This document shows positions 1-64,000 of a DNA stretch of 64,000 nt, one piece after another. The translations under genes were made by a program, and so were the position numbers. The number at the start of each line of letters is the position of its first letter. Positions within the stretch are counted from its first letter, which is position 1. The notes under the pieces are model-generated. The model saw only the letters and a program-made list of their open reading frames with translations. It had not been told where the DNA came from and did not search any database. Source of the stretch: an uncultured delta proteobacterium (GTDB taxonomy: Bacteria; Desulfobacterota; Syntrophorhabdia; Syntrophorhabdales; WCHB1-27); contig CAWFRA010000011.1 in the NCBI GenBank assembly GCA_963818095.1, forward strand, positions 60,074 through 124,073. Direction: 5' to 3'.

Positions 1-463
1 GGGCACCGCCGATATGGCCGTAATAAAGGCCGTCAAGGAGGCCGTCCACATCCCCGTCATCGCTTCCGGGGACATATGGTCGCCCGACGCAGTAATCAAG
101 ACCTTCGAGACGACGGGGTGCGACGCAGTCATGATAGCAAGGGGCGCATTGGGTAACCCCTGGATATTTCAGGACCTTGCAGCTTTCTACGCGGAGGGGG
201 AGGCGCCTGCGGGTTCGCTTCCCCGGACAGAGCCGCACGCGGTCAGCCGGATGCGCGCCCGCTCGATAGAGGAGGTCAAGGCGGTGATGGCGCGCCACCT
301 GCGGCTATCCGTAGCCCACGACGGGGCCGAAAAGGGCGTTATCGCTTTTCGAAAGTCCTTCGTCTGGTACAGCCGGGGGCTGCCGAACGCGCGCACCTTG
401 CGGCCGAGGGCCGTGCGCGTGTCGGGAGTCGACGAGATGCTGGCCCTCATCGACGAGTTATAA
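1..463 (+). CDS. dusB: tRNA-dihydrouridine synthase (DusB-like), 5'-truncated by window edge
   Basis: IPVIASGDI, GCDAVMIARGALGNPWIF and the C-terminal FRK..WY motifs of the Dus family. Confidence 0.9.
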   Translation, partial: GTADMAVIKAVKEAVHIPVIASGDIWSPDAVIKTFETTGCDAVMIARGALGNPWIFQDLAAFYAEGEAPAGSLPRTEPHAVSRMRARSIEEVKAVMARHLRLSVAHDGAEKGVIAFRKSFVWYSRGLPNARTLRPRAVRVSGVDEMLALIDEL

Positions 464-1175
464 ACGCCTCAATCGCACGGTTGGTTTCTTCCGGCTTCTC
501 GAGCATGACCATGTGGCCTGCGCCGGGGACTAAGGAAAGGCGCGCGCCGGATATCTGCGCGGCCAGGTACTCGGCATACTTGGGGGGCGTCAGCATGTCG
601 TCCTCGCCTGTGATGATGAGCGTGGGGAGCGTTATGGACCCTATCTCCTTTATCATATCCACGCCGTCGCAGGCCGAGAAGTCGCCGTGAATGATCTCTT
701 CAGGCGCGGCAGTCATCATCGAGATGCCTTCCTCGACGAGGTCCGGCGGGGCTTTTTTCGAGAAGGCAAAGCCCATGATGCCCCTCACCGCTTTCTCCTT
801 GTCCTTGAGGATGCCTTCCAGTATCTCCGGGAATACCCGAAGCCGCGCCCCTGTCCCCATAAGGATCAGGCCGGATAGGAGGCCGGGGCGGTCGAGGGCG
901 AGGCGGGCCGCTATGGCCCCTCCCATGGAATGTCCCGCAAGGCAGCACCCGGCAAGGCCGTTCTCCTCGATTGCAGCGGCCACGGATGCGGCGTAGCCGC
1001 CGATTTCCCGGCAGCCCTCACCCGGCGATCTTCCGTGACCCGGTAAATCCATAAGGATTACTTCGCATACCTTATCCAGGCCCTTCTGAAAACGCCAGGC
1101 GGTGCAGTTGCCCCCTGCGCCGTGCACGAAAAGCACCTTCTCCCCGCTGCCGCACCTCTCCAGGTAGACGCCCAT
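447..1175 (-). CDS. alpha/beta fold hydrolase
   Basis: HGAGG oxyanion motif, DLPGHG, nucleophile GHSMGG, C-terminal GAGHM. Confidence 0.9.
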   Translation of the reverse strand: MGVYLERCGSGEKVLFVHGAGGNCTAWRFQKGLDKVCEVILMDLPGHGRSPGEGCREIGGYAASVAAAIEENGLAGCCLAGHSMGGAIAARLALDRPGLLSGLILMGTGARLRVFPEILEGILKDKEKAVRGIMGFAFSKKAPPDLVEEGISMMTAAPEEIIHGDFSACDGVDMIKEIGSITLPTLIITGEDDMLTPPKYAEYLAAQISGARLSLVPGAGHMVMLEKPEETNRAIEAFITRR

Positions 1176-1231
1176 AGCAACCTCCCAGAATTATATTGCA
1201 AAAGGACGGATAGCCATTATAGTATGACGGC

Positions 1232-1510
1232 ATGAGGGTTTTTGCAACGGCGATCGCCGTCTCGCTTCTATTCTGCGCGTGCCAGAAAGCCCCCGCGCCC
1301 CCTCCCCCAAAAACCGTCCACGAAGTACAAGCGGACGACCAGTATGCCCAGGAGCTGAACGAGATAAAGAAGAACATCAAGGGCGAGGTCAGGATCAAGC
1401 TGAAAAGGGACGGAAAAGGCGAATCCTATAGCTGGGAGATCACCGGTAAAGACCCGCGCGAAATCCTCAAAGCCAACGACGTGCTGGCAAAAAAACTAAT
1501 TCATCAGTAA
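1232..1510 (+). CDS. small putative lipoprotein, unknown function
   Basis: Hydrophobic N-terminus with lipobox-like LFCAC, Pro-rich linker; divergent from the hydrolase. Confidence 0.65.
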   Translation: MRVFATAIAVSLLFCACQKAPAPPPPKTVHEVQADDQYAQELNEIKKNIKGEVRIKLKRDGKGESYSWEITGKDPREILKANDVLAKKLIHQ

Positions 1511-1522
1511 GGGAGTGAGGCG

Positions 1523-2545
1523 TTACGGATACTGCGGGAGGAGCGCAAGTCCTTTCGTCTCTTCGATGCCCAGGCAAACGTTCATATTCTGCACCGCCTG
1601 GCCGGACGCGCCCTTAACGAGGTTGTCTATCGCCGAGATCAGTATAAACCGCCCGTCCTCGAAGGTTTTTACGCCGATATCGCAGTAGTTCGAGAACCGC
1701 ACGAACCGCGTGTCCGGGAAAACCCCTTCGTCCAGGACGCGCACAAACGGAGCGTCCTTATACGCCTCCCGGTAGAGGTCGATGAGCTTTCCTGCCGGAA
1801 CGTATTCATTAAGGCTACCGTATATAGTCGTCAGGATGCCCCTGTTTATGGGCAGCAGATGGGGCGTGAAGGTCGTCGTGACGTCCGCGAGCTTCGACAG
1901 CTCCTTCTGTATTTCCGGCTCGTGCCTGTGGGTGCCGACGCCGTATGCCCGGAAGCCCTCCGCCACCTCGCAAAAGAGGTTCCCCACCTTTGCCTCCCGG
2001 CCCGCGCCGCTCACGCCGGACTTCGAATCGACGAAAATGCGCCCGCCGGCCAGGCCGGCCTTAAGCATGGGGTAAAGGGCAAGGATGGCACTAGTCGGGT
2101 AACAGCCCGGATTGCCCACCAGCCGCGCACCCGAAAGCTTTTCCCGGTATATCTCCGGAAGGCCGTAAACTGCATTCGGCAACAGCTCTGCGGCGGGGTG
2201 CGGACCGTAGGTCTTCTCGTAGACGGCTTTGTCTTCGAAGCGGAAATCGGCGGCAAGATCGATGATGAGGGCCCGGCCGTCGAACAGGCCCCTGGCTGCT
2301 GATGCGGAGACGCCGTGGGGCAGGCAGAGGAAATAGACGTCGCAGGCGCCCTTGTAATCCGCGTCGGTCGCCTCGAGGGGCATCTCCAGCCGCCCCCTGA
2401 AGAGGGGGAAGACCTCCGAAATCTTTTTCCCCCTGTAAGTGTTCGACGTGATGAGTGTGACCTGCACGTCGGGATGGCCGAGCAGAACGGACAGGAGGAC
2501 GGCTCCCGTATATCCGGTGGCCCCGAGGACCCCTGCGCGCAACAT
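1523..2545 (-). CDS. argC: N-acetyl-gamma-glutamyl-phosphate reductase
   Basis: GATGYTG, NPGCYPT, SGVSGAG, DNLVKGASGQAVQNMN. Confidence 0.97.
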   Translation of the reverse strand: MLRAGVLGATGYTGAVLLSVLLGHPDVQVTLITSNTYRGKKISEVFPLFRGRLEMPLEATDADYKGACDVYFLCLPHGVSASAARGLFDGRALIIDLAADFRFEDKAVYEKTYGPHPAAELLPNAVYGLPEIYREKLSGARLVGNPGCYPTSAILALYPMLKAGLAGGRIFVDSKSGVSGAGREAKVGNLFCEVAEGFRAYGVGTHRHEPEIQKELSKLADVTTTFTPHLLPINRGILTTIYGSLNEYVPAGKLIDLYREAYKDAPFVRVLDEGVFPDTRFVRFSNYCDIGVKTFEDGRFILISAIDNLVKGASGQAVQNMNVCLGIEETKGLALLPQYP

Positions 2546-2551
2546 GGTCTG

Positions 2552-2944
2552 TTATCTCTTGGAGAACTGGAAGCTTGCCCTTGCAGCCTTCTTCCCGTAC
2601 TTCTTTCTTTCCTTGACCCTCGGGTCCCTGGTGATGAGGCCCTGTTTCTTCAAAAGCACCCTGAGCCCTGCGTTGAACTCAAGGAGGGCCTTAGCTATTC
2701 CGTGTCCGAGGGCCCAGGCCTGGGCAGGCACGCCGCCGCCGTAGATGTTGGCGACGACATCGAATTTATCGGCGTTCCCGGTGATCGTGAAAGGCTTATT
2801 GACCATCAGGCGCCACTCTTCCAGGGGAAAATAATTATCGAGGGTCCTGCCGTTGACGACGTACTGGCCCTCGCCCGGCTTTATCCATACCCTCGCAACT
2901 GCGGTCTTCCTTTTCCCCGTTGCGTAAAATCTCTTATCAGGCAC
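2552..2944 (-). CDS. rpsI: 30S ribosomal protein S9
   Basis: [13 protein letters not shown] ... [12 protein letters not shown] ... QFSKR. Confidence 0.98.
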
Positions 2945-3384
2945 TCCTTACCTCCTTCACGTCGAGCGTCTCGGGCATCTGTGCCTTGTGGGGATGCTCG
3001 CCCCCCCGGTATACCTTCAGCTTCTTCAACATCCGTCTCCCGAGCGCGTTCTTGGGAAGCATGCCTTTCACCGAAAGCCTGATAATATCTTCCGGCTTCG
3101 TGGCAAGAAGCGTCCTTGCGTTCACCTGCCGCAGTCCTCCGGGGTAGCCGCTATACCGCGCATAAGTCTTCTGATCGAGCTTGTTGCCGGTCAGCCGCAC
3201 CTTTTCCGCGTTGACTACGACCACATAGTCCCCGGTATCGGTATGCGGAGTATAGATGGCCTTGTGCTTCCCCCTCAGAATAGAGGCAATCCTGGCTGAC
3301 AACCGCCCGAGGACGGCGTCGCTCGGCATCCGCCACGTACCACTTCTTATTCAGGTCTTCTTCTTTCGGAAAAAACGTATCCAT
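2937..3384 (-). CDS. rplM: 50S ribosomal protein L13 (apparent 1-nt frameshift near 3325)
   Basis: N-term [20 protein letters not shown] in one frame, continuing VLGRLS..LRGKHK.YTPH.DTGD..GMLPKN in another. Confidence 0.95.
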
Positions 3385-3442
3385 CCACACACCTTTAGCT
3401 TAAAACGTAATATACTTGGAGGTCCAAGTCAAGAAAGGAGGG

Positions 3443-3727
3443 TTACTTCTTTCCTGCGGCTCTCTTCGAAGCCTTCAGAGGATTGATCTTCTGCTCCTCT
3501 GCCTTAGCCGCTTTCTTCACGTGTGTGGCCATAGAACAGTTTGCGTTCTGCCACTTCTGCGCCGGAGAAGGAAAGTTACTGCAATATTTACCCGTCGAGA
3601 ATTCGATGGCCCTGGTGCACCCTTCACAGCTCTCTATGATGGCGTGGCACTTCCCCCCATTATACGAACAGCCTGTCTTTTTCATGAACAGGCATTCAAC
3701 ACCTGGTTTTTGCGTCTGGCACTGCAT
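3443..3727 (-). CDS. PxxKW family cysteine-rich protein
   Basis: Multiple Cys (CQT, CLFM, CxxC), PAQKW motif, C-terminal KINPLKASKR. Confidence 0.85.
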   Translation of the reverse strand: MQCQTQKPGVECLFMKKTGCSYNGGKCHAIIESCEGCTRAIEFSTGKYCSNFPSPAQKWQNANCSMATHVKKAAKAEEQKINPLKASKRAAGKK

Positions 3728-4040
3728 AACGGCATCACCTCCTTTTTCTATTTCGGACCAATATTTAACAATAAATATGCAGTAGTGTCAAATGGTTTTT
3801 CGGCCTCCCGCCTGCCGGCCCGCAAAGCTATTGTATCCAGACCGGAACTTGATGGAGCTATCGCGGCGACGGAAACGCAAGCGCGGCCGGGACGTCGCTC
3901 AAGCCGCCTTGACGTACGGGGATTGGTGTTTGGTAAACACCCGATCCTATATCCCGTTATTCGCACGAAGGCGCTGAAACTTTAGGCCGCGAAGGCCTTT
4001 CCGACCTCCGGCCGTCCCTGGGAGTACCGCACGCCTCCAC

Positions 4041-4067
4041 TTAATTTTTTCCTCCGTCCGTCGATAA
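4041..4067 (+). promoter_or_regulatory. possible sigma28(FliA)-type promoter for the HDOD-kinase operon
   Basis: TTAA-N15-GTCGATAA resembles TAAA-N15-GCCGATAA; 9 nt upstream of ATG 4077. Confidence 0.4.
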
Positions 4068-4076
4068 AACTGTTAC

Positions 4077-4886
4077 ATGAAAACGCTTACACCAAGGGAA
4101 GAGCTACTTTCAACGGCAGAAACGCTAAAAGTTCTGCCCACTTTGAGCACGATTATCGACGAAGTCCTGCGCATCCTGGCTGACGATAACTCCTCATTTC
4201 ATAGTCTTTTCAATGTGGTCAGGTACGATCAGGCCATATCCTCAAAGATCATCAGCATAGCGAATTCGGCCTATTTCAACAGGGGGTCGCAGATAGTCCA
4301 CCTGGAAAGGGCCATGGTGGGCATAGGTTTCGACGAGATACGGAGGGTTGTAATGTGTCTCGTCTTCCTGAAGGAGATGCTGGGCCGGTGGAAACTGAGC
4401 CAGGAGGACCTCGCGTCCCTCTGGAGCCACACGCTCTCGGTTGCCTGCGCTGCGAAGGTCCTCGCGGAGAAAACAATGACGGAGGACCGGGAGAAGGTAT
4501 TTACGGTCGCGATCCTCCACGACCTGGGCAAGGTCCCCCTCTTCCTGTACGGCGATCGCTACCGCAAGATGCGTGCGGAAGCGGCCGCCGACGGCGGGGA
4601 CATCTGCTCCATGGAAAATGAGGCATTCGACATCGACCATACGGAGCTGGGCCATTTTATAGCGGTAAAGTGGAGGTTCCCCGAAGAGTTTGCCAACGTG
4701 ATACTGAAGCACCATGCCGGCGGAGCGGAAAGCGCCGTACCTCTCATCGACATAGTAAGGAAGGCAGACATGTTCGTCGAGAGTCCGGGTGCGGACCTGG
4801 GACCGGCCGGCGCACTCTTGCGGGAAGAGGCCGCTAACATAGCGGCCGAGACAAACAGGATTTCGGAGCTGCTCGGAGTATCATGA
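4077..4886 (+). CDS. HDOD domain protein
   Basis: LPTL, DQAISSKIISIANSAYF, LWSHTL, ILHDLGK, DHTELG..IA.KWRFP. Confidence 0.93.
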   Translation: MKTLTPREELLSTAETLKVLPTLSTIIDEVLRILADDNSSFHSLFNVVRYDQAISSKIISIANSAYFNRGSQIVHLERAMVGIGFDEIRRVVMCLVFLKEMLGRWKLSQEDLASLWSHTLSVACAAKVLAEKTMTEDREKVFTVAILHDLGKVPLFLYGDRYRKMRAEAAADGGDICSMENEAFDIDHTELGHFIAVKWRFPEEFANVILKHHAGGAESAVPLIDIVRKADMFVESPGADLGPAGALLREEAANIAAETNRISELLGVS

Positions 4887-6871
4887 TGCATGCGAAAGCC
4901 CTTCCCGCCCAGTCACTTCTGTTCCAATGGGACTTCTATGAAAGGACTATAAGCAACTATTCCGTCATCGTACGGATGTTCCAGCATATGGAGACCGAGG
5001 AAGACTTCCTGTCCCATATGCCCAGGGTCTTCGTCGAGGAGACGCTCTTCGACGCCTGCCAGATCTCGCTCCGGGGCAACGGCACGCAGGGCTTCTTTGC
5101 CGTGGACCGCAAGCTGCAAGGGATCGACTGGGAGGAGCTGGAGCGGCAGAAGGGCAAGCTTTTTTCTCCGGCCGTGATCCACGACACCTTAGGTTACGGG
5201 ACGCTTTACATTTATCCCCTCAAGCGGTCCATACACGTGTTCGGCTACCTTATCTTCGGAAAAAAACAGCCTATCAACCTCGAGGCGAACATCGTCCGCG
5301 ATCTGGAGCTGCTGAGCGAGATCATGAACCGCTTCATCCTCCTGAATATGCGTATAGACGAGCTTAAGAGCGCGGAGGACGCGAAGGTGCGCACGCTCGA
5401 CACCCGCCTTGCCACGACCAAGACGCTCCTGGAGAACGTAATAGACCAGTTCCCTCACGCCATGTTCCTCGTCGACCGGAATGGGGCGGTCTGCTTCGCC
5501 AACATCAACGCGAGGCAACGGTTCATGGGGGGCAACGACCCTACGGGCGAGAAGATCGAAGACGTGCTGCCCGGAATCGAAAAGGGCATGTTGGAGAAAG
5601 ACCTCTTCGTCCAGGGGGAGCTGCACCACAGGCAGGGGGACGCCTATCGTATCTATAACCTGGAGAGTTACCCCATAAAGGACAACAACGACGCTATATC
5701 CTTCAAGAGCATCGTTTTGAAGGACGTAGCCGACGAAAGGGCCCTTGAGGAAGAGAACCTTTATAAGGACAGGATGGAGAGCATCGGCAAGCTCGCGGGC
5801 GGCGTCGCGCATGACTTCAACAACGTGCTGACCGGCATACTGGGCTACGCCTCGCTGGTCAAGAAGATGGCGCCCAAGGAGGGCCATCTCGGGAGGTATG
5901 CCGAGGTCATCGAGAACTCCGCGAAAAGGGCGGCGAGCCTGACCGAGCACCTTCTCAATTTCTCGAGGAGACAGCGCTCAAAGACGATAGACATGGTCGA
6001 CCTCAACAGCCTGCTCGGCGACGTGCTGTTCCTCGTCCGGGAAAGCTTCAGGACGATCAAGGTGGAAAAGGAGTTCGAGGAGCCGCTGCCGCCGGTCAGC
6101 GGCGATGCAGGCGAGCTCCAGCACGTCTTCCTCAACCTCTGCGTCAATGCGAAAGACGCGATGGGCGAGGGAGGCACGCTAACGATAAGGACCAGCAGGG
6201 CCGCCATCGGACGTTCGGTGTACGTCGCGGTCAAGATAGAAGATACGGGCCCCGGCATCGATGACGCCGTACGGGCAAAAGTCTTCGAGCCCTATTTTAC
6301 TACCAAGACGGAAGGGACGAAGCTCGGCATGGGCCTTTACCTTGTGCAGAAGACGGTCAAAGCCCACAGAGGCTTTATCGAGATGGAAACCGAAAAAGGC
6401 AGGGGGACTGCCTTCACCCTCTATTTCCCCGTCGCCGACATTGAAAAAGCAGTTGACCCCGACCCCGACCCTTTGCCGCAGGCCGGTCCCGAAAAGAGGA
6501 CGGTCCTGGTCGTCGATGACGAAGAAGTCGTAAGGGAGCTTCTGACCAGCCTGCTTGCGAGCGAAGGCTTCGAGGTGCTGAAGGCCGGTAACGGGACAGA
6601 GGCCGTCGAGATATTCAAGGGGAAGACGCACTCGATAGACCTCGTGATCCTCGATATGATAATGCCGGGTATGAAAGGCGAAGAGGTGCTCAGGAGGCTG
6701 CGCCGCGTATCGAAATCGATCAAGGTCGTCGTATCGAGCGGCTTTATGAGCGAGGACCAGCGCGACAAGCTTCGGGAATACGGCGTGGACGGCTTCCTCG
6801 ACAAGCCCTACGGCGACGGCGACGCCATCAGGACCGTCAGGTCGGTGCTCGCAAAGAGCAAGGAAGCCTGA
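4883..6871 (+). CDS. hybrid sensor histidine kinase / response regulator (PAS-HisKA-HATPase-REC)
   Basis: GGVAHDFNN H-box, NLCVNAKDAM, DTGPGI, FTTK, GMGL; receiver VVDDE..DMIMPGM..LDKP. Confidence 0.95.
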   Translation: MMHAKALPAQSLLFQWDFYERTISNYSVIVRMFQHMETEEDFLSHMPRVFVEETLFDACQISLRGNGTQGFFAVDRKLQGIDWEELERQKGKLFSPAVIHDTLGYGTLYIYPLKRSIHVFGYLIFGKKQPINLEANIVRDLELLSEIMNRFILLNMRIDELKSAEDAKVRTLDTRLATTKTLLENVIDQFPHAMFLVDRNGAVCFANINARQRFMGGNDPTGEKIEDVLPGIEKGMLEKDLFVQGELHHRQGDAYRIYNLESYPIKDNNDAISFKSIVLKDVADERALEEENLYKDRMESIGKLAGGVAHDFNNVLTGILGYASLVKKMAPKEGHLGRYAEVIENSAKRAASLTEHLLNFSRRQRSKTIDMVDLNSLLGDVLFLVRESFRTIKVEKEFEEPLPPVSGDAGELQHVFLNLCVNAKDAMGEGGTLTIRTSRAAIGRSVYVAVKIEDTGPGIDDAVRAKVFEPYFTTKTEGTKLGMGLYLVQKTVKAHRGFIEMETEKGRGTAFTLYFPVADIEKAVDPDPDPLPQAGPEKRTVLVVDDEEVVRELLTSLLASEGFEVLKAGNGTEAVEIFKGKTHSIDLVILDMIMPGMKGEEVLRRLRRVSKSIKVVVSSGFMSEDQRDKLREYGVDGFLDKPYGDGDAIRTVRSVLAKSKEA

Positions 6872-6897
6872 GAAACCGGCAGCACCTGCGCCTTTTG

Positions 6898-7665
6898 TTA
6901 TTCCTTCTTATAACCCGCGGCTATCCTTCTTTTAACCTTTTTCCACGATGGCGTGACGAGGAAGCTTTCCTCCATGTTTTCAACCATCCGCACGAATTTC
7001 TTTAAGGGCGCTGCAAAGGTAAGGGTATCGGGCTGCACGCAGGGGCGCGCAGATACGTCGAGCATCCCGAGGACGGCCCTCGGCCTGTCTGCGTCTTTTT
7101 CCAGCCAGGGATATTGCACGATAGTCGCGCAGCCGGCCCCGAAAGGTGAGAAGACGGCGTTGTGGTCCGCCTCGTCGAACCCTGCCAGGGTGAAAAGGCC
7201 GGAGAGAACGTCAGGGGCCGCGAAAAAGATGACCACGTCCGGGTAGTCCGATTCGAGGAGCTTGTCCCATCGCTTGAAGACGATGAATTTGGCCGGCGCC
7301 GTGAATGCGGGCTGTGTCCTCATCACCTCTCTGACGAGCTCCGGTGATTTCTTGTACCGTTCCCCCTCCAGCTTCCCCGGTTTTCCGTAAGACAGAAAAT
7401 ATTCGAAATCCGGCATAAGCTCGCTTGAGAAACCGAGGTACCTCTTTCCGCCGAAGCAGCCGACGGATTTGGCGTCGAATGCCGCGTTCTTTCCGCGCCT
7501 CACCTTTGCGATGTCCGCGATCAGGCACCTGTGGTCCGGCGTGGGCTTCGGTATGTCGGCCGGCGGCGGCTTCTCGCCCGTATAGAAAAACGTTATCGGG
7601 AGGTCGCTGCCGCTGAAAAATTTCTTCCAAAGACGCTCGAATTTTTCCTTGATCGGCATATCCAT
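6898..7665 (-). CDS. DUF169 family protein
   Basis: CLIA, GCFGGKRYLGF, EGERYKKSPE, PDVVIFFA.PDVLSGL, GAGC, DVSAR. Confidence 0.8.
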   Translation of the reverse strand: MDMPIKEKFERLWKKFFSGSDLPITFFYTGEKPPPADIPKPTPDHRCLIADIAKVRRGKNAAFDAKSVGCFGGKRYLGFSSELMPDFEYFLSYGKPGKLEGERYKKSPELVREVMRTQPAFTAPAKFIVFKRWDKLLESDYPDVVIFFAAPDVLSGLFTLAGFDEADHNAVFSPFGAGCATIVQYPWLEKDADRPRAVLGMLDVSARPCVQPDTLTFAAPLKKFVRMVENMEESFLVTPSWKKVKRRIAAGYKKE

Positions 7666-7748
7666 GATAGATGCCTCCTTTTAATACTAGTGCAGTTATT
7701 GGGGTTCAGCACCCCCTCCACCGGCAAAGCTGCGACCCTTCCTTCCCT

Positions 7749-8291
7749 TTAGATGCCCCGCTCCGCCAGCTCCGCCAGCCTGTCCAGGTCTGCGCGTATC
7801 GCCTCCGGGTCGAACGCGCCGCCGCCCCATTTCCACAGAAGCAGGCCGGGATTGTACCAAAACCCGAGGGGCCTGGTAATCAGCCTCGCGGGCAGCGGCG
7901 TGCCGGCCGATGTGACGAAAAGGGCGCGGAAGTCCTCGGCATCCGATAGTGCAGCCATGGTCTCCCTCACCGGGGCGTCGAGGAGCCCCACGTCGCCGCC
8001 CTGGTAAAACCGGAAATTGCCCTTCACGGGATATTCCAGGAGCAGGTACGAGCTGACCGGGCCTTTCCTCTCATCCCCGAAGACGCTGTAACGCATCGGG
8101 CGGCCGTTGACCTTTCCGGAAAGCAGGAGCGTGCGCACGAAGAACGACACGCGGCAAGCACCCGCTTCACAGAGCGATGCGGCAACGGCCAGGTATTTTG
8201 CGTTGTACCGGCGATATTGAAGCCAAGCGCCCGCCGCCACCATGGCAACTATAAAAACAAGACAGAATATTATAATCAGTAACGGATTCAT
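7749..8291 (-). CDS. hypothetical membrane-anchored protein
   Basis: Single N-terminal hydrophobic helix; 4-nt overlap with upstream gene. Confidence 0.65.
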   Translation of the reverse strand: MNPLLIIIFCLVFIVAMVAAGAWLQYRRYNAKYLAVAASLCEAGACRVSFFVRTLLLSGKVNGRPMRYSVFGDERKGPVSSYLLLEYPVKGNFRFYQGGDVGLLDAPVRETMAALSDAEDFRALFVTSAGTPLPARLITRPLGFWYNPGLLLWKWGGGAFDPEAIRADLDRLAELAERGI

Positions 8292-8857
8292 GCCCCGAAG
8301 CTTCCTTCCAGGATGACCGCCGCCGTCTCCACGTCGAAGATTTTTACCGTGCCTTCCTTTGAATCGAGTACGCCCGCCGTCTTGCCGTAAGGGCTTGACG
8401 GGTTGGGGATCGTGGGCGTCCCCGGGTTTACGATCAGGCCTTTCCCCGCCTTCCTGATGCGCGCTATATGGCTGTGGCCGTGCACCAGGACGGCCAGGTC
8501 GAACCTGCGTATGAAGTTTTCGAGGTCTTCGTCGCTCTTTCCATCGCCATGGATGACGAGGAGTCTTCTGCCGTCGATCTGGAGGAAGGCATAAGGGGAC
8601 ATCATAGGGGTGTCGAGGACAAGCTGGTCCACGTCTGCGTCGCAGTTTCCCCTGGCGATCACGATAGGTACGGGCAGGCCGTTGATCTCACCGGCGAGGC
8701 CCGATGTATCGTACCCCTCGGCAAGGGGGTTCCTCGGGCCGTGGTAAAGGACGTCGCCTGCGTGAAGGACCATCTCGACGTCCCTGAAAGGCCCTTCCAT
8801 CACTTTACGGAAGCCCTTGACCGACCCGTGGGTGTCGCTTATAAGGCCGATTTTCAT
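8288..8857 (-). CDS. YfcE-like metallophosphoesterase (phosphodiesterase)
   Basis: SDTHG, GDVLYHGPRN, RGNCD, HGHSH, NPG. Confidence 0.92.
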   Translation of the reverse strand: MKIGLISDTHGSVKGFRKVMEGPFRDVEMVLHAGDVLYHGPRNPLAEGYDTSGLAGEINGLPVPIVIARGNCDADVDQLVLDTPMMSPYAFLQIDGRRLLVIHGDGKSDEDLENFIRRFDLAVLVHGHSHIARIRKAGKGLIVNPGTPTIPNPSSPYGKTAGVLDSKEGTVKIFDVETAAVILEGSFGA

Positions 8858-8893
8858 GACTTTGTCCGCCCCGTCCTTTCGGACAGCGCCCGC

Positions 8894-10722
8894 TTAGCGC
8901 TTCATGACCAGGGCCGAGCCGCCCCTGACCTCTGCGGCGTAGCGCTGCGACTTCCTCAGCTCGGCGACGAGCCGTTCCGGGTCGTCTACGCAGACGACAA
9001 GCGTCCCCGCCTGCTTCAGGTACGCCGTGGCCCGCTTGATATACGCCCTGGCCAGCTCTTCCGGAGGGAAATGCTCGTCCCAGATATAGGCGAGGGCCGG
9101 CCGCGCGAATATCAGGTCGAAGCCGTCGTTCAACAGGAACGGGAACTCGACCTCCATGTGGAAAAAGCGTTTCTTTGCGGCAATCTCCCGCGCCGAAGCA
9201 TACCAGCCCTGCCTCCGCGCCGCCTGCCAGTGTTCCTCTTCGCCCTCTATGTAATAAACTAGTTCAGCTATTTTGTTCCATTCAAGGCCGGCGTCGAAGT
9301 ACGTTGCGGTCGCAAGGTCCATGATCTCCCTGACCCTGCCCAGGGCCGTTGTGAGCCGCCCGTCTATCTCGTCCTTTACCACTGCGTCTTCCTTGATCCT
9401 GGCGGAGAGGGTAGAGGATAGCCGCTCCAGGCCCCTGAGCCGCTCAAACACTGCCGTAAGCTCCTGGACTGCGCCTGCGTGGATGCCCAGCAGGACGTTA
9501 CCCAGCCGGTAGTTCGGGCTCGTCTCGCCGAAACGGGACTGCATCGAGTTCTGCAGGACGTCCAAGGAAAAGGGCTGCTTTTCGACGCCATAGAGCACTC
9601 TGCTGAGGATAAAACGGTAGAGAGGGCGCTCGTTTCCCATTCGGCCACGAAAGAGCGCTTCTCCCGGTAAGGCAGGAGGAACGAGAGGTATGACACCACC
9701 TCGACCAGCCGGGCCGCAAGCTCCCCGAACCCCGGCGTCATATCGAGCATCCGGAGGCCCAGCAGGCGCTCCTTGGTGCGTTCTCCCAGGGCGCGGGTGA
9801 TAATCTCCTCCGGGTTTATCTCCGTCTCGCTGCCTTTCATGAAAAGGTAGCTGAAGATGTCGCACTGGTCGTGTTCGCGGACAGGCGCCGGCGGCGCGCC
9901 CCGCAAACCGTCTGTACCCTGCGTAAGGAAGCCTGCGTCGTCTCCGGAAGACAGCCCGGACCCCGGAAAAAGCTGCGCGTAGAGGGGAGCGGCAGCGCTG
10001 ATCGCCCGTTCCTCCCCGTCGCCGTTCATGGCATGGATATCGTTCCGCTTTTCCCTGAGATAGGCGATCACCTCCCTCCTCTCTTCTTCGAGGAAGGCGC
10101 GCAACGTACCGCCGAGGCCGGCGCAGGAAAAGATATGGGAGAAAAGGTGAAGGGCCGCTTCATCGCCTTGTGCGACCGCCCGTTCAAGGTCGATCTCGAC
10201 GATCCGCTTCTCGAAGGCGGACGGCCTCTTCAGAAGCAGCCAGCTCCTCCCATTCGTTATTATGCTCCAGGGCGTCCCGGCTTTCTTGGAAAGGTAAAGC
10301 GATTGGAACAGGGGTATCCGGTTATCGAGCTCAAGGTAGAAGCCGCCGATACCCTCCAGCAGGTTCCTGCCGTACCGTTTTACGAGGAGCACTCCGAGCA
10401 CACCCTCGTAATACTGTCTTGTGCCCCAATAAGGCGTTCTGCCGGCGCGGTCTTCTTCCGACTTGAACAGGGCGAAGTCGGGCGGCGCTATCTTCTCCTC
10501 GAAGAATTGCGGCTTCGACTCGAAGACGTAGCCCAGCTCCTTCAGGATGGGCTTCACGAGATTATGCTCCGTCTGGATCTCGCTTGCACTTGCCCTGCTT
10601 TGCTCGAAATTCCGTACGATTGCGGAAAGGGCGGAACAGACCTGCGGGTCACGGGGCAACGCGAGCAGGCGCTCGATGAGAGCGCCGGAGAGAAGCGTAT
10701 TTCTCACAAACTGGGGGACCAT
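8894..10722 (-). CDS. degenerate type IIG (Eco57I-like) restriction-modification homolog, frameshifted near 9635
   Basis: N-term TE..LVKPILKELG..PDFALF..WSIITNGRSW (HSDR_N-like); MTase-like LDMTPGFG, LYGVEKQP, YRLGNVLLG, FFHMEVEFP..GFDLIF. Confidence 0.7.
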
Positions 10723-10740
10723 CTTTTCCGGTGTCCCTCT

Positions 10741-10851
10741 TTAAGGGTTGTTGCTCTGCCCTATATCGACCCACTCGGCGATCTTGCACGTGCGAAGGGG
10801 ATCGAATTGCTTTCTCTCACTTGCTGCCCTCGCGTCCTTGGCCTTACTCAT
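10741..10851 (-). CDS. putative 36-aa small protein
   Basis: MSKAKDARAASERKQFDPLRTCKIAEWVDIGQSNNP*, purine-rich GAGGAG/AAGGAA upstream, extended -10-like TGTTATGAT further upstream. Confidence 0.4.
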   Translation of the reverse strand: MSKAKDARAASERKQFDPLRTCKIAEWVDIGQSNNP

Positions 10852-10963
10852 TTCCTTGCGGATCTCCTCGTCGCTGCCCTCATCATAACACAAATGGCAG
10901 GGCAGGGATATGCGGCTCCTGCGCCTCGGTGCGGCTGCCTTCAGCGCGATTCACCCTTGCGGC

Positions 10964-12476
10964 TCAAAGCAACGGCGTTTTCCATTTATAATGCCTTGGG
11001 GTTATACCCTGCGCTACCGACGCGGCGGCCGCAAAGCCTGCGATCTCACCCGTCTGCACGCACCACGGGAAATTCCTCATGACCATAAAGATCGTTTCAT
11101 AGGTGAATGAAAGGGACGCGCCGGTCAGTAGCAGGTTGTCGACTTTCCGGGGCAGGAAACAACGGTATGGCACCTCGAACGTATAGTTCTTTCCGCAATC
11201 CCAATGGAAGCTTTTGGTCATCGGCTTCGTCACTGCGTCGGCGAACCTGCGGCCGCTCAAGGCGTCGTCGAGGGAGAGGACGTATTCTCCCCTCGGATGC
11301 CTGCCGTCCCTCGTTCCGACGTAATGGCTGATATTCGTGATGAACGCGTTTTTGAAACCGGGAACGTATTTTTTGAGAAAGCGTGCTTCCACTTCCACGA
11401 ACCTCCGCAGCGTTACCTGGGCCCGCTCCATGTCGCCTGCGTTGTCGTCTATATGGAGCGCCCATTCGTAAGGCACGTTCTCCCAGAATATGAAAGTGCC
11501 GGGGCCCTCCATCGGACTCATGTCTACCGTCGGGTGGCCTATGTAGAGGTCGCCGTAAACGCATTTCCCCTGGAGCCTCGGCCTGTAAAGATTGTCAGGT
11601 ATGTCCCCGGCTGCAGCGGGCGGCAGAGATAAGCTTACCGAGGTCCGGGTCGTTCCGGCTTTTCTGGTATTGCGCTATTTCCTCAAAATCGATGCCCGCC
11701 ATCATCCAGAGCAACCCTCCAGGGATAGGCCGGCTATCTTTCGCGGCCGCGACCGTTGAAGGCTGCGGTCCGCCCCCTCTGACGAACGGCGCGCCTGCGC
11801 GCGAGGCCACCTCGGCTGTGCCCGAGCCGTCTATGAAAACCCTGCCTTTTACTGCGAAAGCGCCCGATGCGCTCGTGACGACCACGGCCTCTATGCTCTT
11901 TTCCCCCTTGGGCAGCTTTTTTGTTATGACGTCTACGAACGTCGTGTTGTAGAGGGTCTTTACGCCCGCCTCATTCAGCATGGCGAGCATGACACAGGCT
12001 CCCCCTTCGGGATTGAACGTGCTGCGCGCAAGAGCGCCACCCGCTTTCATGTTCTTATCGTAATGTGAGAGCGGATTGCCGGCAAAGCCCGGATAGGTCT
12101 TTTCCGTAGCGGTGTATACATATCCTTCTTTTACGAGCCGGTCCATCAACTCCGTATGGATGCCCCCGACACCCGGATTATACGCACCCTGAAGACCCGT
12201 TGTGTGCACGCCGCCCGGCACATCATACCTGTCTATGAGCACCGTTGTTGCGCCTTTTCTGGCCGCAGCCAGGGCTGCCCCGAAGCCGCCCGGTCCGCCG
12301 CCTATTACGACGACGTCCGCTTCCGCTCCCACGGGTATCTCCTCGGCCGGCAGCCTTACGCCACTACGGGCTGCGGCGCCGGCCTCCCTGCCCGGCAGAC
12401 CCGACAGGCCGCCTGCGACGATTCCAGCGCCGGTCAGGGCGGATGTCCTCAGGAAATCTCTCCGGTTCATTTTCAC
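10964..12476 (-). CDS. FAD-dependent oxidoreductase with Tat signal (frameshift near 11610)
   Basis: RRDFL twin-arginine motif, VVVIGGGPGG dinucleotide fold, FIDGSG, VPYRCFLPRKVDNLL. Confidence 0.85.
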
Positions 12477-12635
12477 GGTCGGTAACCCTCCCTTTTTTCG
12501 CGATTGTCCCAGCCACGGCCGGGCTGTTTTGATTTGAATATAGCATGGCGCATGGTCGTGTCAAGGAAAAATGGGGCGACGGGGGTTTGCGCCTCTCATG
12601 TGGCATTGCAGCCATGCACATGTTAAACTAAAATC

Positions 12636-13563
12636 GTGAACGATCTATACGAGGCGGCAATTATCGGAGGAGGGCCGGCCGGCCTGACTGCGGGCATTTA
12701 TTTGATGAGGGCAGGCATACGGACGGTCCTTCTCGAAAAGCAGCTTACCGGCGGCGCGGCCCTGAACACGGAGCACATCGAGAACTATCCGGGCTTCCCC
12801 GACGGCATATCGGGCGCGGAGCTGATGCGAAGGATGGCCGACCAGGCCCGAAGGCTCGGCCTGGACATCAAAGAATTCTCCGAGGCTGTAAGCGTGACGC
12901 ACGAAAACGGAGTGTTCGAGACAACCGTTGACAAGGAGTCGTACCGGTCTCTCGGCGTAATCGCGGCGATGGGGACGGAGCCGGCAAAGCTTGGCATACC
13001 GGGGGAGGAGACCCTCGTCGGCCGCGGCGTCTCTTACTGCGCAACGTGCGACGGCATGTTTTTCCGCGGCCTCGAAGTCGCTGTCATAGGCGGCGGGGAC
13101 TCGGCCCTGTCGGAGGCGCTCACCCTGGCCAATATCGCAGCGAAGGTCTACCTGGTACACAGGCGGGACCGGTTCAGGGGGCAGCAGATATTGCAGGACC
13201 GGGCAGCGAAGAACGAAAAGATCGAGTTCCTGCTCAACAGGGCGCCGTCTGCCATAAACGGCGCAAAGCAGGTCGAGTCGGTCACGCTGCGCGACACGCT
13301 GACGAACGAGACGTCGGACCTCAAGGTTAGCGGCGTCTTTATGTACGTCGGGCTTACGGCCGCAGACCGCCTTTCTCGGCGGCCTTGTCGACAGGGACGA
13401 GCCGGGGTTCATAATAACGGGCGAGGGTCTGGAGACGCGGACACCCGGACTGTTCGCCGCAGGCGACGTACGGAAAAAGGCGCTCAGGCAGATTTCGACC
13501 GCAGTAGGTGATGGGGCGCTGGCAGCAGTAAGCCTTGAAAAATACGTGTTGGAGAAAAAGTGA
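12636..13563 (+). CDS. trxB: thioredoxin-disulfide reductase (frameshift near 13360)
   Basis: IIGGGPAGLTA, IENYPGF, GVSYCATCDG, VIGGGDSA; C-term GLFAAGDVR..RQISTAVGDGA in shifted frame. Confidence 0.95.
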
Positions 13564-13621
13564 CGTTCCTTGAGGCGGTCCGCATCAAACCGCTGACGGG
13601 CGCTGCTGCCGCTGATTTATC

Positions 13622-14176
13622 ATGAAGGCTCTCTTCGCCGGAATATTCTTTTTTCTTTTCCTGACAGCGCAGGTTTCCGCTGCCGGACAGGGGATTGTTC
13701 TATATAAGGTAGGCGAGGGCAGCCAGGAGATGCTCGCGGACCTGGGAAAGGCCCTGGGCTTCAAGGGTTACACGGTTGAGGTCGTGCAGGGCGAGACCGA
13801 GATCGACAAGCACGTAGAGAAGGCGGGCAAGATCAACCGGGGCGGCGGCACCGTGTTGCTTGCCGTTGAGGTGATCCCGTCCGAGAAGACCCGCGTCATG
13901 GTGGCGGCGGCTACGGAGGCGCCCAAAGCGGAAGGCCGGTTCCTGTCGATCACCGAGATATCGTCCCGCTTCTCGCAGGAATCGGGCAGGCTTGCGGCCT
14001 GCCTCGCCGCACCTTTTGAGACGAAGGTCACGCATCTCCCTCTCTTCCCGCTTCTCGGCGTCAGCATGCCGGGGGTTGCGGTGAAGCTGGAATTGAAGAC
14101 CGACGATACCGACCGGGCCGTCTCGAAGATCACGGAAGGAATAGATAAATATTTTTCAGAAAGGACCGGCAAATGA
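13622..14176 (+). CDS. exported protein, possibly degenerate N-acetylmuramoyl-L-alanine amidase (Amidase_3) fold
   Basis: Signal peptide; [13 protein letters not shown] and [10 protein letters not shown] resemble the amidase C-terminus. Confidence 0.5.
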
Positions 14177-14904
14177 GAAACAACGGCAGACCGAACGATA
14201 AGATACGGGACCTGAAGATAAGCAAGAATTTCCTCAAGTACCCGGATGGGTCGGTGCTCGTGGAGATGGGCGAGACGAAAGTGATATGCAGCGTCAGCAT
14301 CGAGGAGAAGGTCCCCCCCTTCCTGAAGAACTCAGGCAAGGGATGGCTGACGGCGGAATATTCGATGCTGCCGCGGGCGACGGCTTCCCGCAACATGCGC
14401 GAATCGGTGACCGGCAGGATCGGCGGAAGGACCCATGAGATTCAGCGGCTCATAGGCCGCGCCCTGCGCGCAGTGGTGAACCTCAATGTCATCGGCGAGC
14501 GGACCATCTGGGTCGACTGCGACGTGATCCAGGCGGACGGCGGCACCAGGACGGCGAGCATTACGGGCAGCTTCGTGGCCCTGGTCGAGGCGCTCTGGAA
14601 CCTCAAGAAGAGAGGCGTCATCGAAAAGATACCCCTGCGCGACTCCGTGGCCGCAGTAAGCGCCGGCATAGTCAACGGGACGGTCCTTCTGGACCTTTCT
14701 TATGTTGAGGACTCGAACGCCGAGGTGGACATGAATTTCGTCATGACGGGCAAGGGCGCGCTCATCGAAGTGCAGGGCACGGCCGAAAAGGCGCCCTTCT
14801 CGAAAGAGGTCCTCGACGTAATGTACGAGTATTCGCTGAAAGGGGCGGCTGAGATTACCCGCGTTCAGAAGGCGGCCCTCGGCAACCTCTTCCCTCTGAT
14901 CTGA
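14173..14904 (+). CDS. rph: ribonuclease PH
   Basis: [44 protein letters not shown]. Confidence 0.98.
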
Positions 14905-14928
14905 GAACGGCCCTGAAACGGTGCGGCC

Positions 14929-15505
14929 GTGATCATCATAGCAACGGGCAACAAGGGAAAGTTCGGGGAGATGTCGCATTACCTGGCAGACGCAGGCGAG
15001 GGGCTTTTGTCGCTGGCCGACCTCGATGGCTCCGTCACCGTTGACGAGGACCGGCCGACGTACCTGGAGAACGCGTGGAAAAAAGCCAGGAAGATAGGCA
15101 ACCGGTTCGGAATGAAGACCCTCGCCGACGACTCCGGACTTGAAGTTAAAGCGTTGAACGGCGCGACCGGGCATCTATTCGGCCCGCTACGGCGCGACCG
15201 ACGCGGACCGGGTGGGAAGGCTCCTCCGGGAGCTGAAGGGCGTGCCGGAGAAAGACAGGGGCGCGGTCTTCAAGGCATACCTCGTCTATTACCTGCCTGA
15301 CGTAGAGCAAACGTTCATATTTTACGGGGGCGTCAAAGGCTATATCGGCTTCGAAGCCAGAGGGGAAAAAGGCTTCGGCTTCGACCCGGTCTTCATGCTA
15401 CCGGAAATGGGAAAATCGCTAGCCGAGCTGAACATGGACGAAAAAAACAGGGTCAGCCACAGAGGCCAGGCCCTCGCCGCGTTCCGGGCCTTCATCAATA
15501 TATAA
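14929..15505 (+). CDS. rdgB: non-canonical purine NTP pyrophosphatase (frameshift near 15165)
   Basis: IATGNKGK, ENAWKKA, LADDSGL, GFGFDPVF, KNRVSHRG; follows rph. Confidence 0.93.
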
Positions 15506-15762
15506 ACCCCCTCCTTCCTTCCGGCTGCCTATGTTATTCTTTTGAACTCCGTCCTGGCGTACTGGGAACCCGCTTTCCGAAAGGTTCATTTTTTGTATTG
15601 AAGATGATTCATATTACGCTGTGAGGCTCTGCCATGCATACGTACTGAACGCGGGTCAAACGGTAAAGTCAGCATTTTACGCTCCTATGAGCCATTTCTG
15701 ATATTATTCTGTGCGGCTAAACTAAACTCCCTTCCGTGCGATAACGGTAGATGCAAAATTGC

Positions 15763-15802
15763 TTGACAAGCTTTTTAAAAAAGAGTAAATGAATACAATT
15801 CA
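15763..15802 (+). promoter_or_regulatory. putative sigma70 promoter with palindromic operator upstream of the MFS island
   Basis: TTGACA at 15763, AT-rich -10 region (GTAAAT), inverted repeat TGAAT-ACA-ATTCA at 15790-15802. Confidence 0.45.
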
Positions 15803-15963
15803 ATGAACGTCCAACAGCGGCTGCATATGGGCATTCGGTTCTTTAAAGGTACAAGGTGGACCCGGCAGAGGGCAGGTGTCGGCGATTGACTTTACGCCGG
15901 CCGGTTATCCTCAAATCGGTTATTTCTCTCGATCTTGCTTTATAGAACAAGGAGGCAGCGATC

Positions 15964-17199
15964 GTGGACGCTCAGAATACAATAGAAACAGACGCCAATC
16001 CGATTAAGCAGACCGGAGCCTCCGTCAGTCTTGCGATCTTCGTTGCGGCACTGCTCTCTCTTGCATGCAACCTGGACAAATTCGTCTATCCCCCTGTAAT
16101 CCCCCTCGTGGTGAGAGACCTGCGCATATCGTTCGCCCAGGCAGGATTTCTGATGAGCGTCGTCGGCATCATGGGGATATTCCTCGCTATACCGGGAGGT
16201 ATCCTGATCAGCAGGATAGGCATCAGAAAGTCGGGGGCGGTAGGTTTGTTCGTTACTGCGCTGGGGTCGCTTGTGGTCGTGGTAGCCGGCAGTTACCTCG
16301 TCATGGTCCTGGGGAGGGCAGTGGCCGGCGTCGCTGAAAGGCTGGTGCAAATAACGGCCCTCAGTATCGTCGGCGTCTATGTGACAAGGGAGCGAAATGC
16401 CCTGGCCCAAGGTGTAATTTCAGCAATGATAGTTGTTTCGGTCGCCGCAAGCGGCAGCAGCATGGGATTCCTCGGCGCGACATTCGGTTGGCAAAGTGTC
16501 TTCTTAGTGTCGATAATTTTCCAGCTTGTCGCGGCATCGCTCTTCCTGGTGTTTTTCCTGCGCATTCAAAAACCCGGCCAAAAAGACCTCCGTGCGGCTG
16601 CCGGCCATCCACACGGAGACGGGGCCGTTTCCGGGTCGGTCTGGACCAACAAGGAAGTATGGAAGCTGACCATCATCTGGGCGTGCTACCAGGGGGGCAG
16701 CTTCATACAAAGCACCTGGTTCCCCACATTACTGAAGGACTCCCTGAAGGTCGGGGTGGGGATGGCTGGTCTCCTTGCATCGATCGGCTGGTGGATGGCC
16801 GTCGCGAGCGCCGTCCTGATCGGCTGGGTCTCGGATGCCAGCCGAAAAAGAAAGATCTGGATGATAGGGCCGTCCATAGCCGTGGCCGCGGTCGGCCTCA
16901 TTCTGTCGATTTCATCCGCAATGGCGCCCGTCCTCGTTCTTGTCATACTTACAATCATATGTGGCTCCATGCTGCCGGGGCCTTTAATGGCCACTGTCCC
17001 CGAGGTCGTCCGGGACAGGCGGCAGATACCGCAGGCGTTCGGCATTCTCTCAGCCGGCCTCTCACTGGCGCTTTTCGTCGTGCCCACCCTCGCCGGCTGG
17101 TTGCGCGACATCAGCGGCTCATTCACGAGCACCCTTTATCTGATGGCTGCTTTATCCATAATATGCGCCATTACCGCTTCGACGCTAAAAACCCGTTAG
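15964..17199 (+). CDS. MFS transporter (CynX-like)
   Basis: About 12 hydrophobic helices, GILISRIGIRK and GWVSDASRKRK motif-A loops. Confidence 0.9.
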   Translation: MDAQNTIETDANPIKQTGASVSLAIFVAALLSLACNLDKFVYPPVIPLVVRDLRISFAQAGFLMSVVGIMGIFLAIPGGILISRIGIRKSGAVGLFVTALGSLVVVVAGSYLVMVLGRAVAGVAERLVQITALSIVGVYVTRERNALAQGVISAMIVVSVAASGSSMGFLGATFGWQSVFLVSIIFQLVAASLFLVFFLRIQKPGQKDLRAAAGHPHGDGAVSGSVWTNKEVWKLTIIWACYQGGSFIQSTWFPTLLKDSLKVGVGMAGLLASIGWWMAVASAVLIGWVSDASRKRKIWMIGPSIAVAAVGLILSISSAMAPVLVLVILTIICGSMLPGPLMATVPEVVRDRRQIPQAFGILSAGLSLALFVVPTLAGWLRDISGSFTSTLYLMAALSIICAITASTLKTR

Positions 17200-17238
17200 G
17201 CGGGCGGATTGATATCAAGTAATCCCGGAGGTAGGCAA

Positions 17239-18078
17239 ATGAGGCATGGTTATATGTCATTGCTGTTGGCTCCGATTTTGGCGGTGACCTTTCTGCTCGC
17301 ATTTTCCGGTCGGGCGAGTGCAGCCGGCGACCGCGAAGAAGCAATGATGAAGACGCTTTTACAAATGGCGCAGGACCACAAAATGCACGAGCGCTACTAT
17401 ACCGTGAGGGACTTAAAATCGGCCTCCGAGCTGCGCTTCACGGCCATGCGGCTTCAGACGGTGGCGGAACGACTGGCAAAGGTTACGCAAAAAGAGATAG
17501 ACGCATGGGCAGCCGGAACGAAATCGACCATGGAGGAGAACGCGCCGCTCTCAATCGGACAGATGGAGATTATCAACTATCGGGACACGGTGCCTTACAC
17601 GGCCATCCTCTGGTACGGCCACGGAGGCGAGCCGATAGAGATTAAAGAGATCAGGGCACAGCTCGCCGGCTCGATGGTCGGCCTGAGGAACACCGGCGAC
17701 ATGCTTATCGGTTACATGAACAAGCATTTCGGCGGAGAGGAAGCAAAGATAGCACGTCCCGACCGGCGTTACCTGGATGCGTCCCTTTGGCGGACACGCC
17801 TCACAGTGGGACTCTACACGGTTGCCACATATTACAAGCTGGCGGGAGAGCTGATCGGCATGGCCTTGAAGACCTTTGATAAAGCGCCGCTGGCCGGCAG
17901 GGATTTGATAAAAGAAGACAAGAGGACGGAGGCGGTCCTGATGCTCGACACTACCGCAAAGCTGCTCAACGAGGCAGCCAGGTTCCAGGGGATGGCTGGG
18001 ACAGAGCTCGGGGATGACGAGGAAAGGTGGCAACAGGTAGAAACCGCCTTATACTCGGTCCTGGGCCGGGGAAGGTAA
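17239..18078 (+). CDS. secreted alpha-helical protein of unknown function (paralog A)
   Basis: GGAGG RBS, Sec signal peptide ending ASA, similarity to the next gene. Confidence 0.75.
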   Translation: MRHGYMSLLLAPILAVTFLLAFSGRASAAGDREEAMMKTLLQMAQDHKMHERYYTVRDLKSASELRFTAMRLQTVAERLAKVTQKEIDAWAAGTKSTMEENAPLSIGQMEIINYRDTVPYTAILWYGHGGEPIEIKEIRAQLAGSMVGLRNTGDMLIGYMNKHFGGEEAKIARPDRRYLDASLWRTRLTVGLYTVATYYKLAGELIGMALKTFDKAPLAGRDLIKEDKRTEAVLMLDTTAKLLNEAARFQGMAGTELGDDEERWQQVETALYSVLGRGR

Positions 18079-18130
18079 CGTGCTTGTTAGGGCCCGGACC
18101 TGTAGACAAGAAACCCGGAGGAGGAACCAG

Positions 18131-18829
18131 ATGAAATTCCTTTCGGCATACGTGATCGTTTTCACGGTCATGGCAGTCTCTTTCCTTCCTTTAACGGTCA
18201 TGAGCGCCCCGTCGGACCCGGACATAGCAACTTTCGGGAGTCTCCTTCAGATACGGCAGGACCCCTCATGGCAGGAAAGACTCGACCCGATCAAGAACTT
18301 CAAGTTGGCGGCCGATCTCCGCGCCATGGCAGACAGGCTCCAGGCGTTTTCAAGACAGGAACCGGGATCGACGGAAAGCCTGGGGCCGAATGCTGCGGCC
18401 GGCGTACGGACGATCAATGAAACGTCGAGCAGGATAAGGACGGATATGCGGGCTACGGCAGGCGAGCTGGCAGGGTTGATGGGCAAGCAGATAGCGACTG
18501 CGCAGGCAGGGCCCATTCGGCCCGATCCATATTTCACGTCTGCATACCTCGACAGGGGCAAACTCGTCACCGGGCTTTACAGTGTTTCCAGTTATTATAA
18601 GTTGATAGGGGAGCTTGTAAACCTCGGCGTTGATGCCCTCAATAAGGTGATGCAGGCATCCGTCAAAGGCGCAGATGCCGCGCTGCTTCTGAATCAAGCC
18701 GCCTCCCTGCTGGGGGATGCAGCCAACTACGCCGCGTTGGCGGGTTCGCAGCTTAACAGCGATGAGGCCAAGTGGGCCAGCCTGGAGAATACCATTTCGA
18801 TGATGAAAAGCAAGCCTGAGGGGAAGTAG
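18131..18829 (+). CDS. secreted alpha-helical protein of unknown function (paralog B)
   Basis: GGAGGAGG RBS, signal peptide, shared blocks with paralog A (RPD..GLY.V..YYKL.GEL). Confidence 0.75.
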   Translation: MKFLSAYVIVFTVMAVSFLPLTVMSAPSDPDIATFGSLLQIRQDPSWQERLDPIKNFKLAADLRAMADRLQAFSRQEPGSTESLGPNAAAGVRTINETSSRIRTDMRATAGELAGLMGKQIATAQAGPIRPDPYFTSAYLDRGKLVTGLYSVSSYYKLIGELVNLGVDALNKVMQASVKGADAALLLNQAASLLGDAANYAALAGSQLNSDEAKWASLENTISMMKSKPEGK

Positions 18830-18841
18830 GGGCCGAACGAT

Positions 18842-20512
18842 ATGATCACCCGTTCGACTTCTTCGTCAATGTCTTTCGCCGATCTTATTCTATACAATGG
18901 TAAGATCGCCACTGTCGATAAATCCTTTACCATCTCCGAAGCGGTCGCCGTGATCGAGGGAAGGTTCCTGGCGGTCGGCAGTAATGAAAGCGTCAAAGCT
19001 TATTCCGGTCCCGGCACCAAGAAGATAGACCTCAAGGGGAAGCTGGTACTGCCCGGCCTCATCGATTCGCACAACCACATCGATACCGTCGGCATCGATG
19101 CAATCCGCCTGGGTTTCGATGGCTGCAAGACCGTCGCCGACGTCGTTGCCGTGATCGGAAAAGCAGCCGGGAACGCCCGACCGGGCGAGTGGATCGTCTC
19201 AGCCGGAGGCGGAAGAGCGGCCCCCGAAAAGATGGTCTCGGCCCTGAAGGAACAGAGATTTCCGACGAAGGCGGACCTGGACCCCGTCTCCCCTAACAAC
19301 CCCGTGGTCCTGCAATCGCCTCACATTTTCATAGCCAACGACCTTGCGCTCAGGCTGGCCGGTATCAACAGGGATACGGTGAGCCCGGAAGGGGGCCGGA
19401 TCGTTAAAGACCCCGAAACCGGAGAGCCTACGGGTGTGCTCACCGAGCAGGCGGTCGCCCTGATGCGAAAGGCCATGCCTGCGATCACGCGCGAGGAATT
19501 GTACGCGGCCATCAAGGAGGCGTGCCGTTTGTATAATGCGGCCGGCTTGACCGGCGTCGTATGGCACGGCTCTGCTCCGCTTCCGATAGAGGCCATGAAA
19601 GACCTCCACTCCAAAGGCGAATTGACCGTGAGGGTCTACACGCACTTGCGATACGATCCGGAAGGTAAGACAGCGGACGAGATCGCTTCCGACTTCCGCA
19701 ACCTGGCCTGGGCATCGGGGAAAGGCGCCGGCGACGACATGCTGAAAATCGGCGGGATAAAGATGATCTTCGACGGGGGCGCCGGCATCGGGACCTGTCT
19801 GCAGCGGTTCAGGTACACGGGCGCTGCGGGTAAGGAGTGGTACGGTCAGCAGCTGATCCCGACGGATAAATGGAAAGAAGTTTCTCTTCTTGCTGCCAGA
19901 TACGGTCTCAGGGTTGCCGTCCATGACACCGGGGGCGGGGCCGTCGATACGGTCCTGAAGGCATGGGAAGAAATCAACGAGGAAATTCCCATCGGCGATA
20001 AACGATGGGTCAATGTGCATTGCCAGTTCCCCACCAAAGAGAACATAAGGCAGATCAAGAGATTGGGCACGCTCATCCCCACTCAAACCATTTTTCTGGC
20101 ATCCATGGGCTCGGGCTACGTGAGATACTACGGCAGGGAAGTGGCCGATTCTGCGATCCCTCTCAGGGACTGGCTCGATAACGGCGTGCCGATCTCGCTC
20201 GGCTCGGACGCCTCCGTAAACCCTTACGACCCGGTGCTCGGAATCTGGCACGCCTGCACGAGGATTTCCGATACGGGCGAGGTCATCGGCCCGAAACAGA
20301 GGATCACGCCGCAGGAAGCGATCACCGCTTATACGATCAACGGCACATACCTGTCGTACGATGAAGAGACAAAGGGCTCGATAGAGCCTGGCAAGCTTGC
20401 CGACCTGGTGGTGCTGGACAGGGATATACTGACTATCCCGGTTGATGAGATAAAGAGCGCGAGAGTCCTGCTGACGATGGTTGGAGGTAAGGTAGTTTAC
20501 GGTCGGTTTTAG
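18842..20512 (+). CDS. amidohydrolase family 3 (YtcJ-like)
   Basis: DLKGKLVLPGLIDSHNH, GEPTGVLTE, KMIFDG, GSDA, KGSIEPGKLADLVVLD. Confidence 0.93.
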   Translation: MITRSTSSSMSFADLILYNGKIATVDKSFTISEAVAVIEGRFLAVGSNESVKAYSGPGTKKIDLKGKLVLPGLIDSHNHIDTVGIDAIRLGFDGCKTVADVVAVIGKAAGNARPGEWIVSAGGGRAAPEKMVSALKEQRFPTKADLDPVSPNNPVVLQSPHIFIANDLALRLAGINRDTVSPEGGRIVKDPETGEPTGVLTEQAVALMRKAMPAITREELYAAIKEACRLYNAAGLTGVVWHGSAPLPIEAMKDLHSKGELTVRVYTHLRYDPEGKTADEIASDFRNLAWASGKGAGDDMLKIGGIKMIFDGGAGIGTCLQRFRYTGAAGKEWYGQQLIPTDKWKEVSLLAARYGLRVAVHDTGGGAVDTVLKAWEEINEEIPIGDKRWVNVHCQFPTKENIRQIKRLGTLIPTQTIFLASMGSGYVRYYGREVADSAIPLRDWLDNGVPISLGSDASVNPYDPVLGIWHACTRISDTGEVIGPKQRITPQEAITAYTINGTYLSYDEETKGSIEPGKLADLVVLDRDILTIPVDEIKSARVLLTMVGGKVVYGRF

Positions 20513-20610
20513 ATTGAAGGCCGCCCATGGGCCCATCCCTCTAGTGCTGTAAGAGGCTTCGCGGGCGCGCCGGCCGTGCTGCGTAAACGATAGGGCAAAA
20601 GGAGGCTGTC

Positions 20611-22416
20611 ATGTCACTCAGGTCATTATCATCGGTGCTATCCATAGTCTGCGCAATCCTGGTTTGTCTCACTGCCACGGCCCACTCTTCTCCTCCGCCG
20701 GATCTTTACGCCGATTTGATCCTCTATAACGGGAAGATAGTGACGGTCGATAAATCGTTTACCATCGCCAGGGCGGTTGCGATAAAGGACGGAAAGTTCC
20801 TGGCCGTCGGCAGCTATAAGACGGCTGGCCGCTATGCCGGTCCCCTTACGAAAAAGATCGACCTGAAGGGGAAGACGGTGCTGCCCGGCCTCATAGACGA
20901 CCACCCGCACATGCTCAAGAACATGATTGCCAACGATATCACGGTCGACGTTTCCGGCCTCCATTCAATCAGTGAGATCAAGGAGCGGATCGCCAAAGCC
21001 GCCAGCTCGAAGAAGCCGGGCGAATGGATCCTCTGCTCGGCCGTGGGAGACCCACCCGATTATATGGGCTTGCCCGGGCTCTTCAAGGAAAAAAGGTGGC
21101 CGACCCGTTGGGACCTCGACGAGGCCGCTCCCGACAACCCGACGTTCATCCAGGCTGTTGGCTCCGTATGGGCGCCGCACCCCGCGATCCTGAATAGCCT
21201 CGGTCTGAAGCTGCTGGGGGTTACCAAAGAGACGCCCGATGAAGAGAGAGGCCTCATATTCATGAGGGATGAGAAGACCGGCGAACCCAACGGCCAGATG
21301 GAAAGGGCGCACATCTGGAACGACGGAAAGCTGTTCTGGAAGCTGACGGCGATGCTTCCGAGTCCCACATTCGAGCAGTCCCTTAACGGCATAAGGGCCG
21401 CGATGCGGAAATGGAACGCGGTCGGGGTCACGACCGTTTATGAAGCGCACAACATAACCCCGATGCACGTGCGACTCGCCAAGGAACTGGAGAACAGGAA
21501 ACAGTTGACCACGAGGATCCTCCTTACGTACGAAGTTCCGAAACAGTTGGGCGATGCGCCCGCCAGCCAGGTGGAAAAATGGGTGAGCGATATAGCCTCT
21601 TACTCCGCGGGACAGGGTTTCGGCAACGATTGGCTGAGGATAGGCGGGATCACCGCTTCACTCGACGGCCCGGTACAGCTCGGCGTAGCGGTAATGAGAG
21701 AGCCGTACATCGGACCTTTCGGCGAGACCACCTCAGGCGTGCAGATGTTCTCTAACGAGCGGCTGAAGGAGATCTGCCTGCTGGCCGCCAAACACAACGT
21801 GCGCATGAACGTCCAGTTCGCAGGGAGCAAAACGACCGATATCGCCCTCGACACATATGAATGGGTCAACAAGCAGATCCCCATAAACGGCAGACGCTGG
21901 ATATTTCAGCACGTCCAACACCCGACCAAGGAACAAATCGAGCGATACAAGGAGCTGGGCATCCACAGCACGGCGGTTGTAGGCTTTGAATATACGAAAG
22001 GAAAGGAAACGTTCGTGCGACGGGCAGGCGGCGGCAGGACCGATGCATTGGAAACCCTGATGCCGTTCCGGTGGTTCTTCGATACCGGGGCCGTCATCGG
22101 CAACGGTACCGACGGCGCGCATTACGAACCTATGTGGAACTTCTGGCAATTACTCACACGGATGGATGGTAGGACCGGCGAGATCCTCATGACGCCCGCA
22201 AAGAAGATCTCACGCGAGGAAGCCGTCAGGCTGTATACCTCCGAAAACGCCAGGGTGCTATTCTGGGAAGACAAGATCGGCTCTATAGAGAAAGGCAAGC
22301 TAGCCGACCTCGTTGTGCTTGACAACGATATTTTGCTATGCCCGGTAGACGCGATCAAGGACACAAAGGTGTCGGTCACGATGATAGGCGGAGAGATAGT
22401 ATACGGGCGATTTTGA
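20611..22416 (+). CDS. amidohydrolase family 3 (YtcJ-like) with signal peptide
   Basis: Hydrophobic N-term; DLKGKTVLPGLIDDHPH, GTDG, GSIEKGKLADLVVLD. Confidence 0.9.
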   Translation: MSLRSLSSVLSIVCAILVCLTATAHSSPPPDLYADLILYNGKIVTVDKSFTIARAVAIKDGKFLAVGSYKTAGRYAGPLTKKIDLKGKTVLPGLIDDHPHMLKNMIANDITVDVSGLHSISEIKERIAKAASSKKPGEWILCSAVGDPPDYMGLPGLFKEKRWPTRWDLDEAAPDNPTFIQAVGSVWAPHPAILNSLGLKLLGVTKETPDEERGLIFMRDEKTGEPNGQMERAHIWNDGKLFWKLTAMLPSPTFEQSLNGIRAAMRKWNAVGVTTVYEAHNITPMHVRLAKELENRKQLTTRILLTYEVPKQLGDAPASQVEKWVSDIASYSAGQGFGNDWLRIGGITASLDGPVQLGVAVMREPYIGPFGETTSGVQMFSNERLKEICLLAAKHNVRMNVQFAGSKTTDIALDTYEWVNKQIPINGRRWIFQHVQHPTKEQIERYKELGIHSTAVVGFEYTKGKETFVRRAGGGRTDALETLMPFRWFFDTGAVIGNGTDGAHYEPMWNFWQLLTRMDGRTGEILMTPAKKISREEAVRLYTSENARVLFWEDKIGSIEKGKLADLVVLDNDILLCPVDAIKDTKVSVTMIGGEIVYGRF

Positions 22417-22574
22417 GCAGAGAAGCCGGTAGATTTCGGCGGCGGGCGAGCACAAGGCTGCATCGCCATCAAGGACAACCTCGATACGGCGAGCGCGTAT
22501 CGCCGTTGGAAGAAATCGACAAAGGCATGGGAGTTATTCTTGAGTAAAAGATTTAACCATGCTAAATAAAAGGA

Positions 22575-23414
22575 ATGCAGCGAGCAAGCGTTATGACTCG
22601 CAGGGGCTTGGACGGCCTTGGCGATGCAGCCTTTTTTGTGCCTGACAGCATTCAGACCCCATACGGTTGGTGCGGGCACTTGCCCTTTGCCTACTGGCTC
22701 GTACGATCCATTGAACCACGCACTTTAGTAGAGCTTGGGACCCATTCCGGGAATTCCTACCTTACTTTTTGCCAGGCGGTGAAAGAATACTCCCTGGACA
22801 CAAAGTGTTACGCAGTCGATACCTGGCATGGCGACGAGCATTCCAATCGCTATGGGGAAGAGGTTTTTTCACGCATCAAGCAGTATAGTGAAACACGTTA
22901 CGGTGGTTTTTCCAGCCTTCTGCGAATGACCTTCGATGAGGCGGTGAGCTATTTTGCCGACGGCTCTATCGATCTTCTCCACATCGATGGTTTGCACACC
23001 TACGAGGCTGCCCGACACGACTTCGAAACCTGGCTCCCGAAACTCGCACCGGCCGCCATAGTGCTGTTGCATGATACTAATGTCCGGGAGCCCGGGTTTG
23101 GAGTTTGGAGATTATGGACCGAGTTGAAGGAACGCTATCCCGAACATTTGGAATTTCTCCACTCATCAGGTCTCGGAGTTGTGCAGCTCCCCGGCGGCGC
23201 GGAAACACAACTGACGGTGCGGCTGGGTTCAAACGCTCTTCAAAAACAGCTCGTCCAGGACTATTTCTCTGTATTAGGTATGCGGCAGACACATCGGTGC
23301 CCGAGGCGCGGCCGGGTAAAGCGGTTGCGCCGTTTGGTCATAGCTAATTTGACGGTCTTCATCTGGCGCCACAAATTGCGTGCCCGGCGCCCGGGGTTGA
23401 CTCACACAGCTTAA
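22575..23414 (+). CDS. class I SAM-dependent methyltransferase (Methyltransf_24 type)
   Basis: [44 protein letters not shown]. Confidence 0.85.
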
Positions 23415-23484
23415 TTAAGACAATTAGCGAACCTGCTGCCCGGCCGAACATCTCTCTCGAGGCCTCGATAATCGTAAGTTTTCC

Positions 23485-23538
23485 TTGACACCGCAAGACG
23501 TTTCACTATAAATTGTCCTGACAACATTGTTTTGACAA
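23485..23538 (+). promoter_or_regulatory. sigma70 promoter with two tandem palindromic MarR-type operators
   Basis: TTGACA (23485)-N16-TATAAA; TTGTCCTGACAA (23513-23524) and TTGTTTTGACAA (23527-23538). Confidence 0.65.
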
Positions 23539-23610
23539 CGGTCCGCCCCCAGGCCGCTTGGAAGGCCTGAAGGGGTGGGTCCGGCCACATGCAGGAAGGG
23601 TCTCGAAAGA

Positions 23611-24054
23611 ATGAAAGTCGGTTGTCTCGACGACTCACCCGGTTTCTGGTTATACCGCGCCCATACGCAGGGGAGCAATCTCTTCAGGAAGATGCTCCTG
23701 ACGGCGGGCTACGACCTGACGCCCGAACAGTGCGGCATTCTGCTGAGACTGACGGAATTCGAGGGCATGAACCAGAGCCAGCTCGGCAAAAAGCTGCTCA
23801 AGGACCGCCACAATATCACGCGCCTGCTCAACCTGCTCGGCGAGCGCGGCTTCATCGAGCGCAGGCCCGACGGGGCGGACAAGCGGATATTCCGCATTTA
23901 CCTCACGGAGGCAGGCAGGGCGCTAGGCGACAAACTGGCGCCCGTCGTGGGCGATTTCTTTGACAGCATGCTGGCGGGCCTCACGGACGAAGACGTGTCC
24001 GCAATGAAGAAAACGCTGGGACGTATAAGCAGGAATCTCGAGAGGAATACATAA
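23611..24054 (+). CDS. MarR family transcriptional regulator
   Basis: LTPEQ..IL, QSQLG, ITRLLNLL...GFIER, DKR..RIYLTEAG. Confidence 0.93.
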   Translation: MKVGCLDDSPGFWLYRAHTQGSNLFRKMLLTAGYDLTPEQCGILLRLTEFEGMNQSQLGKKLLKDRHNITRLLNLLGERGFIERRPDGADKRIFRIYLTEAGRALGDKLAPVVGDFFDSMLAGLTDEDVSAMKKTLGRISRNLERNT

Positions 24055-24104
24055 TGGCCGGTAGATGGACGGTTTTCGGCCGCAAGGGGAGCGGAATACG
24101 AGGC

Positions 24105-25308
24105 ATGAACAGAAAACACGAGGTCGGCAATCGATTACTTGCCTGCGCGGTCGTCCTGCTGGCGGCAGCGGCGCTTTTAAACGGGGGGTGCAAGAAGGCA
24201 CAGTCAGGCCCTTCCGCGCCGGTCGTTGAGGTGATAGGGGTAGTGCAGAGGGACGTGCCTGTCTTCTCGGAGTGGACCGCCTCGATAGACGGCTACGTGA
24301 ACGCTACGATCCGCGCCCAGGTGCAGGGCTATCTGATAACGCGCGAATATAATGAGGGCGATTTCATAAGGAAGGGCCAGGAGCTCTTTAAGATAGACCC
24401 GCGGCCCTTCAAGGCCGCCCTGGACCAGGCCAAAGGGCGCCTCGCCGAGGACCATGCCCGGTGGGAAAACGCACGGGCAAACCTGGAGCGCATAAAGCCG
24501 CTCGTTGCCGAGCGCGCCGTGAGCAAGAAAGACCTTGACGACGCGACCGGCGCGGAGCAGTCCACGTTTGCTGCCGAACTGGCCTCGAAGGCGGCAGTCG
24601 ATAAGGCGCAACTGGACCTCGGCTTTACGCGCGTCTGCTCTCCCATCGACGGCGTTGCCGGCATAGCCAGGGCGCAGATCGGAGACCTCGTCGGCCCAGG
24701 CTCGATCGAGGAGCTGACCATCGTCTCCTCCGTAAACCCGGCCAAGGTATATGTCCCCGTGAGCGAGCAGGAATACCTCAAATACATCCAGAACGGCTTC
24801 GCCCAAAAGATGTCGCTGGACCTCATTCTTGCGGACGGCAGCACCCATCCTCACAAGGGTCGCTTCGCCTTCGCAGACAGGAACGTAGACGTGCGGACGG
24901 GTACGATCAAGGTCGCGGCCCTTTTCCCCAACCCCGGAAATATCCTGCGCCCCGGCCAGTTCGCCAGGGTCCGCGCCCGGACCACGTTGAAGAAATCGGC
25001 TACACTGGTGCCTCAGCGGGCGGTGGCCGAGCTTCAGGGCAGTTACCAGGTTGCGGTCGTAGGTCGGGACAATAAAGTGGACATCAGGCCGGTCACGGCC
25101 TCCGAGCGCATCGAAAGCCTCTGGGTGATAGACAAGGGTCTGAAACCCGGCGAGCAGGTGATCGCAGAGGGGATCCAGAAAGTCAGGCAGGGGTCCACGG
25201 TAATTACGCGAGCCCTTCACGCCCCCTCAGCCGGAGGACGGCGACTCGAGCCGGGTCAAGGGACAACCGCCGTCGGCTTCCCAACCCGCCGGATCGAACG
25301 GCAGATAG
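24105..25308 (+). CDS. RND efflux periplasmic adaptor (frameshift in the C-terminal tail)
   Basis: IRAQVQGY, IDPRPF, SPIDG, TGTIKV..FPNP..LRPGQF. Confidence 0.92.
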
Positions 25309-25320
25309 GGGGCCTCGTCC

Positions 25321-28300
25321 ATGTCGAATTTCTTCATCAGACGCCCCATCGTTGCAATGGTCATCTCCATCATGTTCGTCGTGCTGGGCCTGGTCTCGAT
25401 GGCGGGCCTGCCGATATCGCAGTTCCCCGAGATCGTGCCGCCTGAGGTCCAGATACTCACCACATATACGGGCGCCGACGCGGAGACCGTCGAGCAGTCG
25501 GTCGCCACGCCCATCGAGCAGCAGATGAGCGGCGTTGACAACATGAACTACATGTATTCGGTCAACGCCAGCAACGGCACGATGCGCATCTTCGTAAACT
25601 TCGACGTCAAGACCGACCCGAACACGGACCTCGTCCTCGCCCAGATACGCCAGAACCTTGCCCAGCCGCAGCTACCGATGGACGTCAGGAACTACGGCGT
25701 GACCATGCAGAAGGCGCGCAGCTCGCCCCTCATGATCATTGCCCTTTCTTCGCCGAAAGGCACGTACGACTCGACGTTCCTTGCCAACTACGCGAATATC
25801 AACCTCATCGACCCCATGCTGCGCGTGCCCGGCGTAGCGATGATCAACGTTTTCGGGGCAGGCCAGTACGCCGTGCGCATATGGGTGAAGCCCGACACGC
25901 TCGGCAAGCTCGGCGTTACGGTCCCCGATATCGTCAGCGCGGTCCAGAAACAGAATACCGTCAACCCGGCCGGGCAGATCGGCGCAGAGCCTGCGCCGCC
26001 CGGACAGGAATTCACCTATACGGTGCGTACCCAGAGCCGCCTGGTCTCCCCGGAGCAATTCGGCAGCATCGTGGTCCGCGCGAACCCCGACGGCTCCACA
26101 GTGAGGCTTAGCGACGTGGCCCGCATCGAGCTCGGCGCTCAGACGTACAACGTAATGGGCCGCGTGGACGGCCAGCCTGCCGGCGTCCTCGCCCTTTACC
26201 AGTTGCCGGGCACAAACGCCCTTCAGACGGTTCAGGGCGCGAAAAAGGTGATGGAAGAGGCCAAGAAACGGTTCCCTGCCGATATCGACTATGCCGTGCA
26301 CCTCGACACTACAAGGTCCATCAGCGAAGGCATCCACGAGATGCTTATCACGCTGCTCGAAGCCCTGGGGCTCGTCATCCTGGTCGTCTATCTCTTTCTC
26401 CAGGGATGGAGGGCGACCCTTATCCCGGCCCTCGCGGTGCCCGTCTCCCTCATCGGCACCTTCGCCTTCTTTCCGCTGCTCGGGTTTCTCCATCAACACC
26501 CTATCCCTTTTCGGCCTGGTCCTCGCCATAGGCCTTGTCGTCGATGACGCGATCATCGTCGTCGAGGCGGTGGAGCGCCATATCGAAGAGGGCATGACTC
26601 CGAGGGAGGCATCCGTCAAGGCGATGCAGGAGGTCGCGGGCCCCGTCATGGCCATTGCCCTGATCCTGGCCGCAGTCTTCATCCCCACTATCTTCATCCC
26701 CGGCATAACGGGCAGGCTATACCAGCAGTTCGCGGTCACGATCGCCATATCCGTGTTGATCTCGGCCTTCAACGCCCTCTCCCTCAGCCCGGCCCTCTGC
26801 GCCCTGCTGCTCAAGCCGAGAAAGACGACGCAGGGGCCGCTCGGCAGGTTCTTCGCCTCCTTCAACCGCACCTTCCACAAGGCGACCAACGGGTATATCA
26901 CGCTTTGCGCGTCCCTGATCCGCAAGAGCGTCCTGAGCCTCGGCATCCTCGCGATAGTCGCGCTTCTGGCCGGACTCCTCGGCCACCAGATACCGAGAGG
27001 GTTCCTGCCGGAAGAAGACCAGGGTTACTTCTTCGTCAACGTGGCCCTGCCCGACGCAGCCTCTCTTCAGCGCACTACGGCCGTAAGCAAGAAGATCGAA
27101 AACATCCTCAAAGATACGCCGGGGGTCGAGCATTCCAGGCAGTGCCCGGCATCAGCCTGCTGAGCAACGCCCAGAACACGTACAGCGGCTTCTTCTTTGT
27201 GACCCTTAAGGAGTGGAGTAAGAGGAAAAAATCCGGGGAGCGTTCCGACGCCATCATAGCCCACCTCAACCGGGAGCTTTCGAAGCTGCCGGAGGCGGTG
27301 GCCTTTGCGTTCCCTCCGGCAGCCATCCAGGGCATCGGTATGGCGGGCGGCGCAACCGTCGTCCTCGAAGACCGGGCCGGAAAGAGTATAGGGTTCCTCG
27401 CCCAAAACCTGAATAAGTACGTGGAGGCCGTCCGCAAGCGGCCCGAGATCGAGAGGGTCACGACCACTTTCGTCCCCGGCGTCCCCCAGCTTTGGGTGGA
27501 CGTGGACCGCGACAAGGTGCTCAGGCAGGGTGTCGACATCGGACAGGTCTACCAGACGCTCCAGGCCTTCATGGGCGGCTACTTCATCAACTATTTCAAC
27601 CGTTTCGGCAGGCAATGGCAGGTCTATGTGCAGGCAGAGGGCAAGTACCGCACGAAGGCCGAGGACATAGGCCGGTTTTACGTTATGAACGACAAAGGGA
27701 ACCCGGTGCCGCTTTCGGCCGTCACGAGCATACTCTCCCGGCCGGGCCCGGAATTCACGATGCGCTATAACCTTTACCGGGCTGCGCAGATCAACGTGGC
27801 CGGGAAACCGGGTTACAGCTCGGGCCAGGTCATGAATGCAGTCGAAGAGGTATTCCGGCAGACCATGCCTCCCGAGATGGGCATCGACTACATCGGCATG
27901 AGCTTCCAGGAGAAGAAGGCGCGGGAAGGCGTCCCGGCCTCGGCCATCTTCGGCCTCTCCCTTTTGTGCGTCTTTCTGATCCTGGCCGCCCAGTATGAAA
28001 GCTGGTCCCTCCCGTTCAGCGTGCTCCTGTGCACGCCGGTCGCGGTCTTCGGGGCCTTCCTCGCGATATACTCGCGTGGCCTGGACAATAACATCTACGC
28101 CCAGATCGGCCTCATCGTCCTTATCGGCCTCGGCGCAAAGAACGCGATCCTTATCGTCGAATTCGCAAAAGCGGCCCACGAGCGGGGCAATGCGCTCGAA
28201 GCTGCGGCCCTCGAAGGGGCCAGGCTCCGTCTCCGGCCGATCCTCATGACGTCGTTTGCCTTCCTTTTGGGCGTCCTTCCCCTCGCCTTCTCGTCCGGCG

Positions 28301-28473
28301 CCGGCGGCATGGCCCGCCGGGTAATGGGGACCGCGGTAATGGGCGGTACGGTGGCCGCTTCCGTCATCGCCGTCTTCCTTATCCCCGTCACGTTCTACGT
28401 GGTGGGGCGGATAACGGACCGCTCGAAAAAGCGCAAGCCGAAAGAGGCGGATAAAGGGGGCGGCCATGCGTAA
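25321..28473 (+). CDS. RND efflux permease (HAE1/AcrB family), split by two apparent frameshifts (about 26485 and 27135)
   Basis: FFIRRPI, GLVVDDAIIVVE, AKNAILIVEF, RLRPILMTS. Confidence 0.93.
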
Positions 28474-29896
28474 GCCCCTCGCCTGCTTTTGTCTAATCTT
28501 TGCTATGACCCTGTCGGCCTGCATGGTAGGCCCCGATTACCGGAGGCCCAGCGTCGATACCCCCGAAAACTGGCGCTTCGCGGATAAAGAGGCACAGGAC
28601 GCAGCCGATACGCAGTGGTGGAAGCAGTTCGGCGACCCGGTGCTCGACGGCCTTATCGATTCGGCATTGAAGGAGAACAAGGACGTCAGGATAGCCGCTG
28701 CGAGGGTCGAGCAGTATATCGGAAGGGCCATGGTGGTCCGGGCAGCGCAGTTCCCGCAGGTGACGGGGGCCGCCGTCCCGACGCGGACCGAGGCCTCAAA
28801 AAACATAAACCCGCCCTGGGGGCCTACCGCCAAGGACCCGTATTCGGACTACAGGCTGTTTTTGAGCGCAAGCTGGCAGATCGACCTCTGGGGCCAGTTG
28901 AGGCGCGCCACGGAGGCGGCAAAGGCCGACCTCCTGGCGACACGCGAGGCAAGGCGTGCCGTCCTCATGACGGTCGTATCTGCGGTAGCCTCCGCCTATA
29001 CGGACCTGCTCGACGTGGATAAGCAGCTCGAGATCGCCGAGCGGACGGTCGCCAGCCGGGGCGATACGTTCAAGCTCTTTCAGCTTCGCTTCGACCGCGG
29101 GCTGTGCTCGGAGCTTGAGCTGCGCCAGGCGGAGTCGGAGTACCGGTCGGCCCTTGCCACGGTGCCCCTCCTCAAGAAGATCACAGGGCAGCAGGAGAAC
29201 GCCCTTTGCGTGCTCCTTGGAAGGAACCCCGGCCCGATACCGAGGGGCCGGCCTTTCGACGGTCTTGTACTCCCCGCCGTCCCGTCGGGCCTGCCTTCGG
29301 GGCTTTTGGAGAGGCGGCCGGATATACGCCAGGCGGAGCAAAATCTGGTCGCAGCGAACGCCAGGATCGGGGTCGCGAAGGCCCAGTACTTTCCGAACAT
29401 CACGCTGACCGGCCTTTACGGCACCGAGAGCACGATGCTCTCCACCCTGTTTGCCGGTCCGTCAAGGATGTGGTCCTACTCTGCGCCCGTCATAGCGCCC
29501 ATTTTTACGGCCGGGGCAATCAGGGGGACGGTCAGGATAGCGGAAGGCGTGCAGATGGAAATGCTGGCCCGTTACGAGCAGACGATCCAGCAGGCGTTCA
29601 GGGAAGTGGAGGACGGCCTCATAGACCAGGCGAAGTCGAGGGAGCAGCTTTCAATACAGGCTGGACAGGTCGAAGCGCTCAAGGAATATGACCGCCTGGC
29701 GCGGCTCCGATACAACAACGGCTACACGAGCTACATCGAGGTGCTGGATGCGGAGCGGAGCCTGTTTGTCGCGCAGCTTTACTATGCGCAGACGCAGGCC
29801 GTTCTGATGCGCGCCCTTATTAATCTCTACAGGTCGATGGGCGGCGGCTGGGTAATGGAGGCTGAAAAGCTGGCTTACCCGGCCCCGGTGAAGTAA
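28466..29896 (+). CDS. RND efflux outer membrane lipoprotein (NodT/OprM family)
   Basis: LSACMVGPDY lipobox, WWKQFGDP.L, LERRPDI..AE. Confidence 0.93.
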   Translation: MRKPLACFCLIFAMTLSACMVGPDYRRPSVDTPENWRFADKEAQDAADTQWWKQFGDPVLDGLIDSALKENKDVRIAAARVEQYIGRAMVVRAAQFPQVTGAAVPTRTEASKNINPPWGPTAKDPYSDYRLFLSASWQIDLWGQLRRATEAAKADLLATREARRAVLMTVVSAVASAYTDLLDVDKQLEIAERTVASRGDTFKLFQLRFDRGLCSELELRQAESEYRSALATVPLLKKITGQQENALCVLLGRNPGPIPRGRPFDGLVLPAVPSGLPSGLLERRPDIRQAEQNLVAANARIGVAKAQYFPNITLTGLYGTESTMLSTLFAGPSRMWSYSAPVIAPIFTAGAIRGTVRIAEGVQMEMLARYEQTIQQAFREVEDGLIDQAKSREQLSIQAGQVEALKEYDRLARLRYNNGYTSYIEVLDAERSLFVAQLYYAQTQAVLMRALINLYRSMGGGWVMEAEKLAYPAPVK

Positions 29897-29917
29897 AGTC
29901 TCCGCCGGAAAAGTACC

Positions 29918-31564
29918 CTATCCCTTGCCGAGCTTTTCCTTGATGTCTTCCCTCAGGACTTTCTTGTCGACCTTGCCGACCTTCGTCATAGGCAGGTCCT
30001 CTACGAACTCGACCCTCTCCGGCAGCTGCTGCACTGACGCGCCCTTCGATTTCAGGAAGGCGACGATCTCTTCGAACTTAAGCCCTGCGCCCGGCTTCGT
30101 TTTGACGTAGGCGCAGATCCTTTCGCCCAGGACGGCGTCGGGCATGCCGACTACGGCGCTGTCTTCGATCTCCGGATGGGCCGCCAGCCGGTTCTCGATC
30201 TCTACGGCGCTTATCTTCTCTCCGCCTCTGTTGATGATGTCTTTGATCCGTCCGGTGATCGTGATATTCCCGGCGTTGTCTTTACGCGCCCTGTCGCCCG
30301 TCTTGAAAAAACCATCGGGCGTAAAGATGTCTTTGTTCTCTTCGGGCGACTTGAAATAACCGGTGAAGATGCCGGGCCCCTTCGAGACCAGCTCGCCTTC
30401 GGAGCCGGCCGGCACCTCGTTGCCCGCCTCGTTGATGATCTTTATCGTATCGTATGGACAGGCCGGCCTGCCCACGCTGCCGAGGATGATCTCGGCGCTG
30501 TCTCCCGGCCGCGTCGAGATGTTGGTGCCTTCGGAGGAGCCGAAGGCGTTTATAACGATGCAATGAAGCTTCTGGTTGGCTGCCGTCAGCAGCTCCGGCG
30601 TTGAGGGCGCGCCCCCCAGGCAGACTTTTTTGAGCGAGGCGAGGTCGTATTTTTCCAGGCCGTCCACCCCGATCATCCTCGTGATAAGCGCGGGGACGGA
30701 AGGGATGGCGGTAACCCGCTCCTTCTGGACCCATTCGCATATGTCCTCGCCCGTCGAGGAATCGAGAAGTACCAGTTTGGCGCAATTCAGCAGAGCGGCC
30801 CCGATGCCCCAGTGCATGGCCATGCTGTGTCCCACCGGCGTGATAACCATGATCGTGTCTTCCGCCGTGATGTTCCATGCCCGCGCGTGGTACTCGACGT
30901 TCACGATGTAGGAGTTGTGCGTGCGGACGCTCGCCTTCGGCAGGCCCGTCGTCCCGCCGGTCGGCATGATATGGGATACCTCGTCCGGGTCGGGCCTCAT
31001 GTTCTCCAGGGCCTTGAAATCCTCCGGCGTCGGCTCCGTGGCGTCTATCAACTCTTCCATCGTCGGATAAGGGCCTTTCTTTCCCGCACGCAGGTTGATG
31101 ACGTGCTTAAGCTGCGGGTTTTCCTTCAATACTGCATCGATGATCGGCTGGTAATCGATCTTGCCGTACTGCTTCGGCACCACCCAGGCGACGGGCTTCG
31201 TAAGCGCCGCGATATGGTTGATCTCCGACTCGTTGTGGCGCGGAATGAGGAGCACCGTCAGGGCGCCGATCTTCTGCATGGCAAAGAAGGCCACTATATA
31301 CTCGTGCCAGTTGGGGAATTGGAGAAGCACCCAGTCGCGCTGCTTCACGCCGAGCTTCATCAGCGCGATCGCAAAGCGGTCCATCTCCCGGCGCAACTCG
31401 CCGTAAGTGAAGCTCCCCGTTCCGTCGACAAGGCCTATCCTGTCCGGGTAGATATCGGACGCCCTGTCGAGCAGGTCGCTCCACGTAAGGCCGAGCCACC
31501 AGCGCCTGCGGTTGTACTTCTCCCTGTCTTCTTTTGCGTATTCCGTAAAGCCTTCGATTGCCAT
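29918..31564 (-). CDS. AMP-binding aryl/acyl-CoA ligase (DhbE/EntE-like)
   Basis: PTGGTTGLPK, FGSSEG, FFKTGD, GRIKDIINRGGEKI, TKVGKVDK. Confidence 0.9.
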   Translation of the reverse strand: MAIEGFTEYAKEDREKYNRRRWWLGLTWSDLLDRASDIYPDRIGLVDGTGSFTYGELRREMDRFAIALMKLGVKQRDWVLLQFPNWHEYIVAFFAMQKIGALTVLLIPRHNESEINHIAALTKPVAWVVPKQYGKIDYQPIIDAVLKENPQLKHVINLRAGKKGPYPTMEELIDATEPTPEDFKALENMRPDPDEVSHIMPTGGTTGLPKASVRTHNSYIVNVEYHARAWNITAEDTIMVITPVGHSMAMHWGIGAALLNCAKLVLLDSSTGEDICEWVQKERVTAIPSVPALITRMIGVDGLEKYDLASLKKVCLGGAPSTPELLTAANQKLHCIVINAFGSSEGTNISTRPGDSAEIILGSVGRPACPYDTIKIINEAGNEVPAGSEGELVSKGPGIFTGYFKSPEENKDIFTPDGFFKTGDRARKDNAGNITITGRIKDIINRGGEKISAVEIENRLAAHPEIEDSAVVGMPDAVLGERICAYVKTKPGAGLKFEEIVAFLKSKGASVQQLPERVEFVEDLPMTKVGKVDKKVLREDIKEKLGKG

Positions 31565-31647
31565 GAAGAAACCCCTTCCTGTATTTTTAGCACTGATACG
31601 CTGTATGCCTGGCCGGCTTAACGTCGCCTGCTCTCAAAACAATGACA

Positions 31648-31793
31648 GGGGCCGGGTCAGGTCGGAGAGATTTCCGATGGATTTCGCGTTGCTTTTCGAC
31701 GGCGCGCGGCGGAGCGTACTGTCGTACGCGAGCACGCTGCGCCGAGAAAACGACGCGAAAGACGCGGAAAGATCCCGACCTGCTCCGGCCCCC
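31648..31793. repeat. long imperfect inverted repeat (MITE/REP-like or structured RNA)
   Basis: Nested arm pairs GGGGCCGG/CCGGCCCC, CAGGTCGG/CCGACCTG, TTTCCG/CGGAAA, TTTCGCGT/ACGCGAAA, CGGCGC/GCGCCG, GCGTAC/GTACGC. Confidence 0.75.
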
Positions 31794-31799
31794 TTAAAG

Positions 31800-32865
31800 C
31801 TAGTACTGATACGCCGTAGGTATCTTCTTTGCCTTCTCCTGGGCCTTCCAGTATTCGATGCGCTCCTTGATGAAGCTTATCCAGGCATCGACCTCGGCGG
31901 CTTTGTAGCCTTTGGCTGTCATGTCTTTTTTGAAGTCGGCTATGACAGGCTGTGCCGCCTTTACCCACCTGGCGCTCTCGGCGTCGGATATGGGGATTAT
32001 CTGGCCGCCCTGCTTCTTGAACCAGTCGCCGCCCTCGATGTCGATGCGGTTCCACTCGACGAGCCACTGATCCAAGAACTCGCCCTTGGAGTAGTCGGTA
32101 ATGATCTTCTGGACGTCTGCGGGCAGGCTGTTCCACTTGTTCTTGTTCATGATTACATAGAAGGAGAAGACGCTGCCTATCTTCCAGGAGGCCGTGACGT
32201 ACTTCTCTACCTCGCCGATCTTGAACCCTTTGAGCTGCTCTAATGGGACCGAAGTTGCCTTCCACTACGCCGCGGCGCAGGGCCTCATAGGTATCGACGA
32301 TCTCGATAGGCATCGGGACTGCGCCCAGTGCGCGGGCTATGTCGCCTATCCTGCCGGGACCCCGGAGCTTCATGCCCTTTATGTCTTCCAAGGCCTTTAC
32401 GGGCTTATTGAGCGACTGGAGGACGTTGACGGGGCTTGTCGAGAACATGATGGGATGGAAGGCGTCCCATTCCTTCGGCTTGAACTTGTCATAGAAGTCG
32501 TTGGAGACGTGGCCCGCGATCCAGGGGCTCGGGAACCCTATAGGCAGCTCCATGATCTCCATTACGGGGAAGCGGCCGCGGGTGTACGAGCAGTGGGAGA
32601 AGCCGATGTCGGCAATGCCCGTCAGTACGCCCGGGGCGATCTTGGGGGCGGTAAGGAGCGTGCCGCCCGTATACTGTGTTATCTCCACCTTGCCCGCGAG
32701 CTTCTTGTTAAGCTCGTCGGCCCACTTGCCGAGCATGACCGAGTTCATGTGGACGGGCGGGAAGTAGTTGGCCAGCTTCAGCTTGATCACATCCGCGCCT
32801 GCGATGGAAGAGAACGATAGAAAAAGCGCCAGGACACACAAAAAGACCGTCAGTTTTCTTAGCAT
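31800..32865 (-). CDS. TRAP transporter substrate-binding protein DctP (frameshift near 32245)
   Basis: Signal peptide, YTRGRFP, DIKGMKLR, LGAVP, MNKNKWNSLP.DVQK. Confidence 0.9.
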
Positions 32866-32917
32866 CTTGTTACCCCCTTTGAAGGTTTTTTGCCTACCTT
32901 TATACCCCTTACCCCTC

Positions 32918-34222
32918 TTACTTGCCATAGAAGACCGAAGGCAGCCAGAGGGCAAGCTGCGGGAAGACGAACATAAGGCCCCAGACGAAGACTAAAGAGA
33001 GCAGGAACGGGGCCACGCCTCTGTATATGCGGCTCATCGGCTCCTTCGTGATGTTCTTTACGACGAAGACGCAGACTGCGACAGGCGGGATGACGACGCC
33101 GATCATGACGACAACGCCGATCACTATCCCGAACCACAACGGGCTGAAGCCGAGCTTCAAGACGGCCGGATAGAAGATCGGGGTCGCAAGGATCATAAAG
33201 GCCAAATCGTCGATAAAGGAGCCCCCCAGCTCGTAGACAAAGCAGATGAGTATCATGATTACGTACCGGTTCAGGGGCAGGGCGACTACCCAGTCGGCCA
33301 CGGCCTGGGGGATGTTGGTCACTGCGATGAAGTGGCCGAGTATGGTCGAGCCTGCGATCAGCATTAAGATCATGCCTGCCGTGCGGGTGGCCTCGGCAAG
33401 CGAGAGCACGTACTTCTTGAAGTTCATGTTCCGGGTGGCTATCGATAGGATGAAGATGGCGAAGGTGCCTACTGCGCCTGCTTCCGTCGGCGTGAAGTAG
33501 CCGGCCATCATGCCGCCGACGACGACGAGGAAGACGAGGACGATCCAGACGACCTCCGGCAGGCTCCTTGCCCTATCCCCCCAGCTTGACTTCGCAGACA
33601 ATGGTGCGGCCTTAGGGTACAACTTGGCCCACCCGTAGATGATGAAAAGGAAGAGGAAGGCGATCAGAAAGCCGGGGATCATGCCTGCCAGAAAGAGCTG
33701 GCCTATCGACTGCTCGGTCAATATGCCGAATATGATGAGGACGACGGAGGGAGGGATTATGCAGCCTAAGCTTCCGACCGTTGCGACGATGCCGGTCGAG
33801 AGCCTCCTGTCGTAGCCGAAGCGGTCCATCTCGGGGACTGCGACGGCCGCGAAGGTGGCCGAGGTTGCGGCCGACGAGCCGCAGATCGCCTTGAACCCCG
33901 TGGCGCCTATGACGGTCGCCATGGCGAGGCCGCCGGGGATGTGCCCCACGAACTTATTGGCGGCCGAATAGAGCCTGACCGCAATGCCGGCGTTGAAGCC
34001 TATCTGGCCCATGAGGATGAACAGGGGGAAGACCGTGTAGCCGTAGTTCGTGATGACGTCGTAGACGTCCCTTCCCAGGAGGTTCATTGCGGCGGATAAG
34101 CCGTTGAAGTAAGCGAAGCCGCAGAAGCCGACCGCGGCCATGGCGAACCCCAGCTCTATGCCCGTAGAGAAGAGGGCCAGAAGTACGATGAGCGCGACGA
34201 TGCCTATGGTTATCTCATTCAT
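32918..34222 (-). CDS. TRAP transporter large permease DctM
   Basis: PLFILMG, GSSAAT, GSLGCIIPPS, FTPTEAG. Confidence 0.93.
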   Translation of the reverse strand: MNEITIGIVALIVLLALFSTGIELGFAMAAVGFCGFAYFNGLSAAMNLLGRDVYDVITNYGYTVFPLFILMGQIGFNAGIAVRLYSAANKFVGHIPGGLAMATVIGATGFKAICGSSAATSATFAAVAVPEMDRFGYDRRLSTGIVATVGSLGCIIPPSVVLIIFGILTEQSIGQLFLAGMIPGFLIAFLFLFIIYGWAKLYPKAAPLSAKSSWGDRARSLPEVVWIVLVFLVVVGGMMAGYFTPTEAGAVGTFAIFILSIATRNMNFKKYVLSLAEATRTAGMILMLIAGSTILGHFIAVTNIPQAVADWVVALPLNRYVIMILICFVYELGGSFIDDLAFMILATPIFYPAVLKLGFSPLWFGIVIGVVVMIGVVIPPVAVCVFVVKNITKEPMSRIYRGVAPFLLSLVFVWGLMFVFPQLALWLPSVFYGK

Positions 34223-34701
34223 AATGGCCCCTCCAGATCTTCACGATCTGCGATATAAAGACTACGCATTCTATGAAGCAGCAAACCCCCACCGCGTAGG
34301 CTATCGGGTAGAAGGGGAGCCTGATCGTAGGAGAGACCTCGCCTGATGCGTGGAACTCTGCGCCTACGCTGAACAGGTTGTAGGCGATCAGGAGGAAAAG
34401 GCAGAGGCAGATGACGCCGCGTGAATGTGTTGAAGACGGCCTTGGCCTTCGTGCCGAGCTTCTCCAGGACTATTTCCATATAGACGTGGCTCTTGTCCAG
34501 GGAGACCCTGGGGATGCCGAACCCTATGACGAGGGCGAGAGCGAGGCTGACTACTTCGTAGGTGCCGACGAGCGGATGGCCGAGGGCGCGGCAGACAATG
34601 TCTGCGACGGTAAGAAACATCATGAAGGTAAGGGCGGCGCTGGCAATGACGTTAAGCACCGCCTTGCAAACCCTCAGGAAAAGGTCGAGAGCGTTTTCCA
34701 T
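34219..34701 (-). CDS. TRAP transporter small permease DctQ (frameshift near 34415)
   Basis: Hydrophobic, DIVCR...GTYEVV, HVYME; upstream of dctM. Confidence 0.85.
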   Translation of the reverse strand: MENALDLFLRVCKAVLNVIASAALTFMMFLTVADIVCRALGHPLVGTYEVVSLALALVIGFGIPRVSLDKSHVYMEIVLEKLGTKAKAVFNTFTRRHLPLPFPPDRLQPVQRRRRVPRIRRGLSYDQAPLLPDSLRGGGLLLHRMRSLYIADREDLEGPL

Positions 34702-34889
34702 TGAATCCCCCTCTTTAAGTCCATGTTACAGACTATCATTCATGAAAATCGCGTCGATGGCTCGAATGTAGCGGCTTAGCTCGTGCAGAACATCGGAGAC
34801 CTCCCGTACCATGCACCACGCGTAACTCCAGTTGCCCGATGAAGCAGGGCTTAGTGAGATAATATGCGGCGCCGGCCCCTCAAAGTACG

Positions 34890-34912
34890 GCCATTTTACT
34901 CAATAAAATGGC
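34890..34912. promoter_or_regulatory. perfect inverted repeat upstream of the TRAP operon (candidate operator)
   Basis: GCCATTTTA-CTCAA-TAAAATGGC. Confidence 0.45.
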
Positions 34913-34948
34913 GTTTCTTCTAATTGTTGCCTTTTTAGGAAAAGATTG

Positions 34949-35206
34949 TCAAGAGAAATCTCGGAGTACCTTTTCGACCTCGTCTTCCGGGAGAGGAATG
35001 GAGATTATTTTCCTTCTGTCCTTACGGCCGGATACGATAGCGACCTCTCGTTTCTTCAGCCCGAAGGTCTCCGCCACGTAGTCGATCAGCTCTTCGTTGG
35101 CCCTGCCCTTCTCCGGCCTGGCCGTGAGCCTTATGGTGATGCGGCCGCCGTCCAGGCGCATCCCGCGCTTCCCGGCGCCCGTAATCACCTTGACTTCGAG
35201 GTTCAC
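34949..35206 (-). CDS. DUF167 (YggU) family protein
   Basis: PEKGRANEELI, VAIVSG..RRK; follows yggT. Confidence 0.88.
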   Translation of the reverse strand: MNLEVKVITGAGKRGMRLDGGRITIRLTARPEKGRANEELIDYVAETFGLKKREVAIVSGRKDRRKIISIPLPEDEVEKVLRDFS

Positions 35207-35502
35207 CGCAGCCTGTTTCCGAGATCGACGAGCACGCGAACAAGGAACGCCTGGGCGAACCAGATGAGCGCGATCAGTATGATGGGTGATATATCGACCA
35301 TGCCTATCCGCGTAGGTATGATCCGCGAGATGCGGTAGGTGACAGGATCGACGAGGTTGGTGATAAACCTGACGATGGGGTTATACGGGTCGGGCCTCAC
35401 CCAGGAAAGCAGCGCGCGGACAATCACGACAAGCATGTATACGCTGAGCAGCTTATCGATGATGATCCCGATTGCGACCAGAAAATCCCCGGCTACGAAC
35501 AT
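35203..35502 (-). CDS. yggT: YggT family membrane protein
   Basis: LSWVRPDPYNPIV, DISPII. Confidence 0.92.
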   Translation of the reverse strand: MFVAGDFLVAIGIIIDKLLSVYMLVVIVRALLSWVRPDPYNPIVRFITNLVDPVTYRISRIIPTRIGMVDISPIILIALIWFAQAFLVRVLVDLGNRLR

Positions 35503-36767
35503 ACCGGCCCTCCCATCAGTCTCCCGTCCTGCATGTCCTCTATTGTAACGTCAACGAGATTATTTTCAAGCGTTTTTTCATAGGGGATGTAGACGGGCAG
35601 GTAATTGTCGGAAAACCCCCTCATGAGCCTGCCCCGGTAAACCTTGCATCTCAGGGACGATGCGCACCGTCTTGCCGACGTGTGCCGCGCATGAAGGCTC
35701 CCTCTTTCGCGCGTCGGCCGCTTTGAGCGGCTTCGCGCGCCTTCTTTTGACCCCTTCCGCCACCTTGCCTTCAAAGGCGGACGCCCTTGCGCCTTCCCTG
35801 TCGGAATAGGGAAACACGTGGAGGTAGGAAACGTCTAGGTCCTCGACCATCCGCAGGGTCGCCGCTGAAATCCTCCTCGTCCTCACCGGGAAAGCCCACC
35901 ATGATGTCCATGCCTATGCCGATGTCCGGGCATGCTGGTTTTGCAGCTTCCCGACAATCGTCGCGTATGGAGGCGCGGAGTACGCCCTGCCCATCGCTGC
36001 GAGGATCCTGTCCGAGCCGCTCTGCACGGGGATGTGGATGCTTTTCGCGATCTTGCGCGGAGGCGGCGATCACCGGGACCAGGCCGTCCACGTAGCCCGG
36101 GTCTACCGAGCTTAAGCGGATCCTCGGCGGGGTCGGGCGCCGCTCCAGGGACACGAGAAGCTCTTTCAGGCCCATCTTCGAATGCGGGGTCGCGGTAGGC
36201 GGCGAGATCGATGCCCGTAAGGACGACTTCCTTGATGCCCTGCGTCGCCAGGGCCTCCATCATGCCTGCGACTTCCCCGGGCGGGCCTGGAGCGGACGGG
36301 CCCCCTGGCGTAGGGGACGATGCAGTAGCTGCAGAACCGGTTGCAGCCGTCCTGTATCTTGAAGAAGAACCTGGTCCGGTCCTTCCCTGCGCCGTCCACC
36401 CGTGCCTGCTCGATGGCCATGTCGCGCACCTGCCCGACGAAGCGGCCGCCGCCCGACAGATACCTTGCCGGCGTCGAATTTCTCCGCCTGGCCCAGCACG
36501 AGGTCTGCGCCGAAATCCCGTCATGGATATACCTGCGCATGGCAGCCGACAAGGGCGATCCTGGCGCGCGGGTTGGCTTCTTTCGCCTTTCTGATGAACC
36601 GCCTTGCATCGACCTCCGCCCTGGCGGTAAGCGAGCAGGCGTTGACGACTACGAGGTCCGCCTGCCCGGCCGCGGCCCGGGTCAAGCCCGCGCCCTCCAG
36701 CCTCTTCTTCGAGTAACGTGGGAATCCCACTGGTTGGCCTTGCACCCGGTGGTGAAGACGAAAAACG

Positions 36768-36771
<4 letters not shown>
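35493..36771 (-). CDS. mtaB: tRNA methylthiotransferase MtaB (several apparent frameshifts)
   Basis: [34 protein letters not shown] radical-SAM motif, [18 protein letters not shown]. Confidence 0.88.
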
Positions 36772-37946
<1,175 letters not shown>

Positions 37947-37956
37947 AAATGCCTCC

Positions 37957-38364
37957 TCACGTGAACCAGACTTGCATCGCCTTCACCGGGCAGACCTTGA
38001 CGCAAAGCTCGCAGGCGACGCATTTCTCGTAGTCGAACCGGACCCGCATCGTCTCCCTGTCGATGTCGAGCGCCTGGGGGGCGCAGACACTCGTGCAAAG
38101 TCCGCAGTGGACGCATTTATCCTCGTCCTTGCTGATGTCCTGGTCGATCGGTCTCTATAGCCACGCCGAGGTCCTGGAGGTAGGCGATCCCTTTCTCGAA
38201 GTTGCCTTCCGGCCTTCCACCTCCAGGACCATCATCGATTCCGCCTCGGCGAGACGTTTGCCCGCAGGATGGTGTAGACGAGGTCGAAATCCTTGCGCCA
38301 GGCGGTAGACTATCGGCTTGTCTATGGCGTTCCTTTGAAATCTCAGGATTATCCTCTTTTTCAT
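37957..38364 (-). CDS. NIL domain plus 2x[4Fe-4S] ferredoxin (frameshifted)
   Basis: KRIILRF...DKPIVYRL NIL-type N-term; CVHCGLCTSVC and CVACELCVKVCP. Confidence 0.85.
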
Positions 38365-39097
38365 TTATCCCTCACAATGAAATGAGATCGACATCCCCCC
38401 AGGCGCCCAGCTGTCTTGCCCATGATAATGACAATGGCGCTGACGCCTGGAAACGCCTTGCCCTCCTCCAGGGCCGCCGGCGATGTCGTCTTCTTTATGT
38501 ACGATATTTCCGAGCCTCGTTGCAAGACCATCGGAAAAAAGCGACGAGCGGCCGACGACGCAGACGGCGTCTGCCCGGCCGAAGCTGAGCGAAGGGCCGA
38601 CGGTCGCCGACGACGTGCAAATGCCGTATGCCTCTTCCGAGGGCTTGAGCTTCATGCCGATCTGCTCGCTGTAAGGCGAGTCCTTGGCATAGATCGATAC
38701 CTTCCGCTCGTGCCGCGTCCGAAGGAAGATGTCGCCCCCGTTCTCTATAATGTACTCATCCGATTTGGGTTCGAGCGTCCCTTCCTATAAACTCGGCCAC
38801 GGCCCCGGCGACGCATGCCATCGGGCCGCACGCCGACTGCCGATGAGGCCTCCAGCATCTCCCGGGCGATTTTCGGTGCGAGAGGGTCGGCCGCAAGAGG
38901 CGCCAGGCTGCTTGCGAATTCCGGCCTCTGCCGGATGTACGCCTCCAGCTGGTTACGGTAGAAAAGCGTCCTTTCCTCTATGAAAGCCTTCAGGTCCGAC
39001 GACGTGCAGCAGAAAAGGTCCGTCTCCTTGCAGACGACTTCGTAGCAGACAAGGTCGGCGGCCTCGATACGCTCCTGTAGGTGCGCTCTTCATACAT
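38365..39097 (-). CDS. UPF0280 (ApbE-like) family protein (frameshifted)
   Basis: [46 protein letters not shown]. Confidence 0.85.
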
Positions 39098-39753
39098 CGC
39101 CTTCTCGCTTCGCACCTCCCGTCCTCCAGTTGGCTCAGCCGTTCCTCCACAAGCCGGACCCTGTCGAGGAGGGAGGTGATGGCCTTCCCTTGAGGGTCGG
39201 GCATGAATTCCGTGTCGAGGGCGATCCTCTTGTCGCCTTCCACCCTGAAGACGACCTTGCCCGGTATGCCCACGACGATCGAGTTGGGGGGGATGTCGTG
39301 GATGACTACGGAGTTGGCGCCTATGCGCGTGTTGTCCCCTATGCGTACGGGCCCGAGTATCTTCGCGCCCGCGCCCATGACTACGTTATTGCCGATGGTG
39401 GGGTGCCTTTTCCCCTTCTCCCACGTCGTCCCGCCGAGGGTCACGCCGTGGTACATCGTCACCCCGTCGCCCACCTCCGCCGTCTCCCCGATAACGACGC
39501 CCATCCCGTGGTCGATAAAGAAGGATTTGCCTATCTGCGCGCCGGGGTGTATCTCTATCCCCGTGAGGAACCTGCCGACGTGCGAGACGAAACGACCCGT
39601 GACGCGCATCCCATGGCCCCAGAGCCAATGGGCGACGCGATAGAAAAGGAGGGCGTGGAAGCCGGGATAGGCAAGGAAAATCTCGACGACGCTCCTCGCC
39701 GCCGGGTCCCTCCTGAAGATCTCCCGCACGTCTTCTCTCAGTCTTGAAAACAT
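39090..39753 (-). CDS. cysE: serine O-acetyltransferase
   Basis: [46 protein letters not shown]. Confidence 0.96.
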
Positions 39754-39775
39754 CGTAATGAGCCTATTATACAAC

Positions 39776-39800
39776 AATCTTGACCATCTTTGTCAACTTA
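39776..39800. promoter_or_regulatory. IscR/Rrf2-like palindrome overlapping the cysE promoter
   Basis: AATCTTGAC-CATCTTT-GTCAACTT next to minus-strand TGTATAAT. Confidence 0.55.
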
Positions 39801-39903
39801 AGGACGGGCAGGTCCGCTGCGTCCGGTCAATGCGGACGGGGCTTCCAGCTTGCTTTTTTACCTTGAAAGCGTTACTTTTGTTTGTAGCACTTGGAAGCAT
39901 ATA

Positions 39904-41140
39904 GTGAAAAATATCCTCGCGATGATCCTGGCGGGCGGCCGGGTGGACGAGCTTGACGTGCTCACATTCCTGCGCCCAAAATCCGTCCTGCCCTTCGGTG
40001 CGCTTTACCGCATAATCGATTTCCCTATGAGCAACCTGATGAACTCAGGTATCGAGAAGGTGGGCATCCTCTCCCAATACAGGCCGTTCCATCTCATCAA
40101 CCATATAGCCAACGGCCATCCGTGGGACATGGTCGGGAGGAACAGGTTTGCCCTTATCCTGCCGCCATTCAAGGGGAAAGATGCATCCGACTGGTACAAG
40201 GGCACGGCCGACGCGGTCTACCAGAACACCGACTTCATCAAGATGTACAACCCGGACCTGGTGCTCATACTCTCGGGCGACCACATATACAAAATGGACT
40301 ACCAGGCGGTAATAGATTTCCATATCGAGAAAAAGGCGGACCTCACCATCGCCTTCACCAGCGTCCCCAGGGAAGGGGCCGACCGCTTCGGCCAGGGCCT
40401 GATAGACGACGAGGAGCCGAGGGGCGGCCGGGTCGTCCGGTACGCCGAAAAACCGCGTAAGGCCCTTTTCGATTGGGCCTCGCTGACGATCTACGTATTC
40501 AACCCCGCCGTCCTGTTCGAGGCCCTCGAAGAAAACGCCAGGAAAGAGTCGCACGAGTTCGGCCGTGACATCATACCCGCCCTGCTCGGCAGGGCCAGGA
40601 TTTACGGCTACAAGCACAGGGGCTACTGGGGTTACACGCGCACGCTGGAAGAGTACTGGCGGACGAGCATGGAGCTTTTGGGCGAGCGGCCGAAGATCGA
40701 CCTCGACGCCTGGCAGCTAAGGACCAACCTCGCGCACAAGGAGATAAGGGACAGGCAGCCTGCCATCCTCGGCCCCTCTGCCGCCATCGAGGACTCTTTG
40801 CTCTACCTCGGATGCGACGTGAGAGGCAAGGTCTTCCGCTCCCTTCTTTTCCCCGGCGTAAAGGTCGAGGAGGGCGCAGTGGTGGAGGACTCGATACTCT
40901 TCTTCGACACGGTGGTCGGCAGGGAGGCCGGGTTTCAAGGACGATTGCGGACATCGGCGTGCGCATAGGACGCGCAGGCGCGGATCGGCGAGCAGGGGCG
41001 GCAGAGCTTTCGGTCATAGGGACGGAAAGCGACGTGCCGGGCGGGGTGACGATGCGGCCAGGGCGTTACCGTCTACCCGAGGGTGGAGGCCGGCCCGGTT
41101 CACGAGAAGCGAGTACAAGAGCGGCGAGATAATAAAATGA
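39904..41140 (+). CDS. glucose-1-phosphate adenylyltransferase family, GlgD-like (frameshifted C-term)
   Basis: [34 protein letters not shown]; atypical LAGGRVDEL loop. Confidence 0.85.
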
Positions 41141-42396
41141 GGAACGTGGTGGCCCTCCTTCTTGCCGGAGGCGTCGGGAGCAGGCTCAACATCCTCGTCC
41201 AGTACAGGGCGAAGCCCGCCGTCCCCTTCGGCGGCATCTATCGTATAATCGATTTCACTTTGAGCAACATAGCGAACAGCGGCCTGACGCGCGTGGCAGT
41301 CCTCACCCAGTACAAGCCCCTGTCCCTCATGGACCACATCGGTGACGGGTCGGCCTGGGACATGGCGGGCAGGACACGGGGCATCAAGCATCCTTCCCCC
41401 CAAAGACGGGAGAGAAGGACTGGGATTGGTACAAGGGCACGGCAGACGCAGTGCGGCAGAACCTGAGCTTCATCTCTTCCGACCGGTATAGCGAGGTGCT
41501 CGTCCTGTCGGGCGACCACGTTTACTGCATGGACTACGGGCCGCTCGTCGCCTTCCACAGGGAGCGTAAGGCGCACGTCACCATAGGGATGATACCAGTG
41601 TCGCCGGAAGAGACGCGCCACTTCGGCACGGCCACGCTGGACAGAACAGGAGGATCGTCGACTGGCAGGAAAAGGCCGCAAAGGCCCGGTCGAACCTCGC
41701 CTCCATGGGCATCTACGTCTTCGACAGGGCAATACCTGACCGCGACCCTGAAGAAGACGAAGGAAGAGGATTTCGGAAAGCAGATCATCCCCAGGGCCTT
41801 AAAAGAGGCCCACGTCTACGGTTATCCTTTCGAGGGCTACTGGAGGGACGTGGGGACGATGCAGGCGTACTGGGATGCGAACATGGACCTCCTGAAGGCC
41901 GATTCCGGGCTAACGCCCGAGGCCTGCGACATACGGACGAACCATGCGGCCGAGGCGCTGCCGTACGACCGCGCGCCTGCGCGGATAAGCGCCTCCGCGC
42001 GCGCGGTCAACTCCGCCGTCTCCCCCGGTTGCGTCGTCTCCGGTGCAGTCGAAGGTTCGGTCCTCTCTCCGGGCGTCGTGATCGAAAAAGGCGCGTTCGT
42101 CAAGGACTCCATCATCATGCACGATACGGTCATCAGGCAGGGGGCGCGCATAGAGCGGTCGGTCACTGGACAAAGAGATCGTTGTCGGTGAAAATGCGGT
42201 TATCGGCAGCGGAGACGCAAAACGACCGAATGCGCGCTTCCCCGACCACCTTTATTCGGGCCTTACGCTGATCGGCAAGAAGGCGTCGATACCGCCCGAC
42301 GCGCGTATCGGGACGAACTGCATCGTCTTCCCCCTGGTCGGCAAGAAGGGCCTGCGCTCCCTCAGCCTCGCGGACGGCGGGACGGTCGAGAAATAA
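41137..42396 (+). CDS. glgC: glucose-1-phosphate adenylyltransferase (several frameshifts)
   Basis: [40 protein letters not shown]. Confidence 0.9.
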
Positions 42397-42431
42397 AAAA
42401 GGCCCGCTGCCCCTTTCGCCCTTTCATTTTC

Positions 42432-43389
42432 TCAAGTCGAGAAGGACTTTGACGTGTCCGGCTCTTCCGCCTTTTCGAAGGCGAAAGAAGCATCTTCGAA
42501 AGGATATACGGCAGATACCAGGCGCTTCACGGCCACCCGGCCGGACGCAAGGGCGTCGATGGCGGGCGCGAAGGGGCCGCACCGCGACCCCACGATCACG
42601 ATCTCATCGACGACCACCCTCGACATGTCGACCTCGCGTCTTGGCGGCCGCCGTGCTCTTCAGCACGACGTCCCGCCGGGCTTTACGAAATCGAGGGCCG
42701 CCTCCAGCCCTGCTCACGAGCCGGTCGCCTCGACGACGATATCGTAGTCCCTTGCCTTCCTTATCTCGCCGCTCTTTCCTGTCTTTATCCCCTCTGCGGC
42801 CGCGAGGGCCAGCTTTACCGCGTGCCTGCCGCATAGCGTCACGTCTGCGCACGCAGCCTCTCATGGCAAAAGCCGCGAGCAGGCCCAGGCAGCCGTCGCC
42901 CAGTATAAGGACGCGGGCCGCGGGCCTTACGTGGACCTGCTCCATCACCTCGAAGGCGGCGGCGAGGGGCTCGGCGAAGACGGCCTCTTCGTCCGCGAGG
43001 CCGTCCGGGACCTCGTGCAGGTTCTTGATAGGGAGGGCGAAGTATTCGGCGAAGACGCCGTCCCTGCCCGCAATCCCGAGGGCCGACCTCTCCGGGCAAT
43101 GTTTCTCCAGCCCTCCGGCGCAGTATGCACACGTCGCCGCAGCCGCAGTTGATCTCGCCGACGACCCTTTTGCCCGCAAGGTCGGGACGGCCCGGCCCCG
43201 CCTCCTCGACGACGCCGACGAACTCATGGCCCGGTATGCCCCTGAAGCCCCTGTAGCCTTTCATGATCTCCTTGTCCGTCCCGCAGATGCCGGCCATGGA
43301 CACCCGTATCAGGGCCTCGCCCGGTCGCGGGTCGGGGCCGCCGGCACGGTAGTCGAGTCTTAGTCTCCCGTCAAAAAAAGTGCCTTCAT
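42432..43389 (-). CDS. zinc-dependent alcohol dehydrogenase family (frameshifted)
   Basis: AGICGTD, PGHEFVG, GEINCGC, EPLAAA, GSRCGPF. Confidence 0.88.
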
Positions 43390-43571
43390 ACAAAGTCTAC
43401 GTTATCACAGCCCCTTTCGGACCTAAAGCCAAAAAACCCCAAAGAGGACGTGAGATTGCTCTTGCCCCTTTCCTTTGTTATAATAGTTTTCAGAGGGAAA
43501 AAATCTCGCGCGACCGGCAAAAAATGATTACATTGTATAGACGAAACATAGAAAAAGTGCCTGGAGGACGC

Positions 43572-43883
43572 ATGGACCTGAAGGAGGAGATCGAGAAAGT
43601 CGCGTACGAGCTTTTCGAAAGGGACGGCAGGGAGCACGGAAAGGACAGGGAACACTGGCTCGAGGCGGAGAAGATCGTAAAGGCGAGGCGCACGCAGGGC
43701 CAGAAAGGAGCCGGGTCGCCGAAAGTCGAAAAGGCGCCCGTGCCCGCGAAGGCAGCGGCCCCCAAGACCCCGGCGGTGAAGCCTGCCTCCGGCGCCGCGG
43801 GCAGGCAGGCTGCGAAGCCCGCCGCCTCCAAGGCACCGACAAAAGAGCGGAAAGCACGACAAAAGTCGAAAAACGGCCATTGA
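43572..43883 (+). CDS. DUF2934 domain protein with Lys/Ala/Pro-rich tail
   Basis: EEIEKVAYELFE..G..HGKD.EHWLEAE. Confidence 0.85.
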   Translation: MDLKEEIEKVAYELFERDGREHGKDREHWLEAEKIVKARRTQGQKGAGSPKVEKAPVPAKAAAPKTPAVKPASGAAGRQAAKPAASKAPTKERKARQKSKNGH

Positions 43884-43971
43884 ACATAAGGCGGCCGGAA
43901 AAGGGACCGGGCGCCGGCTGCCGTACGACCATACGATAGATTTGCTATTTCGCCGGATATTCTCTTGCCCG

Positions 43972-45186
43972 CTATGGCCCTGTTGAGTTCCCGCCGGATA
44001 GCGCAGACGCCAGGGCGCGGGCTTTCTTCTTCCTGCTCAGGATAAAAAGGACCAGGGCGAATACATAGACCCCCGCAGTCGTCCCGAACACAAACCATGA
44101 CAACTTATTGACCAGCGCCAGAAGCGCGACCAGCCAGGCAAAATCGCGGTTGACCGTCAATGACGCCAGCCAGTTCGACTCGCTCGACGCCTGCTCTCCA
44201 GGACCGTGGCCCATATAGAGCTGGACCGAGATGGCGCAAAGGCCGAAGCCTGCGAGGAGGAACGCCAGCGCCCAGAGGTAGACCGGGTTGCCGGAACGGT
44301 AATAGAGGCCGAGGGTCATGCCTAGGAATATGGCGACGTGGACTACGTTGTCGCCCACGATATCGAGGTAGTGGCCGAAGTTGCTCTCCTGGAGCTTGAG
44401 CCTCGCAAGCTCGCCGTCGACCCCGTCGAGGATGGTTGATGCAAGGAAAAGCAGCCCGCCTGCAACCTGTGACGGATACGTCCCCTTCAAGAGAAGAAAC
44501 GCTCCCGCCAGCCCGACCGCGATATGGAAGAGCGTGAACATGTTGGGCGTCACGAACGTATCGGCGAGGCGGCTGCTGATGGGGCGCGAAAGGGGCCTGT
44601 GGATTTTCTTTGAGAAAAAGCTGTCCGTCTGTGCGGTCGAGGCGCCGACGGCGGCCACGAGGGACAGGCCGGCATCGGCCGCTTCCCTGGCATTGCGGGG
44701 AATTATGGGCAGGCCGGCTGCGACGGAAACGTGCTCGCACGAGATACCGGCCGGCAGTGACGAGCCGGGCGCCCGAAGTGTGTTCAAGACGTCGGGGACG
44801 CAACGGGCATAGACGAGACAGACCGAAAGGACACCCCCGTCGCCCGCCGCGTAGACGTCGCTCGGCCCGGCTCCTGCAGAAATGAGTTTTTTCAGGGACC
44901 AGGCGTCGATTACGGCCCCGGCCGCCATCACGAGGACCCTTTCGCCTGCATCGGCGCCCGGCCCGCATACAGCCGATAAGTCCGCCTCGCCGTCGACCTT
45001 CACAAAAGCGTCCCGCGGAACGAGGTCGTGAAGGACCCCGGCAAGGCCATCGTCACGCCCGATGACACTGACGTTATCGAAACCGCACCGGCGGGCAACG
45101 AGCGCAAGCCTCCTTGCGGCCGGCGTCCGGAAGACAGGCCGAAGGCCCGCCCCTTCGAAGTCTGCGATAATTGCGCGTCCGGCCAT
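43972..45186 (-). CDS. CDP-alcohol phosphotransferase with an N-terminal soluble domain
   Basis: RPLSRPIS, TPNMFT, DGVDGELAR...SNFGHYLDIVGD signature. Confidence 0.9.
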   Translation of the reverse strand: MAGRAIIADFEGAGLRPVFRTPAARRLALVARRCGFDNVSVIGRDDGLAGVLHDLVPRDAFVKVDGEADLSAVCGPGADAGERVLVMAAGAVIDAWSLKKLISAGAGPSDVYAAGDGGVLSVCLVYARCVPDVLNTLRAPGSSLPAGISCEHVSVAAGLPIIPRNAREAADAGLSLVAAVGASTAQTDSFFSKKIHRPLSRPISSRLADTFVTPNMFTLFHIAVGLAGAFLLLKGTYPSQVAGGLLFLASTILDGVDGELARLKLQESNFGHYLDIVGDNVVHVAIFLGMTLGLYYRSGNPVYLWALAFLLAGFGLCAISVQLYMGHGPGEQASSESNWLASLTVNRDFAWLVALLALVNKLSWFVFGTTAGVYVFALVLFILSRKKKARALASALSGGNSTGP

Positions 45187-45798
45187 CTACCCTTTCTCCA
45201 CGGCCTGCTGCTGGAGCTTCATCCTTTTGAGCAGCCCGTCATACGATTCCTGCTGAATGACTTTACCAAAGCTCTTGCGGTAGTTCTGCACTATGCTCAC
45301 GCCGTCTATCGCAACGTCCCTCACCAGTAGCCGCCCCTTTGCATCGGTAAGAAAGTAATCGACGGGTATCGCCTCGCTTGCCCTCTGCATGCGCGTCTTG
45401 ACCGTCGTCTGGCCATGTCCGTCCTCCTCGCCGGCATATGTGATCTTCTCCTTGCCGACGAAGTCGAGCACCAGCCTCGAGTACGAATCAAGAAAAAGGT
45501 CCTGGAAGATCGACTTGAACTCCGTGCGCTTCGCGGCGCTCATCCCGTTCCAGTGTGAGCCGAGCGCCTGCTGCGCCATATCGTCGAAATTGAAATTGGC
45601 CAAAATGATCTTCTTGATCTCGGCCCTTCTCGTCGGGCGCGCGGCCTGGCCCTGAAGGGCCGGGTCCGTCTGCACCGATATGACCGCTTCGAGCATTTTG
45701 TGGACGACGTCGGTCGCCGCGCCGGGGGCTGCAAGGCCCCTTTCCGGGAGGACCAGCATAACGGCCGCAAAAAGCAGAAGCATGATTTTCACTTTCAC
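45187..45798 (-). CDS. MlaC/Ttg2D/HpnM-family periplasmic lipid-binding protein
   Basis: Signal peptide, FNFDDMAQQALG.HW, VDY, DVAIDGVSIVQNYR..F. Confidence 0.9.
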   Translation of the reverse strand: MKVKIMLLLFAAVMLVLPERGLAAPGAATDVVHKMLEAVISVQTDPALQGQAARPTRRAEIKKIILANFNFDDMAQQALGSHWNGMSAAKRTEFKSIFQDLFLDSYSRLVLDFVGKEKITYAGEEDGHGQTTVKTRMQRASEAIPVDYFLTDAKGRLLVRDVAIDGVSIVQNYRKSFGKVIQQESYDGLLKRMKLQQQAVEKG

Positions 45799-48587
45799 GG
45801 TTCCTCCTTGAAACGGCGGGCGCGCTCGTCCTCGCCCTCTGCCGCATTCTTATCGGGGCTCTTTCTTCCCCTTATGGAGACATTTGCAGACGCATGAAGA
45901 AGGGCGGGCAGGAAAAGCACTGCGGCAGCAAGCACGCAGAGGCTGCCTATGGTCGTAAGCACGCCCAGGCTGCGTATACCCTGGTGGGTCGATATTATCA
46001 GGCTGCAAAAACCGACAGTCGTGGACAACCCGGCCAGGATCACCCCTGTGCCTGTGCTTATCGGCAGGCTGAACCCGGCGCGGTCGCTGCTCTGTAGCCA
46101 GCGCTGCACTACGATGATCCCGTACTCCACGCCCGCGCCCACTACGAGCGGCATGAATATGGTATTGGCAAGGTTCAGGTCGATCCCGAAGAGGTGCATC
46201 AGGCCGAGCGTCCAAAGCGTCCCCAGGATAAGGGGGGCCAGGGCAGCGGCAATCGGCACCGGGCTGCGCAGCGTCACCACAAGGATGAGCACTATGAAGA
46301 TCACAGCGTACACGGCTGCCATGATACAGGCGTTGCGGAAAGCCTTCGTAAAAACGGAAAGCGTTATCGGGTCGCCCGTCGCGTCTTTATCTACCGACCG
46401 GAGGTCGAGCACGAACTTGTCGAGCACATGGGGATCCCAAACGTTCCCCGCAGGGAAGATGCGGAGTATGTAAAGGTTGTCGGCGCCGACGAACCGGTCA
46501 TAGAGCGGCTTCGGCAGGTCCTCCGGCCGCAAGGGCTCCGTCTCGATATTCTCCCATAATAAAGAGAGTTTCTCGTTCAGGTCTTCGATCATCCGCAGCT
46601 CGAATGATTTCAGCCGTACTTCCAAAAGCGGCTTTCTTATAGTTGCGAAGTCTTTCCTGACGGCGTCGATCAGGCGCCTGACCTCCCGCATCTGCCTGCC
46701 GAGCGAGCCCGGGCCGTCGCCCCCGGCCGAGCCCGGATCGAGCATCTTGAAGCGTATTCGCGAAAAAACGGCGTCGAGCCGGTCGATATCGACGGGGCCT
46801 GAAGGCATGGGGATCGACCGGATGTCCCCTAGCACCGGCCGCAGCTCTTTGAGCATAAGAAGCTTACGGTCCTGGTTCGCGGGCATGACGCTCAGGATGC
46901 TGTTTACCTTGGAGACGCTCGGAAGGCGCTCGACCGCTTTAGTCTGCTTTTCGACCTCATCGAGGGAATGCGCAAAGAGTACGCCGTAAATACTCGCGTA
47001 CTTCGACCCCTGGATCAGCTTGTTCTCCCATATGACCGATTCGGCGCTCTTCGATTGCAGGTGAAGCATGTTCAGGTCGAACTTTAGGCCCCACATGGCC
47101 CAGACCGAGAGGACCGAAACGACGAGCGCGAGGCTCAGCAGGAAAAACGTCCGGGGCCGGGTGGTCCGCAAAAGCGGCTTTATCTCCTCGGTCACGGGCT
47201 CCCTGACGAGCCCTTTGCGAAAGCGGTCGACGAGCATTATCATCGCAGGCAGCAGGCCCATGGTGGCCAGCGTCGCAACCAGAAGCCCTATGCTGCAAAT
47301 GAGCCCCAATTCCGAAAGCCCCTTGAAGCTCGTAAGGACAAGGGGGAAAAACGAAAGCGAGGCGCAAATGCCTGCAAGAAAAATGGCGGGGCCCATCTGT
47401 TCCATGGTGGCTGAAAGGGCCTGCTTCGTCGAGACGAAGAAGCGCTGCCGCTCTTCGCTGTAGCGCGCGAACCAATGGACCCCGTAATCGATGCCGAGGC
47501 CGAGGAGCATGGGAGCAAAGGTGACCGAGAGCAAGTTGAGGTGCCCTATAACGATGGTGGTGATGCCGAAAGTGATGCACAGCGCAATGACGAGTACGGC
47601 TACGGCGAGGAGCGGCCTTCTGACGCCGCGCCAGAAAATGATAAGGAGTGCGGCGAGCCCGACTAGCGACAGCCCGGTGGCGAGCCCTATATCCTTCATC
47701 GCAATCTGTTTTTCGTCTTCGTCGAGCGCCTTCTGGCCGGTCACTCCCGCGTTGATGTCGCGATAGTCCGCCCTTAAGGCGGCCACGGTTTCCCGCAGCG
47801 CCTGCAACGGCGGTATGGCGAGACTGCCGACTTTGGACACAGGCTGCACGAAGATAAGCAGGTATTTATTGTCTTCAGTCCAGAAATAGCCTTCTTCGGA
47901 CTCGTCGGTCATGCCCTCCTTGAAAAAAGAGTCCCAGGGCGAGGCAAAGGCAGGCATAGGCGCGCCTTCGATCCGGTTTTTCATCTGGCGGAGCGTGCTG
48001 ATCAGGAAGCGCAGGTCCAGCGGGCTTTTCTTCGCCTTCTTGTCCGTGAGGAAGCCCGTGAACAGCTCCCCCACCATGCCCGAGGCCATCTCGTCGTTAA
48101 TCTCATGGAAGAGGACGTCGAGGCGGGGCGATTTTGAAAGCTGCGCGATAGAGGACGTGTGGTCGCGCAGGTTCTCCCCCAGTTCCGAAAGCTCTTTCTC
48201 GCTGAGGTAGAGGAGCCCCCAGCGCCTCATTGAAGCGGGGTCCACCCGCGCAAACACCTGGCTGTAGTGCTCGCGGTCCGCCTCCAGTTTTTTTGTGAGC
48301 CGGTTGACGAACTCCAGCGTCCTGTGGGTGTCCCGGTTCTCTACTACAACGACGAAGGCCTCCTGGTCGGAGAACCGGTCGGCCATCTTGAGAAGCTGCA
48401 TCATGCGGTCGCTGGGCGAGATGAGGGAGCGCTGGCTCGTCTCGAAACCGAGGTACCCGATTGTAACGACGACGGAGACGGCGGCGAGGGCGACCCAGAA
48501 AACGAGCGTCGCCAGTGGGTGCGCTATCTGGACGGCAACGAGCTTTTGCAGCCATCGCCGTATGTACCTGTGGTTGCCTACCTTCAC
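45795..48587 (-). CDS. MMPL-family RND lipid transporter (HpnN-like)
   Basis: Two TM repeats, GVTG..AL..DE, LGLGIDYGVH, GAGVEYGI, STTVGF.SL. Confidence 0.9.
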   Translation of the reverse strand: MKVGNHRYIRRWLQKLVAVQIAHPLATLVFWVALAAVSVVVTIGYLGFETSQRSLISPSDRMMQLLKMADRFSDQEAFVVVVENRDTHRTLEFVNRLTKKLEADREHYSQVFARVDPASMRRWGLLYLSEKELSELGENLRDHTSSIAQLSKSPRLDVLFHEINDEMASGMVGELFTGFLTDKKAKKSPLDLRFLISTLRQMKNRIEGAPMPAFASPWDSFFKEGMTDESEEGYFWTEDNKYLLIFVQPVSKVGSLAIPPLQALRETVAALRADYRDINAGVTGQKALDEDEKQIAMKDIGLATGLSLVGLAALLIIFWRGVRRPLLAVAVLVIALCITFGITTIVIGHLNLLSVTFAPMLLGLGIDYGVHWFARYSEERQRFFVSTKQALSATMEQMGPAIFLAGICASLSFFPLVLTSFKGLSELGLICSIGLLVATLATMGLLPAMIMLVDRFRKGLVREPVTEEIKPLLRTTRPRTFFLLSLALVVSVLSVWAMWGLKFDLNMLHLQSKSAESVIWENKLIQGSKYASIYGVLFAHSLDEVEKQTKAVERLPSVSKVNSILSVMPANQDRKLLMLKELRPVLGDIRSIPMPSGPVDIDRLDAVFSRIRFKMLDPGSAGGDGPGSLGRQMREVRRLIDAVRKDFATIRKPLLEVRLKSFELRMIEDLNEKLSLLWENIETEPLRPEDLPKPLYDRFVGADNLYILRIFPAGNVWDPHVLDKFVLDLRSVDKDATGDPITLSVFTKAFRNACIMAAVYAVIFIVLILVVTLRSPVPIAAALAPLILGTLWTLGLMHLFGIDLNLANTIFMPLVVGAGVEYGIIVVQRWLQSSDRAGFSLPISTGTGVILAGLSTTVGFCSLIISTHQGIRSLGVLTTIGSLCVLAAAVLFLPALLHASANVSIRGRKSPDKNAAEGEDERARRFKEEP

Positions 48588-49987
48588 CAGCTCCTTACTC
48601 CCATCGCGTACTCAAGCTGCGCCATGGACAGGTTGTAATTGAAGAGGGCCTCCAGGTACCTGCCCCTGTTCTGGCCGTACCGCTCGATGCCGCGCAGCAG
48701 GTCGTCGGCCGTCCCCGTTCCCATATCGAAGCTGGTCAGGGCTGCCACGATCCATTTCCTCGACGCTCCGGCTGCCTTATCATACGCCTCCACGGCCACT
48801 CTCCATTGCTTCACGTCCTGGTAAGCCTTCATTACCTGGATGGGGATATTGAGCTGAGCGTTGGTTTTGGTGTGGTTAAGGCGCTCATATTCCGCCCTCT
48901 CCTTCTCAACCCGGGCCTTCAGTATACCAAAATCGAAGTGCCAGTTCACCCCCGTCACCACGCCGCCATACGCGTGATTGAAATCGTCGGTGATATAGGG
49001 GTTGTGGAGCGTCTCACGCCCCGGCGCAACGGCCACGGACGCCACGGCGGCCGCAAAAAAGGACGGCATCCTGTCCGCCTGGGCTGCTTCGACGAGCGAT
49101 CTCTGGGCGGCGAGCCCCTTCTCCAACTGCTTGAACTCGGGCCGCTCTGCCAGCGCCTTGCTCACATACGAATCAGGCCCACCGAGCTCCTCCAGCCTGA
49201 ATTCGAGTGTCTTTTCCTTAGGCTCGAAGTCCTTGCCCGAAGAAAGCCCCAGGAGGCGCTTCAGCGCATAATACGATATATTGGCCCCTTTCTCGGCCTC
49301 CGCCCTTCCCCTGATTACATCCGCCCGGTAGGCATCGACCCTGTAAAGCTCGCTCTCCACAACGTTCGCCGAGCCGAGCTTGAGAAGGCGCTCCATGTGC
49401 GTCCTCGCCTCGTCGAAAAAGCCGCCCGCTTCTTTCGCGGCCTCTATCCCCGTCTTCGAAAGGACGAGGGCGTAATAAAGCTCCCTCACGCGTAAGGCGA
49501 TCTCGTTGCCCGTCTGCACCTCCTGGGCCTGGCGCGCGGCAACGCCCTGCTCGGCCGCATCGCGCCTGTTCGATATCTTGCCGAACGTATAGATGGGCTG
49601 CGTCATCATAAGGTTGAGCTTGCCGAAAACACCGATGGACCAGTAGCTCGATGTCGGGTCGATAATCCGGTTGCCTGCGACCTCCGGCCGTTTGGCGCCA
49701 TTTACCGGCCCCAACAAGCCTACGGTATCGATCTGCGGGAGAAAGCCCGCCCGCGCCTGGGCAAGGTCGCTCTTCGCCGAGGCGGACGCGCTCCGCTTTT
49801 CCGCCATCTCGGGGCTGAAGGCTACCGCCATGCGGATCATCTCCGGCAAGCCGAGCACCATCCTCTCCCCGCCAGTCTGTGCGCGCACGGCGCCCGCAAA
49901 CAAAACGAGAAGTGCGATACAGCAGGCGGCCGCACCCGGAAGCCGCCACATTCGGGTCACGAAAAACGCTTTTATGTGCGTCTCCAT
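48584..49987 (-). CDS. TolC family outer membrane protein
   Basis: Signal peptide, QPIYTFGK, ALAERPE, coiled-coil repeats. Confidence 0.88.
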   Translation of the reverse strand: METHIKAFFVTRMWRLPGAAACCIALLVLFAGAVRAQTGGERMVLGLPEMIRMAVAFSPEMAEKRSASASAKSDLAQARAGFLPQIDTVGLLGPVNGAKRPEVAGNRIIDPTSSYWSIGVFGKLNLMMTQPIYTFGKISNRRDAAEQGVAARQAQEVQTGNEIALRVRELYYALVLSKTGIEAAKEAGGFFDEARTHMERLLKLGSANVVESELYRVDAYRADVIRGRAEAEKGANISYYALKRLLGLSSGKDFEPKEKTLEFRLEELGGPDSYVSKALAERPEFKQLEKGLAAQRSLVEAAQADRMPSFFAAAVASVAVAPGRETLHNPYITDDFNHAYGGVVTGVNWHFDFGILKARVEKERAEYERLNHTKTNAQLNIPIQVMKAYQDVKQWRVAVEAYDKAAGASRKWIVAALTSFDMGTGTADDLLRGIERYGQNRGRYLEALFNYNLSMAQLEYAMGVRSW

Positions 49988-51051
49988 GTGACCTCCTTGT
50001 TATCTTCTCCTTTGCTGCTGATAACCCCGGCTTCGCCGTTGCCCGCCAGGGTCCCATTCCTCTTTGCCGTCCCGCCGACAAGGACCACGTAGACGGCCAG
50101 GCCGGCCCCCGCCCAGACAAGCTGCTCCAGACGCAGCGTTATGCCATAAGTAAGCCCCGCAGCCGAATTAAAGCCGAGGACGTGAAGACGATCACGCCGC
50201 GTCGTCTCCTGCACGCCGAAATCGACCGGGAGCGCAAAGGTGACCAGGTTAAACCAGATGCCCAGGCAGACGATTGCCGTAGCGAGCGGCATCGACGCCC
50301 CTCCGGTGACGAAAGCGAGGAAATAGTAAGCGGGCAGGATGCTCCACGTCAGGGCTGCAACGTGCCACATAACCGATAAAGGCATGTCGTAAGGGCGCAG
50401 CCGGTAGTACGCCCGCAGCCTCTGATCGACGTCGGTCGCATGAAGGGCGGCGGTCCGCAGGCCGGCGCCGCCGATACGATGGGCGACCGCCCAACGCACG
50501 ACTGCCCCCAGCTTGCCATACTTCTGGACGACAAAGAAGCCTATAATGCCGCAGGTGAGCAAGGCCGTGCCTGCGATCAGGGCGGCCCAAAGGCCGCCGG
50601 ACAGGGCGACCCGGCCGGAGATTATGATTCCGCTTCCCACAACGAAGACGATCTGGCCGAGCGCCTGGGAGAGCTTATCGATTATGACAGCGGAGGCCGC
50701 GTCCGCGCCCGTCCGGTTAGTCGACAGGAGGACGCCCTTTGCGACTTCGCCGCCGAAACCTGCGGTGGGGGTGAGGTGATTGATCGACGAGCCGGCGAGG
50801 CGGATCGCAAAAACCTTGGCAAAAGAGAGCGACCTGTGCACGCCCAACAGGCAGCATCGCCAGCCAATGGTATGGAAGACCTCGGTAACGCCGTCGAGGA
50901 GCACAAGGAGCAGAAAGCCCCACCCGAGCATCACCATCCTCTGCCATATCGCAAGCGGCCCTATTTTATAGATAAGGACGGCGAGCAGGATTACGCCGGA
51001 TGCTATGGCTATCAGATGGAATTTCTTCAACGTTTGGCTCCCTTGAAGCAA
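49972..51051 (-). CDS. lysylphosphatidylglycerol-synthase TM / flippase-like (UPF0104, HpnL-like) membrane protein
   Basis: Multi-TM, GWR, INHLTPT.GFGGEV.K, IIDK, FGVQE. Confidence 0.85.
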   Translation of the reverse strand: MLQGSQTLKKFHLIAIASGVILLAVLIYKIGPLAIWQRMVMLGWGFLLLVLLDGVTEVFHTIGWRCCLLGVHRSLSFAKVFAIRLAGSSINHLTPTAGFGGEVAKGVLLSTNRTGADAASAVIIDKLSQALGQIVFVVGSGIIISGRVALSGGLWAALIAGTALLTCGIIGFFVVQKYGKLGAVVRWAVAHRIGGAGLRTAALHATDVDQRLRAYYRLRPYDMPLSVMWHVAALTWSILPAYYFLAFVTGGASMPLATAIVCLGIWFNLVTFALPVDFGVQETTRRDRLHVLGFNSAAGLTYGITLRLEQLVWAGAGLAVYVVLVGGTAKRNGTLAGNGEAGVISSKGEDNKEVTWRRT

Positions 51052-51084
51052 ATCGCGGCACAGCGCCCGCTGCGCCCTCGTGTT

Positions 51085-51789
51085 TTAGACCGCGCCGTGT
51101 CCCCGCAGATAATCTTCCGCCGCCGCAACATCCTCCGGCCTGTCTACGTCGATCGTCTTTGCGACGGAGACGGCGCACAGCCTGAAACCCGCCTCCGGCA
51201 GGAAACAGAGGAATTGCCGCAGCGCGCTTAAGCGGCGCTCCCTCGCCGCTTCCACAAAATCGAAGACCGACGGCTCCAGCCTGTAAAAACCCGCAGTCAC
51301 GGTGCCCGCCGGGCCGTCCGTATGGCCGATCCTGCGTACCACGTGGTCGCGGCCGGCATCCACACGCAGGGGCTTCTCGTCATCGCTGAAGCGGGTTACA
51401 GCCAGCACGCCTTGCGCGGAGCGAAGGGCCGCCGCGCCGGCGAGGAACCGTTTTAGCGTAAGCGTCCTGAAAACCGTGTCCACCGTGAAAAGGACGAACG
51501 GCCCGTCCCGGAGGAGCGGGGCAAGCGCAATCAGGCTCTCCAGGGAGTTGTCCGTCGTCTTCTTTATCAGCTCGAAATCGAGCGGCCATTTCTCCGAGAG
51601 CAGGTACGCCTCGGTCTGAGGGCTCCGCTCGTTGATGATGCAGCACATGGAGGTGATTCCGGCCTTGTGGGCCACGCGTATGAGCCTGCCGATCATCGGC
51701 TCCCCGCAGATGGGCACCATCGGCTTCGGGACGGAGAACCCCGGGGCGAGGCGCTCCCCGAACCCTGCCGAGATGATGCCCGCCCTCAT
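51085..51789 (-). CDS. nucleotidyltransferase (candidate inositol-1-phosphate cytidylyltransferase)
   Basis: ISAGFGERL, PKPM, TVD, DDEKPL, IDVDRPED. Confidence 0.85.
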   Translation of the reverse strand: MRAGIISAGFGERLAPGFSVPKPMVPICGEPMIGRLIRVAHKAGITSMCCIINERSPQTEAYLLSEKWPLDFELIKKTTDNSLESLIALAPLLRDGPFVLFTVDTVFRTLTLKRFLAGAAALRSAQGVLAVTRFSDDEKPLRVDAGRDHVVRRIGHTDGPAGTVTAGFYRLEPSVFDFVEAARERRLSALRQFLCFLPEAGFRLCAVSVAKTIDVDRPEDVAAAEDYLRGHGAV

Positions 51790-52499
51790 AACGCCAGGGC
51801 CTCCAACTCGGAGAGCCTCGTTATGATCGCGTCTACGGGCGGCGCATTTTCCGGCATGCGGGGGGCCGGCCCCTTGAGCCAGATCGTCTTCATCCCGATC
51901 TCTGCGGCCGGTATCATGTCGCGCTCGTATGAATCCCCGATGAAGGCCGCCTGTTCGGGCCTTAAACCGAGCTTCTCAAGGGCGAGCATGAAGATGCGGG
52001 GGTCCGGCTTGCTGACTCCCACACGGCCGGAATCGATGACTACGTCGAAAGCGCCCGACAGCCCCGCCTCATCGAGGATAACCTCCAGATTGCCGAAAAA
52101 ATTGGAAACTATGCCGGTGCGGAAACGGCCCCTCACCGTCCGGAAAAGACCCGCCCGCAGGGACAGGGTATGCTCGGCACGCCCGCAGAACAAGTCCGCA
52201 AGCTGCCTGTGCATGGCCGCATCGTCAAAGCCGAGCGCCCTAAATTGATGGCCGACGTGCCGGTCGAGCAGGGTGCGCAGGCCCGCAGCCGGTAGCCCTG
52301 CGTCCGCGTGGCACGCGGAATCGGCCACGTAAAAGGCGCGCTTGATATCGTCTCTTTGGAACTGGAGCCCTTCGTGCTCGTAGAGCTCGAAAAACCTGTC
52401 AAGCCAATGTTCTCCGTCGGAATCGATAGTCCCCCCGAAATCAAAAAGGAGGGCCTCGCATCCACGGAACCTTTTGCAGTCCATGATGCCCCTCGTCAT
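51786..52499 (-). CDS. HAD-family hydrolase (phosphatase)
   Basis: FDFGGTIDS, VSNF, KPDPRIF, IGDSYERD. Confidence 0.9.
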   Translation of the reverse strand: MTRGIMDCKRFRGCEALLFDFGGTIDSDGEHWLDRFFELYEHEGLQFQRDDIKRAFYVADSACHADAGLPAAGLRTLLDRHVGHQFRALGFDDAAMHRQLADLFCGRAEHTLSLRAGLFRTVRGRFRTGIVSNFFGNLEVILDEAGLSGAFDVVIDSGRVGVSKPDPRIFMLALEKLGLRPEQAAFIGDSYERDMIPAAEIGMKTIWLKGPAPRMPENAPPVDAIITRLSELEALAL

Positions 52500-52509
52500 A
52501 AATACGTTT

Positions 52510-53685
52510 TCAGTGGATACCCCTAAATCCCTCGCGCGCGCCCACCTCCGGCAGGTGAAGGCGGAGGGACCTGCCCGGCTGCTCTTCCTCGCACGAACCC
52601 TGTATGAACTCCTCGACTGCGCGGTACGCCTCGTCGTCCGGCAATTGCACGGGCGGGTGCTTCATGAAGAAGGCCGCGGGACCCTGCAGGACACCCGATA
52701 TTCCACGGTCGAGGGCCAGCTTGCAGCACCGGATGGCGTCGATGACTATGCCCGCGGAATTCGGCGAATCTTCGACGGACAGGCGCAATTCAATATTGAA
52801 CGGGACGCCGCCGAACATCTTTCCTTCCACCCGGATGAAACAGACTTTATTGTCTTTCTGCCATGGGACGTAGTCGCTAGGACCTACGTGGATGTTCATA
52901 TCGTCCAGGCGCTCGGCCGCGATAGACTGGACGGCCTCGGTCTTGGACGTCTTTTTCGAGGCGAGCCTTTCGCGGTTGAGCATGTTCAGGAAATCGGTGT
53001 TCCCGCCCGTGTTGATCTGGTAGGTGCGCTCGAGCTTGACGCCCCTCTTCCTGAAGAGGTCGACCAGCATCCGGTGGACTATCGTAGCGCCGAGCTGCGA
53101 TTTTACATCGTCCCCGATCAGGGGAAGCCCCTTGGCTTCGAAGCGGGCCGCCCATGCGGGGTCGCTCGCGATGAAAACCGGGATGTTGTTGACGAGCGCG
53201 CAGCCTGCGTCGAGGGCGCATTCCACGTAGAACCGGGCCGCTTGCTCGGACCCGACGGGCAGGTAGTTGAGCAATATCTCTACCCCTGCGTCCCGCAAGG
53301 CCGCAGTCACTTCTTTCTTATCCGGCTCTTTTTCGTCCGAAACCAGGAAGGTGCACGCTTCGGGATAGCCGCCCATGTGGCCCGAGCAGCCGTCGAGGAC
53401 AGCCCCCATCCTGACGCGCGTGCCCATCGGCGTTACGTCCTTGCAGAAGGCGGCCGTGCAGTTCGGCTTCTCGAAGATCGCCTCGGAGACGTCCTTGCCC
53501 ACCTTGCGCCTGTCGATGTCGAAGGCGGCGACTATCTGTATATCGCCCGGCGCGTAGCCGCATATCTCCCGGTGCATCAGGCCGATATCTTCCGCTTCTT
53601 CCGTTTTCCTGTAATAATTGATTCCCTGCACGAGTGAGCTGCAGCAGTTTCCGACGCCGACTACACCGATTCTGATCGGATGCAT
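52510..53685 (-). CDS. ino1: myo-inositol-1-phosphate synthase
   Basis: GVGNCCSSLVQG, NYLPVGS, GDDVKSQLGAT, GGNTDFLNM, SKKTSKT, DSPNSAG. Confidence 0.96.
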   Translation of the reverse strand: MHPIRIGVVGVGNCCSSLVQGINYYRKTEEAEDIGLMHREICGYAPGDIQIVAAFDIDRRKVGKDVSEAIFEKPNCTAAFCKDVTPMGTRVRMGAVLDGCSGHMGGYPEACTFLVSDEKEPDKKEVTAALRDAGVEILLNYLPVGSEQAARFYVECALDAGCALVNNIPVFIASDPAWAARFEAKGLPLIGDDVKSQLGATIVHRMLVDLFRKRGVKLERTYQINTGGNTDFLNMLNRERLASKKTSKTEAVQSIAAERLDDMNIHVGPSDYVPWQKDNKVCFIRVEGKMFGGVPFNIELRLSVEDSPNSAGIVIDAIRCCKLALDRGISGVLQGPAAFFMKHPPVQLPDDEAYRAVEEFIQGSCEEEQPGRSLRLHLPEVGAREGFRGIH

Positions 53686-53692
53686 TCCTACT

Positions 53693-53721
53693 AAGATATG
53701 GGAATCGGGCTGAATTGTCAA
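53693..53721 (-). promoter_or_regulatory. sigma70 promoter of the ino1 operon, probably giving a leaderless or near-leaderless mRNA
   Basis: TTGACA-N17-TATCTT, then 7 nt to the ATG at 53685. Confidence 0.55.
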
Positions 53722-53836
53722 GTGTTTCCGCCGTCTGCGGGGGTGTGCGAGGGGTGAAGCAGGACCGGGCGTCGGACCCGAAAGAGGCGTCTTACCGCCA
53801 TGGATTTCGCTCGCTTTACCTAATCGCTACGCACCG

Positions 53837-54340
53837 CTACCCTTCCGCCTTGATCTCTATTTTTTTCGTCTGCTCCATAGCCCGGGGCGACTTCGGCAGC
53901 ACTATGCTGAGCACCCCGTTCTTGAACGTTGCCTCCACCTTGTCCGGCTGGACTTCTGCCGGCAGGGAAACATAACGCCTGAACGTGCCGTAGCTGCGCT
54001 CGCTGTAACGCACGTCCCGGCCCTCCTCTTTGCGCTCCCATTTCTTCTCGCCGCTGATAGTTATCGAGTTGTCGCCCGACAGCGTTATGTCGATGTCCTC
54101 AGGGCTCATGCCCGGCACTTCTGCGTTTATGCGGACCTGTTTCTCCTCGTCGATCACGTCCACGCTGGGCATGAACTCCTGCGTCCGCCACTCGAAGGGC
54201 CGCAGCCGCAGCATGGGCCATTCCTGGAAGAGATCGTCCATCCACCGGTCCATCATATCCCGCATTGCGGATAAGGACGGCGCGCCCTGGCCTCGCCTGA
54301 CCGGTACGTTCCCCTCTTTCTTAGCCACCTGTTCAGCCAT
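53837..54340 (-). CDS. Hsp20 small heat-shock protein
   Basis: PSVDV, AEVPGM, ERSYGTFRR, ATFKNGVL. Confidence 0.94.
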   Translation of the reverse strand: MAEQVAKKEGNVPVRRGQGAPSLSAMRDMMDRWMDDLFQEWPMLRLRPFEWRTQEFMPSVDVIDEEKQVRINAEVPGMSPEDIDITLSGDNSITISGEKKWERKEEGRDVRYSERSYGTFRRYVSLPAEVQPDKVEATFKNGVLSIVLPKSPRAMEQTKKIEIKAEG

Positions 54341-54449
54341 GAAGCACCTCCATCTCACTGATTGATAGACTAACGTAATGCAGGTGCAAAACCGTTTCAA
54401 TATGCGGCCGCGACACCCTTGCAAACAAAGGATAAAACGCAGAATATTG

Positions 54450-54478
54450 TTGACAATACGGGCATTATAGCCTAATGT
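54450..54478 (+). promoter_or_regulatory. sigma70 promoter for tRNA-Met/HU
   Basis: TTGACA-N17-TAATGT, 8 nt upstream of the tRNA. Confidence 0.6.
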
Positions 54479-54486
54479 AGAAATAA

Positions 54487-54560
54487 GGCGGTGTAGCTCA
54501 GACGGTTAGAGCATGCGGCTCATATCCGCAGTGTCCGGGGTTCAATTCCCTGCACCGCCA
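54487..54560 (+). tRNA. tRNA-Met (CAT), elongator-type; CCA not encoded
   Basis: GGCGGTG/CACCGCC acceptor stem, TAGCTCAG D-arm, TGCGG-CTCATAT-CCGCA anticodon arm, GTTCAATTC T-loop. Confidence 0.93.
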
Positions 54561-54615
54561 TATTGAAAGCGAAAGCTTCCTTTCTACTCGCCCAATTCTC
54601 CAGGAGGTTCAGGCA

Positions 54616-54889
54616 ATGACCAAAGCGGAGTTGATCGCCAGTGTTGCAGCAGAGGCGGGATTAAAGAAATCGGTGGCCGAAAAGGTCCTTACCGCGTTCA
54701 CGGACTGCATTGAAAAAGCATTGCAAGAGCGGGGATAAAGTCACGCTGACCGGCTTCGGCACTTTCCAGTGCGCGCGACGGGCATCGAGGACGGGCAGGA
54801 ACCCGAGGACCGGCAAAGAGATCAAGATACCTGCGTGCAGCATCCCCAAATTCAAGCCCGGCAACAAACTGAAGGAGGCGCTGAAATAG
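54616..54889 (+). CDS. hup: HU family DNA-binding protein (apparent frameshift near 54728)
   Basis: MTKAELI...; [32 protein letters not shown] read directly from DNA (missed by the ORF track). Confidence 0.92.
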
Positions 54890-55470
54890 TGGCCGCGAAA
54901 AGCAAAGGGCCTCTGGTCCCTCTACTCATCATATTGGCAGCTGCGCTCCTCTGGCCGCATTACGCGATGGGCGCGGACAAAAAGGCAAAACGGCCGGCTG
55001 CCAAGCCTGCCCAGTCGGAGTCTGCGGCCGCTGCGACGGTTAACGACGCCAACCTGCACGACTCCCTGCGGACCGCCGAGGACCAGATAAAAAAAGGAAG
55101 GGCCGAAGACGCGCTCCGGATACTACTCGCGGTGCACGGCTACACGTCGGACAGCCTGAAGTTCCTGGCCTGCGCCGGAGAGGCATACGAGAAGGCGCGC
55201 AACGACCCGAACCTCGCGCAGGACAAGAAGGAAACGCTCTACCTGAAACAGCAGAGGATAGGCTCGCTCGTGGACACGGTATACCAAGGCCAGGGGGGAA
55301 GCCGCCTACGACCTGGGCGTCGTCTATGCGAAGAAAGGGGACCGGCACAGGCGAGGAAATATCTCATAGAGGCCTGCCGGACAGTGCCTTTTTCGACCGA
55401 CCCGGCCTCCCTCTGGATGAAGTCGAAAGACGTCTTCCTCAAGATCTCCAATCTGGACGGCGAATTTTAA
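54889..55470 (+). CDS. exported helical (TPR-like) hypothetical protein, probably frameshifted
   Basis: Signal-like LLIILAAALLWP, helical repeats. Confidence 0.55.
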   Translation: MAAKSKGPLVPLLIILAAALLWPHYAMGADKKAKRPAAKPAQSESAAAATVNDANLHDSLRTAEDQIKKGRAEDALRILLAVHGYTSDSLKFLACAGEAYEKARNDPNLAQDKKETLYLKQQRIGSLVDTVYQGQGGSRLRPGRRLCEERGPAQARKYLIEACRTVPFSTDPASLWMKSKDVFLKISNLDGEF

Positions 55471-55522
55471 AGCATTTTCCAAAGATCAGCACCTATCCAC
55501 GGCAAAATCCTGATCACAGTCC

Positions 55523-55548
55523 GTCATTCCGGCGAAAGCCGGAATCCA
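55523..55548. repeat. REP/dRS3-like palindrome
   Basis: GTCATTCCGGC-GAAA-GCCGGAATCCA hairpin between convergent genes. Confidence 0.7.
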
Positions 55549-55551
55549 TTC

Positions 55552-56331
55552 TCAGTCCTTATGGCTAACTGCCCGGCTGCCGGTGACGGATTTAACCGGT
55601 GCTCTGTCGGCGCCCTGTGAGCACGTCTCGTCGCGATGGAGCCGCTTCAGCGCAAGTCCGAAGGTATATTCATACAGGTGAAGCCCCTTGCTGACCGCCA
55701 CTATAGACCCGTCGCCCACGCCTATCTCGTTGCACATGTATTCCTTTAGCAACTGGATAGCTGCAAGGTTCGACGGAAAGCCCGCCCAGAGGTCCCAGCT
55801 CCTGAAATAAAGGACAAAATTGAGCCGGTCGTCCGCCAGGCGCGTATCGATCAGCCGCAGGCACGGAGGGTCTTCGAGAGTTATATCCTGCGGCATGCCG
55901 ACCTCCATGATCGCCTGGTTGGTGCCCCGTCCTTTGCGGTAAATATCGATCACCTGCTGGACCGGGTTGATCCCGAAGGAATACTCCTTCCCATCTATCG
56001 ACACCTTGGGGTTGGTCAGCCTTTCTCCGTACGTATAGACCTCGTTCTCCTGCTTCCTGTCCGTCATCAGGTACTGGAGGTAGTCCTCGACGTATTCCAT
56101 GCTCGTCGGCGCCGGTATGCCCAGCCCGGCAGGTATATCGGGTATCAGCGGCCTTGTCCCGGGGTGGGCTATGTGGACCACGACAAGGTCGAACTCCCGC
56201 CTTTTGACCCCTTCGAAAGAGCCCCTTTCCACCTCGTACTCGTGGACGCCGCTTTCTTCGAAAATCCCGTATATGCACTGGAACCAGGCGTCGGGCAGGT
56301 CCCGCGCCTTTATGACAACCGGCTGCATCAT
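55552..56331 (-). CDS. thyA: thymidylate synthase family (short, archaeal-like ThyA)
   Basis: YTYGERL, PPCL, FRSWDLW.GFP.N, LHLYE. Confidence 0.85.
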   Translation of the reverse strand: MMQPVVIKARDLPDAWFQCIYGIFEESGVHEYEVERGSFEGVKRREFDLVVVHIAHPGTRPLIPDIPAGLGIPAPTSMEYVEDYLQYLMTDRKQENEVYTYGERLTNPKVSIDGKEYSFGINPVQQVIDIYRKGRGTNQAIMEVGMPQDITLEDPPCLRLIDTRLADDRLNFVLYFRSWDLWAGFPSNLAAIQLLKEYMCNEIGVGDGSIVAVSKGLHLYEYTFGLALKRLHRDETCSQGADRAPVKSVTGSRAVSHKD

Positions 56332-56403
56332 GATCCAAACCCCCCGTGTCCGAAAAATGTTTGAGACATTATAACCGAAAACGGCCTGCGACAAGAATAA
56401 GCA

Positions 56404-57933
56404 TCAGGGGCCTTTCGCCGGGTGCGGGAAAACGCTCCTTATGTCCACGAGGGCCAGCCCGTTCCCATCGGCTTTCAAAACGTACGCCTTCAGCGGCTCT
56501 ATATAGCGCTTCCTCTGTTGCCCGCCCAGAAGCTCCACTTTCGCGCTTTCATCCGAAAAATCGAGGGCATACATGCCTTTTTCATCGAATTTTATCTGAC
56601 CGGAAGTATAGACGTCGATGCTGCCGTCTCTGTACCAGAATCGCGGGCCGCATTCATTGGCGAAGGCGCTCGTATCGACCCCGTCGAAAATCAGGACCGA
56701 CCCGTGAGGCAGTACCGGCAGGCGCCCCATCAGGTCGCGCCGCAGCTCATCCGCTTCAAGCGCCCGCTTTACGGATTCTTGCTGCCTGTGCCGGAATATA
56801 TTATCCGACTGGTATATCGAAGCGCCTGCAACGGCAATGACCACGCACGCGGCAACGATGTCCAGCCGGACGGTCTTTATGCCCGACCCGTTCTCGAAAA
56901 GCAAAAAGATGAGCGCCAGAAATGCAGGCAGGGCATAGACGCTGTAGTACGCATACCGATGGTTCGCGAGCATCATGGGGGGTACGAGGGCAAAAAAGAC
57001 CCACAGGGCAAAAAAGAGCATGGTTGCAGCGACGTCACGATCCTTCCTCTTGGAGAAGACGCTTTTCAGGCACAGAAGGAGATAGAAGCCGACCGCCAGG
57101 AAGAAGGCGATGAATGCGGGCTCACGTATCTTAAAAAAAGGCAGGAACGTCCTGAGCATCCAGGCAGGATACGCATACAAGCCTATGAGCACGTGCGCGC
57201 CGACCGGCTTCACCAGGTAAGGGTGCGTGGCAGGGAAGTTGGTATAGAATATCTGCCTGCGGCGACTTTCGGAAGAAAGCTAAGCCCCATTATGAGGACG
57301 AAAAGGATGCCCGCCGCGATTTCGCTTCTGCTCCACGGCGCTTCTTTTCGCTCTTTTGGCGCTGCGTAAATGAAGCGGTATGAAAGAAGAATTGCCGGCA
57401 ATATAACGCCCGATTCCTTCGACAGGACGCTGCACGCAAAAAAGGCAACGCTTAAGAAAAGCCTTCCGTGCAGGTAAGACAGAAACGATAGAAAGAAGAA
57501 GAATGCGCACAGCAAATCATAAGAACCGACCATCCACAGCAGCGGGTCCAGGTTGACCGAAAGGGAAGCGGCGTACAGCAGGGAGACGACGCAGGCGATC
57601 CTGCCGTTGCTCGTTATCTTTCTCACGATCAGGGCAATCATTACCGCGTTGAGAAAATGGATCGAGAGCGCCGCGACGTGAAATGCAAGAGGCTCGGCCC
57701 CGAATAAACGGTACATGGCGAGCATGTACAACTGGGATAACGGCCTGTAGAAAAGCTTCCCTTTGAAGGAGAGTGATCGCGTGTATCACGGAGGAGGGGC
57801 CGGCCGCGCTGAAGTCGTAAAGCCATCCCCAATCGTCCTGGTAAAACGGAATGGCCGCGCAGCGCCAGTAGATCAGGCCCGTAGCGAGCGCGAGAAGGGC
57901 GAGGAACGCCGGCAAGGGATATTTCGGGCGCAT
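56404..57933 (-). CDS. multi-pass membrane glycosyltransferase (GT-C-like), frameshifted
   Basis: QDDW, FYRP, LFG.EPLAFH, SKESG motifs across three ORF pieces. Confidence 0.7.
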
Positions 57934-58166
57934 AAAAATCGTACCGTTGTTCGAGACACTCCCGGAAGAGCTTCTCATAGATATCGGTTATTCTTTCGCC
58001 TTAAGGTTCTCGATATAACCTCGCCGCATCTTACCGCCCGTCCTTTGGATTTGTCAAGCGCGGCCGGAGGATGCCGTCAAAACGACGGCCGCGGAGGGAA
58101 ATTCAGCAGGGTTGTAACCTACAGCCTAAAATAGTATGATAAGGCAAATCTAAGGTGGAAGGGACT

Positions 58167-58805
58167 ATGTTCGTAGAACAGATGGAAGTTGGAGGTTTCG
58201 CGGTTTTCGCTTACCTGGTAGGCTCGGAAAGCGACAGGGGAGGCGCTCGTTATCGACCCTGCCGGCGACCAGGAGATGATCGTAAAGGCGGCCGACAAAA
58301 AGAAGCTGAAGATAAAGTACATCGTTAATACCCACTTCCACATCGACCACATCATGGGCAACCGGAAGATGAAGGACCTGACCGGCGCCAGGATAGTCAT
58401 TCACGAGGCGGAAGCCGCTTATCTCGCCAACCAGTCGAGCCGCACGATAAGCATGTTCGGGGCGGAGCAGTCCCCGGCCGCGGACGAGACGGTCAAGGAA
58501 AACGACCTGATAACCGTGGGCGACGTCTCGCTGAAGGTCATCCACACGCCGGGCCATTCGCCGGGAGCATCTGCCTTTATACAGAAGGTCTCGTCTTCAC
58601 CGGCGACACCCTTTTTGTCAACGCCGTAGGGCGGACCGACCTTGAGGGCGGTTCCTGGCAGACGCTCGTAAATTCTATCCGTACTAAGCTTTTCGTCCTG
58701 CCCGATACGACCGTAGTCCTTCCTGGACACAACTATGGAGAATACCCAAAAAGCACCATTGGAATGGAGAAGGTCAACAACCCTTATGTCGGTTCGCGCG
58801 GTTAG
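58167..58805 (+). CDS. MBL-fold metallo-hydrolase (glyoxalase II-like), frameshifted
   Basis: IDP, THFHIDH, HTPGHSPG, FTGDTLF, PGH. Confidence 0.9.
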
Positions 58806-59693
58806 CAGCAAACTTTTCCTCCCGCTCCTTACGCTTTTTCTCCTCTTTTCGTGCCAGACCGGCCAGCCAGGCAAAATCGCAGCGCCCGGCCCCGCGAAGG
58901 CGACGGTGAAGAAGGAGCCGGTCATCGCCCTCGTCCTCGAGCGGCGGGGGTGCGAAAGGCTTCGCCCACGTTGGCGTGCTGCGCGTCCTGGAGCAGGAAA
59001 AGATACCTATCAGCATGATAATCGGGACGAGCGTGGGCAGCCTCATCGGCGGCCTTTATGCGGCTAATCCGGACAGCTTCCAGCTCGAATGGACCGCCTT
59101 CAGGATCGACCGCAGCGACATATTCGATTTCTCGATAGCTTATTCGAAGATGGGCCCGGTGCAGGGAAACCGCATTGAGGCATTTGTCGACCAGAACGCC
59201 AAGGTCAAGCGGGTGGAAGACACGAAGATACCCTTCATACCCGTTGCCACCGATCTGAACACGGGGGAGACCCTGACGCTCGAAAAAGGCTCCCTTGCGA
59301 AGGCCATCCACGCCTCGGCCGCCATACCGGGCATCTTCGTACCGGTCTCTTTCGGCAGCAGGACGCTCGTGGACGGCGGGGTCACGGACAACTGCGCCTG
59401 CGACATCGCCAGGGCCAGGGGCGCGGACATAGTAATCGCCGTGAGCCTGCAGAAGGACGTCAAGAACTACAAGATCGACTCGCTCATCGATATCATCGCC
59501 CAGTCGATCGATATCATGATGCGCGAGTCGAGCAAAGGGAAGCTGGGCTCGCGCCGATGTCCTGATAGAGCCTGACACGAAGGGCGGCTCGACCTTCGAC
59601 TTCGGCAGGAAGAAGGAGATGATGGACGAGGGCATCAAGGCGGCAAGGCAGGCGATGCCGCGTATCAGGGAACTGATCGAGCGCAAGCGGTAA
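58786..59693 (+). CDS. patatin-like phospholipase lipoprotein, frameshifted
   Basis: LFSC lipobox, GGGAKGFAHVGV, GTSVG nucleophile, DGG. Confidence 0.88.
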
Positions 59694-59716
59694 ATCCGGC
59701 AGCTATACCGGAGCCA

Positions 59717-60706
59717 CTATTTCCGCCCGCCACCCGGCAGCCACAGGTAGTAGAAGCCGGGCTCCAGCGGCGGCATGATCTCCGGCAGGTTTATATCGAT
59801 GAGCGGTGAAAACAGGGTCCCCGCACCGGCGGCGGTATTATATAGGGTGTCGTTCGGGTATTTTGAGTGCCTGTAAACGACTACCCTGGCATCCTCAGGG
59901 AGTCCGGCCAGCTTTTTCGCCTCCTTCACGCTATCCGGCACATAGCCTATTGAATCGATAAGTCCTAACTTCAGCGCCTCGTCCGCCGAGTAGATGCGGG
60001 CAGTTGCGATTTTTTGCAGGTTCTCCGCGCTTATCTTCCTATTCCTGCCAACGAGGTCGATGAATTTCCTGCCCATCTCATCGGTGAGGTCCTGGAGGAT
60101 CTTCCGCTCCTCGGGAGTTGAAGGCCGGAAGGGGGAGCCCATGTCCTTCTCGCTGCCCGACTTGCTCACGTCTACCGCGACGCCGATCTTGTCCATAAGA
60201 CCCGACACCTTCGGCGTAATGAGGATAACGCCGACAGAACCGGTAATGGTGGTGGGATGCGCTATGATGCGGTCCGCAGCGAGCGCCATATAGTAGCCGC
60301 CCGACGCGGCGAGGTCCGCGAACAGGGCGACGACTTTCACGCCTGTCTTCTCCTTGAAATCGACGATCTCCTTATAAATCATGTCGCTCGCCGTAATGGA
60401 GCCGCCCGGCGAGTTGACCTCGAAGATTACAGCCTTCACCTCTTTGTCTTTTTCGGCCAGACGCAGCCTGGAGACGACATCCTCGACCGTGCTCGCCCTC
60501 CCGCTAAACTTGCTGCCCGGTTTGTCCGATATGAACCCAGTCACCGGGATAACAAGTACCTTCTCCTTCCCTTTCCCTTCAATCGTATATTCCTTGATCG
60601 GCTCTCCCGTCGGCCCCCCGATCTGTACCTTCACCCTGAAGCAGGAGGTCGAGAGGAACGCGACTGCAAGGACCAGTATCGCAAACGCCAGGGACTTGAT
60701 TTTCAT
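59717..60706 (-). CDS. sppA: signal peptide peptidase SppA (S49)
   Basis: NSPGG, AASGGYY, TGSVGV, KDMGSPFR. Confidence 0.93.
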   Translation of the reverse strand: MKIKSLAFAILVLAVAFLSTSCFRVKVQIGGPTGEPIKEYTIEGKGKEKVLVIPVTGFISDKPGSKFSGRASTVEDVVSRLRLAEKDKEVKAVIFEVNSPGGSITASDMIYKEIVDFKEKTGVKVVALFADLAASGGYYMALAADRIIAHPTTITGSVGVILITPKVSGLMDKIGVAVDVSKSGSEKDMGSPFRPSTPEERKILQDLTDEMGRKFIDLVGRNRKISAENLQKIATARIYSADEALKLGLIDSIGYVPDSVKEAKKLAGLPEDARVVVYRHSKYPNDTLYNTAAGAGTLFSPLIDINLPEIMPPLEPGFYYLWLPGGGRK

Positions 60707-60866
60707 GGGATTGTCCTTTCGGCCGAAGGGCCTTTTCAATTGTCGCCTGTTCGGGATGCGCTGTCAAGCAAAACAAGCTATGTGAAGCCTTACCCGGCTT
60801 TCTTTTGGCCCGTCATCGTGGTAAAAAATAGGCGTGGTCGGGTCGGGTGCACCTTAATAGGAGAGC

Positions 60867-61788
60867 GTGATGGAAGGGAGGATAGGGCCGATAAGCATAG
60901 TCGGCGCAGGGGCGATGGGCGGCGCTATAGCGTCCATGCTGCACGACGCCGGAGAATGGGTTTCTATCCTTGCGGCCGGCCGGCGGCGGGCACGCCTGGA
61001 GGGCGATGGCCTGATCGTCAACGGAAGACGCTACGACATACCCTTGACCGACGCCGATGCACCCCGGGGACCGGCCGATTTCATCGTAGTCGCGGTGAAG
61101 CACCACGACCTCGACGCGGCCATCGGCCAAATGGCCCGAAGTGTAGGCCCCGCTACCCTCATCATGTCGCTCATGAACGGCGTGGACAGCGAGGAGCGCA
61201 TAGGAGCGGCCTACGGGGACGATCGCGTCCTGCCCGCAGTCATCGTAGGCATCGACGCGCTCCGGGTAGGAAACAGCATCACCTATACAAGCAGGGGAAA
61301 GATATTTTTCGGGGAGGCGGGAGGCGTGCACGACAGGGGCGGTCGGGCGCGTCAGGGCGCTGTTTAACCGCGCGGCCATCCCCTACGAGATACACACCGA
61401 CATAAAGCGCACGATCTGGTGGAAATTCATGATAAACGTCGGCATCAACCAGGCGTCTGCCGCGCTCCGGGCGGATTACGCAGTCTTCCAGAGGCCGGGC
61501 GAGGCGCGCTCCCTCATGGATGCCGCCATGCGGGAGGCCATAGCGATTGCGAAGGAAATGGGCGTCACCCTGACCGAGGCGGACATCGCCGATTGGTACA
61601 AAGTGCTCGACGGCCTGAGACCCGAAGGTAAGACATCGATGCTTCAGGACGTAGAGGCGTGCAGGAAGACCGAAGTGGAGATGCTGGCCGGCAAGGCGAT
61701 CGAGCTGGGCAGGCGCTTCGGCATCGCAACGCCTGTAAACGAAAAACTGTTCGAGGTTATCAGGAAGATCGAGTCATCATACGCGTAG
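60867..61788 (+). CDS. panE: 2-dehydropantoate 2-reductase (frameshift near 61345)
   Basis: VGAGAMG, AVK, MNG, WWKFMIN, TSMLQD..RKTE. Confidence 0.88.
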
Positions 61789-61818
61789 AAGGGAGGGCGA
61801 CCCCTGGCCTGAAGAACC

Positions 61819-63036
61819 CTAATCCCGGCGCGTCTTATCGACCGTGCAGTCCAGCCCGCCCTGAAAAAGCTTCACCCGCACCCGGTCCCCGGCCGCCACC
61901 TGCGCTGCCTCCCTCACTACAGCGGAAGTGTCCGCCCGCAGCGTGATGCTGTAACCCCTTTTCAGGATATTATCCGGGTTCAGGTCCATGAGCCGCTGGC
62001 TGCATGAGGCCAGCCGCACTTTGGCGTCGTTGTAAAGCGCCGAAAACGCGTTCTGCAGGCTGTTGGAAAGCTCGTCCAGGTACATCTTGTGGCGAAGGAG
62101 AATGGCCCTCTGTTCTTTCAGGGCGGCCGCATCCCGCGAAAGGATGAGCCTCGACCGTGCAAGCCGCTGGGCCATAAGGCCGACGAGCCGCTCCCGCACG
62201 GATTGAAGCGTATCAGCCAGCTCCCGCCTGTCCCGCACGACCATGTCGGCCGCTGCGGTAGGGGTGGGCGCCCTCACGTCGGCGACGAAATCGGCTATGG
62301 TGAAATCGATCTCGTGGCCCACCGCTGAGACGATGGGTATCCGGAGGCGAATATGGCCCGTGCCACCGCCTCTTCGTTGAAAGGCAAGGTCTTCGAGGGA
62401 GCCTCCTCCCCGCCCGAGGATGATCACGTCGACGTCGCGCTCGCGTTGAAGTACTCGATGCCTTCGACTATCTCCCGGCACGCCCGGTCGCCCTGCACCC
62501 TCACAGGGTATATGCGGACGGCCATGTTCTCAAACTTACCGAATATAATCTTAAGCATGTCCCTGACCGCCGCGCCCGCGGGCGACGTGACTATGCCGAT
62601 TCTTTTCGGGCAGAAAGGGGAGCGGCTGCTTCCTCTCAGCGTCGAAGAGTGCCCTCGTGTAAGAGCTTTTCCTTAAGCATCTCGAACTTGATCTGCAGAA
62701 GGCCCACGCCTTTCGCCTCTATCACCTCGGCGAGGAGCCGGTACTCGCCCCGTTTCTCGTAGACGTCGATCCGGCCCTTGCAGATGACGGCCGTCCCGTC
62801 CTTGATGCGCATCTGCGCGGACATTTCCCCTCGTAATTGAACATCACGGCCTTTATGCTGCACGGTCGTCCTTGAGCGTAAAATAGAGGTGGCCCGAGGG
62901 GTAGAGCTTGAAGTTGGAGACCTCCCCTCCACGATCACATCACGGAACTGTCTGTAAATGCAATCGCGTGATCCGCGACGTAAGCTGGGAAACGGTGTAG
63001 AGACATGGACCCGGCAATTCGAAGGGCGTATCTCAT
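61819..63036 (-). CDS. xseA: exodeoxyribonuclease VII large subunit (several frameshifts)
   Basis: YTVSQL, VTSP.GAAVRD, RGGGSLEDL, SAVGHEIDFT.ADFVAD.RAPTPT, LKRGYS. Confidence 0.92.

Positions 63037-64000
<964 letters not shown>

Follow-up and report, generated by a model that had tools for sequence, protein, structure and literature searches.

An operon of an uncultured delta proteobacterium that most likely couples head-group synthesis to lipid export in a hopanoid-associated setting

Why would genes for an inositol phosphate head group share an operon with genes for lipid transport across the envelope, and which lipid would such an operon serve? The question is raised by eight genes within a window of 64,000 nucleotides (the whole stretch of DNA that was analyzed) from an uncultured delta proteobacterium of the Desulfobacterota. 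A sequence-only reading had proposed that the operon makes an inositol-headed lipid via CDP-inositol, flips it, and delivers it to the outer membrane or surface. Its observations are confirmed here, and its interpretation is partly supported: the operon most likely combines a module for the head group with one for lipid export, and the combination is associated with hopanoids.

Layout of the operon

All eight open reading frames are present on the minus strand, co-oriented from 53685 to 43972, in the 5' to 3' order myo-inositol-3-phosphate synthase (MIPS), HAD phosphatase, nucleotidyltransferase (NTP), HpnL-like, TolC-like, HpnN-like, MlaC/HpnM-like, and CDP-alcohol phosphotransferase (CDP-AP). 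The junctions measure +10 nt (MIPS/HAD), -4 (HAD/NTP), +33 (NTP/HpnL), -16 (HpnL/TolC), -4 (TolC/HpnN), -4 (HpnN/MlaC), and 0 (MlaC/CDP-AP), so that three of them are 4-nt overlaps. These coordinates and lengths bear out the tight packing and the several 4-nt overlaps described from the sequence alone, and Pfam and NCBIfam searches reproduced every one of the family calls. The proposal that the eight genes form one unit gains further weight from four other genomes (L012-L015), which share the arrangement HAD-NTP-(one extra ORF)-HpnL-TolC-HpnN-MlaC-CDP-AP and whose CDP-AP identities are 48-68% (tblastn); the arrangement is therefore conserved and not due to chance.

A sigma70-like promoter match (53693..53721, minus strand; TTGACA-17 nt-TATCTT, 10 of 12) stands where the sequence-only reading had placed one. 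The site is real, but its frequency is no higher than chance, since the region holds 5 such sites versus 3.0 +/- 1.8 in shuffles; moreover, the -10 element ends 8 nt ahead of the MIPS ATG, so that the transcript would have to be leaderless. The TTG at 53721 that was listed as the MIPS start belongs to the TTGACA of the promoter-like match. More likely, translation begins with the ATG at 53685 (MHPIRIGVVG), given that the MIPS model aligns from residue 16 of the long ORF onward. Downstream, a weak terminator-like hairpin (43892..43909, minus strand) lies 63 nt past the CDP-AP stop codon and is no evidence by itself, with 12 such hairpins in the region versus 12.5 +/- 3.7 expected. Immediately upstream of the operon, on the same strand, is an Hsp20 gene.

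Putative head-group enzymes

The first gene (52510..53685, minus strand) encodes a MIPS (PF01658, Inos-1-P_synth, 124 bits; cut-off 27) that matches TIGR03450, a mycothiol-type equivalog model, over its full length (positions 1-355 of 355) at 438 bits, under the cut-off of 638. Sharing 63% identity with the genome's other copy (contig C15) and 75% with the in-cluster MIPS of L015, it is a second, cluster-dedicated copy. Linkage of MIPS to the cluster is variable: it lies within 10 kb of CDP-AP at 6 of 80 loci, and among the four syntenic relatives it is kept only in L015, with L012 matching the first 35 residues only. Nor is MIPS enriched among CDP-AP carriers in a 400-genome sample of the phylum (22 of 46 carriers versus 187 of 400 overall). 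The HAD-IA phosphatase (51786..52499, minus strand; Pfam Hydrolase, 68 bits) finds its best NCBIfam matches in REG-2-like, YjjG, and pyrimidine 5'-nucleotidase models, all under cut-off, and a homologue stands beside CDP-AP at 66 of 80 loci. It may serve as a product phosphatase, a CMP phosphatase, or an inositol phosphate phosphatase.

The third gene (51085..51789, minus strand) encodes a sugar/alcohol-phosphate nucleotidyltransferase (PF00483, NTP_transferase, 35 bits, and PF12804) that carries a glycine-rich loop (SAGFGERL) and has a homologue beside CDP-AP at 67 of 80 loci. On sequence grounds it is a candidate CTP:inositol-phosphate cytidylyltransferase. Its similarity is not specifically to IPCT: the best solved relative is MurU (6.2e-8), followed by 7whr (7.9e-7), whereas IPCT (2xme) is a weaker match (1.2e-5), and NCBIfam matches to the archaeal GlmU N-domain (55.8 bits) and to IPCT/DIPPS (53.5 bits) both fall far under cut-off. 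The proposed CDP-alcohol route to an inositol phosphate head group stays plausible, with a MIPS in the operon and a complete CDP-AP signature. Loci of relatives hold additional genes, namely a class-III aminotransferase (51 of 80), a GFO/IDH/MocA oxidoreductase (27 of 80), an unassigned ORF of ~270 aa (61 of 80), and a B12-radical-SAM gene (61 of 80); one locus, for example, has the order HAD-NTP-unk270-aminotransferase-GFO-HpnL-TolC-HpnN. All four are missing from this operon, and because most relatives carry these extra genes, inositol may not be the head group of the family.

The last gene (43972..45186, minus strand) encodes a two-domain CDP-AP (PF01066, CDP-OH_P_transf, 47.8 bits; cut-off 22), in which an N-terminal cytidylyltransferase-like pseudo-domain (about residues 1-160) is followed by a six-helix CDP-AP domain. 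The class I signature DxxDGxxAR...GxxxDxxxD on TM2-TM3 is present in full as D254xxD257G258xxA261R262x8G271xxxD275xxxD279, invariant across 35 aligned sequences, which suggests that the enzyme is catalytically intact. An AF2 model (pLDDT 89.8) shows a juxtamembrane helix and six long helices over residues 190-400, consistent with the six-transmembrane-helix core, and its top Foldseek matches are 4mnd and AF2299 (TM-scores of 0.56-0.65 to these and PIPS). The N-domain adopts a nucleotidyltransferase fold (Foldseek matches to KdsB, IspD, MurU, and MobA at ~2e-3) and has a conserved start, A.I.A.D..GL.PVFG.PA.RRL. It lacks the GxGxR-type glycine-rich loop that we take to be the signature of an active cytidylyltransferase, and is thus not recognizable as a catalytically competent domain; it is probably a scaffold only.

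The best solved relatives by sequence are likewise AF2299 (5.7e-30) and IPCT-DIPPS (3e-23) of Archaeoglobus fulgidus (PDB 4o6m, 4mnd), which also join a cytosolic cytidylyltransferase(-like) domain to a six-helix CDP-AP and whose juxtamembrane motif aligns with D-S-F-[LF]-[AS]-R..R.[IL]SR in the operon protein. The bifunctional IPCT/DIPPS model NF041135, by comparison, is matched at 73.6 bits (cut-off 580) and over the CDP-AP half only (residues 184-348). Unlike in the archaeal proteins, the active transferase is here a separate gene, and the genomic context is one of lipid transport and hopanoid synthesis. The products of the archaeal enzymes are soluble phosphodiesters, and their host is a hyperthermophile; in the available part of PMC4634129, AF2299 and AfDIPPS are described as not acting on lipids, and six-helix CDP-APs as taking soluble acceptors.

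Hopanoid association and candidate products

The sequence-only reading had stressed that no shc, hpnH, or hpnG is present in the window, and had listed a hopanoid as one of four acceptors. The absence is true of the ORFs scanned and is misleading, because the same genome carries shc and hpn genes on contig C8; the genome search for squalene-hopene cyclase that it had called for returned shc at 803 bits, clustered with hpnK, hpnA, hpnI, and hpnG-, hpnH-, and hpnJ-like genes. The emphasis shifts accordingly, as CDP-AP and the HpnN-like gene both track shc. The C8 cluster has no hpnN, and the only other HpnN-like copy in the genome (contig C28) is read in three frames; the gene in the window is the genome's best HpnN candidate.

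Across genomes, the CDP-AP subfamily and the HpnN-like transporter are near-exclusive to carriers of shc. The cyclase gene was found in 49 of 50 genomes carrying the CDP-AP subfamily (45 over the family cut-off), the single negative being a 2.6-Mb MAG. One carrier in culture is Desulfoferrobacter suflitae DRH4 (L018). In the phylum sample, shc is present in 37 of 46 CDP-AP carriers (E <= 1e-30) versus 32 of 354 non-carriers, and in 35 of 37 carriers at E <= 1.1e-43; the carriers span 17 families, and the counts overstate independence in being drawn from related genomes. HpnN-like genes occur in 66 of the 400 genomes, 58 of these shc-positive, and in 29 of the 32 shc-positive genomes without CDP-AP. 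None of the 14 other sampled genomes of the window's own order has shc, CDP-AP, or an HpnN-like gene, and 13 of them have MIPS.

In relatives, the cluster is interleaved with genuine hpnI, hpnJ, hpnK, and shc. One locus (L024) encodes an HpnJ of 752.8 bits (cut-off 577.6), another (L023), which also contains shc, an HpnK of 300 bits (cut-off 232.6) and an HpnI of 331 bits (cut-off 310), and a third (L016) an HpnI of 333 bits. At L036, shc lies about 0.9 kb upstream of CDP-AP; the distance is <1 kb in two genomes (G100 and G123) and 8.5 kb in a third (G330). The HpnN-like gene thus occurs in shc genomes and also beside hpn genes, adjoining hpnI/J/K or shc at five loci (L016, L023, L097, L099, and L107). 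Linkage of synthesis to transport genes, as claimed from the sequence alone, holds in 6 families, with HpnN within 10 kb of CDP-AP in 10 of the 32 sampled genomes that have both (HpnN identity 27%-51%).

We tentatively favor, at somewhat less than an even chance, an hpn-type operon that equips a membrane lipid, preferably a hopanepolyol, with a phospho-inositol head group and exports it by an adaptor-less HpnN/MlaC-like/TolC-like route. The dedicated MIPS would supply inositol-3-phosphate, the nucleotidyltransferase would activate it with CTP to CDP-inositol, and the AF2299/DIPPS-like CDP-AP would move phospho-inositol to a free hydroxyl of the lipid; the HAD phosphatase would strip a terminal phosphate from the product, or clear CMP or inositol phosphate. 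The HpnL-like protein would then flip the lipid and the HpnN-like RND protein pull it out of the inner membrane, after which the MlaC-like carrier would cross the periplasm with it and dock on the periplasmic tip of the TolC-like factor, which would stand in place of the proteobacterial MlaA/HpnS with no membrane-fusion adaptor. As putative acceptor, a bacteriohopanepolyol, e.g., bacteriohopanetetrol, is favored over a diacyl or ether glycerol accompanying hopanoids. Against this view, conservation of HAD beside CDP-AP is no less compatible with a soluble acceptor that is phosphorylated, the nearest characterized CDP-APs are non-lipid enzymes, and the HpnN, HpnM, and HpnL homologues all score under their NCBIfam cut-offs. 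We know of no phospho-inositol hopanoid, and a literature search turned up none. The near confinement of the key enzyme to hopanoid-making bacteria hints at an undescribed hopanoid-linked phospholipid.

A different lipid made from CDP-inositol, either an inositol phosphoceramide or a diacyl or alkyl-ether glycerolipid resembling PI, with the transport trio as its dedicated exporter and hopanoids merely correlated, is in our estimate unlikely. A DIPPS-like CDP-AP of Rhodothermus marinus reportedly transfers phospho-inositol from CDP-inositol to dialkylether glycerol, a lipid alcohol; it is said to be fused to an active IPCT and to have no linked exporter. In favor of this reading, the synthesis genes adjoin the transport genes in 6 families, and the gene content (MIPS, NTP-transferase, CDP-AP, and HAD, with a lysyl-PG-synthase-like UPF0104 gene nearby) matches the alternative inositol-lipid cluster of the Bacteroides vulgatus type (Heaver et al., 2022; PMC9246714). 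In the available part of that study the cluster is assigned a Kennedy-like logic via CDP-inositol, with functions unconfirmed, leading to inositol phosphoryl-ceramide or PI; its Bacteroidetes hosts make inositol phosphoryl-dihydroceramide and no hopanoids, and the cluster as described there has no RND, MlaC, or TolC genes (PMC9246714). The operon CDP-AP differs from that cluster in its extra cytidylyltransferase-like domain and in tracking shc. A glycerolipid synthase would need no shc, yet nearly all carriers (49 of 50, and 35 of the 37 strong matches) possess it, as do 58 of the 66 genomes with HpnN-like genes. Furthermore, HpnL-TolC-HpnN-MlaC is also found without CDP-AP in shc-positive genomes, next to hpnI/J/K (L092, L094, and L097), so the exporter is not specific to the CDP-AP product and would be of hopanoid type rather than for an inositol lipid alone. 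The sequence-only reading's own ground for refutation, a trio that tracks with shc, is half borne out by these loci.

We consider it improbable that the product is a soluble inositol phosphodiester (DIP or glycero-phospho-inositol type), formed from a CDP-alcohol and inositol phosphate with subsequent dephosphorylation, and that a separate general hopanoid exporter is co-transcribed as part of an envelope-stress regulon. The closest solved or curated relatives of the CDP-AP (AF2299, AfIPCT-DIPPS, and the DIPPS half of NF041135) suit such a pathway, as do the aligned juxtamembrane motif, the presence of all four DIP-type pathway enzymes, and the adjoining Hsp20 gene; the source cited for AF2299/DIPPS-type enzymes, as far as available, adds that they handle no lipids and need a later phosphatase (PMC4634129). 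Co-occurrence with shc in 17 families and location in hpn clusters are unexpected for a solute pathway, in which, moreover, CDP-AP would be separated from its partner genes by four genes for membrane transport whose stop and start codons overlap. The relatives are MAGs of bog, palsa, and pasture samples, whereas DIP is to our knowledge known only from (hyper)thermophiles.

Reversed polarity, with the hopanoid as CDP-linked donor and inositol-3-phosphate as acceptor, is hardly to be expected: a phosphorylase-type HpnG would yield ribosylhopane-1-phosphate ('phosphoribohopane'), the nucleotidyltransferase would convert it to CDP-ribosylhopane, a PIPS/AIPS-like CDP-AP would transfer it to inositol-3-phosphate, and HAD would take off the terminal phosphate, a step that also occurs when bacteria make phosphatidylinositol. 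The scheme gives every conserved gene (NTP, CDP-AP, HAD, and MIPS) a role, agrees with the strict association with shc, and suits a nucleotidyltransferase nearer to sugar-1-phosphate enzymes (MurU, 6e-8) than to IPCT, yet it is purely conjectural, the donor-side juxtamembrane motif is like that of soluble-donor AF2299 and DIPPS and not of PIP synthases, half of the CDP-AP carriers are without MIPS, and we know of no case in which a soluble nucleotidyltransferase takes a sugar phosphate bound to the membrane as its substrate. Phosphoribohopane is given as a theoretical HpnG product, never observed, in the available part of PMC13459092, and besides the soluble acceptors of six-helix CDP-APs, PMC4634129 (in its available part) reports an isoprenoid CDP-lipid as the donor of an archaeal homologue.

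Transport genes and a predicted periplasmic contact

For the favored hopanoid-linked operon, export would begin with the HpnL-like protein (49972..51051, minus strand), an LPG_synthase_TM membrane protein (UPF0104, flippase-like; PF03706, 53.2 bits, cut-off 33.4) that matches TIGR03476 at 88 bits over positions 2-304 of 318, under the cut-off of 195.65. The HpnN-like MMPL/RND (HAE3-type) inner-membrane lipid transporter (45795..48587, minus strand; MMPL, 145 bits) aligns with TIGR03480 over positions 3-860 of 862 at 521.3 bits (cut-off 751.85), and reaches 342.2 bits on NF052374 (cut-off 1100). Its third best model, matched over the full length at 301 bits and far under the cut-off of 1400, is BstA (NF045600) of the Methylococcus BstABC sterol transporters, which, like the operon as proposed here, pair an RND protein with carriers that take a polycyclic triterpenoid through the periplasm. 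Their partner proteins BstB and BstC are members of other families.

The MlaC/HpnM-like periplasmic lipid carrier (45187..45798, minus strand; PF05494, MlaC, 130 bits, cut-off 26) scores 67.8 bits on the HpnM model TIGR03481 (cut-off 160.1), where it is topped by the housekeeping MlaC at 98.7 bits. The latter is encoded in a canonical mlaFEDCA operon on contig C24, so that the gene studied here, overlapping hpnN by 4 nt, is a second mlaC-like gene away from the mla operon. The MlaC fold is common to the operon and the Mla system, but the operon is without the MlaFEDB ATPase complex and without MlaA. An HpnN-type RND gene beside a second MlaC-like gene (HpnM), with HpnL nearby and a canonical Mla operon also kept in an shc-positive diderm, recalls the HpnN-HpnM(-HpnS) route as described in the available part of bioRxiv 10.1101/2025.07.29.667474; a function of HpnN in hopanoid transport is cited in the available part of PMC12583986. 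For proteobacteria, that source proposes HpnS, which resembles MlaA, or the lipocalin HpnT as the outer-membrane partner, and the terms TolC, inositol, and CDP-alcohol have 0 occurrences in the available text (bioRxiv 10.1101/2025.07.29.667474). In contrast, this operon and at least 14 other loci (L013-L016, L023, L024, L092, L094, L096, L097, and L104-L107) have a TolC-like gene adjoining HpnN, whose product is a candidate outer-membrane partner.

The TolC-like factor (48584..49987, minus strand; PF02321, OEP, two stretches, 137.5 bits) belongs to the TolC family by its two OEP repeats, its full length (TIGR01844, positions 4-399 of 414, 80.9 bits, under the cut-off of 225), and an N-terminal hydrophobic leader ending AVRA-Q that is read as a signal peptide. 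An RND gene beside an OEP-family gene is also the arrangement of AcrAB-TolC-type tripartite pumps, but the operon has no membrane-fusion adaptor gene, Pfam and NCBIfam finding no HlyD/MFP domain in the eight ORFs. Elsewhere in the window, an ordinary pump (MarR-HlyD-AcrB-OEP, 23575-29896) has its adaptor at 24054-25445.

Adaptors normally dock at the tip of the outer-membrane factor, and complex prediction supports docking of the MlaC-like protein on the TolC-like protein, at what we read as its periplasmic tip. The pair, modeled with TolC as a monomer instead of a trimer, scored 0.75 versus 0.50 for the best of 3 controls. In a benchmark, 116 of 157 solved complexes attained this mark, versus 2 of 215 mismatched pairs; these counts hold only roughly here, because our own alignments were used. 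The runs share at least 91% of contacts, with a partner pLDDT of at least 84, and place the MlaC-like protein on TolC-like residues 179-208, 259-260, and 406-448. The predicted interface includes invariant alignment columns on both sides, L201, D421, and G423 of the TolC-like protein and L101, S105, D165, I169, Y173, and F177 of the MlaC-like protein.

Operon architecture and genomic setting

The eight genes occupy the minus strand from 53685 to 43972 and encode, in order, MIPS (myo-inositol-phosphate synthase; PF01658, 124 bits; TIGR03450, 438 bits with the whole model length aligned), a HAD-IA phosphatase, a 234-residue nucleotidyltransferase (51085–51789), an LPG_synthase_TM/HpnL-like membrane protein, an OEP (TolC-like) protein with two repeats, a 930-residue MMPL/RND protein whose best model is HpnN (521 bits, model positions 3–860 of 862), an MlaC-fold protein, and a 404-residue CDP-alcohol phosphotransferase (CDP-AP; 43972–45186). 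Pfam and NCBIfam reproduced every family named in the sequence-only reading and its eight co-oriented ORFs were confirmed, with junctions of +10, -4, +33, -16, -4, -4, and 0 nt in operon order. For MIPS, the ATG at 53685 is a likelier start codon than the TTG listed at 53721. Sigma70-like hexamers are present upstream of MIPS (53721–53693), and the region holds five such sites versus 3.0 ± 1.8 in shuffled sequence, which is no excess. Because neither the promoter scan nor the terminator scan exceeds shuffled expectation, these matches are not counted as evidence for a single transcript. An Hsp20 small heat-shock gene (53837–54424) precedes MIPS on the same strand, with 151 nt between its end and the MIPS start, making read-through into the operon or common stress regulation possible.

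The remaining genes of the window are housekeeping and transport genes unrelated to the operon. Several lie in pieces or are truncated (10964–12476, minus; 39850–42191, plus; 61819–62481, minus; 63037–63543, minus), FAD_oxidored and a GlmU-like NTP-transferase/hexapeptide gene are each found in two ORFs, and ExoVII-large and ThiC give partial matches only. The AcrB match of an efflux operon at 23575–29896 covers only profile positions 597–1020 (ORF 26905–28473), and the gene looks split by a frameshift. These broken genes suggest frameshift noise of the assembly; all eight operon genes are intact.

The sequence-only reading had stressed that the window lacks the squalene-hopene cyclase gene (shc), an emphasis that does not hold at the level of the genome (3.57 Mb in 38 contigs, of which C11 holds the window; rated 67% complete), which carries shc (803 bits) on contig C8 in a cluster with hpnK, hpnA, hpnI, and hpnG-, hpnH-, and hpnJ-like genes. 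A DUF116 protein is encoded between hpnA and the hpnH-like fragment of this cluster (L009:12756–13568), and an Omp85-family gene follows hpnI. No hpnN was found in the C8 cluster; a second HpnN-like gene (C28:284256–286909, covered by loci L003–L005 and L010), read in three frames, is 51–62% identical to the window copy and adjoins a polyprenyl-diphosphate synthase gene. The operon's MlaC-like gene is not the housekeeping MlaC, as contig C24 has a complete mlaFEDCA operon that includes an MlaC. The genome also has a second MIPS, on contig C15, with 74% identity to the MIPS of three same-order genomes. The operon MIPS shares 63–64% identity with the C15 copy and those three sequences, and 75% with the in-cluster MIPS of locus L015, a pattern that marks it as a dedicated paralogue.

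Association with hopanoid producers

Co-occurrence of CDP-AP with shc was profiled in an even sample of 400 genomes from the phylum of the window, 46 of which carry CDP-AP at E ≤ 1e-30 and 69 of which carry shc. Carriers are shc-positive in 37 of 46 cases (35/37 at E ≤ 1.1e-43), versus 32 of 354 non-carriers, and the shc-positive carriers span 17 families; kinship makes the sampled genomes non-independent, and therefore no P-value is claimed. Completeness is rated at 85% and 93% for the two shc-negative genomes at the stricter threshold. Seen from the other side, the CDP-AP/NTP/HAD module is found in 37/69 shc-positive genomes of the sample, and it occurs throughout the Binataceae. MIPS is not enriched in carriers (22/46 versus 187/400 overall). 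HpnN-like genes occur in 66 of the 400 genomes, 58 of them shc-positive, and in 29 of the 32 shc-positive non-carriers; where HpnN and CDP-AP are both present, they lie within 10 kb of each other in 10 of 32 genomes, from six families. The sample holds 14 further genomes from the order to which the window belongs; shc, CDP-AP, and HpnN-like genes were found in none of them and MIPS in 13.

A scan of one genome per species recovered 516 CDP-AP relatives, and the best 80 loci were searched with tblastn, the queries being all eight proteins of the operon plus a set of hopanoid and accessory proteins. Of 50 carrier genomes tested from these loci, 49 have shc, 45 of them over the cut-off (48/49 without the unpublished genome G021), and the single exception is a 2.6-Mb MAG. 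HAD (66/80) and nucleotidyltransferase (67/80) genes are the most frequent neighbors, followed by a ~270-aa ORF and a B12-radical-SAM gene (61/80 each), a class-III aminotransferase (51/80), and a GFO/IDH/MocA oxidoreductase (27/80); each of these six counts is one lower, of 79, without the G021 locus (L032). HpnL-like (17/80), MlaC-like (12/80), HpnN-like (10/80), TolC-like (9/80), and MIPS (6/80) genes are less frequent, as are hpnI (4/80), shc (2/80), and hpnK (2/80).

The window's gene order is repeated in four loci (L012–L015), of which only L015 retains MIPS. The match in L012, the closest syntenic relative, covers only MIPS residues 1–35 (2170–2275, 62%), lies about 180 nt upstream of HAD, and looks like the remnant of a lost MIPS; no MIPS was found within 1.6 kb upstream in L014, and the L013 contig stops short of that position. 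In Syntrophobacteraceae-type loci, a group that includes the cultured carrier Desulfoferrobacter suflitae DRH4 (L018), CDP-AP lies near HpnL, TolC, HpnN, and MlaC together with HAD and the nucleotidyltransferase, rearranged and mixed with genuine hopanoid genes. Examples are HpnJ in L024 (752.8 bits, cut-off 577.6), HpnK (300 bits, cut-off 232.6), HpnI (331 bits, cut-off 310), and shc (at 5637) in L023, HpnI in L016 (333 bits), and shc about 0.9 kb upstream of CDP-AP in L036. The operon is near-exclusive to hopanoid producers and placed among hpn genes. Locus L023 also has a gene for a DUF3187 protein (8866–9927, 176 bits), located between shc and CDP-AP. Two CDP-AP genes share one neighborhood in L016 (450–1814 and 9809–11203) and in genomes G133 (C8:118115–124051) and G157 (C18); in G157 and G123 a second, weaker copy adjoins MIPS.

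Some 55 Binataceae loci hold only CDP-AP, a divergent HAD-nucleotidyltransferase-270aa-aminotransferase set, and the radical-SAM gene, which lies directly downstream of CDP-AP (L072:10815–12146 and the same position in the others). The radical-SAM gene is a true HpnJ, at ~70% identity, in L018–L021 and L024; the Binataceae gene is only 23–25% identical to HpnJ, scores 84 bits against the cut-off of 577.6, and has BchE among its weak matches, along with a 'lipid biosynthesis B12/radical SAM' model. The ~270-aa ORF, aminotransferase, and oxidoreductase stand beside CDP-AP, HAD, and the nucleotidyltransferase in L018 (15784–19097), L020, L028, L029, L063, L072, L090, L091, L105, and most Binataceae loci, and are absent from the window operon. 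The ~270-aa ORF has no Pfam or NCBIfam family, a RimK/ATP-grasp hint being sub-threshold (E 0.0036), and its one homologue in the window's genome (C17, 44%) is in an unrelated neighborhood; orthologues of the aminotransferase and oxidoreductase were not found in that 67% complete genome (best 30% and 22%). The set might convert a cyclitol to an amino-cyclitol, and because these accessory genes vary among relatives, the head group of the family is suggested not to be always inositol.

The transport module and its TolC-like partner

The sequence-only reading envisaged an exporter dedicated to an inositol lipid. Searches of 18 HpnN-centred loci argue otherwise, since HpnL-TolC-HpnN-MlaC also stands in shc-positive genomes without CDP-AP (L092 and L094), indicating that the exporter was not devised for an inositol lipid. 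The same four genes occur in L104, where CDP-AP is on another contig, and TolC-HpnN-MlaC occurs in L096, L097 (also with hpnJ, hpnK, and hpnI), and L107 (with hpnI and hpnK). Six loci hold HpnN-MlaC alone, L099 has a canonical HpnN next to shc and hpnA, and L105 reads HAD-NTP-270aa-aminotransferase-GFO-HpnL-TolC-HpnN. By these gene orders, the transport genes form a hopanoid-type module that is repeatedly found joined to head-group genes.

No membrane-fusion adaptor was found among the eight operon genes, and this, with the conserved HpnN/MlaC partnership, led us to reject the TolC-like gene as part of an ordinary efflux pump; the window does encode such a pump, adaptor included (MarR-HlyD-AcrB-OEP, 23575–29896, plus strand). 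A predicted complex of the MlaC-like and TolC-like proteins, from input alignments of 15 and 21 orthologues and with TolC folded as a monomer, not a trimer, scored 0.75, versus 0.50 for the best of three controls. The score mark used is reached by 116/157 solved complexes and 2/215 mismatched pairs, rates that apply only roughly here because the alignments were our own. Runs agreed in at least 91% of contacts, with partner pLDDT of at least 84, and the predicted contacts (TolC 179–208, 259–260, and 406–448; MlaC 101–112, 140–144, and 164–201) include columns invariant in both alignments. The model supports, but does not show, binding between the two proteins, and the TolC surface would correspond to the periplasmic helical tip, the usual docking place of adaptors.

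HpnN-HpnM-HpnS or HpnT have been proposed as proteobacterial hopanoid transport routes in a preprint that leaves HpnL unexplained (10.1101/2025.07.29.667474), and hpnL and hpnM are also listed as unresolved in PMC12583986. The terms TolC, inositol, and CDP-alcohol do not occur in the available text of the preprint. By title or passage, our literature search returned no link of a CDP-alcohol phosphotransferase or TolC-like protein to hopanoids, although the preprint's supplementary neighborhood tables might list such domains.

CDP-AP and the proposed product

The full catalytic signature of CDP-AP is invariant in an alignment of 35 of the 124 homologues found, those named being Syntrophorhabdales, Syntrophales, and Syntrophobacteraceae MAGs. 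A conserved domain makes up its N-terminal ~160 residues and lacks the glycine-rich loop motif that the operon's separate nucleotidyltransferase carries. A profile search of solved structures ranked AF2299 first (5.7e-30) and AfIPCT-DIPPS second (3e-23), followed by PIP synthases, and the best Foldseek matches of an AlphaFold model (pLDDT 89.8) were 4mnd and AF2299, with the N-domain resembling cytidylyltransferases at about 2e-3. The profile and fold matches, together with the missing loop, identify CDP-AP as an AF2299-like 'pseudo-cytidylyltransferase plus six-helix CDP-AP'. The inositol-phosphate-binding arginines of RsPIPS are R153 and R191 (PMC4634129); profile alignments of CDP-AP with PIPS chains end at query position 295–308, short of TM4–6.

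According to Clarke et al. (2015; PMC4634129), AF2299 and DIPPS process no lipid, six-helix CDP-APs use soluble acceptors, and a lipid, if used, enters as the CDP-linked donor. These rules argue against the simple reading in which CDP-inositol meets a lipid alcohol; the ether-lipid enzyme of Rhodothermus is said to be an exception.

The operon and its families stand as first described, and its conservation is shown; the interpretation, which had listed a hopanoid as one of several acceptors, is partly supported and is here re-centred on hopanoids by the shc co-occurrence and hpn neighbors. We hypothesize that, by way of a CDP-alcohol, a membrane lipid would receive a phospho-inositol head group originating from the dedicated MIPS, and that export of the product would fall to HpnL, HpnN, the MlaC-like carrier, and the TolC-like factor. 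A hopanepolyol is the tentatively favored acceptor because it is the sole direct explanation of the shc dependence; the nearest relatives of CDP-AP use soluble substrates. A phosphorylated acceptor or intermediate would be in keeping with the conserved HAD phosphatase, whose solved relatives (PH0459-type and HDHD3) are uninformative. A reversed scheme, in which a CDP-ribosylhopane donor meets an inositol phosphate acceptor and the product is then dephosphorylated, assigns a role to every gene but lacks direct support, and we consider it improbable. A phosphorylase-type HpnG should give phosphoribohopane, which has never been observed (PMC13459092), and inositol, in the accessible passages of that source, concerns archaeal head groups only.

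With either polarity of CDP-AP, we tentatively propose a phospho-inositol-bearing hopanoid ('hopanoid phospholipid'), which could reach the outer membrane without an adaptor, by means of an MlaC-fold carrier shuttling between the TolC-like channel's periplasmic tip and the RND protein of HpnN type. If so, CDP-AP, the nucleotidyltransferase, and HAD would by extension be a previously unrecognised hpn gene set whose head group varies, being inositol here and perhaps an aminocyclitol in loci that have the aminotransferase and oxidoreductase. The locus is akin to two known kinds, the 'alternative' inositol-lipid cluster and hpn clusters. Heaver et al. (2022; PMC9246714) report the same MIPS/NTP/CDP-AP/HAD set, with an LPG-synthase-like gene nearby, from Bacteroides vulgatus and Prevotella and treat it as an alternative, unconfirmed route to inositol lipids. 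A phospho-inositol hopanoid class was not found in the literature passages searched, and there is a realistic chance that both the lipid class and the lipid-export architecture are new.

Hopanoids, which are major lipids of membranes, give rise to the most abundant molecular fossils. With hpnL and hpnM among the hpn genes lacking an assigned function and the outer-membrane end of the hopanoid transport route missing, the locus offers new testable hopanoid-associated genes, which are CDP-AP with its nucleotidyltransferase and phosphatase and, as outer-membrane partner of HpnN/HpnM, a TolC-like gene. It would give the first hint to a role of the 'alternative' inositol-lipid set outside Bacteroidetes, and would add an RND-MlaC-OMF architecture to known inter-membrane lipid transport in diderm bacteria. 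Standard bacteriohopanepolyol analyses may have missed the product if it is a phosphorylated hopanoid. This would affect how hopanoid records of soil and peat are read, because the record titles of the carriers (Binataceae, Syntrophobacteraceae, and Syntrophorhabdales-like MAGs) point to samples of that type. The cultured carrier D. suflitae DRH4 makes the question directly testable, and for an example product, bacteriohopanetetrol-phospho-inositol, the calculated [M-H]- is 787.4767.
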